The position numbers and the translations under genes were made by a program. The notes below the pieces were generated by a model, which saw nothing but the letters and a program-made list of their open reading frames with translations, searched no databases and had not been told where the DNA came from. From Raillietiella orientalis (taxonomy: Eukaryota), in assembly GCA_036172245.1 (NCBI GenBank), contig JAYWIR010000013.1, positions 1,302,001 through 1,366,000 of the forward strand: a DNA stretch of 64,000 nt. Direction: 5' to 3'. Numbering within the stretch: position 1 is the stretch's first letter; each line of letters starts with the position of its first letter. This document shows, piece after piece, positions 1 to 64,000 of this stretch.

Positions 1-239
1 GGAATTCCCAAAAGCTCTTCCAATAATCCCAGGAGCATTCAGATAACCCATCGTCCTTTTTGCAGCAACAACACGAAAAGAGAAAAAAGAAGAGAAGAGG
101 CGTAAAGGATTCCAAGACCCTAAGCGGCAGCTAAAATCTGATACGGAGCAAAGAAGGAGAGCAACGAGACACACGGGTTCTTTCGTACCCAGCTTGAAGT
201 TTTAGTGACTGCACGCATCCCAGGGGTCCCTGAAAACAA

Positions 240-600
240 CTCATCATGGCGGAAAAGATCATCAGATGCGGGACGCTCCCTCCCGTGAACTGGGGCCGGG
301 GAGTTGCCGGGGCCACGGGCCGCTCTGAGTACGCAACCAGACACAGGACCTGCCACGGGATTCTGCCGGGACGGGATAAGACAGCGCCGCCGTGGCAGCG
401 GCTGCAAAGGGTGTGTCGCTCTCCGTGTCGCCGTGCACGCGAGGCCGCTTCCACGCGTGCCTTTCTGTCCGTGGACGCACTGACTGAGGTGGACCTCCAC
501 GACCAACATGACCCACTGTCGTAGCCGGTGCGGGCTGTAGCCCTCCGTGAGAGGAAAGGGAATAACCCGACACGGGAACTGCCACGGAACTCTGCCTCTC
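240..600 (+). mobile_element. Degenerate L1/Tx1-clade ORF2 C-terminal (zf-RVT-like) fragment
   Basis: Frameshifted translation gives HRTCHGILPGRDK...CKGC...H...C, resembling the HxxLPT...CxxC...H...C motif at the end of L1-clade ORF2. Confidence 0.45.
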
Positions 601-759
601 CAATTGGGACCCCTGGTGCTTTGTCTCCTCAGGGACATCCCCGGTTTCGAGTTAAAGAGAGAAAGACCGAATGGCGCTGGTGTACCTTTCTCCATGAAGA
701 CTTCTGGATGACCGGCGAAACTGGACTCGGATGAGCTGGTAAACGGTTCCGGCAGCGAA

Positions 760-2010
760 GGCGGTGAGAGGGCGACTTGCACCTGGAACTCCCGTTGCAG
801 GAACTGCACTGGGAGACAGAACGAGCAACGGGAAGAAGCTCGCTCAAAATGAAGGAAGAAGAAACCGGAAGGTGCTTCGAGTCCGCTCCTCCCGAAGGTC
901 GGGACTCTGGAGCGAAGGTCTCCTTCCAAAGGTGGTTCGACCCCTCGGGACTTCTTCCCGTCCCCACTGAAGGCAAGAAGGGACTCGTGGGCCAACCGGC
1001 TCCTAGACTCAAAGACTTGCGTGCTCCGCATAAGATGGTGAACGGGGTCTCTTTACGTTGGAAATGACGGAACTGCAGCTCCAGATCAGGAGACTCGCTC
1101 TCGCGGCGAAACTGTGGACAGTGTCTTGATGCTCACCAAGAGAGCAACCGGCTGCGAAGGACTTTATTCGGTCCTCCTAGCCGACGACACGAGTCTGAGG
1201 CATTATGGCCATCAGCTACGTCGGATGGTTGACTTGACGAATTGCACTGCCTGGTTCCAGGAGTCAGTTTCCGCATATTGAAAGATCTACGGCTTGAGAG
1301 AGGTGAAGTGAGTTTCCTGCCTCCGGGAAGGAAGACACTCTTGAGAGCCGTTGCAGGAGATCTTCTGCAACCCACGCATGCTGCTGTGGGCTTGCTTCAC
1401 CCCCCTTGCCCCAGTGCTTCTCTCCCTGAAGGACGCAAGGGACAGCGATCTTCCTGCAAAGTGGGAGGAGTCGTGCCGCATCCAAGGCAGGAAAACACTT
1501 CTAAGCGGGTGGACAACTCGGTAGCTAGCGGACACTGAGACCCCGAGTGTCCCGCCAAAAAGACTTTTACTCTGGGGCAGTTAGCCCCAGAGTAAAAGTC
1601 CACGATTCCTCCGGAGGAGGTGAAGAGGCCGTCCCCAGCCTGCTGGAACAGGGGCACTCCCTTACTCAAGGGAGGACTTCCTGCACCTCCTGCTGGGCTG
1701 TGCCACCCTCCGACCCCTTTGGGATCGCCTCTCGACGATGCTAGAAATCCCGGTAAACGGCCTCAGGGACATTTTCAGACGCCTCTTAGCGCGTGGTGCC
1801 TCATTGCCGCCAGCCGCGTCCCTCGCGGTCTCCGAGGCATCACAGTGGCCTGGAACGCCAGAAGAGGCCTAAGTGGCAGGGATGCCATCCACTGGGTGCG
1901 GATATTTTTTGAAGATCGCCTCCAGATGGCCCCACCTGGGTGAACGAACAACACTTGTCAGCATCGTGGACAGGATGCAGAGGACGTTTGTCACCCGGAT
2001 ATTCCAGGAC
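760..2010 (+). mobile_element. L1/Tx1-clade retrotransposon fragment (end of RT through ORF2 C-terminus), same family as the 44772-47274 element
   Basis: Visible nucleotide similarity to the minus strand of ~45050-46250, e.g. AGACTCGCTCTCGCGGCGAAACTGTGGAC at ~1091 vs AGACTCGCCCTCGCGGCGAAACTATGGAC at ~46105(-). Shared peptide GITVAWNARRGLSGRDAIHWVRIF vs GIVAAWNARRRGRNGRDCIHWKRIF. Confidence 0.8.
1562..1600. repeat. Perfect 17-bp inverted repeat, 5-nt loop
   Basis: GACTTTTACTCTGGGGC-AGTTA-GCCCCAGAGTAAAAGTC. Confidence 0.95.
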
Positions 2011-2020
2011 ATTTATTATT

Positions 2021-2370
2021 CTAATTCAGTACAGAATTAGATAATAAAGTCTTTGAGTATAGTTTTTTGTGGGGGAGCACTTGGTTCTCCCACGCTGGCG
2101 GACTTGTCTTGAGCCGGTGCTGAGACCGATGAGGTCCTCTCCCTAGGCGCAGGGGAAGGAGAAACTGAAACAAAAAGAAACAAAAAGAGAAATAACGGGG
2201 AAGGGAATAGTTATATGGGGGAGTGGAGGGCAGGGAGGGGATCACTGGGCGCCTGGGTCGGTCCTCTGAATCCTATCCAGGATGCTGACGAGTTCTGCTT
2301 TTATTCTGTGTGGTAGACGCCACCTTGTTGCCGTCTCCAAAGAGATGCAGAGGACGTCTCTCAGTAAAAT
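2021..2370 (-). mobile_element. 3' end (ORF2 C-terminus plus 3' UTR) of the same L1/Tx1 family
   Basis: Minus-strand ...IKAELVSILDRIQRTDPGAQ* matches IKQELASILQRMRMT (49232 copy) and IRTELDSILNRLPKT (45070 copy). It is followed by the family 3' UTR (C-rich, TTTG-rich, GACCTCATCGGTC). Confidence 0.75.
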
Positions 2371-2379
2371 GTAATCCTT

Positions 2380-2640
2380 CCCCCCCCTCTCCCCTCCCTT
2401 ATAAACTCCTTCCCTCCTTATTTTTTCTTTTCTTTTTTGTTTGGTTGTTTGTTTTGTGGTTTTCCCTCCTCCTTCGCCGCTGGAGCTGACCTCATCGGTC
2501 TGCGTACCGGTTTTTGGCAGATGATTCGCGCGTGACAGAATAATGTGTTCTACCACGAATCTGTAATATAGAAGACGACTTTTATGATAATTTTTTTGTA
2601 ATAAATGCCCCGGAAAATCCGGGCGACAAACCTCTGGGTT
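2380..2640 (+). mobile_element. 3' UTR fragment of the same L1/Tx1 family
   Basis: Shares GACCTCxxCGGTCxGCGTAC, GTTCTACC and GTAATAAATGCCCCGG (contains AATAAA) with 44820-45050(-). A further copy lies at ~3280-3415(-). Confidence 0.8.
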
Positions 2641-2649
2641 CTGAGAGTG

Positions 2650-3250
2650 TCTCCAATCTGCACTGCAGACCTCCGTGGTAAAAGGGAGAGGCGAGACGAT
2701 CGCGGGACGGCCACCCGGAACCACCTGGTCCTCCTCGTTCCCAGCACGGATTCCTCAGGGAGTTGCGGATTCGTATCCCGTGCTGCGACGTACCTGGAGC
2801 CCATGCTCTCGCGGTCTGGAACTCGAGACGTGGTTTCCGGCGCCGCAACCGCTCTGCCGTATCGCCCATAGGAGGATGGGAGGGAAGCAGCGAATTTCAA
2901 GAGCGCATTCCCTGGATCCTCTTCCCATCAGCTGTCCTTGTCCTTCGGGATGACTTTGATCTTGGAAGTGGCCGCAGGCACACTTTCTTATTCGTATTCC
3001 CAAGTAGTGCCGGCGATCTTCCACCGGCATCTCCTTCTAGTTGAAACTGCCAGGAGCTCCTCGGGATCAAGTCGCTTCGTTCTTTCCGAGGGTTCTCTTC
3101 ACCCCCTCCTCCTCCCCGTGTGCATTGTGGGACCAGTTCCTTACCACCTAGAACTTACCGTTCTGGACTTTTCCTGCTGCCACTGGCAGACTCCACTCCC
3201 AGACCCCTCCCTCCTTCCGGAAGGCGAGGTGAGGTCGAAATGATTTCGCT
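2650..3250 (-). mobile_element. Degenerate L1-clade reverse transcriptase N-terminal part
   Basis: Minus frame with stops reads KIKVIPKDKD, resembling the IxLIPKxxKD RT motif; deleted and frameshifted. Confidence 0.45.
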
Positions 3251-3429
3251 CCAGGACCTCCTTCCACGCCGCTACAGGTTTTCCACCTGGTTGTGCTGGT
3301 GCATTGATTATTGAAAAAGTAATAAAAAAAAAGTACAGCAAGGTGGTCTTTGTAATGGTAGAACACGTGGTTTGCCACGTGAGTCCAACGTGCCGACCAC
3401 CGGTACGGAGACTGCGAGGTCTACTCCAG

Positions 3430-4495
3430 TGGCGAAGGGGGAAAGGAAACCCAGAAGGGAATCTCCTGTGCAACCTGGAAGGCTCTTGCGCTACGCAGAA
3501 TGGGGTTCAGGACCTCATGACGGGAAATGGCCATCTCATCGTGATCGGCGGCGCGTTTCCCGGGAGGTCGGCTTGAACCCTGTCACCAGAGAGGACAGCA
3601 TCCTGGCGAAGCGGGAATCGCGCGCCCGACTCTGTTCACCACGTGAAGAGAAGCAGAGGTGGAGACCGCTGGGACAACTCGACCACCGGAAGAAAGGTCA
3701 CACCCTACTCCCTACCCCCTTTCTTCCCAGGAGATGCGGAAACCTACTGCCCAGAATGCCTCCACTGGCCAGTGCAGGGCAAGGCGGGGTCGCAGCGGAC
3801 TGGCGGGGTGGGAGAGCTGGGAGAGCCGCAAGAAGGGGCTCCACGAAAATCTTCATGTGGCTCTTCCTTTCCGACAGCGTCGTGACCTCGCGTCGCAGTT
3901 TCTCTCGTTCGGCACCCGAGCGCTTCAGATGCGTTCACTTGCGGGAAGTTCACTTGGCCGTTCTTCAACCGACGAAGCCCAACCCGCTGCGCTGCAGTCG
4001 ACCCGACCCTTCCAGTGACCCCGGAAACATGAGACTGCGTTTAGCGCAGTCTCGAAGCTCCCCTTCCGATCAGGAATGCGTCGGATGTAGTGGATCCGTC
4101 TGGCAGGCAGGATGCCGGAATCTTTATCGCGATGATGACTCGTCACCCCGGGAACACCGATCAGTGGGGAAGGAGTTTGAAAACCGAAGGGCTTCAGGAG
4201 GAGCATCCCAGCGTGCAGAGGAGACGGAGAAAAGCGATGGATCTTTACGCCTCGCATCCGAGGGCTGTGGCAACGAAGACGAGTGGCAAAGATAAGACGA
4301 ATCTTGATCGAATGATTGGAAACGAACCGGGGGAAATCGGGAATGAATGGGAGGGAGGGAGGGGAAGAAGGTATGGATCCTGCCAAACTGCGGAGAGGAG
4401 GGTCAGACTTCTGATTGGACGCTGCCGCTTCCTCTCCAAGGGATCGAAGATGAGCACCTGAGCTGCGGACGGAATGCTTGCGGGTTTACCTTTCC
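3430..4495 (+). mobile_element. Degenerate L1-clade ORF2 endonuclease/linker fragment
   Basis: LIVIGG (GGDFN-like), WRPL...HT, MDLYAS (FYxxLY-like) and ADGML (GxDGL-like) occur in the expected order; heavily mutated. Confidence 0.45.
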
Positions 4496-4499
4496 TGCC

Positions 4500-5020
4500 T
4501 GCGCCGGGGCCGCGTGACTGCGGTCTCCGGGCATGGCACCATCGAGCGTCGTGGGTTCGACTCCCTCTCGGGGAAGCACCGCCGCCGGAAAAATCGGGAG
4601 TGCGTCGGGGATTCCAGTTCTCCCCGCAAGATGGCGCTGGTTGGCCTCGGATGGCTTGGGCGGGGATCGCGCGTCCGGTCCTGGCGGCACTGTCAGAGGA
4701 TAAAACCGGATGCCCCTGATGAGTGGCCGGAATTGAAGTCGATCCTCCTGGGTCCTTTCAGGAAAGAGAATCAAGGAATGCGGTTCCCTTCGGGGTTTCC
4801 CCTTCCGGTCGCTCAAAGGAGCCGTCTCGTACCGTGGAGCTGGTGGGTGGATGGCACCTCTCCAGCGTGCAAAGAAGCGCGCTGCTCCCTTCGGGGAGCA
4901 GACCCTTCCCAGAGATCGGGAAGCGTCTTTGCGGAGTTGTCTTCGAGAGGAGGAAGAAGCCGGGAGCAGATACTTTCTGGGGGGTCCCTCCGGAGAGGAA
5001 ATTCAAGAGCGGAAGCTGAT
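4500..5020 (+). mobile_element. 5' region of the tRNA-headed L1-family element (second copy)
   Basis: Colinear similarity with ~47256-46700(-). A-box-like GGGCCGCGTGA (~4507), B-box GGTTCGACTCC (4554-4564), CAAGATGGCGCTGGTTGGCCT, AAAACCGGA..CCCCT.ATGA and CCCTTCGGGG hairpins. Confidence 0.75.
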
Positions 5021-5199
5021 GTCTTTAGCTGTAGGCACAAATCGAAAACCTTGGTTTTGTTGTTTGAGGGCATGTTTTTATTTTCGTTTTCCATATCTCC
5101 ATCATAGCATTTCCACTCTACACCACTTGACGAGAACAACAAAATTAAACCTTGAAGACATGTGCCCAAAATAGTATCGTGGAGGATATTGGGGGGAAC

Positions 5200-8100
5200 A
5201 TAATGCACCTCCCAATCTTTCTGGTTTGCATTCTCTCTTAGATCTTCAAATTACCATTCAGTGAAGGCAGCTTTTCAAGGATAGAGTTCATTAGAAGTCA
5301 TCAGATCTCCAAAAGAAAACGCGACCGCATACGAAGAATACGTGAGTTGACAAGCGCAGGAATGTAGTGAATGAAAGTTTTCAAACAAAACATTGGAAAA
5401 AGCAAAAGCCTTTTAGGATTTTGAAAATAATACTTATCAGAGCGGAATCGCAGTTTCATCTTCGTTTGCTTAAATATTCCAAGAAGGTGCTTCCAAATTC
5501 GTCTCCAAGCTGACGGCATTCCTTCCCATGTTTCACATCGGATGCCAGATTCGTTGGTTGTAGCATGGACAGATTCGCCAAGTCCTTGCTAGGAAGCTGG
5601 GTTTTCCAAAATTGAATTTTCTTTGAAAAGTAGTGATACTGTTGTAGAGAGAGTCGATTCACTGCATAGGACTCTAAAGTCGGACTTCCAGTTCCTCCAA
5701 ACAAACAGTGATGCCCACAAGAAATGCCAAGCAATAGAAAATTGTTGCTGTTGCTTGGCAACGTGGCTGGCTACTTTCGGGGACTGTTTATGTCCATGAA
5801 CAGCTTAATCGTTTCGTGGAGTTTCTAGAAAAAAGGCTTTGACATTTCACCTTTACTTAGCCCCTTAACATGGAAATGTTACACATGATACATTATAACT
5901 CCAATTTAGACAAACATTGTTTGAATGGAAGATCCACGTTTCTAATAATTCACACAGTTAGTTACCGCAGACATTATTGAATCAACGGTTGAGGCCTTGT
6001 TAGAAGATGTTTTGGATTTGTGATGCAGAGACAGAAGACTAAACTCCAGGTTTCGGCCACTAAACTTCAATTTCTCTTTCGCTGACTCTACGAGACCATT
6101 CTTCTGCCAGCGGGGAACAGTAAATGAAGATCGTTGGCGGATCTTCATCTGTAGATGCACCCATGATTTATCAAATAGCAAGTGAAATTCCAGCCACACT
6201 AGACTTCACCTCGTATAAGTCTTATCCACGGTAGAACCTTGAGGTATTATCCTCGCTGCTATCCATTTCTTAGGTCTTTTTCTCTAAAATAAATTGATTG
6301 CCAACTGAACTGCATTTGTGATACCAGTTATCTCTCGATTGCTGAAGAGAAGAGGAGGCAATTTTGTAATTGTAACTTGTCCTATATCGAATCGCTGGAA
6401 TTAGTAGCCGCCTTGTCAATTCTTTCAGATACAGTTCAGTCGATAATGTTCGAACGGACGTGTCTAAACAAGTTAACCTTGTGTTGTCATAAGATCTTAA
6501 TAGCTGTTACTGGGCATTTTTTAACATACTTCCCCTTCCGTGTGGTTCAAGTCATTCAGCAGTTAACTTTCTGATTTCATGGCTCTCATAGACAGCCTTG
6601 TGATCTTCAACTCAAGTGTTGCCATTAATTTCTGTCGCAGCACTAGATCTTCTATCAAACAAGAGCTATTCCAAACTTCACCGGTAAAATCTTGGAACTC
6701 TGAATTTGATCTTGAAATGCCTTTCAGCGTTGCATTTTTTCTCTTGGTTGCAACTTGGCGCACAGGCTTTTGCCTCCATAGTGGAAAAAAAACTTGCAGT
6801 GCTCGTGGCACAAACTCATTTTCCTCCTTTGCTATAGTTTGGTGCATTCACAGGTACTACTTATAAAAACAACATGAGCTATTGTGTTTAAGATTTCGAA
6901 ACGTAAAAAGTTCACCAAATAAGTAGATGACTTTAAATACATTTCTTACATGTGCCTTTAAACTTGATAGCCATCTGCAAAATTAGCAGCCTGCCGAATG
7001 ATATACTCTTTTTCGAGGACGGAATGCGTTCTTAATGAGTTTCCATGATCCACTTTCACAGTAATAATCGGCAGGTTCACATCAGCGACTCTCATTGTGA
7101 AGAAGTTGCGGGTTCAAAAAATTTTGAGGCGCGCGCGAAACGCTCTTTGGGCTCCATAAGGGACGCTGGTCCCATAATTGGTTTTAGCAATGGGAAGAGA
7201 CCATTTACTGCCTCACCATTATGATTTAAGTCACAGGCAAGACTTACGCATCGCAACACGTGTGTGTCCTTTTGAAGAATCACAAAGCATCAGCAACTTT
7301 TAAAAGAGGTTGTATCTTGAGGCACCACATGCAGAAGGACTAATAGTTTCTGAAGAAAATGAGTTTAGTTACTCTTCCTGGTCGACACCAACCCAACTTT
7401 GACTCTTTCTCCCAATATGTACGTGGCTTCATAATATTAGAACTGTTCTCATTGAGGACATGTAGCTTCATGAAGAAAGAAGCATAAATTGGGGCACGGA
7501 ACGAAACCTGTCAGGATTCGACACTGAACGGTACAATTCTTTAGAATGGACCAGAATTCTCCTATGAAAACGCTTTTAAGAAACGAATGTGCAAACGAAA
7601 AGGAATTTATTTGAAAAACATTAAAACTGGAAACACTGAAAAGGACCATCGTTTATAATGGTTTTATTAGAATCCTTTTGGGTCACTCAAACATTCAAGC
7701 ATCAGAATCTGAAAATCAGTTTGGTTTCAGCGTTACCAAGGAATCATAAACCGCCCACCAGCATAAAGTTTATGATGATTTAATACAAGGTTGTGTGCTG
7801 TTTCAAGGAGCTCATCAGAATGGAAACGGAAAATGAGTTTACAAAGAATAAATGTATAATAAAAAAATAACCAAGCAAATCGAACTCTTCAGGTAGTCAA
7901 ACAGGGAAGAAAGGATAACACACACACACACACAAATACAAAAAAAATATGATTCGATTTCGCAAGAATCGAAAAGACCTTAAATCATTCCCGTTTGCAC
8001 TTTCATGCGAAGCTTTCAATCTCATGGATTCGAATTTGCTGCTTGCGTAGGAAAAGTTTAAAAAATCGTAGTTGAAAAAATTCAAAATTCGTGTTCAAGG

Positions 8101-9700
8101 CTTCCGTGAGATCTTCATACAAAGTGAATCATCTGTTTCTAAATGTTTCCGACTTCAGAAAAAACACATGGAAATTCTCAAGAAATTCGAATGTTGCTGG
8201 GGCTTTCTCATACCAAGGGAATACACAGGTGTCTCAGACAAAAGTTCTCGAGCAAATTATCTCGCAAAAAGTTGATAAAGGATATTTATCTGAAAGAGCG
8301 TTGAAAAACTACTGTTTTCATGAACTATAGGGATGTTTCTTTCAAATTAAGCAGTTTAACGGTATCTCCTCTAAACCAAACGAGACTACTCACAAATGGA
8401 CTAAATTTCCAAACTCTCATTTTGTCTATTTCATTGTTATTACAAAAGAGAGGGAAAAGACAACGCATTTGGTGTATCCAAACTCCTAAGTTAGCTTGAA
8501 TCACTCACAAAGAAGACAGTCTTACTGGAGGCTACTGAGAATACCGATCAAGAAAAGACACTCAGCACCAATGCAGGATACAATGACTGACTCGAAATTT
8601 ACAAAGATTCAAGTGCATTGATGTCGATGACCATGTTCTTGGATTGAATGGAGGAGCAGTGCAGAATACGAAAATGCCGGATAATGCTGTAGCAACAAAA
8701 AACTTCTACTTTTTCGAAAGCTGTGCAAACAATGATTTCAAGAAACTCAACTGAACATCCAGATGTTATATTTTGGATATTTTATTTGGAAAGCACCAGT
8801 TAGCATGCATCCTGACTGGCTTCTGTTCGTTTATTTCAGGAAGAAAAGAAAAAGCAGGTATATTTTATGGCCTTGAAGATGTAAATCAACACAGTAATGC
8901 ATTCGCTCAGATTACATTTGGTGTGAATAGCCGCTCAGAAGAGCATGAGGTTAAAGAAAGCAAAGCCAAACGAGGAAAACTTGTTTGTTTGATAGATGAT
9001 TTGATTTCAAACTAGATTGCTTTCACTGATGTTCTGATTCAAAAAAGGACCACCAATGTGCGTAAAGGCAGCTATTTTGTACCACATAAAAAAAAAGAAA
9101 AAACGCTGAAACTGCTTCTCCTTACATCGCTTTCGATGATTGAAGGAGATTCACATATGAATTTGCTGGAAATGGGACTTGCTTCTGTCTTTCAATTACA
9201 TTAGGATTTTATCGAATTTGTCACTTTTGAGTACATTTTCATCCACTGCAGCATAAGAGAAGTGATGCATGAATGGTTGCCGCATTTTCTGAAGCCACGA
9301 TAAATATTGGTTTCAAGTTCGTCTTTTGCTGTTAAAGTGCAGGTGGATGAAATATATGATGAAAGGATCGCTGAAAAATTTGGAATGCTTCCCATGTTGT
9401 GTTTCAATTTTTTCATTCGCAATTGGTACTTGTGGGTCCCGGAGCAAACATCTTTTCATGCAAATGACACAAAAAAGTGATTTTAATTTGGATTGATTTT
9501 TTCTTGGAGGGGTGGAGCGTTTCTTTGAGACGCATTGGCGCCACTGATTCTCGTGATTGTTGAACAAAAGAGCAAAAACCAAAAAAACATGCAATCCTGA
9601 TTGTTTTCGAACGTCATCGAAAGATTTTCTAGGGACTGCTCTTTACGGAAGCGATTTCAGCAGGTTTGTTTTACGTTGGCTTTTGCTATGGCCTCTAAAA
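5200..9700 (-). mobile_element. Highly decayed Ty3/Gypsy-like LTR retrotransposon internal region
   Basis: Minus-strand motif relics in Gypsy order: Cys-containing gag-like segment (~9470), protease-like LYPALVLSVFS (~8580), RNase H-like LACDLNHNGEAV...ERFARAS (~7240-7125), integrase-like TVPRWQKNGLVESAKEKLK (~6120-6065). No LTRs recognised; boundaries approximate. Confidence 0.5.
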
Positions 9701-11238
9701 CCAAAAGCTCAGATTTCTCTGTCAAGTACACGGGTAAATATATATACTGTAAGCACCTGAGTGCCCCAAATTGTGACCTGTAATGTTCATGTGACACCTA
9801 AAACTGTCGTTCGAAACCTTTGCTGAGAAAATGCCTCTTACCAACGAATACTGTGACATGCACCCGCCCACTGTTTAAAGCGGAGAAGCTCATGGAAAAC
9901 GTAGGTTTTAAATTTCAAGTTTCATAAAAAGTGGTCATATCTGCTAACTTGGGAAAGCCAGGGTCAACTGAGGTGTGCACATTACTTGCATCCCTTTCCC
10001 TCATAGTACGCGAGACGAGACTGGCCGTTTTCGATTCTTAATTACGAATTTTTGAAAAAAATAATGTGACCAATAGCTTTTTCATGTTTTGCTCGTCCAA
10101 TTATCCATAAATTTATAAGAGGGTGCCTCTTTCTGTTGAGTGTCGCATCATCCCAAATCTTGATTACCAAAAAGCTTCATTTTCCAAGACCTATGCATAC
10201 AAATGGGGCAGACAAATTCACGAACATAGCCCCGAAGATTAGCACCCAATGATGCCTAAAATATTTTGGCTATTGTCTCTGCCTTTGATATAACCATGGC
10301 TAGAATTTGCATGCAAAAATTTGGTCAAATAAGCAGAAATTTCTTTAACATTTCATCAAATGGAATTTAGGCAGCATGCAGTAGCAGTTTTCTATTTTTG
10401 ATGAGTTGATAACCTTAGCAACTGCTGACTCAGTCAGAAAAGTTGATGCTAGATGCAAAAAAACTTGCATTTCAAATTAATGATGAAAAATGATGCTGGA
10501 AAAGAAAAATAAAAGGCAGGAATCCCTGCTTTTTACTGAAGTTGACAAAAATTTTTGGTTAGAGTACACTTCTGTCTTATGTGCATCCAGTCTACACTTA
10601 GCAGTTTATTTTCTTACTGATAAATGCTTTAGATGATAATGTTAATAATTTTATGAGATCATTGTAATGCTAAATTCCATTAAATTCTACATTGATGCAA
10701 AAATCAAAAGCCTAGTGATCCAACAATCAAGATAGTCAAAGGAATGTTTTCATAAAACAACAAAGGATACATCTGGATAGGATACATCTAATTTGCTGTC
10801 CAGATGTACATCAAATTTGACAGTGCCTTGTCATAAACCCAGTTTTCTGCATCTTTGCATGTTTCAGCACTCCATTTTATGTTTAAACATCAAGTACAAG
10901 TTAGGTTGAAATAAATGCTCTTATACACTTCTGAGTGAAGCAACTGTTCTCTAATACATTCATTCATACCATATTGCCTGTTGTGATGTCAATGCAAAAA
11001 CTGATTTAATCAGGAAAATTTACTGAGTTACTGGAATAATTAAGATGTATGACGAAACCGATTTATATCATTAACACACAGACTTTTTCTTGCATTGTGG
11101 CACAAGTGAACACCTGTTCCAAACTTGCCCCCAATTGACTGAAAATACGAACTTTTCTCAGATGCTGTTTTAAGGTTTTAATTACTCAATCAGACAGTTT
11201 TCTAAACAAACGAGACTTTATAACTCCTTTTGAAGCTT

Positions 11239-14200
11239 TCACCTTTTCTCTGAAGCATCTCTTGATTTCTTTTCCTCCCTTTTTCTATCTCGTGAATGGG
11301 AATCTCTTTCCTTTCTGTGATCTCGTGATCTTGATCTGTGATGTGAGCTGTGAGAGTGATGCCTACAACCCTTTTAATGAGAACTATTTTACCAAGCATC
11401 TAACCTTGATTTATGAGATTTGCTGGATGACCTACTACGGTCTTTGCTCTCATGGCCAGATGCTGAATGACGATGCCGGCGATCGGGGCTACGGCTACGA
11501 TGGTATAATTTTTCTTTCTCCTTGGCACTTTAAATTACATGCATCATTTGACACATTAATGCTATTCATAAACCTACTGATGTCTATGAGCTCTTTCCAA
11601 TGCCTCCTTCTCTCTCTCTTTTTCTCTTTCTAATCTTCTTTTTTCTCTGCGTTCTTCTACAGTTTTCTGAAAAGAATATAAATTCGGCTGATGCACTTTG
11701 TAAATATTTTCAATACAGACTTCTGGACCCTTAATAACATAAATTAGCAATTTTATAAGCATACTAAACACAACTCAAGTGTGCCATTCCTCCAATACTG
11801 CAACCAAAAATCCTCATTTAGCAGTTTCAACACAGATCATTCATTCTATTTCAAATGGTTCTCGCTCCCCAAAGCTACTAATCTTAGCATTGACATACCC
11901 TCATCATATACTCCATAAAACATCAATAGGTATGTTTTTTTTTTTTAAATATTCACAAAATATACCATCTCTCACCCTTAGATCAGGATTTCGCAAGTGC
12001 TAGCTCCACATAATTAAGGAATGCAATGCAGTCCCCACTCCCTAAATTCCTCATCACTCATGTCACACATGCTTCCACTTGTGCCATACATGGTCCATCA
12101 CATCTTAATCAAAAGAATCCCATTTACCTTTAGATCATCTAGATGCTCTCGTATTTTAATAAATCCCAAATGAAGTTTGCCTCCAAAATGATCTGCTAAT
12201 CGCCGATCGTTGTCATGAATACCTAAATATGCTGAGCAGACTTCACAAACTCGAAGTTTCTGTTGCTGATAGCTGCTGGCTGGCATGGAGTTTCTGTATT
12301 CCTGTTCTGCGTAGGTTTTTTTTTTCCGGATATCCTCAACCTACAATTATGAGTCAAACCACTGTAGCATCAACAGTAGAAAATCCATCTGGCGCCATGC
12401 GACTTGCCGGCAGCCTTACTTACAAACTGCTGCAGGTCCATAGCACCAGACCCCTTGACAGCAACTCGAGATTCACTAGTGAACCAACAGTTCAAAGAGT
12501 TTTGTAGACAAAAGTATTTATGCATGTAAGCTCAAGTTGGGAGACACTATTACTTACAGCAGCAAATGACTTGGGAGACTGATTGGCATGGCCGAAAGTT
12601 AACCTGCATACTCCCATTGTTAAATACGTACCCAGATCACTGACTAACATTACAAGCAACCAAGTCCATTTGCCTCGGGGCATAACACTTTACAACATAC
12701 CTGTTCTGGTTTTTGTTTGTTTACTTTCCTACTCGCCTATTTATACGTACCCGTCAAAGTGGATTGACTCGCGTGCATTGAACAAACATCTGAGATAGTT
12801 TTGTAGCTAAATTATTTTCTTAACTACCATTAATTTATTATTTTTATAAGATAAAATTAACTGTTGACTTAGAGATATATTTTATATATAAAAATTAATT
12901 TAAATTACTGTATTGTTATGCAAACTTTGGACAAAATGCTGATTAAGCTTCCCTAAGCCAGTACTCACGGAATATGCTATACTATGACCCCGCTATTCAA
13001 AATCCCTTCCCCTTCAATAATAACAAAGAGTGAGGTCTCATTACAGAACATCATTTTCTTCATGTGCAGCTGACATCAGGGTGTGCTGTAGAAATTAGCA
13101 AAACATCACATTACATCAGTGTGCAATCAGCTTACGTAGCTAGAACATTGTAATACAAGAAAAGAATGATGAACCTGAAAAGCGGCAATCTTGCTTTTAG
13201 TAGCACAATGTACTGCAGTACAAATCAAACAACTTCAAAAACCAATAACTGGCATAGCTATGTTGTTTGTAAAAGTTTCTGAAGACCAATTTGTTCCTCA
13301 TTATGAACACAGTGAATAAACTGCTAATTATACCAATGACATCATAAACAAGATAAGATCAGGCAGCAAGGCTCAAGTTGAAGGTATAAAAATGGCACTA
13401 GATTAACACATTTAAGCTACAAAAACTGAAATAAAACCAGATGGGTGACCTAACCCGTCAGAAAATCATAAGGAAAAATTTTGAAGGAGTAAATAGCATT
13501 TAGTTGTTTAGAAAGAGAATCTTGAAGAGTATTGCATACAAAACTTCAAAAGCATGCAATACGGGGGTAAAAATTCTCCTACTGCAAAATCACCAACTTT
13601 TCAGGCTTTTTTCAATTGCAAATGCAATTGACTTTACCTCCTCCATCAACTGCATGCTTTCTTCCACATGCCCTTCTGCACCCAATTCTTCAGCTTTTGA
13701 CAGTTTAATACCGATCAGTTCTGCAAGTTCATGGACTTTGTTTGCCTTTGCTGCAACTTCAGCACTTAATTCTTCTTGAGTTTCAGCCAATCTTTTCTTG
13801 GCCAATTCCGTACGCCTGTCACATTCATTAATAAATGACTGCAGATGCTCCATAGCCTAAGAAATACTGTCAAGTTGCTAAACCAAAGCAAATTACTTAC
13901 ATCAATATCATAATAATAATCTTTTTGTTTGCTGGCTTGTTCAAAATCTGCTCTTAGGGCTAGATCATGGATCTTTGGACATTCTCCAATGTCCATACGC
14001 TAAACATTACAATTAAACATTACAGAGGGCCAAATACAAGTACAAATGCTTACTGTTGAGGCCAAAATATCATGAGGGCAGCAGCCCAAGAGGAAACTTT
14101 TACATACTTTCGGATCATAAAATCTGACCCTAGGATTGATGTCACCTGAGGTACGAAAAAATATAAACACTTGCAAAAAGGCAATATCATACCGTTTCTG

Positions 14201-14253
14201 GCTGTTCCCATCAACTGATCCAGCATATTACGAATTTGATCATGAGCAGACAT
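11239..14253 (-). CDS. LUC7L: U1 snRNP-associated splicing factor LUC7 (LUC7L/LUC7L2 subfamily), 8 coding exons, 339 aa
   Basis: Exons (-): 14253-14193, 14145-14054, 13999-13901, 13856-13638, 12340-12128, 11666-11578, 11527-11405, 11362-11239; all GT-AG and in frame. Motifs MSAHDQIRNMLDQLMGT, VCKSFLLGCCPHDIL, MDIGECPKIH, KLRVCEVCSAYLGIHDNDRRLADHFGGKLHLGF and an RE/RS-rich tail. Confidence 0.97.
12751..12789 (-). promoter_or_regulatory. Candidate 39-nt poison cassette exon in LUC7L intron 4
   Basis: Acceptor AACTATCTCAG| and donor CGG|GTACGT. Read in phase 0 like the host intron it gives ATG TTT GTT CAA TGC ACG CGA GTC AAT CCA CTT TGA, an in-frame stop. Confidence 0.5.
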
Positions 14254-14648
14254 TTCACACACTCAATATTTACACAAATATGTGGTTTAAAATTTTTTGA
14301 TCTGAAACAAGACATTAAAATTTTCAACAGCACAAAAATATCATGCAAATTACAAATCCCCATATAACTCTCATTTTTTTCAAAATACTTTTCCTATTCT
14401 TGTTTCCTATACTTTCTTGTTTGTTAACCAATTAGTATTATCTTATATTTCAGTAATATTCCTTCACAAGAACAATCTTCTTTTAAAAAAAAAAAAAAGG
14501 AAAGAAAAGAAAGAAAAAAGCAGCTTCAAGCACTCATGCATGCTTAGGCTGATTTCTGGCAAGGCACGCATTTTGAGCACAGCAGGTCAGCTCAAGAATG
14601 TCTTTCCTTTTTGCTACCAACATTTTGGTTCTTGTTTCAGTAGTGAAT

Positions 14649-17600
14649 TTAAGTGCTACTTCCACTTTTACTTGCATGCAATCCACGAGTGGAAACATTG
14701 CTGACCCAACTATAAAATCCAGGTGGTGGATCTGGAATTTCACTAAAGTTCATATCTGATTTTTTTTTATCTGTTTCTTCAGAGTGTTTTTTATCTTTTA
14801 AAAACCTATTGAGTCTTAGATTTGGTGCTGACAAAAAATCCATTGTCAACTGTTTGCACTGATTATTAACACCACTTTCCTTATTTGGTTTTGATACTGT
14901 CTTTGCATAAGTTTCTGAATCTTGAAAGGCATCTTCTAATGTAAGAAACTGGAGAGTATTTCCTGAAAATGTCTCTTTCTTGTTTCTGTCATCTTTCTGG
15001 ATGGAATGATTTCCGCTGCTTTGCACATTTGTGTTCAAAAACTGTGCTCCTAAACTTGAAAGCTGAAGCTGCTGCTTCATTTTATTATTAACTTCTTGAC
15101 TGATGCTAGGCTTGTCAACAGCTTTAAAAGAATGATTCGATTTTGATGGCACTTTTCTTGTCTTGTGTAATGCTGGGAAGTCATCATCATATCTTGGAAT
15201 AGTGCCCACATTCAACGATACTTGTCTTGAAATCCTTTCAGCCAATGTACTTCCATAGGAACTTGTTGGAATTTCTGATGCGCTACATGCACTAAGGTCT
15301 GGAAATTCTTCTTTCGATGTCACAGCAGGTGCTGTTTTCGCTTCCCCTTGCATGGGATTATTGGATGCCCCTAACATGTTGGATCTATGAAGAAAAAATC
15401 ACTAAAACAAGCACTCCATTTTACTTACAAAGTTTTACCTATCTGAAAAACCATTAGTCTCACTTGGTCTCTTGGTGTGCTGATCTCTATTTCTAGGGAT
15501 TTTTTTTCCACTTGTAAATTCTATATCAACAGTCCGTGCAGTCCGAGCAGCTGTTTTTGATAAATCTTTGGAATGACACTTCAAACAATGCGCTAGAAAA
15601 TAAAAATAATAATGAAATAAAAAAATATTAAGTACCTTGAAAATCTATTGCATTCTGAAATACTGACGAAAACTTTTCCTCTTGACAACCTCCTGTTTCA
15701 CAAAGAAAATGACTTTGACGAAAATGCTCCCTTAAAGACTTATAATTTCTGAAAACAAGCATATGGTCTTTGTGATTTGGTTGATTTACTTACTCATAAA
15801 AGCATTGAATGCCATCATCATCACATAAATGGCAAGAATAATGTGCAATTCTCAAATGCTTAAATAACTCATCATTGTCAAAAAATCGTTCACTACAAAA
15901 TTCACACAATGGATGTCCTTTGTAAGACTTATCATTAGTATCTCCCTTTCTCTTATGATAATGAAGATCTTTCAACGAATACAGTTTTCTTTCAGAAGTA
16001 AAAATCTGCAACAGTTACAACAGGAATTAAATATAATCGATAGCACACTATGAATGAAGCAAAAGAAGTCTCCTAAATGTGTATGCACCTCAATGTGGAC
16101 CAAGCAGAAAGCATTTTATCATCAACTCTACATTGCTATATAAATTTATTCACATGTCTGTCATACAATAACCTCAAGAGAGAATACATATGACCTGTCT
16201 AATTTCGTGAATGATCACAAATTTTTCTAAAAGAATACCTTTACTCAGTACTAATAGTGTAGTTATTGTATCATCTAAACCCCACAGCACCATAACAAAT
16301 CAACATTTTAATATCACATATTACAAATATTCAATACGATCAGCAAATTTGATTTCAGAACAATTTTATTCCTATATTTATTTTTCACTGGCTTTTGCTA
16401 ACTCATAACTCATAATTGTATTTAAGCAAAAAAACGAAAACTGAACAAAAAAGATCGCATTACATTGAGACAGACATTTAGATTCCTTAAAACCTGAAAA
16501 AGAATCCTTGGCTTCACCATTTGTAATGTAGTTGATAATGACTGTATAAATTACTTCATTATACTAATGCAAAACTTTTCATTGCACTTTAAGTAATGAT
16601 GGCATAGTTAATGCATCACAGGATAAACATAATACACTACTTTAATTTCTGAATAAACACAGAACATCGTAGCAAATTTCAAGGTTTGACTAAAATCATT
16701 TCTTTATTTGTAATTAAAGACTCAATTAATATTGATACCAAGGACATATCCATCAATGGGTTGGATGTAAATGGCACATGAACTGATGTAATGCAGAAAC
16801 AATTGAAGAATGTATGTGTGAGGGGGTAAAATAAAAACTAGACAGAATGAAGAAATGGCTTTTTGCATACAAGCTCAAAATTTTGCACTTTATCAGTCAA
16901 CCAGAATTTTTTCAATATATTCTCACTCAGTACCATTAGACATAACAAGCAACAAAGCAATTGTGGCTACCTATATTTAAATGCTCCAATAACAACAGCA
17001 CAATCCAAGTAAATATTGCATACGCAATTTTTTTTGTCTGCAAATCTGTTTCAATTACTCAATGGTGGATAACTAATTTTTTTCATAAGTACATTTCTGA
17101 TGTGAAGGAACATTGCATAGCAACAAACAGGAATACATTTTTTAAAATATATTATTTCAAAAGCACTTTAACTATTATAAAAATACTGCTTCTAGAAGAT
17201 TATCGTGAACAGCACTTTAATCTATAGCATTTACTAATTTCATTCTCAGCATCTGTCATTTAAAACTAACAATGAGTCTAAAACCTCAAAAAAGAGCTTC
17301 CTTGAGCTTTTGCCACATTAGCAGCCTAAGAAGGCAAAAGCAGAATAGTCTCCTTATTTGTGTACCAGATAAATGGCAAGAATCACTACATTCCAACTAG
17401 TAAATGAATAAACTGAAACATGCATCTTTCCAGAATTTCAAATTTCAAATGTTTGCTTGAACCCAATCATTAATCACAAATGGTTTTAATACTTGTACTT
17501 AATTTTAGAAGTATCAAAAACACTTCTTTTTTCTGTTTATATTAAATTTTAAAGGGATAGTTAGTATTTTACAAAATACTTTACTTTCAGATGTTCCAAA

Positions 17601-18064
17601 CATATGTTACAGAAGTACAAATCATGGGCATTCTTGACATGCTTTTTTAATTGCCCAAAATGTTTAAATTTAATTTGATCAGTACATGTAATACAAAAAT
17701 GTTCCAGAAGCTTTTGATGCATTTGTAGTATACCACTACTTGCGAAAAAAATACCATATCTATCATCACGAAGTTCACATGAATCGATTTGGGATCTAAA
17801 ATTTCCAATGGATTTTGAAAATACAACCTAAAAGAATTGAGCATTGAGAAACATTAATTCAAACTTATCAAACTATCTAACCTCTGACAGTAATTTTCTA
17901 CAAATAGGGCACTCCTTATTTTCATAGAGTACTCTGATTCTGGTGGAACATTCATAGCATATACAATGCTCACATTCACCAAATGCAAACACAGTAACTG
18001 GTTTTACACAAATATTACATGTTACTGGATGAAGAATATCGGCATCTTCATTACAAGAACTCAT
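14649..18064 (-). CDS. ZNF598: E3 ubiquitin ligase ZNF598 (ribosome-collision sensor, Hel2 family), 6 coding exons, 546 aa
   Basis: Exons (-): 18064-17882, 17827-17585, 16005-15794, 15748-15636, 15592-15439, 15384-14649. N-terminal RING (CNIC...CEHCICYECSTRIRVL...CPICR), C2H2 fingers, the family signature KGDTNDKSYKGHPLCEFC, EFPDL/DFPAL motifs and PPPGF. Confidence 0.95.
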
Positions 18065-19166
18065 TCTAAAAGACAATTAATCAGTTAAATGCATTATGGT
18101 GCACCAATGTAATAAAGAATGGCATTTGGGGAATCAATGCAAATAGCTTTCACTTGCACTGTGAAAATCAGAGTTTATCACTATACTGAAACAGGCATCC
18201 AAATGGATCAACACACAACTAACACTCCAGAACACAACATTTATTAAGTTGTTCTAATTATTATATAAGCTTACATAAATAAATAGACCAATTGACGCAT
18301 TTTTTTTCTTCTATCACCCAAATATGCATTCTTCCCAATTATCATACCTTAAATGGAAAAAAATTATTATAACGCACAATTGTATTCAGTTATCGAAAAG
18401 CTCATTGCAATTTCGAATGAAAATCAATGTGCTTCAAAAATCAATCATCGTAATCATTCATTTTCAAGCATTTTGCATCGGATTGTAAAATTACTGGAGT
18501 ATTTACGTTGTATCTACCAAGGTTACTTACTGATATGCAAGATTACAAGAAAACAAAATACACAACGTTTAAAATTACAGATACTTAATTTTTCCTTATG
18601 TTTTCCCCCAAATGAACTTACGTTTGCAGCAACACAATATCACAGATCATCAATGCCGCACTAATAACATGCCAGATTTCATTATCATGAATAACCTCAT
18701 TATTCGCAATTACCAAGCAGATAAAATTTCAGAAAGAAAGTTGATCCTCAGGATTAACAAGACATTGCTTTCATTCTGATATTCAAATCATTAATAAATT
18801 ACAATTATAACTACTCCTCTCAATAAATTTCTATTACTTTTTTTCCGTCGAGAAAGGGCTAATATTTAAAGACTACCTTGTAATTGACATAAATTTTAGT
18901 GCATTGAATTTTAAAATTCCATTCATTTTACATCTAAAATTTGTGAGAAAATATGAATAAAAATCAGCTAATTGTGATGCAAGTTATTTTCCTTGGATAC
19001 AAATCATCCATAAATTTTAAGGGGTAAATCCCAAGTTTTTTGTTATTCACAGTATAAGTAGACGAAGTTTTATATATTCAGAGTACGGTCCATGTAAGCA
19101 AATAATAAAACGAAAATCAATTCAATAGTATAGCAGTGTCGTGGTTACATCTGTTTTAGTTCGTAG

Positions 19167-19176
19167 ACATTACCTG
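19167..19176 (-). promoter_or_regulatory. Strong splice donor, candidate end of a non-coding first exon for ZNF598 (possibly also LUC7L)
   Basis: Minus strand CAG|GTAATGT with GT at 19173-19172. The ZNF598 ATG lies 1 nt after an acceptor TTTTAG (18071-18066). Confidence 0.4.
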
Positions 19177-20499
19177 TTGGTTTTAAAATGTTCAACATAT
19201 TACGAATAAGTAAGAAACGTTGCAGAGAAGTAAAACAATTCTTTAATAAGAAACATTTAGAAATCCAAAGATAAATGCATCTCAATCGATAGCAAAACAA
19301 ACCTATCAAACAATTTTGGAAAATTTTAACGCTGTTGACTATAATACGATTTTTGAATGCAAAGAGAAATTTGAAAAGAATAGGTATTCATAAATAGTAA
19401 CCATAGCATCATGTGCATGTTAACTGTTTTGAAATGTGAAAAATAAAATTTCTTTTTAAAAAAGCATCCCGGACAAATTTGTATGTTTCGCTTTCTAATG
19501 TTACTTCACACAGCATTTATAAATATGATATTACTGCTGTTATTTGGCAGTTGCAGAAGACAATAAAAAAAAAAAACATAAACGAAATTAGCAAATTCCT
19601 ATTCATTTCGATAAACAACTGTATTCGATGGAGATGAATTGCCTTTCTGTTGCTACAAGAAAAACTGCCGAGGTACTTTACTTGAAAATTTTTTCGACAT
19701 CTTCAGTGCAGAGGTGGAAAGTATCTTGAAAGACACACAAACACACAATTCGGAATGCCAAGAAAAGAAATAACCAAGAAATTGAATTGGGACATCACTA
19801 GATACTTCATATACTCAGTAATTTTAGTAAGATTAGATCAAACCTAGAAGAATTTATAATTTTGTAACGAAATCACATGACCTTTGATCAGAAACTAAAT
19901 TTTACATCGAAATTACATAATCTGTGATCAGGAACCAGATTAAGTTACATCAAAAGAAAATAAACACTACCAGTAAATCTGTAATTAACTGCAACAAAAA
20001 CAACTAAATCCGTAAAAACAATTGAGCAGCGGTAGCTCAGTGTGTGCACTAAATAATAATAGAGTAGAAATTACTCCCATGCAAGATTCAAACATAAGTG
20101 CTTTGTACAACTGAAATGCTTCTTGCAACAAGCCGATTTTCTTTTTTCTTTAGAAAGATTGAATTCGTATTCCGAATGAAATCAGATATTAGCACCGAAT
20201 GATCTCGAAGAGCTAGAAGTTTCGTAGATGTCGGCCAACTGATTTCAATTACGGGAACACTTCTTTGCTGTGACACAAAGTACTATGAGAAGCAGTTAAA
20301 TAAATAGTATGGGACCGTAAGAAATTCTACGCCTTACCAAACTCTGCAATTCCGAAAGTTTGCAATTAAAAACGAAACAGCAAATTCGAAAATCGCGGTG
20401 TAATTACAAAACGAATCGAACTAATGATCACGGAGCCGTAAACTGCGTTTTACCGCGCAACTTCATGTTCAAGATCTGAACGGATAAACTCCCGAGATT

Positions 20500-21600
20500 A
20501 ATTTGAACTTAAATAAATCCCGGGATTCAACTCTTGCACCAAAAAACACAGTCGGCTTGTGAAGCAACAACCATCAAGAAAGAAGTCAGCACAGTTTCAA
20601 AGTTGAGAAGTTGTTTAAAGGAAGAAAACGTGCTTGGTGATTTCAGTGTTTTCCGAAGTCCAGTTAAAAAAACTGCCATCATGCTCTGAACAAAAATTGG
20701 GAAATGGCTTGCATAGTGCTCACTATCGGATGCACAACCAAAAACCTGGGGGATAATTGGGATCATAACTGGGATTCTATTCTATTCTGAGTATCCTCCG
20801 GATTTCATGGTAAAAGAGGGAAAACACAAGAACGCACGAAATGATGAAGAGCTCATTTTACACCGACTGTAACTCTATCGTAAAAGACAAAGCCATGGGG
20901 AGTTGCACGCATCCTCTTCTCGGAGGGAACCGATACTGCTTATTACAGGTGTCCTCCTGCTCCATATAAAAAATTCAAAGGGGCACATCACAACAGTCCC
21001 AAATCATGGAGGCACACTATGTTGACATTCGGAGATTGAATTTGGTTCCATCATGTAGTTTTTTTTTAAGCCAAATCTACAGCTAAGAAAATTTTCCCAA
21101 CAAATTCACTATTTCTTTTTTGCTGTTGTTGTTGCACTTGCTAAAATGTCAGTTTCCAAAGCAAGACTTCAATCAAAATTCCAACCCCTCAGGGTATTCC
21201 TACCCCTTCCCTCGATACGAATAGTCACGAAGTACTCATCAACTTGAAAGCTCTTCTTTGATAGTGATCCCGGCATTTTTTGTAATAATCAATTTAGCAA
21301 TTGCTTCTGTGATCGCAACGTTTCAGCAAACATAATAAAATATAATTTCTACCTACATTATAGGAATTCTGCTCTCAAGCTTACGTAGATGTAGAACAGT
21401 TCAAAGATAGAGACTATGGTTTTATCTCCTTTACGTTGCCAAACATTCATTGTTCCTGTAGCACTATTTTCTTCGAAAAACAACCTCTTTAGTTCTTCGT
21501 AGAACGATCTTCGTTCTGTAGAACCGCGAAGTCCACTTCCATGCACCCCTAATGCAATCCATTTTTTTACGACCTCCTAACGTAGTAAACCTCTGATGCT
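20500..21600 (-). mobile_element. Possible ancient non-LTR retrotransposon remnant (endonuclease-like)
   Basis: Minus frame GSTERRSFYEELKRLF...GTMN resembles the L1 endonuclease ERxxFF...GDFN region; weak. Confidence 0.3.
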
Positions 21601-22185
21601 CTCTATTATCTCTTGTTAAAAATAAAAGGCTAGAAATAAATCTCTACTGTATATGCATCTTCCGATTGTGAAATGAAAAAAAAATTCCTTTTGCCATGGA
21701 ACTTGTGAATAACCATTTCAGGGACATCTAATTTAAAAGTTAGACTTGGTGATAAATGAAAAAAGGGCACGTTCCCATTCTTCCTTCACATTCTCAACCA
21801 TACAGGCACCACACCTACCTGCTTGAACCAGCAATTCCTGTTTGTGCACACATCTTATCTTACCCTGAAATTGCTCCGTTGAAATTGCATTGAAATTGCA
21901 CTTCCATTCCACCTCCTCTGCCTGTGTCAGTGGAGGAAACGATTCGGTCAGAAAGCCAAAGATTGAAACGAGGAAGAAAAGCCCTGGATGCCTGCACTTG
22001 TCAAAGCTGGGCAGCAGGGCAGTCTTAAGCTATTGCACTCAAACAATGTGAACTGCCAATCAGTGAGCAGAACTACCAATCAGTGATTATGATGATTCAT
22101 TAGTGCTTCCTAACGAATCATCCTCTTCCCCATCGTCAGTTTATTCCTACTTTGTCGGGCCGTGACACTGATTTTTTTTTCTTTT

Positions 22186-22206
22186 GTGTGTGTGTGTGTG
22201 TGTGTG
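22186..22206 (+). repeat. (TG)n microsatellite
   Basis: About 10 TG units. Confidence 0.9.
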
Positions 22207-24000
22207 TTTAAGTAATTTTCCTTCACATATCAACAAAAGCAATCCGAAACGCTCTCCGAAATTCATGATCGTCGATTTCAATTTTCCTTCCTTAAACTGG
22301 CACAGAATGCTGCCGTAGCTAAAAGTCGGTGTGGGATTAAGTCCTGCTGGCAAATTTAGGATTCGTTTCATGTCAGCTATCCTCATACCATTCGTGATGC
22401 TAGAATGGGAGGACTTTTCTTTAAAGCAAGCACTGCAAATGTACCGAAGGTTGGAATCTTAAGGAATTGTTTTCCTTCCCTTGGTTTTAGCATCCTTAAA
22501 AGGCAAGTTTGTGGCAGGATATCTGCAACAGATCGAAGAAGGTTATGTATTCAGCAACTGCCAATTGGGTTTCATAAAATTTCAATCCTAACGTTTTAAC
22601 AAATCTTGTTGTCTCAAGTTAGGGATCAATTAGCAACATTCGTAAATTAAGTAAAAGAATGCACTTGAAGGCAAAGCTTAACCAGTAAGACTAAGGTTTG
22701 CAGCTCAAGGAGAAATGTTCCATAAATGGATCTTTTTTTTCTTTTTTTTTTTTTTGAGCGGGGCACGGGGTCTTGAATTTTCTCAGTTTACAATACTATC
22801 ATTCGGTTCCTCAACCGATCCAGGGCATCCAGCATTAACCTGGTTTGCTCTGCGCCGTTCCACAGCAAAGTCTTCTAGCGGTGCAACACGTACATCAATA
22901 ACCTCGTCCTCGTTTGAATTGAAAGTATGGCATTGATAAATTTCCAAATGTGTAATTCCAATCTGTTATCAGCCTGGAAATTCGATTCGATTTTTTTTTT
23001 TTCTTCTTTCAAAACATTACTATTCATGAAGTCTTTAGGCTGTCTTATGACTACATGTCGAATCTACTTATAGATTCCAAAAGATGTTCCGTTCATTATG
23101 TCTATATTAACACAGTCTTCCAAAGACCAGTCACTAAAATGATAATGCTGTTTCGATTTTAATGACTTTGAGACTGGCTGACGTTTGTGCATTTGATTAT
23201 GGTTTGTACGATTTTCATCCAGGATGCTTCCATTATTTACCTGGCTTAATGCCTCGAGAATACAAAAATCGATTCGATCACAATTTGATTAGGTTCTTTT
23301 TGATTAAAAACTAAAATTCCAAGTTGAAGGTCAATGGAAACGATGAATGTCTTAAAGTACTAACTACCTTAATGAAATCTACCTATTTCAAGATCTGACC
23401 CATGGATTTACAAATAGTGCGTGGAATATATGGCTGTCAGAAAAGAAAATGGACTACTTCTACTTAGAATGAAGGCCTGGATTTTGGGCATAGATAGTTA
23501 TTTTTCTATATGTAAACCATATCACGAAGGATTCGGCGTTTAGCATGTTTGTTTCTGGAGCGGCAATCTTTCGATTAAATAAAATATTTTTTCTGGTTGG
23601 ACCGACAATCTTTGGCTTTTGACAGTTATTGGCATGCTATTGTATAATTCCAGCAATTCTTTTCCTAGGGCTTCTGATTTAAAGTTTGGTGTGGATTATG
23701 TAAATGAGAAATAAAAATTTATTCGATGGATTATAAATTAAGGAGATAGAAACAAGCGTTCCTAACCATATGTGGAATGAAGAGATGGAAGGAAAACTTT
23801 GGATTTTCTCTTTTGTTATCAGTTAGTAAAAATTTTTTCTGGTATCTGCCTTCCATATTGCTGAAATTTGTTCTTGCAGTCATATGCAGCTTGAAACTTA
23901 TTAACATGCAGTCTTTGAAGTTTTCCACTGCAGCTACAGTTGAGTTTGCTTCAATAAACTTTCTTTAAATTGATCCCTCTCTCAAGAGAAAAAAAGAATA

Positions 24001-27000
24001 ATGCAGTGTTTCTGGTGAGTCTACCCTTGTAAGTGTGTGTGTATTCATATATATTTGCATCTCCAAACAATGTTCACATAATCCTTTTTTTGTTTTTAAA
24101 TCTAGTTTTAAGTGATTGTTAGTATTTGATTGTTAGTAAGTGTAGAAGCGAATCCTATTTTGAAGCTTACATTTTAGGAAACCTTCAAAACGTCTTTACG
24201 AAAAGGAAAAGTTGCTCCTCCCGAGACAAGAAGTTCGAGTGCACCCATTAATTCCACACAAGGTTTGTGAGAATATGTATTTTGTGTGAGCCAAGTTATT
24301 TTTGTGTTATGGATGGACAATTTCTGCTGTAATGATGGTTAATAATGACCAGCACCAAATTGTTTTGATTAGTAAATGTCCTCATTATGAATTACTCGTA
24401 ATTCCCTAATGGTAAAGCACTGTGCCTATTTATTGTGAGTGGAAATCACAGGTTATGTGGCAAGTCAATCAGGAATTTATGATTTGGCATAAGCAAAAGT
24501 TCTGTTAATTTTGCAAACAATATTTTAGAGTGCAGATGCAAATATTTTTCCAGGCATTGTTCTCAGCCACTATGGAATGTGTGTTACAAAATTTTACATT
24601 CTCTCTCCTTTCTAAAGGAATTTGTATTAGACATATGCGAATTATGCATGTTATTTTCTGCTCAAAGGCTGGGTGCATAACTAACAGCATGTGACTTGAA
24701 CTCATAAATTCCTAAGCTTTTGTAAAAACTTTCTCATGCAGTTATTTCTTTTTGTTAACATGTATATGGGATTAATAAATAAATATAGTTCAGAATCAAT
24801 CATGCTTAAATGAAAGAACTGTTAACATTTATCTCAGCATGTCCGTCTTTAAATGAAACACATTTTGAAGTTCAACATAATTAAGATGTAATTTTGATTG
24901 CTGTCTCACATCTAAAAATATTCAAAAGTTCATTATTAATAATAATTTAAAGCTCCATTCATAGGATAAGGATTCTAATGTACAATAAATGTTATTTTAT
25001 ATTTTCATACTATTGAGGAATATAGAAATGAATGTTTTCCTATGTAAGAATGAAAGTTGGCACTTCTAATCAATACTTTGCATATATAAAGTCTTTTGTT
25101 CAAGCATCAGGAGCATGGAGAATTTTGTTGCTTACTCCTGAATCACTTTTGGTATTTAACATTCAATTTGGATGTAAGGTTTTCTTATTGGAAGATTCTC
25201 TTGTTGAAACATTTTAGTATCTATCCTGTAGCAGTTAAAAAAAATTTTTTCTCTCCAGAATACTTATACTAATTCAGATTCATGCCCGAAGGAAGTTGTG
25301 TTTTGTCTAGATGGAAGAGATCCTTTGACCCAGTTTCAATACCAGCAGGTGAGGAATTCGTAAGTAAATTAATTTTTAAGATAGTATGATTTTTTACCTG
25401 TTGAATAATTTTTCTCAATAAATAATAATTGCATGGCAATCTTGATTCTGCATAACACCAACTCCACAACATGTGTCAAGAGTCATTTGGTGAACTGTAC
25501 TATCTTTACCATGTGGCCCCATGACTTATATATATATACATAGCCAGTCTAAATCCCTAATCACCATCAATCATTGTGCAAACTCACATAAGTACTCCCA
25601 GGTATACAGAATGTAGTACCTATTGTTATCAACATAATATCTAATGTGCTTCATTTTGCCATTTGCTAGGCATGTGTTTGCACTTTGCATTCAGCAACCA
25701 TTCATCAGCATCCTTTAATATGATTCAAGCAATAGTTGAAGACAATGTGTTTTGCTGTAATAGACAAAGAAACTGGAAAACAAGGAACACAGAGTCAACA
25801 AAGCTATTTTGAATTGCTATCCCAAAAACTATACCTCAGCTGGAACAATCACTGCATTATAAAACATGCCTTGAAGAAGCCACAGGATCAGCAAGACAGA
25901 ACATACAGTATTGCATGAGAAAACCTATGGAACACTGACAGACATAAACCAAGAATGTAAAGAAACTGAGATACTTTGGCTTATAGAAAACTGGAAAGAA
26001 GGACTAAATATCTTCAAACATAACCAACATTTTATGTGTGCAGGATTATCTATGCAAAAAATGCATCACACTAACCAGAAAATCCAATCTCCTTAACCCA
26101 ATGGCCAACAAATTTGCTGCAAGAGTTGCTCCAAATACTCAGACATGAATCAAACAAAGCAGAAAAATATAATGGTTCATGGACTTTGAAGGTGCAACAA
26201 GGAAACTAATCTATATAAGATATTTATACATCAAACAAAAGCCAGCCATCCAACATCCTGCAAATAGTCCAATGCAGCAGATTTGTACGAAAATCAGATC
26301 ATAGCAATCAACTTCACAAGATACAAGAAACCTGCATTTGGTCCTTTTCATTGGGCACTTTAACAATGGAATTGCGTATGATTCAAACATATCCCAGATT
26401 AGTCAAAATCATGTTATGCAATAGTCATGGCTGATTGGGAATGTGCTTATTCAGAACTCTCAATAGGCAGATAGGAGAGACATCCACAACCATGTTTGCT
26501 GTACTGTATTCTAACAATAAAATAACGAATTGCACCAATTAGTTATTCTTTTATGGTAGCAAGTAGGGTTAGTGGTTTTAATTGCTCTTATAGACTTTAA
26601 TATTTAAAGAAAGGTGATAGGCATAATATGAATAAATCAGTGAAGTTTACTTGATGATGTCGCATTTTCCATGATTATATGAATATTTAATAAGCAGATG
26701 CTTAGATGCAATTGATGTTCTTGAAATGAACATTTCTGATTTTTACTTTCATTTGAAGCAGATAGTCAAAATTTCATACTTTGATTATGTTATGAGATTC
26801 TTGGTTCTGTCATTTTACAGTAAAATTATTTTTCCATTCTAAATAAATACTTTTGGAGCTTTTAGTTTATGATTTTTAATGGAATAACTTATATTCTAGG
26901 AAGACATTCAGCACATTAGTTACAACTTGGATATCATCAGGAAGGAATGGAGTCAAAAGAAGAATGTAATGATGAATCACTTGGAAGGTAAAATCTCACT

Positions 27001-30000
27001 TGATGCATACAACTATTTGTAATAAACATAAAAATAACTGCAAACTTGTCATTAATAGTGTTTAAATTAATTTAATGATGCACTTATGATAATTCTCTTC
27101 AAGCATTTCAATTCTCAAAGTCTTGAATTCTTATTTTCATTTATTTTTACCTAAGTTTTACCTAAACACAAACATGTAGTCAAAAGTCTCCAGGAATCAA
27201 TATTTGACTTTATATTTACCCCAAATTTAATAATTTTCCAAAATTGTTTGTAATATGCATGCGTCCACATGTATGTGTAATTTCAATATCAAAACTGAGC
27301 ATTGTCTGTGTAGTATCCACAGAAAATGCTCAGTTTTGAAATATTTTACTTTCATGTTACAGGCGTATTGAATGGCAAGGGATTTTTGTTTTGTTTTGTT
27401 TTTTATTTTCTACCATGATTCGGCAACCAGCTGTAATTGAGTGATTGCATTTGTTTTTGTTTTTTCTCACAAACTTGAAAAAAGATAGGATTGGTTATCA
27501 AGTATTGTCTTTATTGTGAAATTACTGCACTAAGTAGCACATGTTAGTAAGCAATTATGCATGTTAAATTGCACATGCAGCTTGATGTTTTATCTATTCT
27601 CTCAGACTTGTGCTATTTTAATTTCATAAGAAATTTATGTTTTATGTTATAAATTTAGCTTTGTACTTTAAGATAATAATAGTGTAAAATGTAGGCAATT
27701 GCTCAAATGTAATGCCTCTTTTCCCGTTTTTTTTTGTTTTATAATGGATCACGTTTTTCTTTAATTTAACTATGAAACACAACAAATCTCATACAAAAAA
27801 ATAACTTAGCTCCATCATATTAATGTACCTTTGAGGTTTGCACATTAGAGGATTTTACCAGCCAAGTTTTGCCCTGTATATTTTTTATTATTTGTTTTTT
27901 GTTCGTATCAAATTCTCAAACACATATTATGTGTATTTTGCATTTTACAGGGACATATTTTGTTAGGTCATGATTTATGACATTGTTACATATTCTGAAG
28001 AATGCGATCTTTATTGATACCGTTTCGTATACTGCATTGGAGCTGAATTCCTTGTATTTTTGGCTTCAGCATTTAATGAACATGAAACAAGAATGAAGTT
28101 TGAATAATTCTTCAGAAACTTTTGTTCTCGAGGCTGAGGTTAAGAGTATCACAAGTGTTCAGTCACTTTATTTTGAACATGTTCTGGTTTCTCAGTTTCT
28201 CTTTTTTGAAATCTTGAATCCATACTTAAAACGAAAAGATTTTTGACTTTATTTTTATAATTTGGAATTTTTATTGAGCAGTTTTTTTGTGTGTGTCAAG
28301 TTACATTAAATGTCTTTCACAGTTATTACTAATTGTTTTTACATTACTTGTTTGAGTTATGTTTTGATTTTTTGGATGTTACTCTGTGTGTGGTTTTTTT
28401 TTTCGGATCCTTTTCCCTTTTCTGCCCCTTTTTTCCATATTAACTCCATTCAAAAATAGTTCAAGTGCAATCTGTTTACATATTAAGTCTTAATCATCAG
28501 ACCTTGGGCAGGCTTTGTTGTATTTTGCCTCTTCAAGAGAATGGAAGTTTGCTACAATTTTAAAGTGTAATTATGTAATTTTAGCAAATATGATGGTGCC
28601 TTTGGAATTTAATTTCTTAGAAGAAGAGTGTGATGAATTATTTAAAGGATGTGTAGCTGGTGCATATCTGACTCAAGAGGAGTATATCAGATTGTTCAAG
28701 AAGGTTTCCTTAGAATTAGAAAGAATATGGAACTTAAATCAAAGAGTGCGTGCTTTAAAAGTGGTGCTACAAGTATGTGCAAAGATTTCTTTTTTAATAC
28801 GTCTTAGCATGTATTATGTTTAGAGTCTTCTACATCTTAATTATATTTATTACTTGTTTTTAGTGTTCGAAATTATTGGCAGTTGTTACAGCAGTTGACA
28901 TTTATCCGTTGAAATTTGCACTTATTACCGAGATATTGGATTTATTTGGTGAGCTGGTTTATCAGCGCTTATCCAACAAAATCAAGTAAGTTTTTGTTTT
29001 TGGGAATTGATTCCAAAATTTCTATCCTAAATACTCATCATAGTTAAACCCCAATTCTCAAATCCTTTGGGATTTTGTTCTTTTATTTTGAGGTTATGCT
29101 CTTTCACAGCACTCTTTTATTAACACTTTGTTATGGCGTAATTCACTAGTTTGTTATTTTGAAGTTTATCCTGTTATCATCACAAACAAACTGAACCAAC
29201 TGAAGGATTTGTAAACCTAGGTTTTATCTAAAGCTTTTGAAATTTGCATACTCCGTTCCTTAGTGTGTTTCCTAATCTTCACATACCTTGAGGACTAATG
29301 GTTAACGAATGTTGATGAACATACATCTCTTGATATTAAGGAGCAATGGTGGTGGCATATTTCCAATATTTGTGCAGAATTTCAGCATCTTGTGGTTTTT
29401 AGGTTTTGTATTTGTTCATGAAATTTTCTGAACTTTTCACAGTGGTTTTCATCCTGCAAAGTGTTGTAGCTATGTATTGTATTGAAGATTTAAGGCTTAA
29501 ATATTTCCTTTTGAGACATTCAGTTTTTAACCCTTTTGTCAGAAGCAGAACAGATATTGGTATTTTTCTGTAGTTCCATCTTCGATAATCTGTTTAGATC
29601 AAATCTCTTGCATTTAAGTTTATGAATGTTCCTTAGTTTATTTAAGGTTCCTTTTGATTTTATTAATTAACTATTGGTTCTCTGAAAGAATTGTCTTCTG
29701 ATTTTGACCTTGGCTGTTGGTTGGGAATTTGTTCAGTCTGTCTTGTGCCTTATTTTTGCAATTTTATCACATCTTATGTATGGTCTATCTTTTTTTTTTA
29801 TTGCTATCATGTAACTATCCTTGTTTGCATCATTCACCACTTCATGGGTCACAGCGATTTTCAGCTATATATCTTTGATTTGCTACACCACATTGTACAG
29901 TAGTGTGTTCTTTAAAAGCACCAACTTATTTCAGTAGCAATTTGCATATTTTTGAATCTATATTTTCCTATATCATTCTGTTTTGCACTACATATCTGCA

Positions 30001-33000
30001 GGCGACAGTTGGGCATGTAACAGTCAGAACAGTAAATGGGAAGAACAAACTTGTTGAACACTTGTAGAAATTCTAGTTAATCTCAGTAGTTCTTGAATGG
30101 AGGTGGCACTAGCATGATTGGAATCCGAAAGCAAGGTTGTTGCTTGGCAACAACCTTGCTTTCAGATTTTTCTAAAGTGAGATGTGGTTTAAGTCATAGG
30201 TCCTGTTTATGTTATAGATACTTTTCCGTCATTTACAATCATACATAATGTATGATAGTATTTTTTGGTGAATACAATGATGCATTGGATCAAAGAAATG
30301 AATAATGATCAAAGAAATGCAGGTGGTGAAAATACATACAATATGTATGATTACTTTATTGAGATTTATCTGTTCTATATTCTATAAAATATTAGGCTTA
30401 AACTTGGGTTAAAGTACAGTATATGTAATAGAATAATCGCAAGAGAAATCTTGCAATTGTGGACACTGGGAATAAATAGATGTCTCATAAAACAAAACTC
30501 GAAATTATGTAAACCAATTGCAAATAGTCAAATGATTAACCCACTTTAAGTCAAGATAGTGGGAAACCTACATTGTTGTAAAATTACAAAAGGAAAAATT
30601 AAATAATAAACGCAAAGAAGAATCAGTTGATAGGATTGATTGAATGTAAGTTTGCTTAATGCAGAGGGAAAGTTGAGTTTGATGGCACATCCCATTGGAA
30701 CCTTGCCTTTGTGTCATTGCATTTTCTTGCAGATAATACAAAATTTTCATGTGTTCTTTGGTTATTTATGTATCGAAAGGTTTTATTCTTTTGTCATATT
30801 CTTTTCTTGTGTGTTTGTGTGTTTTTCATTACTATGATCAAAAGCATGTTAGCAAACAGCTTGAAAGGTTCATATTTGTTAGGGAAAAAAAATTTCATTC
30901 TTCGAATTCTAAATTATGTAGTTGTGTGCACCACACTGCTCTATGAAAGTTGCATTCTTTACATATTCCAGATGTGCGTACATGTACAAGCAGTTTCTAA
31001 TATTGCTTCCAACTCTCTCACATCATTATTTTTCCAACTCTTTCTTTATGATAGGAGAATTTGTGGTTGGCTTCAAATGTTTTATAAGCAGATCGTGATC
31101 TCTTCACAAAAATGGTATACTTGGGTAGCAGTAAAGTAAAATGCACATAGGAATATAACATTTGCATGGGTACATATGCATGTCTGTGTGTGTAATACAA
31201 ATAATGTTCTGGTCTTATATGTGAATGTTAAATTCATGGATGCATTGCTTAACAGTCCTCTCACTCATTATATACTTCCAGTAATTAAATTTACAAATGC
31301 TTTCTAGTTAGTGCTTTTGGTTTCCTTTTGTTAGCATGTTGGGTTGTTTTTAGCTCCCTTCAGTTCAAAGAAAGTGATCAAGAAGAAGCAGAAGAAATGT
31401 GTAAAAACTGGTTTTACAAAATTTCTTCAATACATGATCTTGTCCCGAGGATTTACCTTTCTGCAGCCATTCTAAAATCATACAATTTTACAAATAATTG
31501 GTCAGTAAACTTTTATTCAGAATTTAAGTGTTGAAAATTTCCATGTCATTCATTGGCATTATCATCATCATTATTATTTTGATTCTGATATTTCATGTCA
31601 TAGAATTGTTTACAAGTTTTAGTTATCTAGAGTAGTTGTTGTCATGTGGTAATTTCTATTTTAAAAATTGGAAGGTCATCCCTTCAGGAATAAAATTTGT
31701 TTTAGTTAATTTAGTATTCTGAAGCAGCATTGCAAAAGGTTTATATTTTTCTAATGAAAATACAGATTCATAGCACTATGTCGCAATATCTTATAATATG
31801 TCATATAGTTTTGCATTCATTTAAATAAGCAATCCAGATCATTGATTGACATCCTGTTTGTCATTTATTGAAGAGTATAATCTGAATGGAAAGGAAGGTT
31901 TAAAATTTCTTTAAAAAGTTATTAATGATAGTGTAGCTTTAGTTTTTTTTTTTTATTATTAAATTTGTAATTTATACTGATTATTTTACGTATTAATTGT
32001 CAATAATTGTGTTTTTAGTCTTGGTGCTAATGTACTTGAAGAACTTATCTGTAGTGTTCGAGGTATTGGTGATATCATGGTATCATGTTATGCAAGGTGT
32101 TACTTAAGTATAGTTGCTTGCAATTTTAGTATTTGTAAAAATCTGTTAGAAAAAAATGTGGAGGATTTTTTAATTACATATAAGGTGAGCATATATTAGT
32201 TTTAATATTGATTACAATGCGGATGTTTGTCTTCTTAATGAAAAATTTGTATTTCATATATAATATGGTGGTGTGATTCTGTTTGTTGTGATTCTGTAGT
32301 ATTTTACAAACTTATTCTGTCATCTATGATCATCTAGAATTATTTTCCAAGGGTTATAATCACCAAATTTTCCAAGAAAACAATTACCTAATGATGCCTA
32401 ATATATATATGCATGTCAATTTTTAATTTTCTTTAAAGATTTGATGTTTGTTGAATAATAGTTACTGCTTGAATTGCTTGATGCCTAGTTGCCTTCCAAG
32501 TGTTAAATGCCCTATCTCAATTATTTACCAGCTGTCCTTGTAAAGTGCTCATGAAATAATTCAAGTCAGAAAGGGAAACCGTGTTTAAGTTAATCTTTTC
32601 ATTTTTCATATTTAGATGTATGCTGCAAATATTGTTAGCCAAGGAAAGTGTCTTGAGATGTATAGAGATAATTTTCTTCTTGCTGTTGATTGGTTGATCT
32701 TCTGTTTAATGAAGCATACATCTGGCTCAATATTTGGCAGTTATCTCAATATTTGGAAAGCCAAATGTAAAAGGTATTATAATCGTCAGATTTTATAAAT
32801 AGCGTTAATTTAGAATATTTTGGAAAATCTAAAGTTTTTTTGAAACTATGAAAGTTTATAAGTTTGTTATGAATTTATTTTACGATATTTCATCAGAATC
32901 AACAGTTATTTAGGCAATATGTAACTACAATTTTTTTGAAAAAATCAAAATGCAATTTTCTGTACTTGTAGTTGATTTCTTAAAACACGATCAACCGTGT

Positions 33001-36000
33001 TATTGCATTTGCCCTCATTCCTATTTGGAATATATTAATAGCGTCTGCAACCATTCTCTTATATAGATCGCAAATGGATGTACTTTGTATGGGAGTTTAC
33101 CTTTTGCTTTCCTGTATCTGAGTACCAATATTGACTGTTCCTATTGCTTCCTCTTAATTGCTTAAAATAGTAAAGTTTCATGCTTTACTTAGGATATAAT
33201 AACTACATGTCACGTGTTTAGTATGCATATGTTTCACTTCATAATTTGACTTATGAAATGGATTATTTAAATGAGGAGATGCTGCAATTATAATTAATTT
33301 CAGTCTGATGTTTAAAAGGAAAATTGGCATATAAGCTCAAGTGTAGTAATGAACATTACTTGAGTTTGTTGGATAATAAACCTGGATTGAGTTATTCATC
33401 AATTTTAAGATTAATGTACTAGTATATAGAAAGGCATTGTTATTGAAATAACTGCACTAATAAATCTATCTGCTTGCCTTTTTCATAAATCATGTGATGT
33501 TTGCCTATTTTGAAAGTGAAGATTCGGTTTGATTCTTAGCATATGTTTCTTTCATAAATGAGTTCATAAAATTTTTCAAAGTATTCGTAGCTTAATTGAG
33601 TGTAGAAATGTAAGAATGACAAATTAACTGTGACCAAAAAGTCATTGTAAAGTAACTGATTTTTTGAAAAAATCTCGTCGGTTAAAGTATCAAATACCGA
33701 CTGTTTGCTGCTAAAGTTAATATTTATGTGTGAGTTTAGAGATAAGTGATCACATAAAGTCAATTTCCAGGTTTGGAAGCATAGTAGTGGGATCCATTTT
33801 TTCATAAACTTTTTTTAACACCAGAATATGATTGGAAATACTTTGATTAGTCGCTTTAGACAGTTTCTTCTGAAAGTAGCAATTTTTTGAAGTATTGCTT
33901 ACATTGATTTGTAGTTTCCGATGCTTGATAAACCTTTAAGCTTTAGTAGCAATTTTTTTTAAGTACATTTTTTTTTCTTCCAGCATTAGTGTGCTGCAAC
34001 TTTTAGTTCTGCATTCCAGCAACAATCATATTGTTAATAATATTGAATCTATGCTAGATGCAATTAGAGATTCCGATATTGCCGGTAAGATCTTGTTGAC
34101 CTTTATGTTGGCAAGCCATGTCAACTCTCTTTAAATTATAATGAGTAGATATTATAATGTCTCAAGTTCAGAATTTACAAGTGTTGTATCCTTTGGAAGT
34201 AGTAAAGTTTTATGTACATGCTATTTATCAGATACTCCATCACACAAGTTTTGGGAAATTCTTGGTCTGAAAATCCTGAATGCAGATCTTAAAGTTCATG
34301 AAAAACAAAGTTTGTTCAATAGAGTCACTGCACAAATACGGCAGTTAAAGAAACCCGAAAAAATTGTGGCCAGTTTGGAAAAATGGATTTTGTTTATGTC
34401 TCACGACTTGACAGTAAGTTTAAATACTAGAATAAATATGAAAAATCGGCACTACATATCATGTTATCCAATGCAGATTTTGCATTGTATATTGGTTTTT
34501 CATTGCATGCTTATTAATTGGAAAAGAACATTTGTTTGATTTAAGAAACTGTGAATGTATTCTGAATGAATGAATGTGAATGAATAATGAAAGTAAATGT
34601 GAATGAATTTTGTTGTGACTATATTCTTAAGTCATCTTGATATAACTTTGCTTTGGGAACTTTTAAGCATCTTTTTTAAAAACCATAATTTTATTTATGT
34701 GTTGGAATTTTAAAAAATTACCTACATTTTGAAGTCGATATTTCTTAATTCACATTTGGTATTTAGGAGATCAAATGTGTATTAAGTATGTTTTGCCCAT
34801 CATATTGGACAAATGATTCTTTGGCTATGCACACTTGAAAGATGGAAAAGACTTTCATAAGTAGATTCATTAGAAGTCAATTAGTGGAGTCAAAGATCTC
34901 TATGGGGAAAATAGAATGATGGATGTTTTAGTATTGCATTTGCTGATATCCGAATCTTTTGTCATTGTTTGCAACTCAGTTAGATTTGTACTATTGAGAA
35001 CTTGAATTCATAATGATACCAGATAAATTCCTAGCAACATAAACAGGAGAAATAATCGGGTATGCATTGTCCATATTCATGAAGAATACAAGGTTTTAAA
35101 TCGATGTTTGCAGAATTAAAAATGTAATTCATGCAAAAAAGTTGCATTATTTAAAAATACAAATAATCAAGAATATATGAACTATTCTTGAAGACTGCTA
35201 CGAAAAGAATGTACTGAAAAGGAATTATCCCATGACTCTTAGAAGCACCTCCTTATTTCAGATTAATTGCTTAATATTATTAGTGACATTTTATCCAATA
35301 TAAAACTTTGCAATTTGCTATATCTGTTCTGAAATTGTTTGAAGTTCCTATTTTATACAGAATTGAATTATTAGAACAATTTTAGATTAGACTGCTGATA
35401 GTCATATTGCATGTATTTGTTTTTTTGACCCTTTTTTTTTTTCCAAGATGAGCATTCCGAAGTAATTGGAACCAGTGTGAAAATTTCGTTCTGTTATGCA
35501 TTTGCATTATTTACGTTTACATCTATTAAAAATTTTATATTACTATCAAATTTTCGAAGAACTCGTTGCTTCAAATTTATGCCCAGTGCATAAATTGCAC
35601 CCTTCACCATACATATGCACGATATTTGAATGGTCTCGTGTGTGGCCAATTTATGTGTATTTCGGGTGTGTGGTTGTTTTTCTGGCATAATGATAATGAG
35701 GATGTGGTGATATTGAAATAGTTGATGGAATCAGACTCTTTGATTGCTTCCTTGATTATTGTTTAGTTTTGTAAAATTCTTTGTGAATGAAGAATAAACA
35801 GCTCCTGAAAATCAACAGCTTTTTCTTTTATTCTCATCAGTGTTAAGTTCATAATCTGCACCTACTATTTTTGGTGGTGAGAAGCTCGTGATAATTTTTT
35901 TCAGTCCAACAGTACCTTAATTAATTTGGCACCCGTGTGGGCTTTCTCATATACCATGGTAATCAGACCTTTCAACCAGAAAGAGCAATCGACCCTTCTA

Positions 36001-39000
36001 TAATCCGTTTTTCTTCGTCAGTAATTTTTAATACACAATTTTGAATTTTCTTAATGTCATTCATCACATTGGTTTTCATTTGTTCATTAACATTTATATA
36101 GCAGGTATATACAAAGCATCAATTACAAATGATGTGTTTTTAAGTACATGGAGTCATCAAGAATGCTTACCAGTATCTTTGAAGAGGTTGGAAAAATTTC
36201 CAGAATTACCCAAGATATTTGTAACTGCGTGTGCAACATAATTCACTGTATGTTTTCCAATTGTAAAGATTTGGAAATTTTCCTTTTGTCAGTAAGTCTA
36301 TCGAATTTTGCATACTTATATTCAATTACGTGTCAATGATGTGTTCATAAAGATGTACTGGATTATTTTATTAATATATGTATGTTGTGGTTGTACATTC
36401 TTAAAAATATAGAACATGTACTTATGGATACTGTATAATTGTATAATTCAATATAATGTGATTATTTAATACATCTGTTTGCCTTCGTCTATGTACACCC
36501 ATATCTTATTAAGGACGGATAGCAAGATATACAATAATGCAGTTCTAGGATAAATCTTGACATTTTCCCTCCATTTGTCGCAATGTTGCTAAATTTTCTT
36601 GTTGATAGTAAGAATGTGGAGAAATTTCATGTTCTCATTGAACACATCTTAGACTTAGATGTGATCAACGATCTCATCTTTTTTTCAGATAACAACTGAA
36701 ACTAGTTGAGAGTTTTTGCACGACACTGTTGCTTCTTCCATAATTCTTTTAGCGTGACATCTTTAGGTTTTGCCAGTTACTAACTGATAGGATACTGTAT
36801 GGTTATGAGAAATTGGTTTCCTTATAAGCATGTGGTCTTTGTTGCCAAGTCTGCAAGTTTTGTTCATTTGTTGATTTTTGGTTTTCATTATTAAGGTTTA
36901 CTAGTCAATTATTGAACGATATAACCTAGAGTGGTGGATTCATCATCTTCAGAATACTTATTCAGCTGAAGCAGTGATTAGGATTATGAGGATCGTGTGC
37001 TCAGAGGTGTGGAAACTTTGAGCAAACATTCCGCAATACCGTAATTGTTCATTGAAGTTTTGGAGCAAGTGAGAAGAGAGATTCGAGGAATTGGCTGTGA
37101 TTTTTAGGAGTCCATTCCTTTTGCAACAGTGTCTGCATGTTCTCTTTGCATAATATTCTTCATCCCTGGTAGCATTTTAGATATGATTGTTATTATGCAT
37201 TACTGATGAATGCCACATCGAAACAAGATTTGCCTATTAACAGCAGAGTCAAGTATGAATAATCTGTGGAAGCTCAAACATCTGGTGGGAATTACCTTGA
37301 TCCTTCTAGTGACCAGTTGTGACTGTCTTTCAGTGTGTGTACTCATTTTGGATATAAGGTTTTCTATTTATCTATTGCCTCCAAGGTCAGGTAGAAATTA
37401 GTAGTTCATGGGGCAAGGCTGTTTAATACGAAACTTGGTGAGACTGTTAGATTGTCAATACAATCAGCATTAGTAGTAAACCATACTGAGGATAGTGCCC
37501 TTCCTCTGTTTCCCTCCCCCTCTTCCCTAAATTTTTTATTTAACCCGGTTTTCAGACTAGACAGCTGGGATTTCATGAGAAACAGACCGAATTTTCTAGT
37601 TGTAAATCGTTGTGTCGTGTTGGAGCTGAATTTGCTTTGATTGGTGGGATCGATGTAGACTCACTAAAGAAGAATATCCACATCTTATGATATTTGTATC
37701 TACAAATCTTTACGATCGTTATGATTTCATGAGATTTCATATTTCCAGCTGATTGATTGTTAGTTTTCATATAGGAGATGTTTTTCTTCAAGCTATTACT
37801 TAGGAAATTGTTTCTGCAAGCTTGAGTAACATTAATTTGTAAAACTTTTCCTCTATGAAAATAGGTGGGTAGATATCGACACAGGTAGATGGAGGGAATT
37901 ATGTGCATGTGCCTTTATGTATCAAAGCTATTTACTTATATGTTTTTCAGTTCTTATAAATAATTTCATTGATGATTAAGGAATGATGTAATATCATTGA
38001 TGTATAGGAAAATGTAAGCAAACTTCTGCATTTTATACATGAAGAAACTATTAAAGTAGACATTTGCAAATGTTTGATCGGCTCCGTGGTGCAAAGAGCT
38101 GACGTTCCAACTCTAAGCAATGCATCATTGATTGATTCACTCTTTTTTTACTGCAAAATGTTAAGCAATTATATGCGGTAAGATCAGGGTCATGATCATT
38201 TTGAATTTCTTCTCTAGCTTTAGCTCTGCACGCAGCAGCAATGAAAAGGAATACATCAATCAGTCACTTTGTGCATTTATTAGAAAAGTTGATTATGTTG
38301 ATCACCATGATGTGCAGTTACAATTTTTTATTAATTGCCGTACATTTCTCTCCTGTTCAGATCCTGTACTCATGTGTTTGATACAAGTAAGTTTTTATGC
38401 ATGAATGCTATTTAAGCAGGTTCGGTTTACTGCAGTCTGTTTGGTACTTCAGAAATTTTTAATTTCTTCAGTATTTTAACCCGAACTGATGCATCTATTT
38501 TTATAACGATATGTATTTTATTTATATTTCTTGTTCATAGTGCAAATATATAAACTCATATTTTTCCATTGTGTTTTGAAGGATCAGTTTTGAGAACGTA
38601 TGTTACTACACTTTGATGATAAATGTATGATAAATCAGGAATAATTCCCAATATATATTTATATTTTAGTTTAGTTTCCACGTAATTGTCTTTTCTCCTA
38701 TTATTACTACTTACTACTACTGTTAAGCAGTAATAATGGTAGTAATAGAGAGTGCTTTTATGTCAGTTGTATGTTAGCGTTTTGTGGTTTTCTCCATTTG
38801 ATGTTTTTAAGTATTAAGTGCAATTCAGATGACTTCCAGTACGCACTCACACAACGTTATGTATGCCCACAGTGTAGTACTATATTTGAACTGAAATGAG
38901 CTTTTTGATGAAGTACGTGACTGTGTTTAATGCACATGAGTAATGTAAGAAAAATAAGAGATTAAATGAAAAGGAATTCCAAAGTGGGATGCATAGTTCC

Positions 39001-41462
39001 TGAGTCCTCTCTTTTTGCAGATCATCTCAGTATTTTTAAAGTATTTTGATATTTTTTAAATATGGATACATCAGAAACAAACTAGTAATTGTTTTATTGT
39101 GAATGCTTTGTTTGGAAATGTTAATGACAAACTTTCCACAAAATACTTATTCATTTAAGTAAGTTTCGATTTTCCTTTTTTTTTAAAAAAAATTTCTGGT
39201 TGAACTAAAGGAAAAGGTTGCTTAGCAGTTACTGCAGTAAAATGCACTGTTCAGTTGCATCTCAAAATAGTTTTCGATTAAACATAAACTCTTTTTTCAC
39301 AGTATGAATCTTTTAATTATTCTGATTTAAAAAACCTTGTCTTGAACATGTGGCAATCAACCAGGCTCAATAACAATAGTGGTCACATTAAGAGGAAAAA
39401 AACACAGGTTACAGATTTTTGGAAATGATATCTTGCACAGTCGGTGTTTCATTTCGTCAATTTCAAGAGGAATTGATTAAAGAGCACTTCCTATTCTGAC
39501 AGCCCCTTTCCTTGTTCGTTTGGTCAGATCCATCATAAGCTTCCATGGATACTTGAATTTTGGATTTCAGCTATTTGACTTACCTGTACTTCTCAAGTCG
39601 AGTCTGATGATCCGCTGTATGAAACTGTATATATCAGATTCTTCTAGGAACTGATTTATAAATCGTTAACATGAATATTGTTTGCCAGCAATGAAATTTA
39701 AATGGAGAGAGTGTCAGAATATAAAACAGGGCACATCTGCCGTAATCTCGTTACTTTTTGATACGGACATTGAAAAGTAATGTATCATTTCACATTCCGT
39801 AGTTCGGTTTATTCCTTAGAAAGTAGATAATCTACACAGTCCGCGCAATTCGTGAGCCTCTTCTTTGGAAGATATTTCTTCCAAAATGTCGTAGGCCAAC
39901 ACAAAGGGATATACAAGACTCCATGTGCCCCATGGTGCCATAAAGTCACTGTGAGCACAAGGTTTTGCCATAAGATGTTTAGACTTTTCACTCCCGCATA
40001 AAAACTGGTAGTAGTACCAGTTCTTTAATCGGTGCAGTTGAGTTCACTGTGGTGCAGCTTACATTCGTTAACTGATTTCCATGATCCAGCTAAGTAATTA
40101 TGTTAAATCGTAATCACAAGTAGCATTAATGTTGAAGTACCAAAAAGGCAGAGCAGAAAACTTGTTTAAATTAGGATACGTATCCTTATGGTTTTTCATT
40201 GCACTGATTGAAATTGGATCAACTTATCCTAAAAACGTTCCAAGGTTGTAGACATTTGTGCGATTTCCGACGTTTGTGCAATCATAACGTAACTTTTTTG
40301 ACAATATTGCACTTAGGCTTGGCACGAACCTAAAACCGGGGATTGGGACTTTGTTTTCGTTAGTAATATTCAAAATAAAACCATGTCGTGTTTGCAGAAT
40401 CTTTGTACTAAAGGACACTAGCAGTTTTATGTTGTATTCACATATGTATACATGTTGTTCGCTTTCCACAATTGATTTCAGTGGATTTTTTTTAGTGTGC
40501 CAATAATGTGGCAAATAGAGTTCAAGAAAATGCAAGAAATGTTTTAACAGGAAACTGTGTCATATTGATGAGATCACTTATTGCATACTGTTTCATTTCC
40601 ATACCTTCCTTAAACTGCGTGTTAGATAAGTTACGTTTGTACATGTTGTGTGCTGAGACAGCTTTAAAATGTGGATGTCTCGGACAAGGTATGGGATTCT
40701 GATGAGAAATACAAATGTTTCTCTTCCGCAGCACATGCTTACTTTGGCGAAATTGTTTCATTATTTGGAAATGTGTGGTCAAGTGAAGAGGGACCATTAG
40801 ATTCGGAAGTTTTACTAATTGCATCCAAGTTCTTGTCTTTGCTTGTAGTTGTGCCAGTAAGTGTTACAGGAATTTAATTATCCGAAACATCCTGTTCATA
40901 AGACTATTTTCTTACATATAAGGATCCTCCCCAAAAAAAATTGTGGTATGTAAAGCAGTTGGTCACCTTAACAAATGTTAACCATTGGGAGGAAAAAACC
41001 ATATTACAAGCACAAATTTACATGCAAGTATTGTGTTTGCTTTCTGCATATTTTCAAGAAACCCACATATACCAACTAGAAGGAATAGGTACTATATACA
41101 TAATCAGTAGCACATATGATTCTTGTAGTTGATGGAAATGATGTATTATATGGTTCTAAGCAAACATATTTGGATGAAATTGTTTATGTTGGAGGAGGAA
41201 TTCTTCAAAAGCTGTTTTCCATAATTATGCATTTGAATGCAAATAATCACAAAAATAAAACGGTACGTTCAATGTGTATGATTGAAAAATCTGCTGAATT
41301 TCTACTATACAGAAATCGGCATTAGCACGTGATTGCCTCATGGTGATATTGGCCCATGCTGAATTTAAAGATTTGGAAATCCAATTATTAATAAAGCAGT
41401 TTAAGGCATGTTTGAACACTCAGGATAGTAAAATCTGTGGTACCATTTACATCTGTGAATAA
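24001..41462 (+). CDS. VPS35L: VPS35 endosomal protein-sorting factor-like (Retriever subunit, C16orf62), 19 coding exons, divergent
   Basis: Exons: 24001-24014, 24178-24262, 25259-25348, 26900-26987, 28585-28772, 28864-28985, 31354-31500, 32019-32184, 32616-32773, 33984-34084, 34232-34413, 36145-36291, 38008-38177, 38224-38386, 40496-40688, 40732-40856, 40923-41088, 41129-41262, 41313-41462 (an extra terminal exon 41655-41683 is possible). Motifs LDGRDPL, QRVRALKVVLQCSKLL, YPLKFALITEILDLFGELVYQR, MCKNWFYKISSIHDLVPRIY, VRGIGD, AYCFISIPSL, VDGNDVLYG. Confidence 0.93.
27289..27339. repeat. 22-bp hairpin (1 mismatch, 7-nt loop) in a VPS35L intron
   Basis: TCAAAACTGAGCATTGTCTGTG-TAGTATC-CACAGAAAATGCTCAGTTTTGA. 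Confidence 0.9.
30122..30168. repeat. Inverted repeat with a perfect 17-bp core and 3-nt loop
   Basis: GAAAGCAAGGTTGTTGC-TTG-GCAACAACCTTGCTTTC, extendable by AATC/GATT past one mismatch. Confidence 0.95.
34800..36030 (-). mobile_element. Decayed non-LTR RT remnant in a VPS35L intron
   Basis: Minus-strand relics WLKGLITMV and INLKQRVLRKFDS (DxxKAFDS-like); weak. Confidence 0.3.
39500..40430 (-). mobile_element. Decayed non-LTR RT remnant in a VPS35L intron
   Basis: Minus-strand relics in RT order: PGFRFVPS (QxGFR-like), GVLYIPLCWPTTF (GVxQGxxLSPxLF-like), RDYGRCAL (YADD region). Confidence 0.35.
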
Positions 41463-42415
41463 AAGTTGTTTTTTTATTTTGGCCTCAAATCTTGGACCAG
41501 ACTTGTTTTCTTCCAGATTTATTCTTTGGTGCAGCTTACAAGTTGTTGGGGCAAGTTCCAATTCAAATCAATATAATTCAATGTCAAATCAATATGTGAC
41601 ATTTCATTATGTCAGTGATCAATGAATTAAATCTAATTTTTCTTAAATTCTCAGGTACCTCAAACATTATAGTGAAGTTTTAAAAAACAGGCATACAATC
41701 ACATTCATCAATATTTTAATGGTTGTTTTGAATGTACACATGAATTGCCATTTCGTTAACACAAATGGTGTATGTAAAGGAAATTACTTGTTACCTATGA
41801 GAAGACTGAATTACTTAATTTCATGGCACATATCAACTGCTTACATAAAAAATCATTTTGGTCTTGCAGATTATGCATAGTGTTTATCTAAAACTTACTC
41901 GAATGGAAAGTGCTGATAAATTTAAACTGAAAAATATGATTTTACACGTTTTTTGTGGATGTGCATGCAAGAAAACGAAATTAATGGAGCCCAACAACAA
42001 TTAATTATAAACTATTAAATCATAGCATGATTCAGTCATTAGGTATATTACATTTACAAACATATTTGTCTATAAAATTCTAAAATGTTTTCCATTGCAT
42101 TTGTAGCAGACTTTTTTGGTTTTCTGCTTCAAAATCGTACTCTAGGTTGGACTCTGTTGTGGTATTTACCATGAACTCTTCTTGCACCTTAATTAAGAGG
42201 CTACCTTTTTTGATTTGATGGTAGCTTTCAATTTGCTTGAACTAGATTTGAGTACTGTTAAAAATTGTGCAATGGCATTTTGGTTGGCATTTATCTCTTC
42301 TGTGTGCTGCTGATCAAGTTTTTTTTTACTGAGATTGGAAACATCCTGACATTGTAATGAATTCCATATTGCCATCTGGCGATCAACCTGCAGTTTTATT
42401 AATCTGCACTAGAAT

Positions 42416-44431
42416 CTAAAACCGAAGTTCTCTAATGGCGTTGGGTAAATCTGGTAATTTGATGTCTTTGATCTGCTGTGGAAGATTCATGTTCTTTACA
42501 GCTGACATAGCACGGGCAGGAGCTGTCACTAACCCTGCCTATCATAAAAAAATTTTGATAACGATATGTGACGGAAGTGATCTTTACATCTTGTTTTTCC
42601 AATTTATTTTGTTCTTCTATATGTGTTAAGATCTCTGCTCCATTGGTTTCCAGTACCAAGCCTCCCATTACTAACTCATTGAGGATGTGATGCACCTGCA
42701 AATATACAGTTGTGTCTCCCTTGAACACAATGACACAATTACTCTGCTCTAAAACAGCTGTGAATGAAATATTTCTTTAGTTAAAAACAATTATTCAGAA
42801 TTAAAACTTGAATAATTACTGTGTAGACACAAAACACAAAAATGCAGCAAATAAATTCCATACATAGGAAAGCTCTACTTTGAATACTTCATTTTCAGAA
42901 ATTGATCAAGTTCACAACTTCTCTGGGACACTTAATTTTCTAAAATATCGAAGACCAGCTTTTGGCTAGGCATTCAATGATCATTTAAGAATCAATGATC
43001 ACAACAACCCAACCAAACACTAAACTATCTAGTTGATTTCTAAAATTGTATTCATACTCGTGCCATGGAAGTCAATAACCCTATGTTATACAAATTTACC
43101 AATATATTTATCTATTGGATGCAAACTAACACTTATTTTCACTGAATTATTTGGATGAATTCTTTTAAAAAATTCACTAGACACATATGCAGCAGAGCTG
43201 ATCATGGATATTTCTATTAATAACAAATATTTCAACTAATATCAAAATAAATAGTTCATTAAATAAAGTATAAGAAATTAAGCCTGAATATTTGAAGGCC
43301 AGTTGAATAATTAATTTTTGCTGTTGCTGAGAATTTCCAAGCAGGGCCAAGTTACAATGATTAGCCAACTGGTCAGGTTTCCATCAATATTAACCAGTAA
43401 CTGCATAATCATAAATGCATGCCTCAGAGAAATCATGGGTTTTAAATATTAATTATCACCTATAGGACTGCTTTAATGAGCTCTCTTTGATAGAAGTCCT
43501 TGGAAATTTCCAGTAAAAGAGTAAGAATAAAATGCATCTACAATACACGTAATAAATCAAAATAAAAACTTGCAAACAAAACGCTTGAACTAAAAAAATC
43601 AATTTAAAATCAAAAACACCACCAAGGAATTACTGACCTTATCCATGTGAAAAATGAGATCCAATTCACAAACATTTTCAAAACATTTATCCAGTGTTTC
43701 CACAAATACCTGAATAAGATCTAGAATTCCCAGCTCTGATTCAGATGAATCCACGCAAAATACAAAATATAAGGTGGCATAATGTCGGTAAATCAGTTTA
43801 AAATCTGATCCACCTATCAATCTATAAAATGAGAAAGAACAGAAATAATTTCAATTCATTTGTCTAAAATAAATACTGAAAACCTTGAAATTAAGGACTG
43901 ATATATTGTAATATTACTTTGATTTGGATGTAAACATTATGAAATACATTTGAAACGATTCAATGAATATGCTTATTCAATGAGTACTCAATGAGTAATG
44001 CAAAATAAGGCAGTAAAAAAAATTCACTCAAAAATTACTTCACTAGCATTTTGATAATTAAATTAAACACATCTCTACCTGCCAGCTTCCACAAAGTTGC
44101 AAACACTGTCATCTCTTAAAGATATCAACTGAAAAGTTTCTTTAAGGATTCTTTGCTGAATCTCTTCATTCTAAAACACAAAAGTTTTATAATTCTTGCC
44201 AAGTTTTCGGCAATTTCAGCCTCAATTAAAACGATACTAGGTAAGCTAATTACATTTGCCATGTGAATGTTAACTTATCTTTCAAGCGGTTATAAAATTT
44301 GGCATTAGATACTTAGATTCTCAACGTTTTAATGTTCTCAACGACAATTTGAAATACTTAACTATATGTTGGTAATACTTCATCAGACGTGGTTTTCCAT
44401 TTTTATTAAACACTAAAATGACCTTGATCAT
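42416..44431 (-). CDS. AP3S: AP-3 complex subunit sigma, 5 coding exons, 191 aa
   Basis: Exons (-): 44431-44363, 44170-44079, 43821-43638, 42695-42588, 42538-42416. MIKVILVFNKNGKPRL...IYRHYATLYFVFCVDSSESELGILDLIQVFVETLDKCFENVCELDLIFH...LPQQIKDIKLPDLP. AATAAA follows the stop (42400-42395). Confidence 0.97.
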
Positions 44432-44771
44432 GGTGTTCGTTCCAAGAAAATTCTTATTAATATTTTTTTTTCCTCAGGTTAAGAAGTGACCTGAACGCAT
44501 TTCAGTACATTATACGTACAGACGTTTGCGAACACCCACCTCATCTTTCATCCAAAGAGAGGTCCAGCACTTCATGATGTTTACACGCACAACATTCTTT
44601 GGAGTTTGCATCCCGCTGTTTTACAGACGTTGGGTTTCTGAATTCAGTTGAACGGATCACGCAAAAAAAAGTTGTTCGTTTAAAAAAAAAAAAACGATGA
44701 ACGAAACTTTTCTTAATAGGAAGACGACTTTAGGGAACCTTAAATAGGCAATACTCCCAAAATCGATTTTC

Positions 44772-47274
44772 TTTTTTTAAAGACCAGTAGCGACCCCACG
44801 AGGAGACCGTCACTATTGACCCAGGATGATTCTCACCAGGTTATGCCGGGGCATTTATTACAATTAAGTAATTAAAATACATTTTTGGGGTAGAACGGTT
44901 GGTTGTACCATGAGCAGTGAACCTGCCGAGGACCGTACGCTGACCGGCGAGGTCCGCTTCGGCAGCGTGGGGGAAGGGAATACAAAACACAAACAAATAA
45001 ACAAACAAAACAGGGGAGGGGAATTTATAAACGGGGGGTGGTGAATCGAAGGAGGGATCACGATATGCTACCAATAGTCTTCGGTAGCCTGTTCAGGATG
45101 CTGTCAAGTTCCGTCCGGATAACCCCCAGGTGGAGTCATCTCGAGGAGGTCCTCAGGAATATCCTCTTCCAGTGGATGCAGTCCCGGCCATTTCGGCCTC
45201 TTCTCCTGGCATTCCAGGCTGCCACGATTCCGCGGACGCCGCACAGAACTGCTAAGGACGCGGCTAGCGGCAGAGCGGTACGTGCGAAGAGGAGTTTGAA
45301 ACTGGCCTGGAGCCACACGCCGGGGTTCCTAGCATCGTCGCAAGGAGATCTCAAAGGAGTCGGAGAACAGCACAGTCCAACAACAGGTGCGAGAGAATTG
45401 CCTTCTTCCCGCACCTGTCGCGCTGAGCGCCCACGCCCTTCCATGTCCAGTGGTGAAGGTGCGCTTCGCACAGGATTCCCTCCATGCCCCACCAGCAACT
45501 CCACCACTTCTGCCACTTGAGGGGGAGAGTTGCACTGTTCCAGTACGCTGGGGACCACTTCACCTCCTCCAGATGGATGCCGAGGAGCTCTTCCCAGCGT
45601 TCTGGTCAGTGGAGTGGGACACTCGGGTTCGCAGCGTCCGTCACTTCCCGAGTTGTCAACGCCCCCAGAAGTTTTCGCCGCTATTCAGCAAGTGACTTCC
45701 CACCTTGCCGGGATTACACTGTCCCTTGCGCCCCTTAGGGAAGGCAGCACTGGGGCAAGGGGCGTACAGGAGACCCACCGCATCTTCACCATCTCCTCCA
45801 ACGACTTGCGAGTGTTGACGCCTCGCTGCAGGCAGGCGTGCCCAGACTCGCTTGCGCCATGGATCTTTCCTCAGACGAACTCCTGAAGCCAGGCAGTGCA
45901 GTTCGCGAGGTGGAAGGAGATCCAGGTGCTCTCCTCCACCAGGGCAAGCACCTGGTGGAGTTGGTATATCCTCGAGGTCACCTCAGCAATCTCTCGCGAG
46001 CGATGAGGTACGTGAGTCCCTTCGCAGCCTCTTGCGCACTCCTTAACGCCCTGGTACTGGTGCGCACCAGGACGTTGTCCATAGTTTCGCCGCGAGGGCG
46101 AGTCTTCTAAATTGGGGCCAACACTCTATCCTCTTCAGAGTAAGACCCAGTCCGCCATCCTTACACAGAGCACACAAGTCTTTGAGTCTGACTCTGGACC
46201 TCCCTATGCCCAGAGGGCTTTTATCAGGAGGTCCTTGGCCCGTCTTCCTCTTGACGTCAGGTGGGGCGGGGCAAACAAAAAGCAGGAGGCGGAGGAAGGG
46301 AGCCGCAAACGAGTTCCAAGTAAAACTTGCCGTTCTGGATGAGGGGGCGATCGCCATCTCTACCTTTTGGAGACGGTCGGACCAGTTTCTGCTTGGCAGA
46401 AATCCCCCAACGGAACGCCAAGGTACCTCAAGTACCCGTCCTCTGATTTTTCTTCATCCTTGGCTACGGGTACTTTTTTTTTCGGGTTTTCTTTTTCTTG
46501 GTTCGCTAAGTACCCAAGAACCGTCACGTGCCTCACGGCTCACGTAGCTCTTTAACACTGTTCCATGCCACCCGCGCAAGGTGCGTGTAATTCTTCATGA
46601 TAGGGGGTACCCCAAGAGGGGTCCACCCTATGAATCCAGGAAGGGCTTGGAGTTCTTTGCTCTCACGCCTGGGGAGGGATACCCGAAGGAAGCCTCCACG
46701 CTGGTTCTCTCCGGAAGGACCCTCGGAGGGGTCTGCTCCAATTTTCTTCTCCGAAGGGAACCGGAAAGGATGCGCTAGTAGGAATTTCTTCTCCAGAGGG
46801 GACCCACAGTGGAATCGCTTTCTGTTCACTCCTCTGAAGAGAACCCTGAAGGGACACTTCCGAAATTCAGAAGGGACGCTGCTTCCCCGAAGGGGGATCG
46901 CTCTCACTTCCTTGCACTTTCTGGAGAGGTAGCTTACGCACCTACTCCATCTGAAAGGATCGGAGGGGTCCCCCATGATGGGAGTTCCGCTCTCCGTTGA
47001 CAACCGGAGAGGGAACTCCCACCCCTCGATTCCTCCTCGAAGGACCCGGAGGTCGACTCCCTTTGTTCCGCCCTTCATTAGGGGATTCCGGTTTTAACTA
47101 CTACCGGTGCCATGCTCGAATGTTTGTAGGCCAACCAGCGTCATCTTGCAGGAGGAACTTGGGACCCAACGCGCCGTGGTCAGTTTCTGGCGGAGGATTA
47201 AACCCGCGACACTTGGTAGTGTCGCGCGGAAGCCGTAACCACGAAGCCTCCGACGCGGACGATTCTCATTACAT
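44772..47274 (-). mobile_element. TSD-flanked 2.5-kb internally deleted L1/Tx1-clade element with a tRNA-derived head
   Basis: Direct repeat GAAAATCGA(-) at 47283-47275 and 44771-44763; A7 tail at 44778-44772; 3' stem-loop ~44781-44822; AATAAA in the 3' UTR. ORF2 relics RYLGVPL (~46420), LCALCKDGGLGL (~46170) and zf-RVT ...RCGKKAILSHLLLDC (~45400). A- and B-box-like motifs at 47249 and 47204. Confidence 0.8.
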
Positions 47275-48849
47275 TCGATTTTCAACATCTGCACAGTTTG
47301 GAATAGTTTACCGTTCATTCTAAACAATTTGGCAATTTTTGTGAAGTGCTCAGAGATCTTTCAGTTTCACACGTTAACGACAAAAAGAAAGAACTTTGGA
47401 GATTATCTCTTGCTATCTTAAAAAGCACGTTTCTATTGCTTGCAAAATCTTTCGACCAGTCGTCCGTCTATTAGTATTCCGTGTCTTGTTATACCGATTT
47501 TGGAAAAGACTCGACATCATATTATTCACAATAATTTAAATCAAATAAGCTGTTACATAGGTTATTTGTTGTTTTTAGATTTTCATCAAAGCTCTGCTGC
47601 TGTTTTGTTTCTGGCTAAGGATTTTTTTTCTTCTTCAAAGTCTGAATTTTTTTCCCTCTAACGCAAAGATTTCATGTGGTTTATAGTATCTTCCAGATTT
47701 TCTTTAGGGTCAGGAAAAAGTTCTCAGTTAAGAAAAACCACACATCCTACATTAAAAAATATTTGTCTCACAAAATAGGAGGTTTAGAGAATTTGTAGAG
47801 GCACAATAAAATCATTCTAAGGTAATAAAAATTGAATGTTTTCTTTTTTCTGAATACTTTTGTTCTCAGAAAATGATAGAAAAATATATTTGGGCACTAT
47901 ACTGTACATTAAATGCCACAAGCTCCAAATGAAGAGTGCCTGTATCTAAGCCTCAAATAGTTTGTGATGATACTAGTTAAGAAACTGCAATTATTTTCTC
48001 AGAGGATATCTTTCAATGCGCTCTTGTGAAAAAGGATCTTCGGAAATTTATCTTAATGTTCAGTTTTTTTTTCATTTCTGATACCTTACCTGTAAGACGA
48101 ATGAGCTATAAGTATGCATGCAGAACAAAAAAAAGGGACACATAAAAAAAAAACAATTTTGATCCAGATTACAATAATTGCTTACCAAATATCCAAAAAA
48201 ATTCTGATTGTTTTTGCATCACAGTTTCTCTTCAGGAATGTTTCTTCTTGAAACCCAGGCATTCATGCTTACTTAAGTAAAAACTAGCTGGTCCTTTGTA
48301 AGCAACACAAACAAAGAAAGATAATTGAAAACTTGTAAAAATAGACAAAAGATGTAAATTGATCTCACTTTTCATCTTATCATTAAATCTTGCTTGATTT
48401 ATAAGTTACGAAGCTCCTAATACCTCACAGATTCAGAATCTGTAGAGAAAAGAATTTCAAACACGTTAAAATGAAGCGGAAATTATTTGGTAATTCTTGA
48501 AGTCTTCTTTCTCTACGGAAGTATACTGAATTGAAGATGTTTTTTAATTTTTCGATAAAAAGCAGGAAATAAGAACTTCGAGATTCAGAGTATGTCGAAA
48601 ACTCTCCTTGATTCAGAAAACAAGAAAAAATCACTTTATTGGGAATTAGCATACTTGCACACTGCAAGCTCAATTATGTTCATGTATCACTAGTTTTCAA
48701 TCTAGACAAAGTTTTGGGCATTCAGGGGGAAAAAATGAAGAGAGTGTCTAATATTCGAGATTTGTTTTTGTTGTTTCCTTATCAACCGTATTTTCATTAG
48801 CTTAGATTTCATCGAAAATGAGAAGATGATTGTATCATGTCTGTGTCTC

Positions 48850-49115
48850 AGTTATGCGCTCCCTAAGAAAAAGGTGGACTTGAAGCAAATCCAGGAGCTC
48901 CTGCTATCCTCGACTGCGCTCACGATTCGCACCAAGGACGAAGATGTAGCGGAGGCCCTGATCGAACAGACCATAGTCCTGAATCGGAGAGTGCTACGCG
49001 GGTCAGCAGAAATCTCCATGACGACGGATTCCAACACTGGGGTAACTTGTAACACCAGCCAGGCATGCGGGACTTCTCTCAGTATGCAGAAGTCCAAAAG
49101 GTGGCATTGCGCAAC
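48850..49115 (+). mobile_element. Possible L1/Tx1 ORF1 (RRM-like) fragment
   Basis: GC-rich open frame LTIRTKDEDVAEALIEQTIVLNRRVLR abutting other L1 fragments; assignment tentative. Confidence 0.3.
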
Positions 49116-49139
49116 GGATTTTTTTTTTTTTTTTTTTTC

Positions 49140-50130
49140 AAGAGAGGCGATGGGGCCTCCACAGCAGCAGAGGGGAGGGGCCAAACAAAAAGAAAAATAA
49201 ACAAAATAAAAATAAAACAATTTTGAAGGGATTACAGTCTACTGGGCGAGGTCATCCGCATCCTTTGGAGGATGCTGGCAAGCTCTTGCTTAATGTAAAT
49301 GTCCAGGGGGCGCCGTCTGACCGTTATCCGTAGAAGGAGAAGAGCGAAGTGGATGGCGTCCCTGCTCTGGGTTCCTTCGCTGGAGTCGATCTGCGTCGCT
49401 ACGATTCCACGGAGGCAGCACAGTGCTGCAAGGGCTGCGGATGGCTGCAGGGCGTCCCGCACAAAGAGAAGCCGCATTACGTCTCTGGGGTGGCCGCCGG
49501 GGGTTCCTAGGGTCGGGGCAAAATGTCCCCAAAGGAGCCGGGAGGCAAGACCACTAGGAGGTGAGGAAGGTCCCCACACCTTGCACAGTTTGGTTCCACA
49601 TACCTGTGTCCGGTGATGCCGGCGGGCGTTGCACGGGAGGCCCAATGCCGCAGCAGCAGCGCCGACTCCTGCCAGTTCCAGGGGAGGATGCGGGTGTTCA
49701 TGAGCACCAGGAGCCACTGAAGGTCTTCCTCCGGAATACCCAGCAGCTCGTCCCAGCGCAGAAGTCATCGAGGTGGGGCCCTCGGGGTCGCAGCGTCTGC
49801 AAGCTGAGCCGTCGTCCACTTGTCTAGTCTTTTTCTCCTACCGGAGATTTCGGCACTGACTTCCCATTTTGCTGCGAGGTTGCTGCTCATGTATTCCCTG
49901 AGGGAGAGCAGAGCGGCGGCAAGAAAGGTTTTGCCCTCCCACGCACTCTTCATGGGATCTCTCAGGATCTCCCGGAACGTGCAATTGTTGTTGCGCGCAT
50001 ACAGGGAACGTCGCATGTGTTCCACGATTGGCTCCTGAGTCCTTGTCCTTGTGCGAATGGTTTCCTGCAACCAGGCGCAACTGTTCGCGGGGCGTCACGA
50101 AATTCATCCGTTTTTCCTGGCCAGGGTGGC
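49140..50130 (-). mobile_element. L1/Tx1-clade ORF2 C-terminal fragment plus start of 3' UTR (related subfamily)
   Basis: LLRWDELLGI...NTRILPWNWQ...CARCGDLPHLLVV (zf-RVT), then AALAALCCLRGIVA...RDAIHF...IKQELASILQRM, homologous to the 45 kb and 1.8 kb copies. Confidence 0.75.
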
Positions 50131-50359
50131 CACCTGCCGAAGGTGCAGTCCGCAGTAGATGAGACTGAGAGGACGGCGTGCAAGCTGAAAGATCGTGTCA
50201 CCGGTATATCTTATGGGACGAGACGTTGCCTCATATTTTGAACCATTGCATGAGGCACTCTCATCCCTACACCCTGCTAGGCGCGATGCCATAATAGACA
50301 GGATGCTGGCAGCAGCGGAAGATACCGCAGGATGGCAGTTAATCTCCACGAAGAAGCAC

Positions 50360-51100
50360 GATGAGTTGAAGTTGTTAGGTAAGGGATGTTATGAGTGAAC
50401 TGATAGGAATGAGTGGGTTATAAGTTCGGTCCGGTAATTAGGATAAGGGTGATGGTGGGGACGTGAGTGATTTATCCTAAGAATTGGGGTTCAATGAGGA
50501 GGAGAATGGAGTTGATGCTATTTCTATGTTATTTAAGTGGGAGAATATATGGAATGTTGATGAGTGGGTGGGCAAGGAATGCGAAGTACAGTTGTGTTGG
50601 TGTGATACGTTCAGTAGCTTAAATGATTTCTTATGAAGTGTGTATGATTATTGTGTTGATGGGTGTAGTAATGTATATGGGTAGATATAGTTTAAAGTTC
50701 GAGATGGGGAGTGCTTGATGTTTTGTATGTCAGGGAAATTGGTTGTGCGAATTCTTGCATGTTTCGAGGAAGTTAATCCTTTAGTTTATGATCTTTCGGA
50801 AGGTGAGTCCGAGTTATTTTCAAGATACAAAATGGAGTATGAATGTTTGCTTTCTGTTTTTGTCAGAATATAGATTTATTGTTTACTGAAGGTTGTTGAC
50901 AAGGCGAACGTATATAAGGAGTGGGGTTAAGGGTTTGATTGTAATGTATGTGATTATATGATTTCGGAGAGTTTTGCCGCGGAATTGATGAGGGGTTGGT
51001 GTATATGGGTTAGGGCGAGGAGTTTATTGTATTGTAGTTTTTATTTGTTATTATGCGGAAGAGGGGTGGTGATGATAAGGTTAGGGAAGTAAATGTGGGT
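50360..51100 (+). pseudogene. ND1: NUMT of mitochondrial NADH dehydrogenase subunit 1
   Basis: In invertebrate mitochondrial code: KLLGK...GMLMSGWASNAKYSCVGVMRSVA*MISYEV...DLSEGESELFS.Y.MEY...IMWFRSVLPR, matching ND1 GWxSNSKY, AQTISYEV, EGESELVSGFNVEY and WVRxTLPR. Strong G+T skew, frameshifts and a CAA>TAA stop. Confidence 0.92.
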
Positions 51101-51103
51101 TAG

Positions 51104-51294
51104 AACTGATACCTAACTGTAAACAGCTACTCCGAAGTCAACACTCTCTGAAGACCTCATACAAGTTAAAAGATGACTACGCACCTACGCAAGATTAGCA
51201 GTCATTTCCAAGGAACAAGGGGACCTCGGCACACCACATCTACAAGGTATTTCCAACTAGCAGAGGGTGTTTCACGAGCTGAACACCAAATACC
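51104..51294 (+). pseudogene. Endogenous CRESS-DNA virus (circovirus-like) Rep N-terminal fragment
   Basis: N*YLTVNSYSE (RCR motif I, WCFTLNNY-like), then after a small duplication/frameshift EDLIQVKR*LRTYARLAVISKEQGDLGTPHLQG (motif II; PHLQG at 51234-51248). Motif spacing is about 30 residues; motif III and the helicase are absent. Confidence 0.7.
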
Positions 51295-51299
51295 TCTCC

Positions 51300-53900
51300 C
51301 TCTCCAAGTATCGGAGCCGGTACGAGACGAGGAACGAATTCCATAGCGTTACATGAGACATCGGGGGGCTGGAGAAGAAGAACATTGCCCGGATATCATC
51401 TGCATCCGGCACGAAGGTCAGGTTCAGTCCAGAAAACGATGGAATGGGATCTTTGCTCTGTGGTTGGTCATTCACTCACTTCAGCAACGTCCTCCATCTT
51501 CAAGATATAGCGCTATGTCCAGGCGGATGCTCTGCCGCAGTTCCTGATCCCAATTTCCCTCTTTAGAACTCCTTGCAGGATAGCAGCGGCAGGCACTGTG
51601 GTTCGTGGAACTGTGGATGCCTTCACGATTTGGGGCATCGAAGGTCAAGCGCGTTACAAAACTGGAGAGATCATGGTCGCCTTCTCCATGCCACTATAGA
51701 GAAGGCTGGAAATAGCTGTATCGGGGTAATGAAAAACCTAATCCTACATCTTTGAAAGATGGCGAACGACTCATCCTACCCAGAAGTCACCATGGAGGAA
51801 ATGAAAATAGGTTCTCTGGATTGCTGAAAGATGTGGGGGCAGGACCCAACAGTGTGCCAATCTCGCACTGCCAACAGTACCTGAGTGCCAACCTACTCAC
51901 TTTTCAAGAATTCACGCTACTGATTCGGGGAAAAGGAATGCTTCCTGCTTCATTCCAGAGCAAGATGAGAGGGGTGCCGAAGGGAAGAGGCCTAAATTAG
52001 GTCAACCAATGGAAGCCGATCGCTATCCTAAATACGGATGCCAGGTGACTGGCCAATACCAAAGGGTCGGCAGAGCATCATGCCGACGACGACTTCTCCG
52101 TACTGGACATGCGCGGTGCCCAAGCGACGCGTTTCTGACAACGTGAAGTGAGCCAAGAAGCCATCGGTTACCAGCAGTACGTTGGCATGGACCTGGAGAT
52201 TTGCTTCAGAGGAGATATTTTATACGGTGGACCATGGAACCTCCTGGGATTCCTGAAAAACTGGGTCTCCGGAGGCATTCCTGAGAGTACGTAAGGATCG
52301 TTAACAAGGAAGCTCTTTGCGAGGTCCAAATCATCAGGCAAGAAACAGAAACCCTCAGCGTGGAAAGGGGTATCCGTTCAGGAGGCGCTCTCATTCCGAT
52401 GCTTTTCGTCATGCACACGGAAGGGGCATCGTCGTTTTTCAACAGCGGACTCCTGCGAGGCAACCAAATGGATGAGGAGGAGCTAACACTCCGAGATCAT
52501 GCCGATGATCTTCTACCTAAAGAGCGAGAAGAATCAAAATGACATGCCTGGATGCAATAAGCTACCCAAAATAAGGACTTCGCTTGGTTATCAACGCCAA
52601 TCAATCGAAAATCATGCCCATCGGGATGATGGATGTCTCCACATTGAGGGATCATGGATTCCGAGCAGTGGACTTCGTAAAATACTGGAAATTGATATGG
52701 AATACGCATCCAAACCGTCAACAGTGTGGAAAGAATTCCTGTGAGGGTCAGAGGGAACGCGGGAGAGTATCTTCGGTTCGACTTGAGCATGAAACAGAGG
52801 ATCAGCCCGTGGAATGGCTTTCTGCCTGCCAAGGTGCTCTTTGGAGACACTTTCTGCCCAATGGGCAAGACGACACGCATGGAAGCAGAACTGCAAAGGA
52901 AACCTTGTATGGGCGAGAATCTGCACCGAAGATGAGACTCAAGTTTCTATGCTGCTCGCGAGAGGAAGGCGCGACCGTGGGAAGCTCACTAAAACAATCC
53001 ATGCAAGTCACGGAGGCGCAGCATCTCCTGAAACTCGCCGGGGATTGGGAAAAGCGTTCGTTTGCGGTTTGCGGAACCTACCCGCAGTTGTGGAGCAGCT
53101 CGAGCAAATTGGAAAATTGGGAGTAGGTGAGCACTTACCCTAACTGTTAGAGGTGAACCAATCTAAAAATAGTGCCTTGTAGAAAGAGAATATGGAACGA
53201 AGAGCTGGCCTTGACGATTTCTTGTTTCCTCCTCCATTCCACGGGAGACGTGGCAGTGGATGCACTCGGATTGAACATCGGAGACCGCGAAAAGTTCACT
53301 ACGAGTGGCAATCGATGGGATTGCGTGCCTGGCAGAGAAAGAGACCGCGATGCTCTCGCCACATCTGCTGTCAGCTGCTTCGGGATTCAAAATTGAGCAT
53401 GAGAGAGGTTGGAACAACAGTCTTGACGAGAGACCTGTTACCTAATGAAGAGCTCCTCACATCTTATCACTGTGGATATCCGACTGGAAGTTGGAGGACC
53501 CGAGACTGGATGGGAAATAGAATGATGAGCTTTGCACGGCATGTGGAGACAAGGGGATCCGACTCCATGTGCGCACCTGCCCAACACGACACTGAGATTG
53601 AAGGATTCAGGAGGAGACGAGTCTGCATTATGGAACGAGATTGGGAATCCTAAAAGGGTTGTTTGATAAGGAACGGCGTCGTCTCTCTATACAATCCAAT
53701 GGTGCGGACGGCAATCGCCTCTTCTTCACGAGTATCGTGAAGAGAAGGATGAAAATGAGAAAGGTGAGAAAAGCATCTCAATTCTTCTTCTGCATTCTGC
53801 ACCCCCTGAGTGCATTCAGGACTCCTTGGCTGTTTCATTCCCCCTTTTCCTTCGAGATGCTGAGGCTCCAGAAACGAGGTAAGTGACCAGTGCGGAATCT
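51300..53900 (+). mobile_element. Degenerate L1/Tx1-clade ORF2 (RT through C-terminus), a different family
   Basis: WKPIAILNTDAR (~52010), RGIRSGGALIPMLF (~52366), HADD (52498-52509, YADD position), LVINANQSKIM, LCCSREEG; many stops and frameshifts. Confidence 0.8.
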
Positions 53901-55149
53901 CTACGCGTTGGTGAGACGGGAACAGCGTGAAGAGATGCAGGATGGTTAACCAGGGATCTCAACGACTTCTGTTGTCTGTATCAATCCACGGATTCTGTCC
54001 TTCTCAGAGGCTTCACTAATGGCATCTTCCACCTCAGTACATTGGGTATTGTCCAACACCTAACATTGACAGATGACCTCCCTCCTCCCAGGAGAAAATA
54101 ACTTTACAGCCGAGGTGAGCTCAAGGGCGTTAATAATAAGGGTGGCGGACAGTATGCGCTTCAGTGGTGCAGCACAAGTAGCATTAAGGACCTAAACAAG
54201 AAGGTCCTTTCCGGAAGACCGGTATCCCTCGACTTCGCTCTGGACAGATCCAAGTGGCTATCATTTCCTGCCATCCATTAAACCATCCTTCACGTATCTT
54301 TCCATATTTTGGCGTTTTCTCTGAATTAAAAGCGATCAAAACTCCTAGAAGAGCGCAAGGTCAGCAGAGGAGCCGACGAAACAACCAAGTGAAATCAGCG
54401 TCACAGGATGTGTCGTCTCAAGCTCTGCAGTGCCTCACACCCACTCGCAAGAAGGTGAAAGGATCCGTGGCGGGGTAAGGATAATGCAACATACCCTTTA
54501 GGGGCTTTGGATGGGCTCTGGGGTTTTAGCAACACGTTAGACGACACTTCATGATGATAGCAGAACCACTTGAAAACTAACGAATAGTCTACTTCGAAGG
54601 GTCAAATGGCTGCGGGAACCGTAATGAGGTGGGGCCATTTGACATTCCCAGAAGAGCGTTTTACGGTATTGGAAAAGACTTCCTGGACTTACTTCCCGGG
54701 AGCAGATCCCTTGATCTTTCATGACGAAGAGGAGAGTGGAAGAGGAAGTGCCTCAAATCACAATCCCATGTTTTCATGCTTAAGATGAAAAAAATATGAA
54801 ACACGAACATGTTATGGACGAAAATGACAAACTTGAATAGTTTTTGTGGCAAGTCCGCTACTACGGTTAAGCATTCAAGGATATCTAGCGAATGCTAGGT
54901 ATACACCACGTTTGGTCCTAGAAGGAAACTCATACTTTTTTTTTTTTTTTATTCATCTTCACTTTTAAAAATCGAAGCATGCGTTCCTACTTCCAGTTCT
55001 TAGAATTCTCTGTATCCCAAGGCATTAAAGAACAATGCATAATGAGGAATGGCTGCACATGCAGCGTTAATTATATTCGTAAGCTTGACGCTTAAAAACA
55101 ACTTTGCTATTTTTCCCTTTTTCTTATTGCCCTCCTCGCTTCTAGCATC

Positions 55150-56250
55150 ACAGAGAATAGATACAAGTACCTGCTATCATTGGAAATTAATTTCCATTTC
55201 TTCAGGTCCTTGCTACAACGCAGTGGCTGTATTGACATCCATTCAAAGACAAGAAGCAAAGTTGAAAACCAAGATTCCAAAATATTTCTTTAAGGCGTTA
55301 TACAAGGAGCCGTTTTCAAGGAATGGATTGATTTGTATTAACAGATGTCTACAAAACCCTAATAGTCATGTCATGTTGGACTTCAAAGAAATTGCTTCAT
55401 CATTTCGTTCCAACGAAATGATGAAAGAATCAGATCTTTAGAGACGGGATAGCTTTGATGCAATAGCTACTGGTATCCAGGAATGTTCATTCTATCATTC
55501 TTATATGATTCGTGTCGGCTCCTAGGCTACCGTATTTGGTAGTCTAATTACGAATAGATGTTTAGAGTGATTGTAATTGTCTGTATATCTAGTTGACAAG
55601 CTGTAAAGGCTTCGGTTTAAAATTCTGCAGAATCATTGCCAGATCAGAAAAACAAACACATTCCTAGCTTTTTCAAAACGTGATGCACCTTTTCTCTTCC
55701 AGTAGGGAAGTTCGTGATGATTTGCCTTTCCAGAGCGGTCCTGCTTGGCCTGTTCTGCTAAAATTGGTTAAAACACTCATCCGCAAACGGATTCGCCCCT
55801 TCTGTTTCTTTTAAACAGGAATGTCATTATCTTTCGTATCCTGACTTCTCGCCCATGATTGAATTTGAAAATCTTCACTACCAAGGAATTTAATCACAAG
55901 TGAGATAGGTAGCAAATGAAAGGTTGAGGGATTATTCTTCATGTCCAATGTATGTCCTCTGATGTAGCACGCTGGTTGGCAACTCTCAAATGGTCATTTC
56001 CTTTCAGCTGCTTACTGAGTTTTGCCTGGGCAGCTGATGGCATTGAACAGATTTGGGACTTTGTCGCTGGACTACTATGAAAGAACTTGTCGATAAACGA
56101 ATGCATGCATTCACTCACTGTCCAATGCAAGTTTCGGCATTCATGTGAAACTAAACATCAGACACCGTGTGACACTCCGTGCCTTGCTCGAATTGAGGAT
56201 CATTTTGATGTGCACACAGAAAAACCGAAAGCAAATGTGGCTAAAATCAC
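55150..56250 (+). mobile_element. Ancient non-LTR RT remnant
   Basis: HWKLISI (WRPISL-like), MLDFKEI (LDFEKAF-like), REVRDDLPF (RGVRQGCPL-like) and SANGFA (YADD position), in order. Confidence 0.4.
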
Positions 56251-56888
56251 AAAAACGAAGAAATCAACAGCATACTGATCTCGTTTCCGAATGAACGCAT
56301 GTGTTAATTGTAAACTTGTAATAACTGATGAACCTTACTGTAATGAAATTCATCGCAAATTCATACCTTTGTTTTGCTATTTTCCTTGGAATAATTAAAT
56401 CTGATAAAAACAATTGCTGTGAAAGCAAAGAATGCTGTAGGAAGAGCTTTATTCGTCATACTTGCTTATTGCACTCAAGTTGTAATTAATAAGCATCGTT
56501 AATTGAACAAACAAAAGTTTTACCAGTTACTTACGAAGAGACAACCCTTATGTAAAAAAAAGAACTTTTTACATGCGCGTATGGAACATATGGGATCCAT
56601 GTCGAACGACGAAAAGATGTAGGCGGCAATTTTTGTTAAAATTCCTTCTTTAACGTCGACTTTTTCGGAAACGCAAGGGTTAGTAGGAGCTGTGTTGACG
56701 TTAATGTCGTTACTAGACTGTGTGCACCCATTTGTTATATTGACAAATGTTTCACAGTACTTTACCATGATCACCGTGTTCCTGCAGTGATTATGTAAAG
56801 ACGTTAAGAGCTCCGGAAGATCCGACAACTTGCCCTGTTTGGAATTTGTGATGAAATCTTTTAGGCAGACGCCTAAAATTTAGGAAGC

Positions 56889-59888
56889 ATGAGCTTGAAT
56901 TTCGAAGTGGAGGATAAATCGTTCTCGAGCATTCTGCAGAATGTTAGCAGGTTTAACATTGCACACTAGTAAAAACTGCTTCAACTTTTCAGAATCCAGT
57001 AAACTAGATCATTCCACTTTTGATTGCAGTGATGTCCTCCCTAGTGAAGCAGAACAGTTACAAGAGAAAACGAAGTCTTACGTGTTGAAACTTAGATTGC
57101 GTGTCCTCCAAACAGATTATGCAAATCTTACTGAATTATGTTCAAAACAGGTAATATTATGGAATGCGAATCAGCTTTCGAACAATACCTTATGGGAGAA
57201 ACAGCATCGGAAATACTTGGAATTTTATCTTTGAATTTTTGGATCACTTTTATTTTAATTTCAAAGTGTCAGTTAAAATGGACAACATCAATTGTTAGTC
57301 TCAGATAGAAATTCAAGTAGAGTCATTGCTAAAAACAAAAAGAGAGCGGAGAAGGAAGGAACGAATGCTTTCTAGCGTTATCTGTACAAAATCAGGAAAA
57401 CAAATATCTGTTTTAAGTCATTATAAACTTAGAACCTTGATCCTATGAAACTTGAAACACTACTGCAAGCTTCCTTTGGATTACATAAAGCACTATTGAT
57501 CGGGCGGTTGTTTGTCTGTCTGTCTGAAAAACACCCAAAAAATACATTTATTTTGCATTTTACTTTTCATCATTATAACGAAAACTAAAAAAAAAGAAAT
57601 GTGACTCAATATATTGGTGTCATGGTTTACTAAGGTTTCCAGAAGAATTAAATGTTGAACATGAAATTCCAAAATAGTGGAAAAAAATTTTCCACTCAGA
57701 AATGTAAACGCAGGTGTTCCACATTCCTAAATAATCAAAAAAATGTTATAGAGAAACAGTATTGTTTGTACATTGTGGTACTTCTCATATGTCCACTGAA
57801 TTTAGTTCAATTGACATTGTTTATGACTTCATTTTTATATAATATTCAAGAAAGTGTTTGAATGAAAATAGAAGATGGAATAAAGAATTATCTTTTAAAA
57901 AATCAATTGATGTGTAGCTTTTCCTGGTCCACTTTTAATTAAAGGTTGTTGTTGCTTCAAGTCTGCAGATTTGTGACACTAGTGATGTGGTTTTGGTGCT
58001 GGGTTTACGTGAATGTAGAGTTCTCATTTGGAAATAATTTTTTCCTGTAGGGGAATTTTCATTGCTATTAATTTGTTTATCCTATAAATAAATGACTTCA
58101 TTTTTCTATATTTATAATGAATACTATTCTTACTTATTTTGATATCATATTGCCAAAAAGAAGACATCATAAATAGTCATAAATTGTAATGTATGATTGG
58201 CATTTATTTTGAAAACCATTTGATGTCTTGTGAGCAGTGATTATGAGAAACAAAATGGGTCACAGTATGGTATGACAAGCTGAGTTATTTTTAATATGTA
58301 GTGAATTGTGTGCTCATGTCTTGTGGGTGAATGTGATTGTTCTGTCAAGTTAAATTTTAATTATTAGAAGTACTGTGCATTTGATTTTTTTAAAATCACC
58401 TATCCATCTGATGAAAACGCAATTTAGTAATCAAAGCAGATCTAATATGATTAGTTTTTTGCCTGTACACAAAATTCCAATGCACTGGGAACTACTGTGA
58501 ATCATGGAAGCCAAACATCATGTACATGTATTCATGTACATGATGTTTGGCTTCCATGATTCACATCCAAAATTAAGTACATAAGCAGAATCAAGGTTCA
58601 TAAGGTAGCAAATGATTGCCCATGTAGGTTTAACTGTATTCTGAAACATGTAACCCGTTTTTCTTGTTTTCAGTTCACTTTGTATGCACAAACATATAGC
58701 AAGTGGATACATGACATTACCACTTGCTCTTGGTACATCACAATTTGCAGATAACTTTCAGAGATTTTTATCTTTGAATTATTAGCTTGAACTAAAGTAT
58801 TCGTGTTATATTCCATGTAATCCAGGATGGAAATGTTAATGAGTGTGTCATGTTTTCCTCTTTTGGTAGCAAGTATCCAATAAAATGTTATGCAAGACAT
58901 AAATGGATTCAAGTAGATTCCAAATGACTTTGTCTTATTATTTAGAATCAACAAATTCAGGAACAAGCTCAAAAGATAAAAGGATTGAATGAAATGAATA
59001 ATAAACTGCAAAAGCAAATTGACAAACTAACTCACCTGCAGGCACAGGAAAGCAAATCTAGACTTAAGCTGGAAGCAGAATACAAGGATCTGAAGAATGA
59101 ACATGCAAAAGTTTCTAAGGTATTTGCAGCTGACAGGTGGTAAATAATAAGAATGGAAAAATGCACAATGTAGATAGAAGCTATTTTAAATGCACCATCA
59201 GTTGATAGCAAGTCACATTCTCATGTAAAAATGAACACTCTAATTCTTTTTCCAAAGTAAATGCATTACACATATTTACTCTGAAAGTGGCACAGAAGTC
59301 TTTGGTTACAAATAACAGGACTATTCATTTTGAAGTTTCCATAAGCTTTTGAGTTTGGGCATGCTGGCATGGTTGGAACAGTAGCAAAATGCTACAAGAA
59401 CTATTGCAGTTGAAAAAATTTGGATGCTCTCTATTCCAAGCATGCTTTTTATTTTGTCAGTATAGAACGTTTCTAGCCTCAAAAATTTCAGGAGCAAAGA
59501 ATCCTAGTAAAGAAACAGTTATCAACGTGCTCAGCTCAAAAATCTTTAGAGAATCGAATGAACAAATGCAATTCAGAAAACACCAAGCTCAGAACTCAGC
59601 AACTAGGCATGCTGCAAGAAAAACAAAACAATCAAAGCATCATAGGATCTTTAAATAAGAAAATTCAAGATCTTGAGGAAGAAAAGCAACATTTATTGCA
59701 AGGAATGAAGATACAAATGAAACTTGTTGATGTGTTAAAAAAGCAGAAGGTATGCAATTCCTCAGTGATACTAGAAAAAAGGTTCATTTTAGCTACATCT
59801 GTTTGCTGCTCAATTGATTAAGCTGAAGGAAATGGAACTATGGAACCTATTAGGCATTAAGCCAAACGATGTTTCAGAACAATCATGA
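56889..59888 (+). CDS. TEX9: Testis-expressed protein 9-like coiled-coil protein, 5 coding exons, ~246 aa (true start uncertain)
   Basis: Exons 56889-56950, 57000-57150, 58946-59119, 59492-59749, 59793-59888. LKLRLRVLQ (cf. LKAKLHVMQ), LENRMNK (cf. EVRLNR), GMKIQMKLVDVLKKQKLHLFAAQLI (cf. [25 protein letters not shown]). Confidence 0.82.
58496..58565. repeat. Perfect 33-bp inverted repeat, 4-nt loop, in TEX9 intron 2
   Basis: TGTGAATCATGGAAGCCAAACATCATGTACATG-TATT-CATGTACATGATGTTTGGCTTCCATGATTCACA. Confidence 0.97.
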
Positions 59889-62800
59889 ACACATTTTCCA
59901 GTCTTCATATCTTAATTTAATATGCAAGTTTAATCTTTCAGGTATCAAGTATTTTGCCCTAGATGCTTAAGAAGTGTATGCTTCAGTTGCCTGTGAGCAC
60001 ACAAAGTAATGTTTCAGCATTCTGTTGTTACAAATAAATTATTCAATTTTAGTTAAAGTTTTTGCCTCAAAATTGACATTGCCAAAAAGGCTGGAAACAT
60101 TTCAGGTCAAAAATAAATAATCAGAGGAAAGCCAAAATATTTTTCCTGCAATATGTGTTCAGTTTTTCTAAATGTTGTTTGAAAGCCGTGAGACATTGAA
60201 AACTATTTTGTCCTTGAAAGAGATTTAAGTTACTTTAAACTGATGAACGTACAATAGCCAATACTAGATGTTTTCCCATAGATTAATGTTTCAGTATGTT
60301 TCATCCTATGCAGACATAGCTGAATAGGAGTTTGCATGTACCCATGACATGTATCTGCATGTTTTTGTGATCATTATAAAATTTCATGTCATGCAGACAC
60401 TTTTTTATACTCTATATCAATTGCATCATTATTTGTACAATGAAAAGCTGCATGGAAAAAATTCTGTAAAATAGTCATAAGGAAAAGGAAAAGATGAGCC
60501 CATTGACAGTTGATGCATGTTATATGAGTGTGAGATTGATTCTAATGGTGTATTTTAAATCCATTTTGTTTTCTTGCTTGGTTTGAATTTTTACCTAATT
60601 TTTTTGCTAGTTGGCTTTCACTTTTTATTTAATGCCTTGGGCACTCTTAGATATTACTTAGAGTATAATGTTTAGGTTTTAATTAGTGTGACTTGTTTTC
60701 AACTGGTTTATAAAATGACTTACTTAAAGCCAAACTTAAATTATTCTGGCCTCTATTGGGAAAGTGTCATAACAGAATTTTAAAACTAAACGTAATGAAA
60801 AGGGAAGACCAGTTACTTTTTACTTCGATTAGGAATGATTTTTAGCTGTGCTTGCTGAATGACAAACGTTTTAATAAAACACATTAATAGGTTTGTGAGG
60901 CTGTCAGTTGGATTCACTGTTTCTGATTTTAGTCGATATTTGTAATAAAAAAAAAGACCTGTGAATATGGTACAAACGGAAGCTCATTTATGAGCAAGGA
61001 TGTGCACTGCTCATCTGCCTAAATCACCCAGAGTGAGAATGAAGTACTGAGCTGTTTTTCTCGCATCCTGTAGGGAGGAGCTGTCTAATTTTACCAATCT
61101 TTCATTCTCGAAAATTCTTATTCATCTTCATTGCGAAAAATTTAACCACCTCGAAAATTGATGACCAATTTTTTTTCCAAAGCGCACACAAAAGCCAAAA
61201 AAAATCAGCATCCGCTTTAAAGGGTTGCTTGGAAAAAGAGGAAAATTCATTCAGGATCGGGACAGCTCACCTAATGTGTAAGCTTTTGACAGAAACTGTA
61301 AAGAACGCGGGTCGTTCCTCAATTGAGAGCGGCATTTACGTGGATACCGTTCCTCTCGGATGGCTTTGAATTTGATAGGAAAAACGATTCTCCCAATTTT
61401 GACAGCACTTTTCGGAATTATGAGACAATTTTATGTCTCATAATCATTCAATCAGAACTGTACTTCTGATCTTTAGTGTGGACGCTTTGTTCTGTTTTTT
61501 TTTTTAAAAGGAAGCTTCCCTTTGAAAACATTTTTGAGTATAGCTATTGATTTTCCTTGATGAACTGTTTGATCAGCTACTCGTTTCTGTCACATTTTAG
61601 TGAATTTCTGTTGACCTTGGAAATCTCTGGGTAAGCAACGGTCAAATTTACATGTGTAAGCCTGCTTGCTTAATGCTCTGGGAGTGAGATGCGAAACTTA
61701 TGAGGAACGTCCATTTCGTTTTCAATGTACGGAAGTTCTCATCGCAAAATCGCGAATGTCACATCTTTATGAACAGTTCAGAATAATTTGGGGAATAATT
61801 CTTCCCTACGACACAATTCTAAGGTTTCGGAAAAAGTGAGCATGGTTGACATTTTTTTTTAAAGAAAAAAATCAAGTCAACTGGTAATTCTTCACAATCA
61901 TGCGCGGTTCTTTTTTCATGGTTATCATGTGTTTTTATTATGTATACTTCGATTTAAAGAACTCTCCATAGGAAGATACGAGATTCTCTTTACAACTGTG
62001 CTTTCACCATAACTACATTAATTTTCATCTTGCGCTTCCAATGAAACCTCTGTTTGCATCTCTTGACTTCTCAGCCGAAGGACATCGCTTGTCCTAAAAT
62101 AGACTAAATATTTATTTAGCACTCCATATTAGAATTACCAGTGAGGGTTCCGCCATTTTTTGCAAGTTTCATGCTCATGGACCTATTTTTTCTGCTGAAT
62201 TACCGAGCTATTTCTATATTTGCTTTTTATCTGCACGGTGTTTGGACAGCTGCATGCTTGGAAAGTCTGATGTATTTTGGAAAGTGAATGCGGATGTGAA
62301 TGATTCAAATCCTTTCACATAGGAATTGTGTAAATAATTCATAGCTGGGATGATGACTTGGAATTTCAAAAGCGGATGCTTAGTAATGTTAATAAGTCAC
62401 TTGATTGTTCCTAATGATGAGCTAGGTTCAGGACTTATGTAAGCTTGATTGCTCCAGAAAGTTTTTTTTATCAAGAAAACTCTGGGTTCCTTAATAAGAA
62501 CCCAGGATTTTCTTATTATGAACTAAGTACCTTGTAATTTCGTTTAGTTTATCCATCTCCTCTGCGTGAGGCACGTCCGTTGGCTGACTATGAGTGTGGA
62601 ACTACCCGTGCTCATCGGTCAATGAGCATGATCTGGGCTTGCAGGCGACCATGTGAGACATTCATGATGCTCTCCATCTTACGGTCCGTTTGGGACAATA
62701 GGATCTCCGTCTCCCCTGACGCAAATAGATGAAAATTTTCCTTCTCAACTCTACTTCCTTTCTTCCCCGAGAACGAAACCATCCCATTGTCATCCTTACT

Positions 62801-63100
62801 GTGCTAGACGAACAACTGGTGTTGGTACTGGTCACCTCCAAGGAAGCTGAAGTCAGACTAGTCATGTCCTGTCGCATTTGTTATTGGAGAGAGTCCCATT
62901 CACTCATGCAAAGAGTGCACTATGTGGCATGCCTCGTGGAGGAAGCAATCTCTCCTCCTCTCTCGATCAACCAGATCAACCCTGGTTATATGGAGTTTCC
63001 AGCATCAATCTTACCTGAGGTTACAAAATTTCCACTTTTCCTGCGTTTTCAAAGCGCGTTTTTCCTCCATGATCAGGAGCTGCACAGCGGTCATAAACGA

Positions 63101-63134
63101 GCGCCACAGCCTAGGTGAACCTAGGCTGTGGCGC
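63101..63134. repeat. Perfect 16-bp inverted repeat, 2-nt spacer
   Basis: GCGCCACAGCCTAGGT-GA-ACCTAGGCTGTGGCGC. Confidence 0.95.
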
Positions 63135-64000
63135 CTAGGTGGTGGAGAGGAAAGCTCATCACTTCCACGCTGTTTCATACAGGACCTGTTGACATCCTAG
63201 CTCCTTTTCTCTTCAGGATGCAGCTCGCTCTTCTCAGACAATGACCAACTACTTACTCCCTTACGTCACGGAGCCTTGGCAATGTACATGCGAGCGCCCT
63301 CACAAAGTCGAAGAACCTAGAAAGATGGGTTTTCACCTGCCTGTGGTCTTCAGGTTTTCTGCTTGTTATGCAAGTCATATTTCAAACGACGGCAATGGAG
63401 GTTCCTCTCGAAAAGCAGCAGCAAAAGAGGAATAAAGCTTGTTTTGGGTGGAATAGACGACGGAACTCACCATTGGTAAAAGCAGTACAGACTTTTCCAA
63501 AAGGAATCAAAGGCAGGATAAAGGGAGAGGAGCAAGCTGCGATAGGGCAGGAAACCAGCTGCTGTGTTCATGCTGACCACAGCTCCGCTAAATGAATCTC
63601 AAAGCAGTGAGATGACTGAAGCAGCGTGCAGAAGTGCAATCCTCGGACCTGGTTTCTTGAAAATCTGAGTGCCCGATTTCGGTTTTCTCTGAGGAAGGAA
63701 ATGTGAGAGCACTCCTTCCGGGAGAACACAGGTCGCTCTCTCCCACTTTCCTTGGCAACCAGGAGAGAAGCTAGTTACGTATCCAGGAAAATTCTCTTGT
63801 TGACGGAGACAACTAAGAACTCCAAGATGTGGATAGAGAAACGAAAGGAGAGAAGGAAGGGATGCACACAGGACGTAACACATTCCTCCAACGTTTCAGA
63901 AGCAACAAGGAGTGTAATGACACAGTGTCCGAAGGAGAAAGGTGAGGCTGTAGCTGAGGCTGCTTCAGCACAGCAGCTGGCAGGTATGTCGAGAGAAGAG

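Follow-up and report, generated by a model that had tools for sequence, protein, structure and literature searches.

Splicing factors often keep their own level steady by way of a stop-codon isoform, and the long fourth intron of a LUC7L-type gene in the 64-kb stretch of DNA analysed here (the window, to which all coordinates refer) raises the question of whether this gene does so as well. The first-pass annotation of the window had proposed that a 39-nt poison exon in this intron, together with ten motifs resembling 5' splice sites, senses the level of LUC7 and triggers inclusion of the exon or retention of the intron. We have examined the gene, the RNA contigs that match it and the statistics of the motif array, and describe below which parts of this proposal hold and in what form.

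The host gene and its fourth intron

By Pfam profile search and by the names of the relatives of exon 5, the host gene is of the LUC7L/LUC7L2 type and lies on the minus strand. The LUC7 profile, PF03194, matched exons 3, 4 and 5 with E values of 2.4e-07, 2.4e-15 and 1.3e-23, respectively; the exon 3 match, at 31.2 bits, is slightly below the curated cut-off of 33 bits. Among the 120 matches to exon 5 listed, the LUC7-named relatives were called Luc7-like, Luc7-like 1, Luc7-like 2, Luc7-related or Alsin2, had identities of 84–93% and were nearly all of arthropod origin, and none of the 120 bore the name Luc7-like 3. The LUC7 N-terminal domain, the two zinc fingers and the closest names, Luc7-like 1/2, place the gene in the LUC7 family and in its LUC7L/LUC7L2 subfamily.

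Exon 4 (13638–13856, minus strand) corresponds to profile positions 86–157, and the junctions at both of its ends are present in RNA contigs. It ends in phase 0, at a donor (GAG/GTAAAG) that is without +5G and has a Balance score of -1. Exon 5 (12128–12340, minus strand; VEDIRKKK...) covers the second zinc finger region and profile positions 158–229, and the 11666/12128 junction at its 3' end was present in both of the RNA runs described below. Between these exons lies intron 4 (12341–13637, minus strand), whose 1,297 nt far exceed the remaining six introns, five of 42–54 nt and one of 461 nt. Its limits follow from contig junctions, from the gene model and from cDNA-like relatives that show no gap between the two exons. 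It should be noted that five junctions of the gene model are backed by RNA contigs and that the exon 1/2 junction, which gives an intron 1 of 47 nt (14192–14146), was modelled from the sequence alone. The canonical junction from 13638 to 12340 was absent from the matched RNA contigs, which are of low depth, and the exon 4/5 boundary was set by the cDNA-like relatives. By these criteria, the earlier assignment of the region to intron 4 of a LUC7L gene was correct.

The relatives were drawn from 80 metagenome loci with products related to exon 5, which are at most about 80% identical to it over that exon. In most of these loci, which are cDNA-like, exon 5 follows exon 4 directly (gap 0). The two exons are separated in L014, L024, L027, L033, L036, L077, L078, L079 and L080, and by 1 nt in L002, and in L031 there was no exon 4 within reach. 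No similarity to intron 4 was found among the 80 loci (best E 0.06), and a comparable donor array in the same intron was absent from the five longer gaps that we scanned (L024, L027, L031, L077 and L080). An island shared by L024 and L031 (92–96% identical, with four donor-like sites) was considered as a parallel array and dropped; it translates to a peptide ending in DWIELAQDRDRWRALANAVMNLWVP before a stop codon, which we take to be the tail of a retrotransposon. If so, inserts do land in this intron.

Several other scans of the window were also carried out. There was no second copy of intron 4, or of the motif-bearing block within it, elsewhere in the 64 kb; no Rfam family passed its gathering score anywhere in the window; no tRNA-like genes were found; and the open frames of intron 4 matched no Pfam family (best E 0.22). 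A CRISPR-repeat model matched positions 12798–12833 (E 0.03, the only match with an E value of 1 or less near the intron), which we took as chance in AT-rich sequence. A scan for bacterial promoters and terminators, irrelevant to a eukaryote, stayed at background level. The intron also contains a direct repeat of 33–40 nt (12817–12779 and 12519–12480, 76–78% identical).

An intronic acceptor at 13085 followed by in-frame stop codons

The RNA evidence consists of a few low-depth Logan contigs (k-mer depth 2.5–5.3) from two public runs, X1 and X2, one of which is only guessed to be RNA; the contigs are unstranded and not quantitative. In one X1 contig, we observed that the exon-4 donor at 13638 is spliced to an intronic acceptor at 13085; the 552 nt skipped have GT..AG ends when read on the minus strand, and the short side of this contig is 30 nt of exon 4. 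The alternative 3' splice site, TGCTAATTTCTACAG (13086–13100, minus strand), contains a CTAAT branch-like motif at 13098–13094 and a TTTCTACAG tract. Read in the frame of exon 4, the sequence beyond the acceptor runs for 14 codons into TAA (13043–13041, codon 15), which is followed directly by TGA (13040–13038, codon 16). With this junction and the stop codons behind it, intron 4 carries an unproductive, stop-codon-introducing splicing option. The premature stop is upstream of four confirmed downstream junctions, the arrangement expected of a poison exon of the AS-NMD type. The idea of a poison exon in this intron therefore stands insofar as a route to an in-frame stop is present in an RNA contig, but the acceptor used is the one at 13085, which the first-pass annotation had missed, and not the one that it had placed next to 12789.

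At 117 nt downstream of this acceptor is a right-handed donor (one with a strong intron side), TCC/GTGAGTAC (TCC/GTGAGT) at 12968, with a Balance score of +3. The two sites would delimit a candidate poison exon of 117 nt (12969–13085, minus strand), reading HTLMSAAHEENDVL followed by two stop codons; its start is given by the X1 junction and its end is predicted from the donor. The X1 contig continues unspliced through the 12968 donor to position 12929, and no splicing out of the candidate exon was found in the matched, low-depth RNA contigs. Four copies of the hexamer TGATGT flank the 13085 acceptor, which is locally striking, but this hexamer was chosen post hoc from all hexamers.

Intron sequence was represented in the RNA contigs in two islands. 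The first (12929–13217, minus strand) is covered by contigs from runs of two studies and is identical to the window: X1 record 4 (12929–13085) and X2 record 7 (13060–13217) each showed 0 differing letters, the latter running unspliced over the 13085 acceptor. The second (12624–12789, read here on the minus strand, the contig itself being unstranded) lies under X1 record 3, of 167 nt, which departs from the window by one letter, at 12677, and by an extra base behind 12688. The parts of intron 4 without contig cover are 12341–12623, which includes the donor-like motifs at 12603, 12557, 12423, 12419 and 12407, and the segments 12790–12928 and 13218–13637.

The intron pieces are nearly invariant relative to the window. 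They showed 1 substitution in 481 positions, as compared with 27 in 1103 (about 2.5%) for the exons, the contigs coming from two runs of slightly diverged lineage. The difference was significant by Fisher's test for the pooled runs (p = 0.0007), for X1 alone (p = 0.009) and for X1 with the one-base insertion counted (p = 0.025), and 12 of the 13 exon differences listed are synonymous. The comparison is a shallow one, made from contigs only. A haplotype or strain equal to the reference could account for the near-identity, as could the 90% likeness filter used in contig matching, which would hide diverged intron contigs; a mixture of strains may also contribute.

The array of donor-like motifs

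The block from 12400 to 12792 (minus strand) is richer in GC than the remainder of intron 4 (43.5% vs 33.2%), and the ten donor-like motifs that had been described within it were all found at their minus-strand positions (10/10). As had also been claimed, these motifs match the intron side of the consensus: when counted by hand, 9 of the 10 have +5G and 8 have +6T, and 2 are of the GC type. Five of them (12750, 12736, 12700, 12648 and 12631) lie in X1 record 3, all unspliced and unchanged. We also scored 5' splice sites with a weight matrix that is not a trained model. By this measure, the block contains 12 sites scoring at least 3.2, 11 of which have +5G; a Balance of at least +1 was observed for 7 of these 12 sites vs 247 of 862 in the background, a skew in handedness with p = 0.03. 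The predicted RNA fold of the block was no better than that of its shuffles (z = +0.41).

In density, the motifs exceed the window mean by 4–10 times. Windows of 393 nt average 2.7 sites scoring at least 3.2, of which the block has 12, and 0.6 sites with a right-side score of at least 4, of which it has 6; neither count was reached in any of 213 GC-matched windows (0/213 for each), although 2 of the 213 equalled the 7 sites that the block has with a total score of at least 5. Within intron 4 itself, the 393-nt block has 12 sites scoring at least 3.2 vs 5 in the other 904 nt. Shuffling of the block gave p = 0.003, 0.008 and 0.0006 when mononucleotide composition was preserved, and, when dinucleotides were preserved, p = 0.03, 0.04 and 0.07 for the total score and 0.003 for the right-side score. 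The donor density thus shows a local excess over shuffled sequence (p 0.0006–0.07), but it was not significant window-wide. In a look-elsewhere test over the 64 kb, for which every 400-nt block was shuffled, the window-wide maximum was at least as high as the counts of the block in 77–98% of shuffles for the total score and in 25–34% for the right-side score, and two equally dense places, at about 45.7 kb and at 50.2–50.7 kb, occur elsewhere in the window. After this correction the array has weak statistical backing: its local enrichment is real and weakly above chance, yet it is unexceptional as the densest spot of 64 kb.

These numbers bear on the explanation that competes best with a regulatory role, although on balance we consider it unlikely. 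According to this explanation, the 13085 junction is real but is a minor or constitutive by-product of splicing noise or of slow removal of a long intron, and the donor cluster merely follows from the composition of a GT/AGT-rich insert, perhaps derived from a transposon, and has no sensor role. The outcome of the look-elsewhere test and the dinucleotide-shuffle p values for the total score, which are just 0.03–0.07, are in its favour, and GT, AGT and GTA are over-represented in the block, as plain words, by 1.4–2 times. The ends of the X1 intron contigs at the edges of an AT-rich spacer are what assembly breaks or repeat boundaries predict, and the island in L024 and L031, if it is indeed a retrotransposon tail, places an insert in the same intron of relatives. 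Yet an acceptor with good signals, a stop codon in frame and a donor of Balance +3 at 117 nt together resemble a built exon, and the intron pieces are near-invariant while synonymous sites vary. Right-side-strong sites also remain in excess when the block is shuffled with its dinucleotides preserved (p = 0.003, as given above), and the block is single within the 64 kb and contains no Pfam, Rfam or tRNA-like signal.

Considerably less probable is the original form of the proposal, in which the 39-nt poison exon is included, or the intron retained, in response to a graded LUC7 sensor composed of the ten donors. On the sequence this exon is as it had been described: an acceptor CAG (12792–12790) opens the stretch 12789–12751 (minus strand), which in the frame of exon 4 reads MFVQCTRVNPL and ends at TGA (12756–12754). 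One X1 contig starts at exactly 12789 and spans five motifs, and the local excess of motifs and their bias towards the right-handed class are as this form of the proposal would have it. No contig, however, contains a junction from 13638 to 12789, and the only 13638 junction observed leads to 13085; nor were the array donors joined to 12340 in any matched contig. At this depth neither absence is probative. The 12790 acceptor is itself weak, with a purine-rich tract and a sole branch-like (YTRAY) motif 40 nt upstream. Moreover, the contig start at 12789 coincides with the edge of the AT-rich spacer (12790–12928, minus strand; 139 nt, 17% GC), and since the two intron contigs of X1 stop at its two borders, an assembly break is the simpler account. 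Contig ends are in any case imprecise as boundary markers: another one in X1, at 12335, falls 5 nt away from a true exon boundary.

Least probable of all is an alternative last exon formed by intronic polyadenylation, in which the 13085 exon would end at AATAAA (12839–12834; the only AATAAA of the intron, located 246 nt past the acceptor within the AT-rich spacer and followed by GT-rich ATGTTTGTTCAATG) and the GT-rich block would be a downstream element or, since 5' splice site-like motifs are known to act in U1-dependent suppression of polyadenylation (PMC3826338), a set of suppressing U1 sites (telescripting): the contig over 12789–12624 extends beyond the putative cleavage site, no contig has a terminal poly(A) run, and suppression by U1/LUC7L would be expected to yield a positive, non-homeostatic feedback.

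A candidate feedback module and its counterparts

The reading that we favour, with a probability of about 0.45, is that intron 4 is an unproductive-splicing module analogous to the stop-codon exon of human LUC7L and to exon 7a of U1-70K. Of this account, the alternative junction is what stands firmly, and the donor array adds a hypothesis to it. The exon-4 donor would pair with either of two acceptors. Its pairing with the exon-5 acceptor (12341/12340) would be the productive route, and its pairing with the upstream acceptor (13086/13085) would be the unproductive one, leading to the in-frame TAA after 14 codons. The second zinc finger would be missing from the 13085 isoform, which may be subject to nonsense-mediated decay or to nuclear retention. 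Right-handed donor-like sites, TCC/GTGAGT at 12968 first and then the cluster from 12750 to 12407, may recruit LUC7L-loaded U1 snRNP and thereby bring about definition of the exon with the stop codon across the acceptor at 13085. High LUC7L would then favour the unproductive route and provide negative feedback, with the array as a putative sensor.

What the first-pass annotation had stated as background, that LUC7 is a U1 snRNP factor, that the LUC7L/LUC7L2 subfamily favours 5' splice sites with a strong intron side and that self-limitation by AS-NMD is frequent among splicing factors, agrees with Kenny et al. 2025 (PMC11842720). That study describes promotion of right-handed 5' splice sites in human by LUC7L and LUC7L2, and a right-handed donor class that is necessary for regulation of the human LUC7L stop-codon exon by LUC7L2. 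The human LUC7L PTC exon and its homologue, the alternative exon 2 of LUC7L2, belong to the same subfamily as the gene described here, and in both systems alternative splicing leads to a premature stop. The donor of the human LUC7L exon is strongly right-handed; here, the candidate donor at 12968 has a Balance of +3 and is read through by the contig. The human exon, as described there, is an alternative second exon that follows exon 1, whereas the module here is in intron 4 and intron 1 is 47 nt; the module is therefore not positionally homologous to the human cassette. Unlike in the human exon, further donor-like motifs follow here, and regulation by LUC7L would hold here by analogy.

For U1-70K (SNRNP70), Roesel-Hillgaertner et al. 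2013 (PMC3798272) describe cryptic 5' splice sites in exon 7a to which U1 binds; they are required for 3' splice site activation and act as sensors of U1C-containing particles. As in that system, the gene described here encodes a U1 snRNP component and has an alternative intronic 3' splice site followed by cryptic 5' splice sites, their excess here being only local. The 7-7a junction of U1-70K was seen as such and the 7a-8 junction only under a decay block, and this upstream-only pattern in unblocked material is the pattern of the contigs here. The layouts differ in that U1-70K has three sites in one short exon region, whereas here one site is at 117 nt and 10–12 more are at 335–678 nt. U1 binding, decay and regulation, which are demonstrated for U1-70K, we infer for the LUC7L-type gene.

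Two further systems resemble this locus in some respects. The decoy exons in intron 4 of SF3B1 (Parra et al. 2018, PMC6097662) are stop-codon cryptic exons in a long intron of a splicing factor gene, parts of which are kept in RNA, as is the case here; the SF3B1 model involves intron retention and needs no donor cluster, whereas here only parts of the intron are present in RNA contigs. Ultraconserved pseudo-5' splice sites (PMC13100119, 2026) are intronic look-alikes that steer a neighbouring alternative exon via U1 and are never spliced, a likeness to the array. They are, however, single motifs conserved across animals, unlike the array, and knock-down of the fly LUC7 homologues had no effect on the event studied there.

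In the literature, we found no description of a stop-codon exon, or of an intron-4 cassette, in an invertebrate LUC7 gene. A more far-reaching version of the favoured reading, which we regard as quite unlikely while ranking it above the 39-nt exon, is that an invertebrate LUC7L gene has a feedback device of its own, evolved separately from the intron-1 cassette of vertebrates. In this version, a stop-codon exon would be defined by about a dozen right-handed pseudo-donors instead of a single right-handed donor, and the array would serve as a landing pad for LUC7L-U1 and turn the concentration of LUC7L into a graded or cooperative choice of acceptor or into nuclear retention of partly spliced RNA. 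If the array is functional, it would be a natural system in which to ask how many U1/LUC7 sites the definition of an exon requires. If the module is what we propose, a second cassette, located in another intron of an invertebrate LUC7L and again with a right-handed donor, would represent convergent evolution of the same logic, and would support handedness-based feedback as a general property of the LUC7L2 subfamily.

The LUC7 gene and its long introns

The LUC7 gene lies on the minus strand of the window, and Pfam LUC7 (PF03194) was matched by exons 3, 4 and 5 with E values of 2.4e-07, 2.4e-15 and 1.3e-23, respectively; the exon 3 match, at 31.2 bits, is slightly below the curated cut-off of 33 bits. 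Among 120 listed relatives of exon 5, those with LUC7 names (Luc7-like, Luc7-like 1, Luc7-like 2, Luc7-related and Alsin2; 84-93% identity) are arthropod in nearly all cases, and the name Luc7-like 3 is absent. Directly upstream, on the same strand, is a ZNF598-type RING E3 ligase gene (14652-18076, minus), with a Pfam RING_ZNF598 match at 17876-18076 (E 8.5e-14).

Two public sequencing runs were aligned to the window: X1, which is only guessed to be RNA but whose contigs contain spliced junctions, and X2, a metatranscriptome. Both were available as low-depth contigs, in which a missing form carries no information. Five canonical junctions (14054/13999, 13901/13856, 12128/11666, 11578/11527 and 11405/11362, minus strand) are backed by RNA contigs and, given an exon 1/2 junction predicted from sequence, the coding sequence is open as far as a stop at 11239. 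By the contig junctions and this putative exon 1/2 junction, the intron 13638/12340 is intron 4. It is 1,297 nt long and intron 5 is 461 nt; the other five of the gene's seven introns (11362-14192, minus) measure 42-54 nt, four with RNA-contig support and one inferred. The intron 4 donor, GAG/GTAAAG, is without +5G. At L024:2289-2297, in a metagenome locus encoding a relative of exon 5, the orthologous-intron donor is of the GC type (GAG/GCAAGT). An X1 exon 5 contig stops at 12335, five bases into the exon and right after a second AG (GTTGAG/G), which may be either the end of coverage or a frame-shifting alternative acceptor.

An alternative junction and an in-frame stop

In one X1 contig, 13638 is joined to 13085; the 552 nt left out are bounded by GT..AG when read on the minus strand, and the contig continues to 12929. 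The 13085 acceptor, TGCTAATTTCTACAG/, which has a CTAAT branch-like motif, was overlooked in the first-pass annotation. In-frame reading past it yields HTLMSAAHEENDVL and two consecutive stops, with TAA at 13043-13041. A donor-like TCC/GTGAGTAC at 12968, 117 nt past the acceptor, scores +3 for Balance, the measure of 5' splice site handedness defined by Kenny et al. (PMC11842720). The junction-bearing contig runs unspliced through this site, and an X2 contig, 13060-13217, is unspliced over the 13085 acceptor. TGATGT occurs four times inside 71 nt (13048-13118, minus), twice just upstream of the acceptor and twice just inside it; the window holds 58 copies on both strands, and the significance is uncertain since the motif was picked post hoc. 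The cluster could be one of binding sites for a regulator.

Splicing factors commonly limit themselves through stop-codon isoforms, as SR protein genes do with their ultraconserved poison exons. We suggest tentatively, at a probability of about 45%, that intron 4 carries a module for unproductive splicing, in which use of the 3' splice site at 13085 would introduce the stop codon. On the model of two published systems, LUC7L-loaded U1 would bind the right-handed donor at 12968 and further right-handed pseudo-donors 335-678 nt downstream, and so define a stop-codon exon; decay of this isoform would leave less productive LUC7L mRNA when LUC7L is high. The idea of unproductive splicing in this intron gained an RNA junction with an in-frame stop, although the junctions originally predicted are absent from the low-depth contigs and the 12790 acceptor is weak.

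The donor-like array and competing explanations

All ten donor-like motifs reported in the block (12400-12792, minus) were recovered, as was its higher GC content (43.5% vs 33.2% in the remaining intron). Every score given here derives from a 5' splice site weight matrix and not from a trained model. The block has 12 sites scoring at least 3.2 and 7 scoring at least 5, and in 6 the right-side score (+3 to +6) is at least 4; the corresponding means for 393-nt windows across the whole window, both strands included, are 2.7, 1.2 and 0.6. None of 213 GC-matched windows attained the 12 sites or the 6 right-side sites, and 2 of 213 attained the 7. Elsewhere in intron 4, 904 nt contain 5 sites of at least 3.2; GT, AGT and GTA occur in the block 1.4-2x as often as expected, and in the remaining intron sequence they match expectation. 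Right-handed sites (Balance of at least +1) make up 7/12 in the block vs 247/862 in the background (p = 0.03), and +5G is present in 11/12 block sites vs 60% of background sites. A direct repeat of 33-40 nt (76-78% identical; core CTACAAAACT) links the block start, 12779-12817, with 12480-12519, ~300 nt downstream.

Shuffling the block gave p = 0.03, 0.04 and 0.07 (total score) and 0.003 (right-side) when dinucleotides were kept, and 0.003, 0.008 and 0.0006 with mononucleotides. The block had been picked at the densest place in 64 kb. With every 400-nt block across the window shuffled, the window-wide maximum equalled or exceeded the block counts in 77-98% (total score) and 25-34% (right-side) of trials. 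The claimed density holds at block level but not against the window-wide maximum, matched in 25-98% of shuffles. The excess is local and tilted to the right-handed class, and is not compelling on its own. Two other spots in the window, at ~45.7 kb and 50.2-50.7 kb, are equally dense; they are contained in GC-rich islands (50-60% GC; 1-5000, 45000-47000 and 49000-54000, the remaining window being ~30-39% GC). These islands are probably repeats. Two of them show weak similarity to each other in inverted orientation (1005-1670 vs 45516-46189, 67-73%), and neither a Pfam family for their long open frames nor an Rfam match was found. That noise, together with composition or an insert, accounts for both the junction and the array is somewhat less likely than the module; the window-wide shuffles speak for it, and the right-side scores and the excess over the rest of the intron speak for the module.

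The exact anatomy first proposed, a 39-nt poison exon at 12789-12751 followed by the array, is considerably less probable. Its reading in the exon 4 frame, MFVQCTRVNPL and a stop, is correct, and an X1 contig (12789-12624) begins exactly at its start, passing five motifs unspliced. We do not accept this start as proof of an acceptor, because both X1 intron contigs end at the edges of a spacer (12790-12928; 139 nt, 17% GC) of the kind where assemblies break easily, because the contig end at 12335 is 5 nt off a true exon boundary, and because the 12790 acceptor signals are weak. Neither 13638 to 12789 nor any donor to 12340 was joined in the X1 and X2 low-depth contigs, where absence means nothing. 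Intronic polyadenylation at AATAAA 12839-12834, within the same spacer, is improbable.

Divergence and comparison with other LUC7 genes

Exons differ from the window at 16/569 (X1) and 11/534 (X2) aligned positions, 12 of 13 listed differences being synonymous. In the aligned intron pieces, X1 has 1 substitution and one 1-nt insertion over 323 positions, and X2 has no difference over 158 (Fisher p, intron vs exon: X1 0.009, or 0.025 with the insertion counted; X2 0.08; pooled 0.0007, the runs not being independent). Such a pattern would be expected of a constrained cassette, but it could also result from sampling a strain close to the reference, from haplotype blocks or from the 90% likeness filter. 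In 80 metagenome loci with exon 5 relatives (at most ~80% identity in that exon), no similarity to intron 4 was found, nor any comparable array in the five longer gaps scanned at the exon 4/5 junction (L024, L027, L031, L077 and L080). Two of these loci have a common island in the orthologous intron (L024:3700-3900 and L031:1240-1440, 92-96% identity), whose translation ends in DWIELAQDRDRWRALANAVMNLWVP and a stop; this peptide resembles an arthropod non-LTR retrotransposon tail, and we dropped the island as a parallel to the block.

The contig pattern resembles one described for exon 7a of U1-70K (PMC3798272), where a 7-7a junction was detected and 7a-8 solely under cycloheximide. According to PMC11842720, a stop-codon exon of human LUC7L is promoted by LUC7L and LUC7L2, and this regulation requires the exon's Balance +3 donor. 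The candidate exon here has a Balance +3 donor-like site behind it, which the X1 contig reads through; the human exon comes after exon 1, and the positions are non-homologous. Our literature searches turned up no invertebrate LUC7 gene described as carrying such a cassette. What is interesting, though weakly supported, is the idea that the multi-donor array serves as a dosage sensor. The LUC7L case is already published for human, and what would be new is the non-homologous position: intron 1 here is 47 nt, and the cassette would therefore be independent of the human one.

Follow-up and report, generated by a model that had tools for sequence, protein, structure and literature searches.

The window analysed in this work is a stretch of 64,000 nucleotides of the Raillietiella orientalis genome (G000:C13:1302001-1366000, within a 210-Mb assembly). 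On its plus strand four pieces follow one another: the 3' end of a LINE-like ORF2 (50183..50360), an old NUMT of the mitochondrial ND1 gene in the sense orientation (50360..51105), a decayed 5' fragment of a CRESS-DNA virus Rep gene (51101..51263) and a 5'-truncated, decayed LINE ORF2 that includes the reverse transcriptase (51260..53760), all of them diverged by 20-40% from their nearest relatives. The NUMT and the Rep fragment abut directly, with a few bases of overlap and no gap, and ND1, Rep and the right LINE are read in the same sense. On the minus strand, the array is preceded by a 5'-truncated LINE-like retrotransposon (49120..50184), whose poly(A) tail appears on the plus strand as a T run at 49120-49139; it is ~80% identical to many genomic copies, with homology ending at ~50184, matches a minus-strand ORF with a reverse transcriptase at another locus (L192) and is probably a LINE. 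The left neighbour of the NUMT has 13 other matches in the genome and is 72% identical to two of the compared loci (L184/L185) up to 50356-50360; its CxxC...HILNHC pattern suggests that this Cys/His motif region is the C-terminus of an ORF2. The right LINE begins at about residue 293 of a 989-aa relative and runs through the reverse transcriptase, being split by another repeat near 51424-51778; a relative of it (L169) carries Pfam RVT_1 and Exo_endo_phos domains. Neither a target-site duplication at the right LINE and the locus nor a poly(A) end of this LINE was found, in a locus that is itself ~30% decayed. Since a Pfam search with 15 long six-frame read-throughs of the flanks gave nothing useful, the identities of the flanks were taken from their genomic relatives. 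Insertion of the NUMT and Rep into a single LINE, which they would have split, was rejected, as an ORF2 C-terminus lies on the left, while the piece on the right starts upstream of the reverse transcriptase.

Pfam NADHdh (E 3e-20) identifies the G/T-skewed stretch as a pseudogene of ND1; aligned over 747 columns, it has 70% identity to the intact host ND1 found on contig C320. The copy begins at roughly codon 61 of the gene and stops close to its 3' end, about 30-40 nt short of the present ND1 stop codon, and it carries stops and about ten indels; its distance is 0.32/0.17/0.46 at the three codon positions, and its rate of private G>A change is 14 of 95. The piece is thus homologous to mitochondrial DNA, located in the nucleus and pseudogenised, and it belongs to the most divergent ND1 copies compared. 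Its alignment ends at 51105 against the present mitochondrial DNA and, weakly, at 51115-51122 against two older NUMTs. The genome as a whole is rich in NUMTs: a query of 8.4 kb of mitochondrial DNA gave 313 first-look candidates. Short matches of the first ~100 bases of the mitochondrial query to five loci (L019/L020/L048/L071/L144) were discounted as flanking repeat. The host mitochondrial DNA bears rrnL, ND1, nad4 and nad5 on one strand and cob, the cox genes, atp6 and nad2 on the other, which appears to be an arthropod-like layout, and between ND1 and cob there are two similar tRNA-like repeats (L005:2370-2520). Tryptophan is encoded there by TGA and TGG in a ratio of 25:22 on the ND1 strand and 32:8 on the other one. 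A near-whole mitochondrial genome also lies at ~53-67.5 kb of C50 (L045, L046), inside a contig of 1.19 Mb; its ND1 is only 94% identical to that of C320 (L042) and C152, with differences mostly at third positions, so that either the host has two mitochondrial lineages or this copy is a giant NUMT of rather recent date.

The A/C-rich segment at the end of the NUMT had been described in the sequence-only reading as encoding RCR motifs I and II of a Rep protein, and both are indeed present, in two frames: N*YLTVNSYSE (motif I) is read in the frame starting at 51050 and KR*LRTYARLAVISKEQGDLGTPHLQG (the motif II segment) in the frame starting at 51051, so that a frameshift must lie between them. 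In all, the fragment contains two in-frame stops and two frameshifts (at ~51130-51145 and just after motif II). It ends near 51263, where the homology to the LINE ORF2 takes over from ~51260 on, so the feature does not extend to 51294 as was initially proposed, and it lacks a start codon, motif III and the SF3 helicase; no nonanucleotide origin was found at the ND1-Rep locus. Pfam Viral_Rep matched none of the three single frames of the fragment, which is also absent from the Viral_Rep matches of the genome-wide Pfam scan, while a DNA profile (nhmmer) built from 56 natural Rep copies of the same genome identified 51101-51263 in the window with E 4.6e-16 and gave no match in the reversed window. 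A natural Rep copy used as protein query against the genome finds the fragment as well (E 0.0026, 46% identity), and the tblastn identities to genomic copies are 46-52%. At the DNA level the fragment is single-copy, and in the tree, which comprises own-genome copies only, it falls within a clade of 18 rows with a support of 97/96. Its GC skew is -0.23, compared with -0.10 +/- 0.08 for the family (n=60) and with +0.68, the opposite sign, for the ND1 strand; the A/C-rich composition is a trait of the entire Rep family. Judged by its HUH endonuclease homology with RCR motifs I and II and by its embedding in host chromosomal DNA (a 4.5-Mb contig, LINE flanks, stops and frameshifts), the assignment of the fragment to an endogenous CRESS-DNA virus Rep is solid, and the minimal claim of such a fragment joined to an ND1 NUMT is thereby borne out. 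A second Rep fossil occurs in the window at 25640-26310 (plus strand); it is longer and more decayed, spans the N-domain to the Walker A region, is recognized by the DNA profile (E 3.4e-14) and by tblastn, belongs to the same 18-row clade and has no NUMT adjoining.

The fragment is one of many. The Pfam scan revealed at least 91 Viral_Rep matches in the genome, 79 of them above the cut-off and many with open standard-code frames, and a protein query gave 121 Rep matches at E<=10; all 91 Viral_Rep loci and 20 further stretches were taken into the comparison. Intact members of the family possess RCR motif III and an SF3 helicase, and an intact copy matches Viral_Rep and, weakly and under the cut-off, Pfam RNA_helicase (E 0.0012). 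The nearest database Reps, mostly unnamed, are 30-37% identical to this copy over the full length; in the viral contig search it retrieved three distant Reps (25-30%), and no relative of the copy nearest to the fragment was found there. The endonuclease domain of an intact member matches PDB entries 7kii (E 3e-14), 2hw0 (5e-10) and 2hwt (6e-5), and the match to the full-length 7lar chain ends at residue 110, leaving the helicase unmatched; we take 7kii, 2hw0 and 7lar to be Rep of Circoviridae and 2hwt that of a nanovirus. The designation 'circovirus-like' holds for the endonuclease domain only. The polarity of the family's replication origin is of the cyclovirus type: of 63 copies, 32 have an origin core upstream on the strand opposite to Rep, and none has one on the Rep strand. 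One family ORF gave a weak Circo_capsid match (E 9e-5, under the cut-off). Most copies carry, 3' of motif III, a short A/T-rich intron with a median length of 46 nt (GT in 58/69, AG in 56/72 and both in 51/76); the GT-AG intron pattern was registered in 29 of 76 copies, as against 6 of 76 in two controls. Of 8 other copies in the clade of the fragment, 3 have both intron ends in the aligned columns (5 when judged by eye), and the short aligned rows displayed no copy that cleanly lacks the intron. The origin layout, together with the retained intron, suggests that the copies derive from DNA, and the intron and the integrated origins point to a nuclear Rep lineage spliced in the nucleus; since the fragment ends before the intron site, the evidence for splicing comes from the other copies and applies to the family.

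Both stop codons of the fragment, at 51107-51109 and 51174-51176, are TGA and stand in columns where relatives have Trp, exactly as first noticed, and this had led to the more far-reaching proposal that the source read TGA as Trp, being a mitochondrion-associated replicon or a Rep residing in mitochondrial DNA. The codons of the family speak otherwise. At seven Trp columns in 96 copies (503 codons) we counted 396 TGG, 9 TGA, 9 TAG, 3 TAA and 86 other codons, so TAG and TGA are equally frequent; a pair of TAG occurs in one copy, and a pair of TGA in none of the 96. TAG is a stop in translation table 5 as well. Among 16 clade-mates, the two Trp columns (32 cells) contain 22 TGG, one TAG, no TGA and 9 other codons; among 98 other copies, the second column has TGA five times and TAG four times. 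The fossil at 25.6 kb, which adjoins no NUMT, shows TAG in this column (25733-25735), as read from the DNA and the tblastn alignment, the codon alignment being unreliable there owing to frameshifts. The fragment itself is the only row of 108 with stops at both N-domain Trp columns. Under a decay model with the rate of the NUMT (~0.10 per site), the chance of two TGA is ~0.010, and under a mitochondrial-code model with the host Trp usage it is 0.13-0.24; the resulting likelihood ratio of 13-24 in favour of the latter is an upper figure, because only 2-4 bases separate the first TGA from the junction and because it was this very pattern that led to the choice of the locus. As the NUMT alignment reaches 51105 and, weakly, 51115-51122, the first TGA falls where the boundary is ambiguous, and it may be mitochondrial rather than viral in origin. 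One AGA codon occupies a column with Ser as its most frequent residue (19/83), which suits table 5; the other AGA codon of the fragment is in a column with Arg or Lys in near relatives. Of 21 loci with ND1 or other mitochondrial sequence, the near-whole mitogenome copy of C50 among them, none matched the Rep N-domain; one helicase piece was noted at L145, ~7 kb from the NUMT of that locus. Lineage-wide use of TGA for Trp, presence together with mitochondrial DNA and independence from the spliceosome, the intron being a family-level trait, were none of them observed. With TGG in the related copies and no link of these to mitochondrial DNA, the outcome is the one that the sequence-only reading had itself named as refuting the mitochondrial-code idea. 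Most likely, then, the two TGA stops reflect ordinary decay and not viral use of the mitochondrial code, and the simple alternative of mutations from TGG to TGA is to be preferred; a double TGA being about a 1-in-100 event under decay, the mitochondrial-code idea is made unlikely rather than excluded.

No second ND1-Rep junction was seen beside the other ND1 copies examined, and two other joins of Rep with mitochondrial DNA were found. On C4 (~51.1-52.1 kb; L052:1100-2075) an origin and a Rep are joined directly, at the 3' part, to a 97-nt atp8/atp6 NUMT of 78% identity, and this Rep retains the intron and has TGG at all of its six Trp codons. On C9 (~5.023 Mb, minus strand; L144:3155-2990) a 47-nt piece of 16S rRNA, 94% identical to the present mitochondrial DNA, splits an older, decayed Rep fragment (profile E 6e-4), which resumes after it; the 16S piece is a later, young nuclear insertion. 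Within 6 kb of the latter site there are two more Rep copies and a 1-kb NUMT of the cox2 region. Three more NUMT pieces are situated within ~2 kb of a Rep (L098, L151, L162). In all three direct joins the ND1/rRNA-coding strand is collinear with the Rep sense, for which one common polarity in 3 of 3 has a chance of 1 in 4. Uniform placement predicts 0.03-0.05 direct joins per 110 loci, and one was observed in the 91 unselected loci (C4) and three in all; the enrichment is suggestive only, because C4 is the single unselected case and Rep and NUMT inserts alike are concentrated in LINE-rich DNA. That viral and mitochondrial DNA are co-captured above chance in this genome, as three direct joins of one polarity may suggest, seems to us rather unlikely, though likelier than the mitochondrial-code reading.

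Considering these data, we think it probable that the fragment is a nuclear fossil of a standard-code CRESS virus, joined to a NUMT and neutrally decayed. Its source would be a standard-code, nucleus-replicating CRESS-DNA virus lineage that entered the arthropod-like genome around a hundred times, and this particular copy would have shared the nuclear life cycle. The viral and mitochondrial pieces would have been united in the nucleus amid piled-up LINE fragments, either through capture of both by end joining at a single chromosome break or through later insertion of one beside the other; complex inserts from mixed DNA sources are reported at breaks in yeast (PMC11372161). The locus would then have decayed neutrally, presumably with no present function, and the TGA codons would have arisen by ordinary G>A change of Trp codons, the first of them possibly having been supplied by the mitochondrial side. 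The main rival concerns the way the join arose and keeps the same virus and the same decay: a LINE reverse transcriptase might have switched templates from LINE RNA to viral Rep RNA and on to the 3' part of an ND1 transcript, leaving a tripartite chimeric retrocopy. Such an event would account for the common sense and close abutment of ND1, Rep and the 5'-truncated LINE, for the end of the NUMT shortly before the present ND1 stop and for the shared polarity of the three joins. The right LINE, however, has neither a detectable target-site duplication nor a poly(A) end, the family copies keep their intron and origin, i.e., are DNA-derived, the mitochondrial piece of C9 entered an existing Rep at a later time, and a polarity shared by all three joins has a chance of 1 in 4; we regard template switching as unlikely.

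Far less probable is that the fragment is the only trace of a CRESS replicon expressed in mitochondria under the invertebrate mitochondrial code and carried to the nucleus with ND1. The two TGA with their likelihood ratio, the direct join to mitochondrial DNA, the AGA in a Ser-rich column and the precedent of cyclovirus CN9E, whose Rep was proposed from its sequence to use translation table 5 (PMC8622408), would suit this explanation, but it is opposed by the absence of TGA from the clade-mates, the parity of TGA and TAG across the copies, the family intron, the possible mitochondrial origin of the first TGA and the lack of Rep in the C50 mitogenome copy, on C320 and beside other ND1 copies, in addition to the selection of the case for its looks. 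We give still less credence to a non-coding Rep scrap carried passively behind ND1 in ancestral mitochondrial DNA and moved as a single NUMT: the high divergence of this NUMT means that its source mitochondrial DNA is extinct and beyond inspection, which leaves room for such a scrap, but the fragment has the A/C skew of its family, opposite to that of the ND1 strand, and the nearest NUMT lineages run into ordinary mitochondrial sequence with no Rep. An assembly artefact at the junction appears equally improbable. The contigs of sequencing run X1 (the single run listed, share 0.07) cover 12 of 30 bins, with none crossing the ND1-Rep junction and none over 51005-53500, but they hold 50330-50624 letter for letter; the junction is a unique sequence inside the 4.5-Mb contig, its parts are similarly decayed, and a NUMT that is 30% away from the present mitochondrial DNA is not mis-joined organelle DNA.

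Endogenous CRESS elements are common in invertebrates, with 93 circoviral or CRESS sequences reported from their assemblies (Dennis et al., 2018, PMC6069186), and Reps interrupted by introns have been noted (PMC6186406). The fragment resembles the former elements in being Rep-derived, fragmentary and of an uncharacterised lineage, and differs from them in its direct fusion to a NUMT and in the at least 91 matches within one genome. Similarly, it shares with complex NUMTs and mixed-source break insertions the presence of several foreign pieces at one nuclear site, whereas the partner here is viral DNA (PMC11372161). No description of a NUMT-CRESS fusion was found in a literature search that covered titles and abstract openings, with most subscription papers outside its scope. 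Among the papers listed in a further search, CN9E was the only case of a claim linking CRESS viruses with the mitochondrial code; unlike the fragment, it is a whole exogenous genome, its claim is based at least partly on an ATA start, and it has a GT-AG intron of its own (PMC8622408).

As it stands, the locus adds one more viral fossil and one more NUMT to the genome. It also provides a worked negative: where TGA and TAG are equally common in the sister copies, a TGA at a Trp column of an endogenous Rep is no evidence for the mitochondrial code. The mitochondrial-code reading, if true, would be one of the rare indications that a DNA virus is expressed within the mitochondria of animals. A genome that combines some hundred Rep fossils, from an intron-bearing and unclassified lineage, with hundreds of NUMTs is good ground for a test of co-capture.

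Repeated arrangements of both kinds of sequence were encountered in the course of the comparison. On C110, C159, C226 and C262 (L007-L015), tandem units ~12-16 kb apart consist of an rrnL-ND1 NUMT, ~83% identical to the present mitochondrial DNA, followed by repeat DNA; the units contain no Rep, and their candidacy as a Rep-bearing replicon was rejected. At C152:1-2475 (L043) an intact rRNA-ND1-cob piece is joined to a long satellite array with units of ~277 bp. Rep copies, too, form clusters, on C68, C4, C40, C72, C33 and C81 (L047-L055), in which they are 2-3.5 kb apart and accompanied by repeated origin cores, the clusters of C72 and C33 having a common spacing of 2878-2879 bp.
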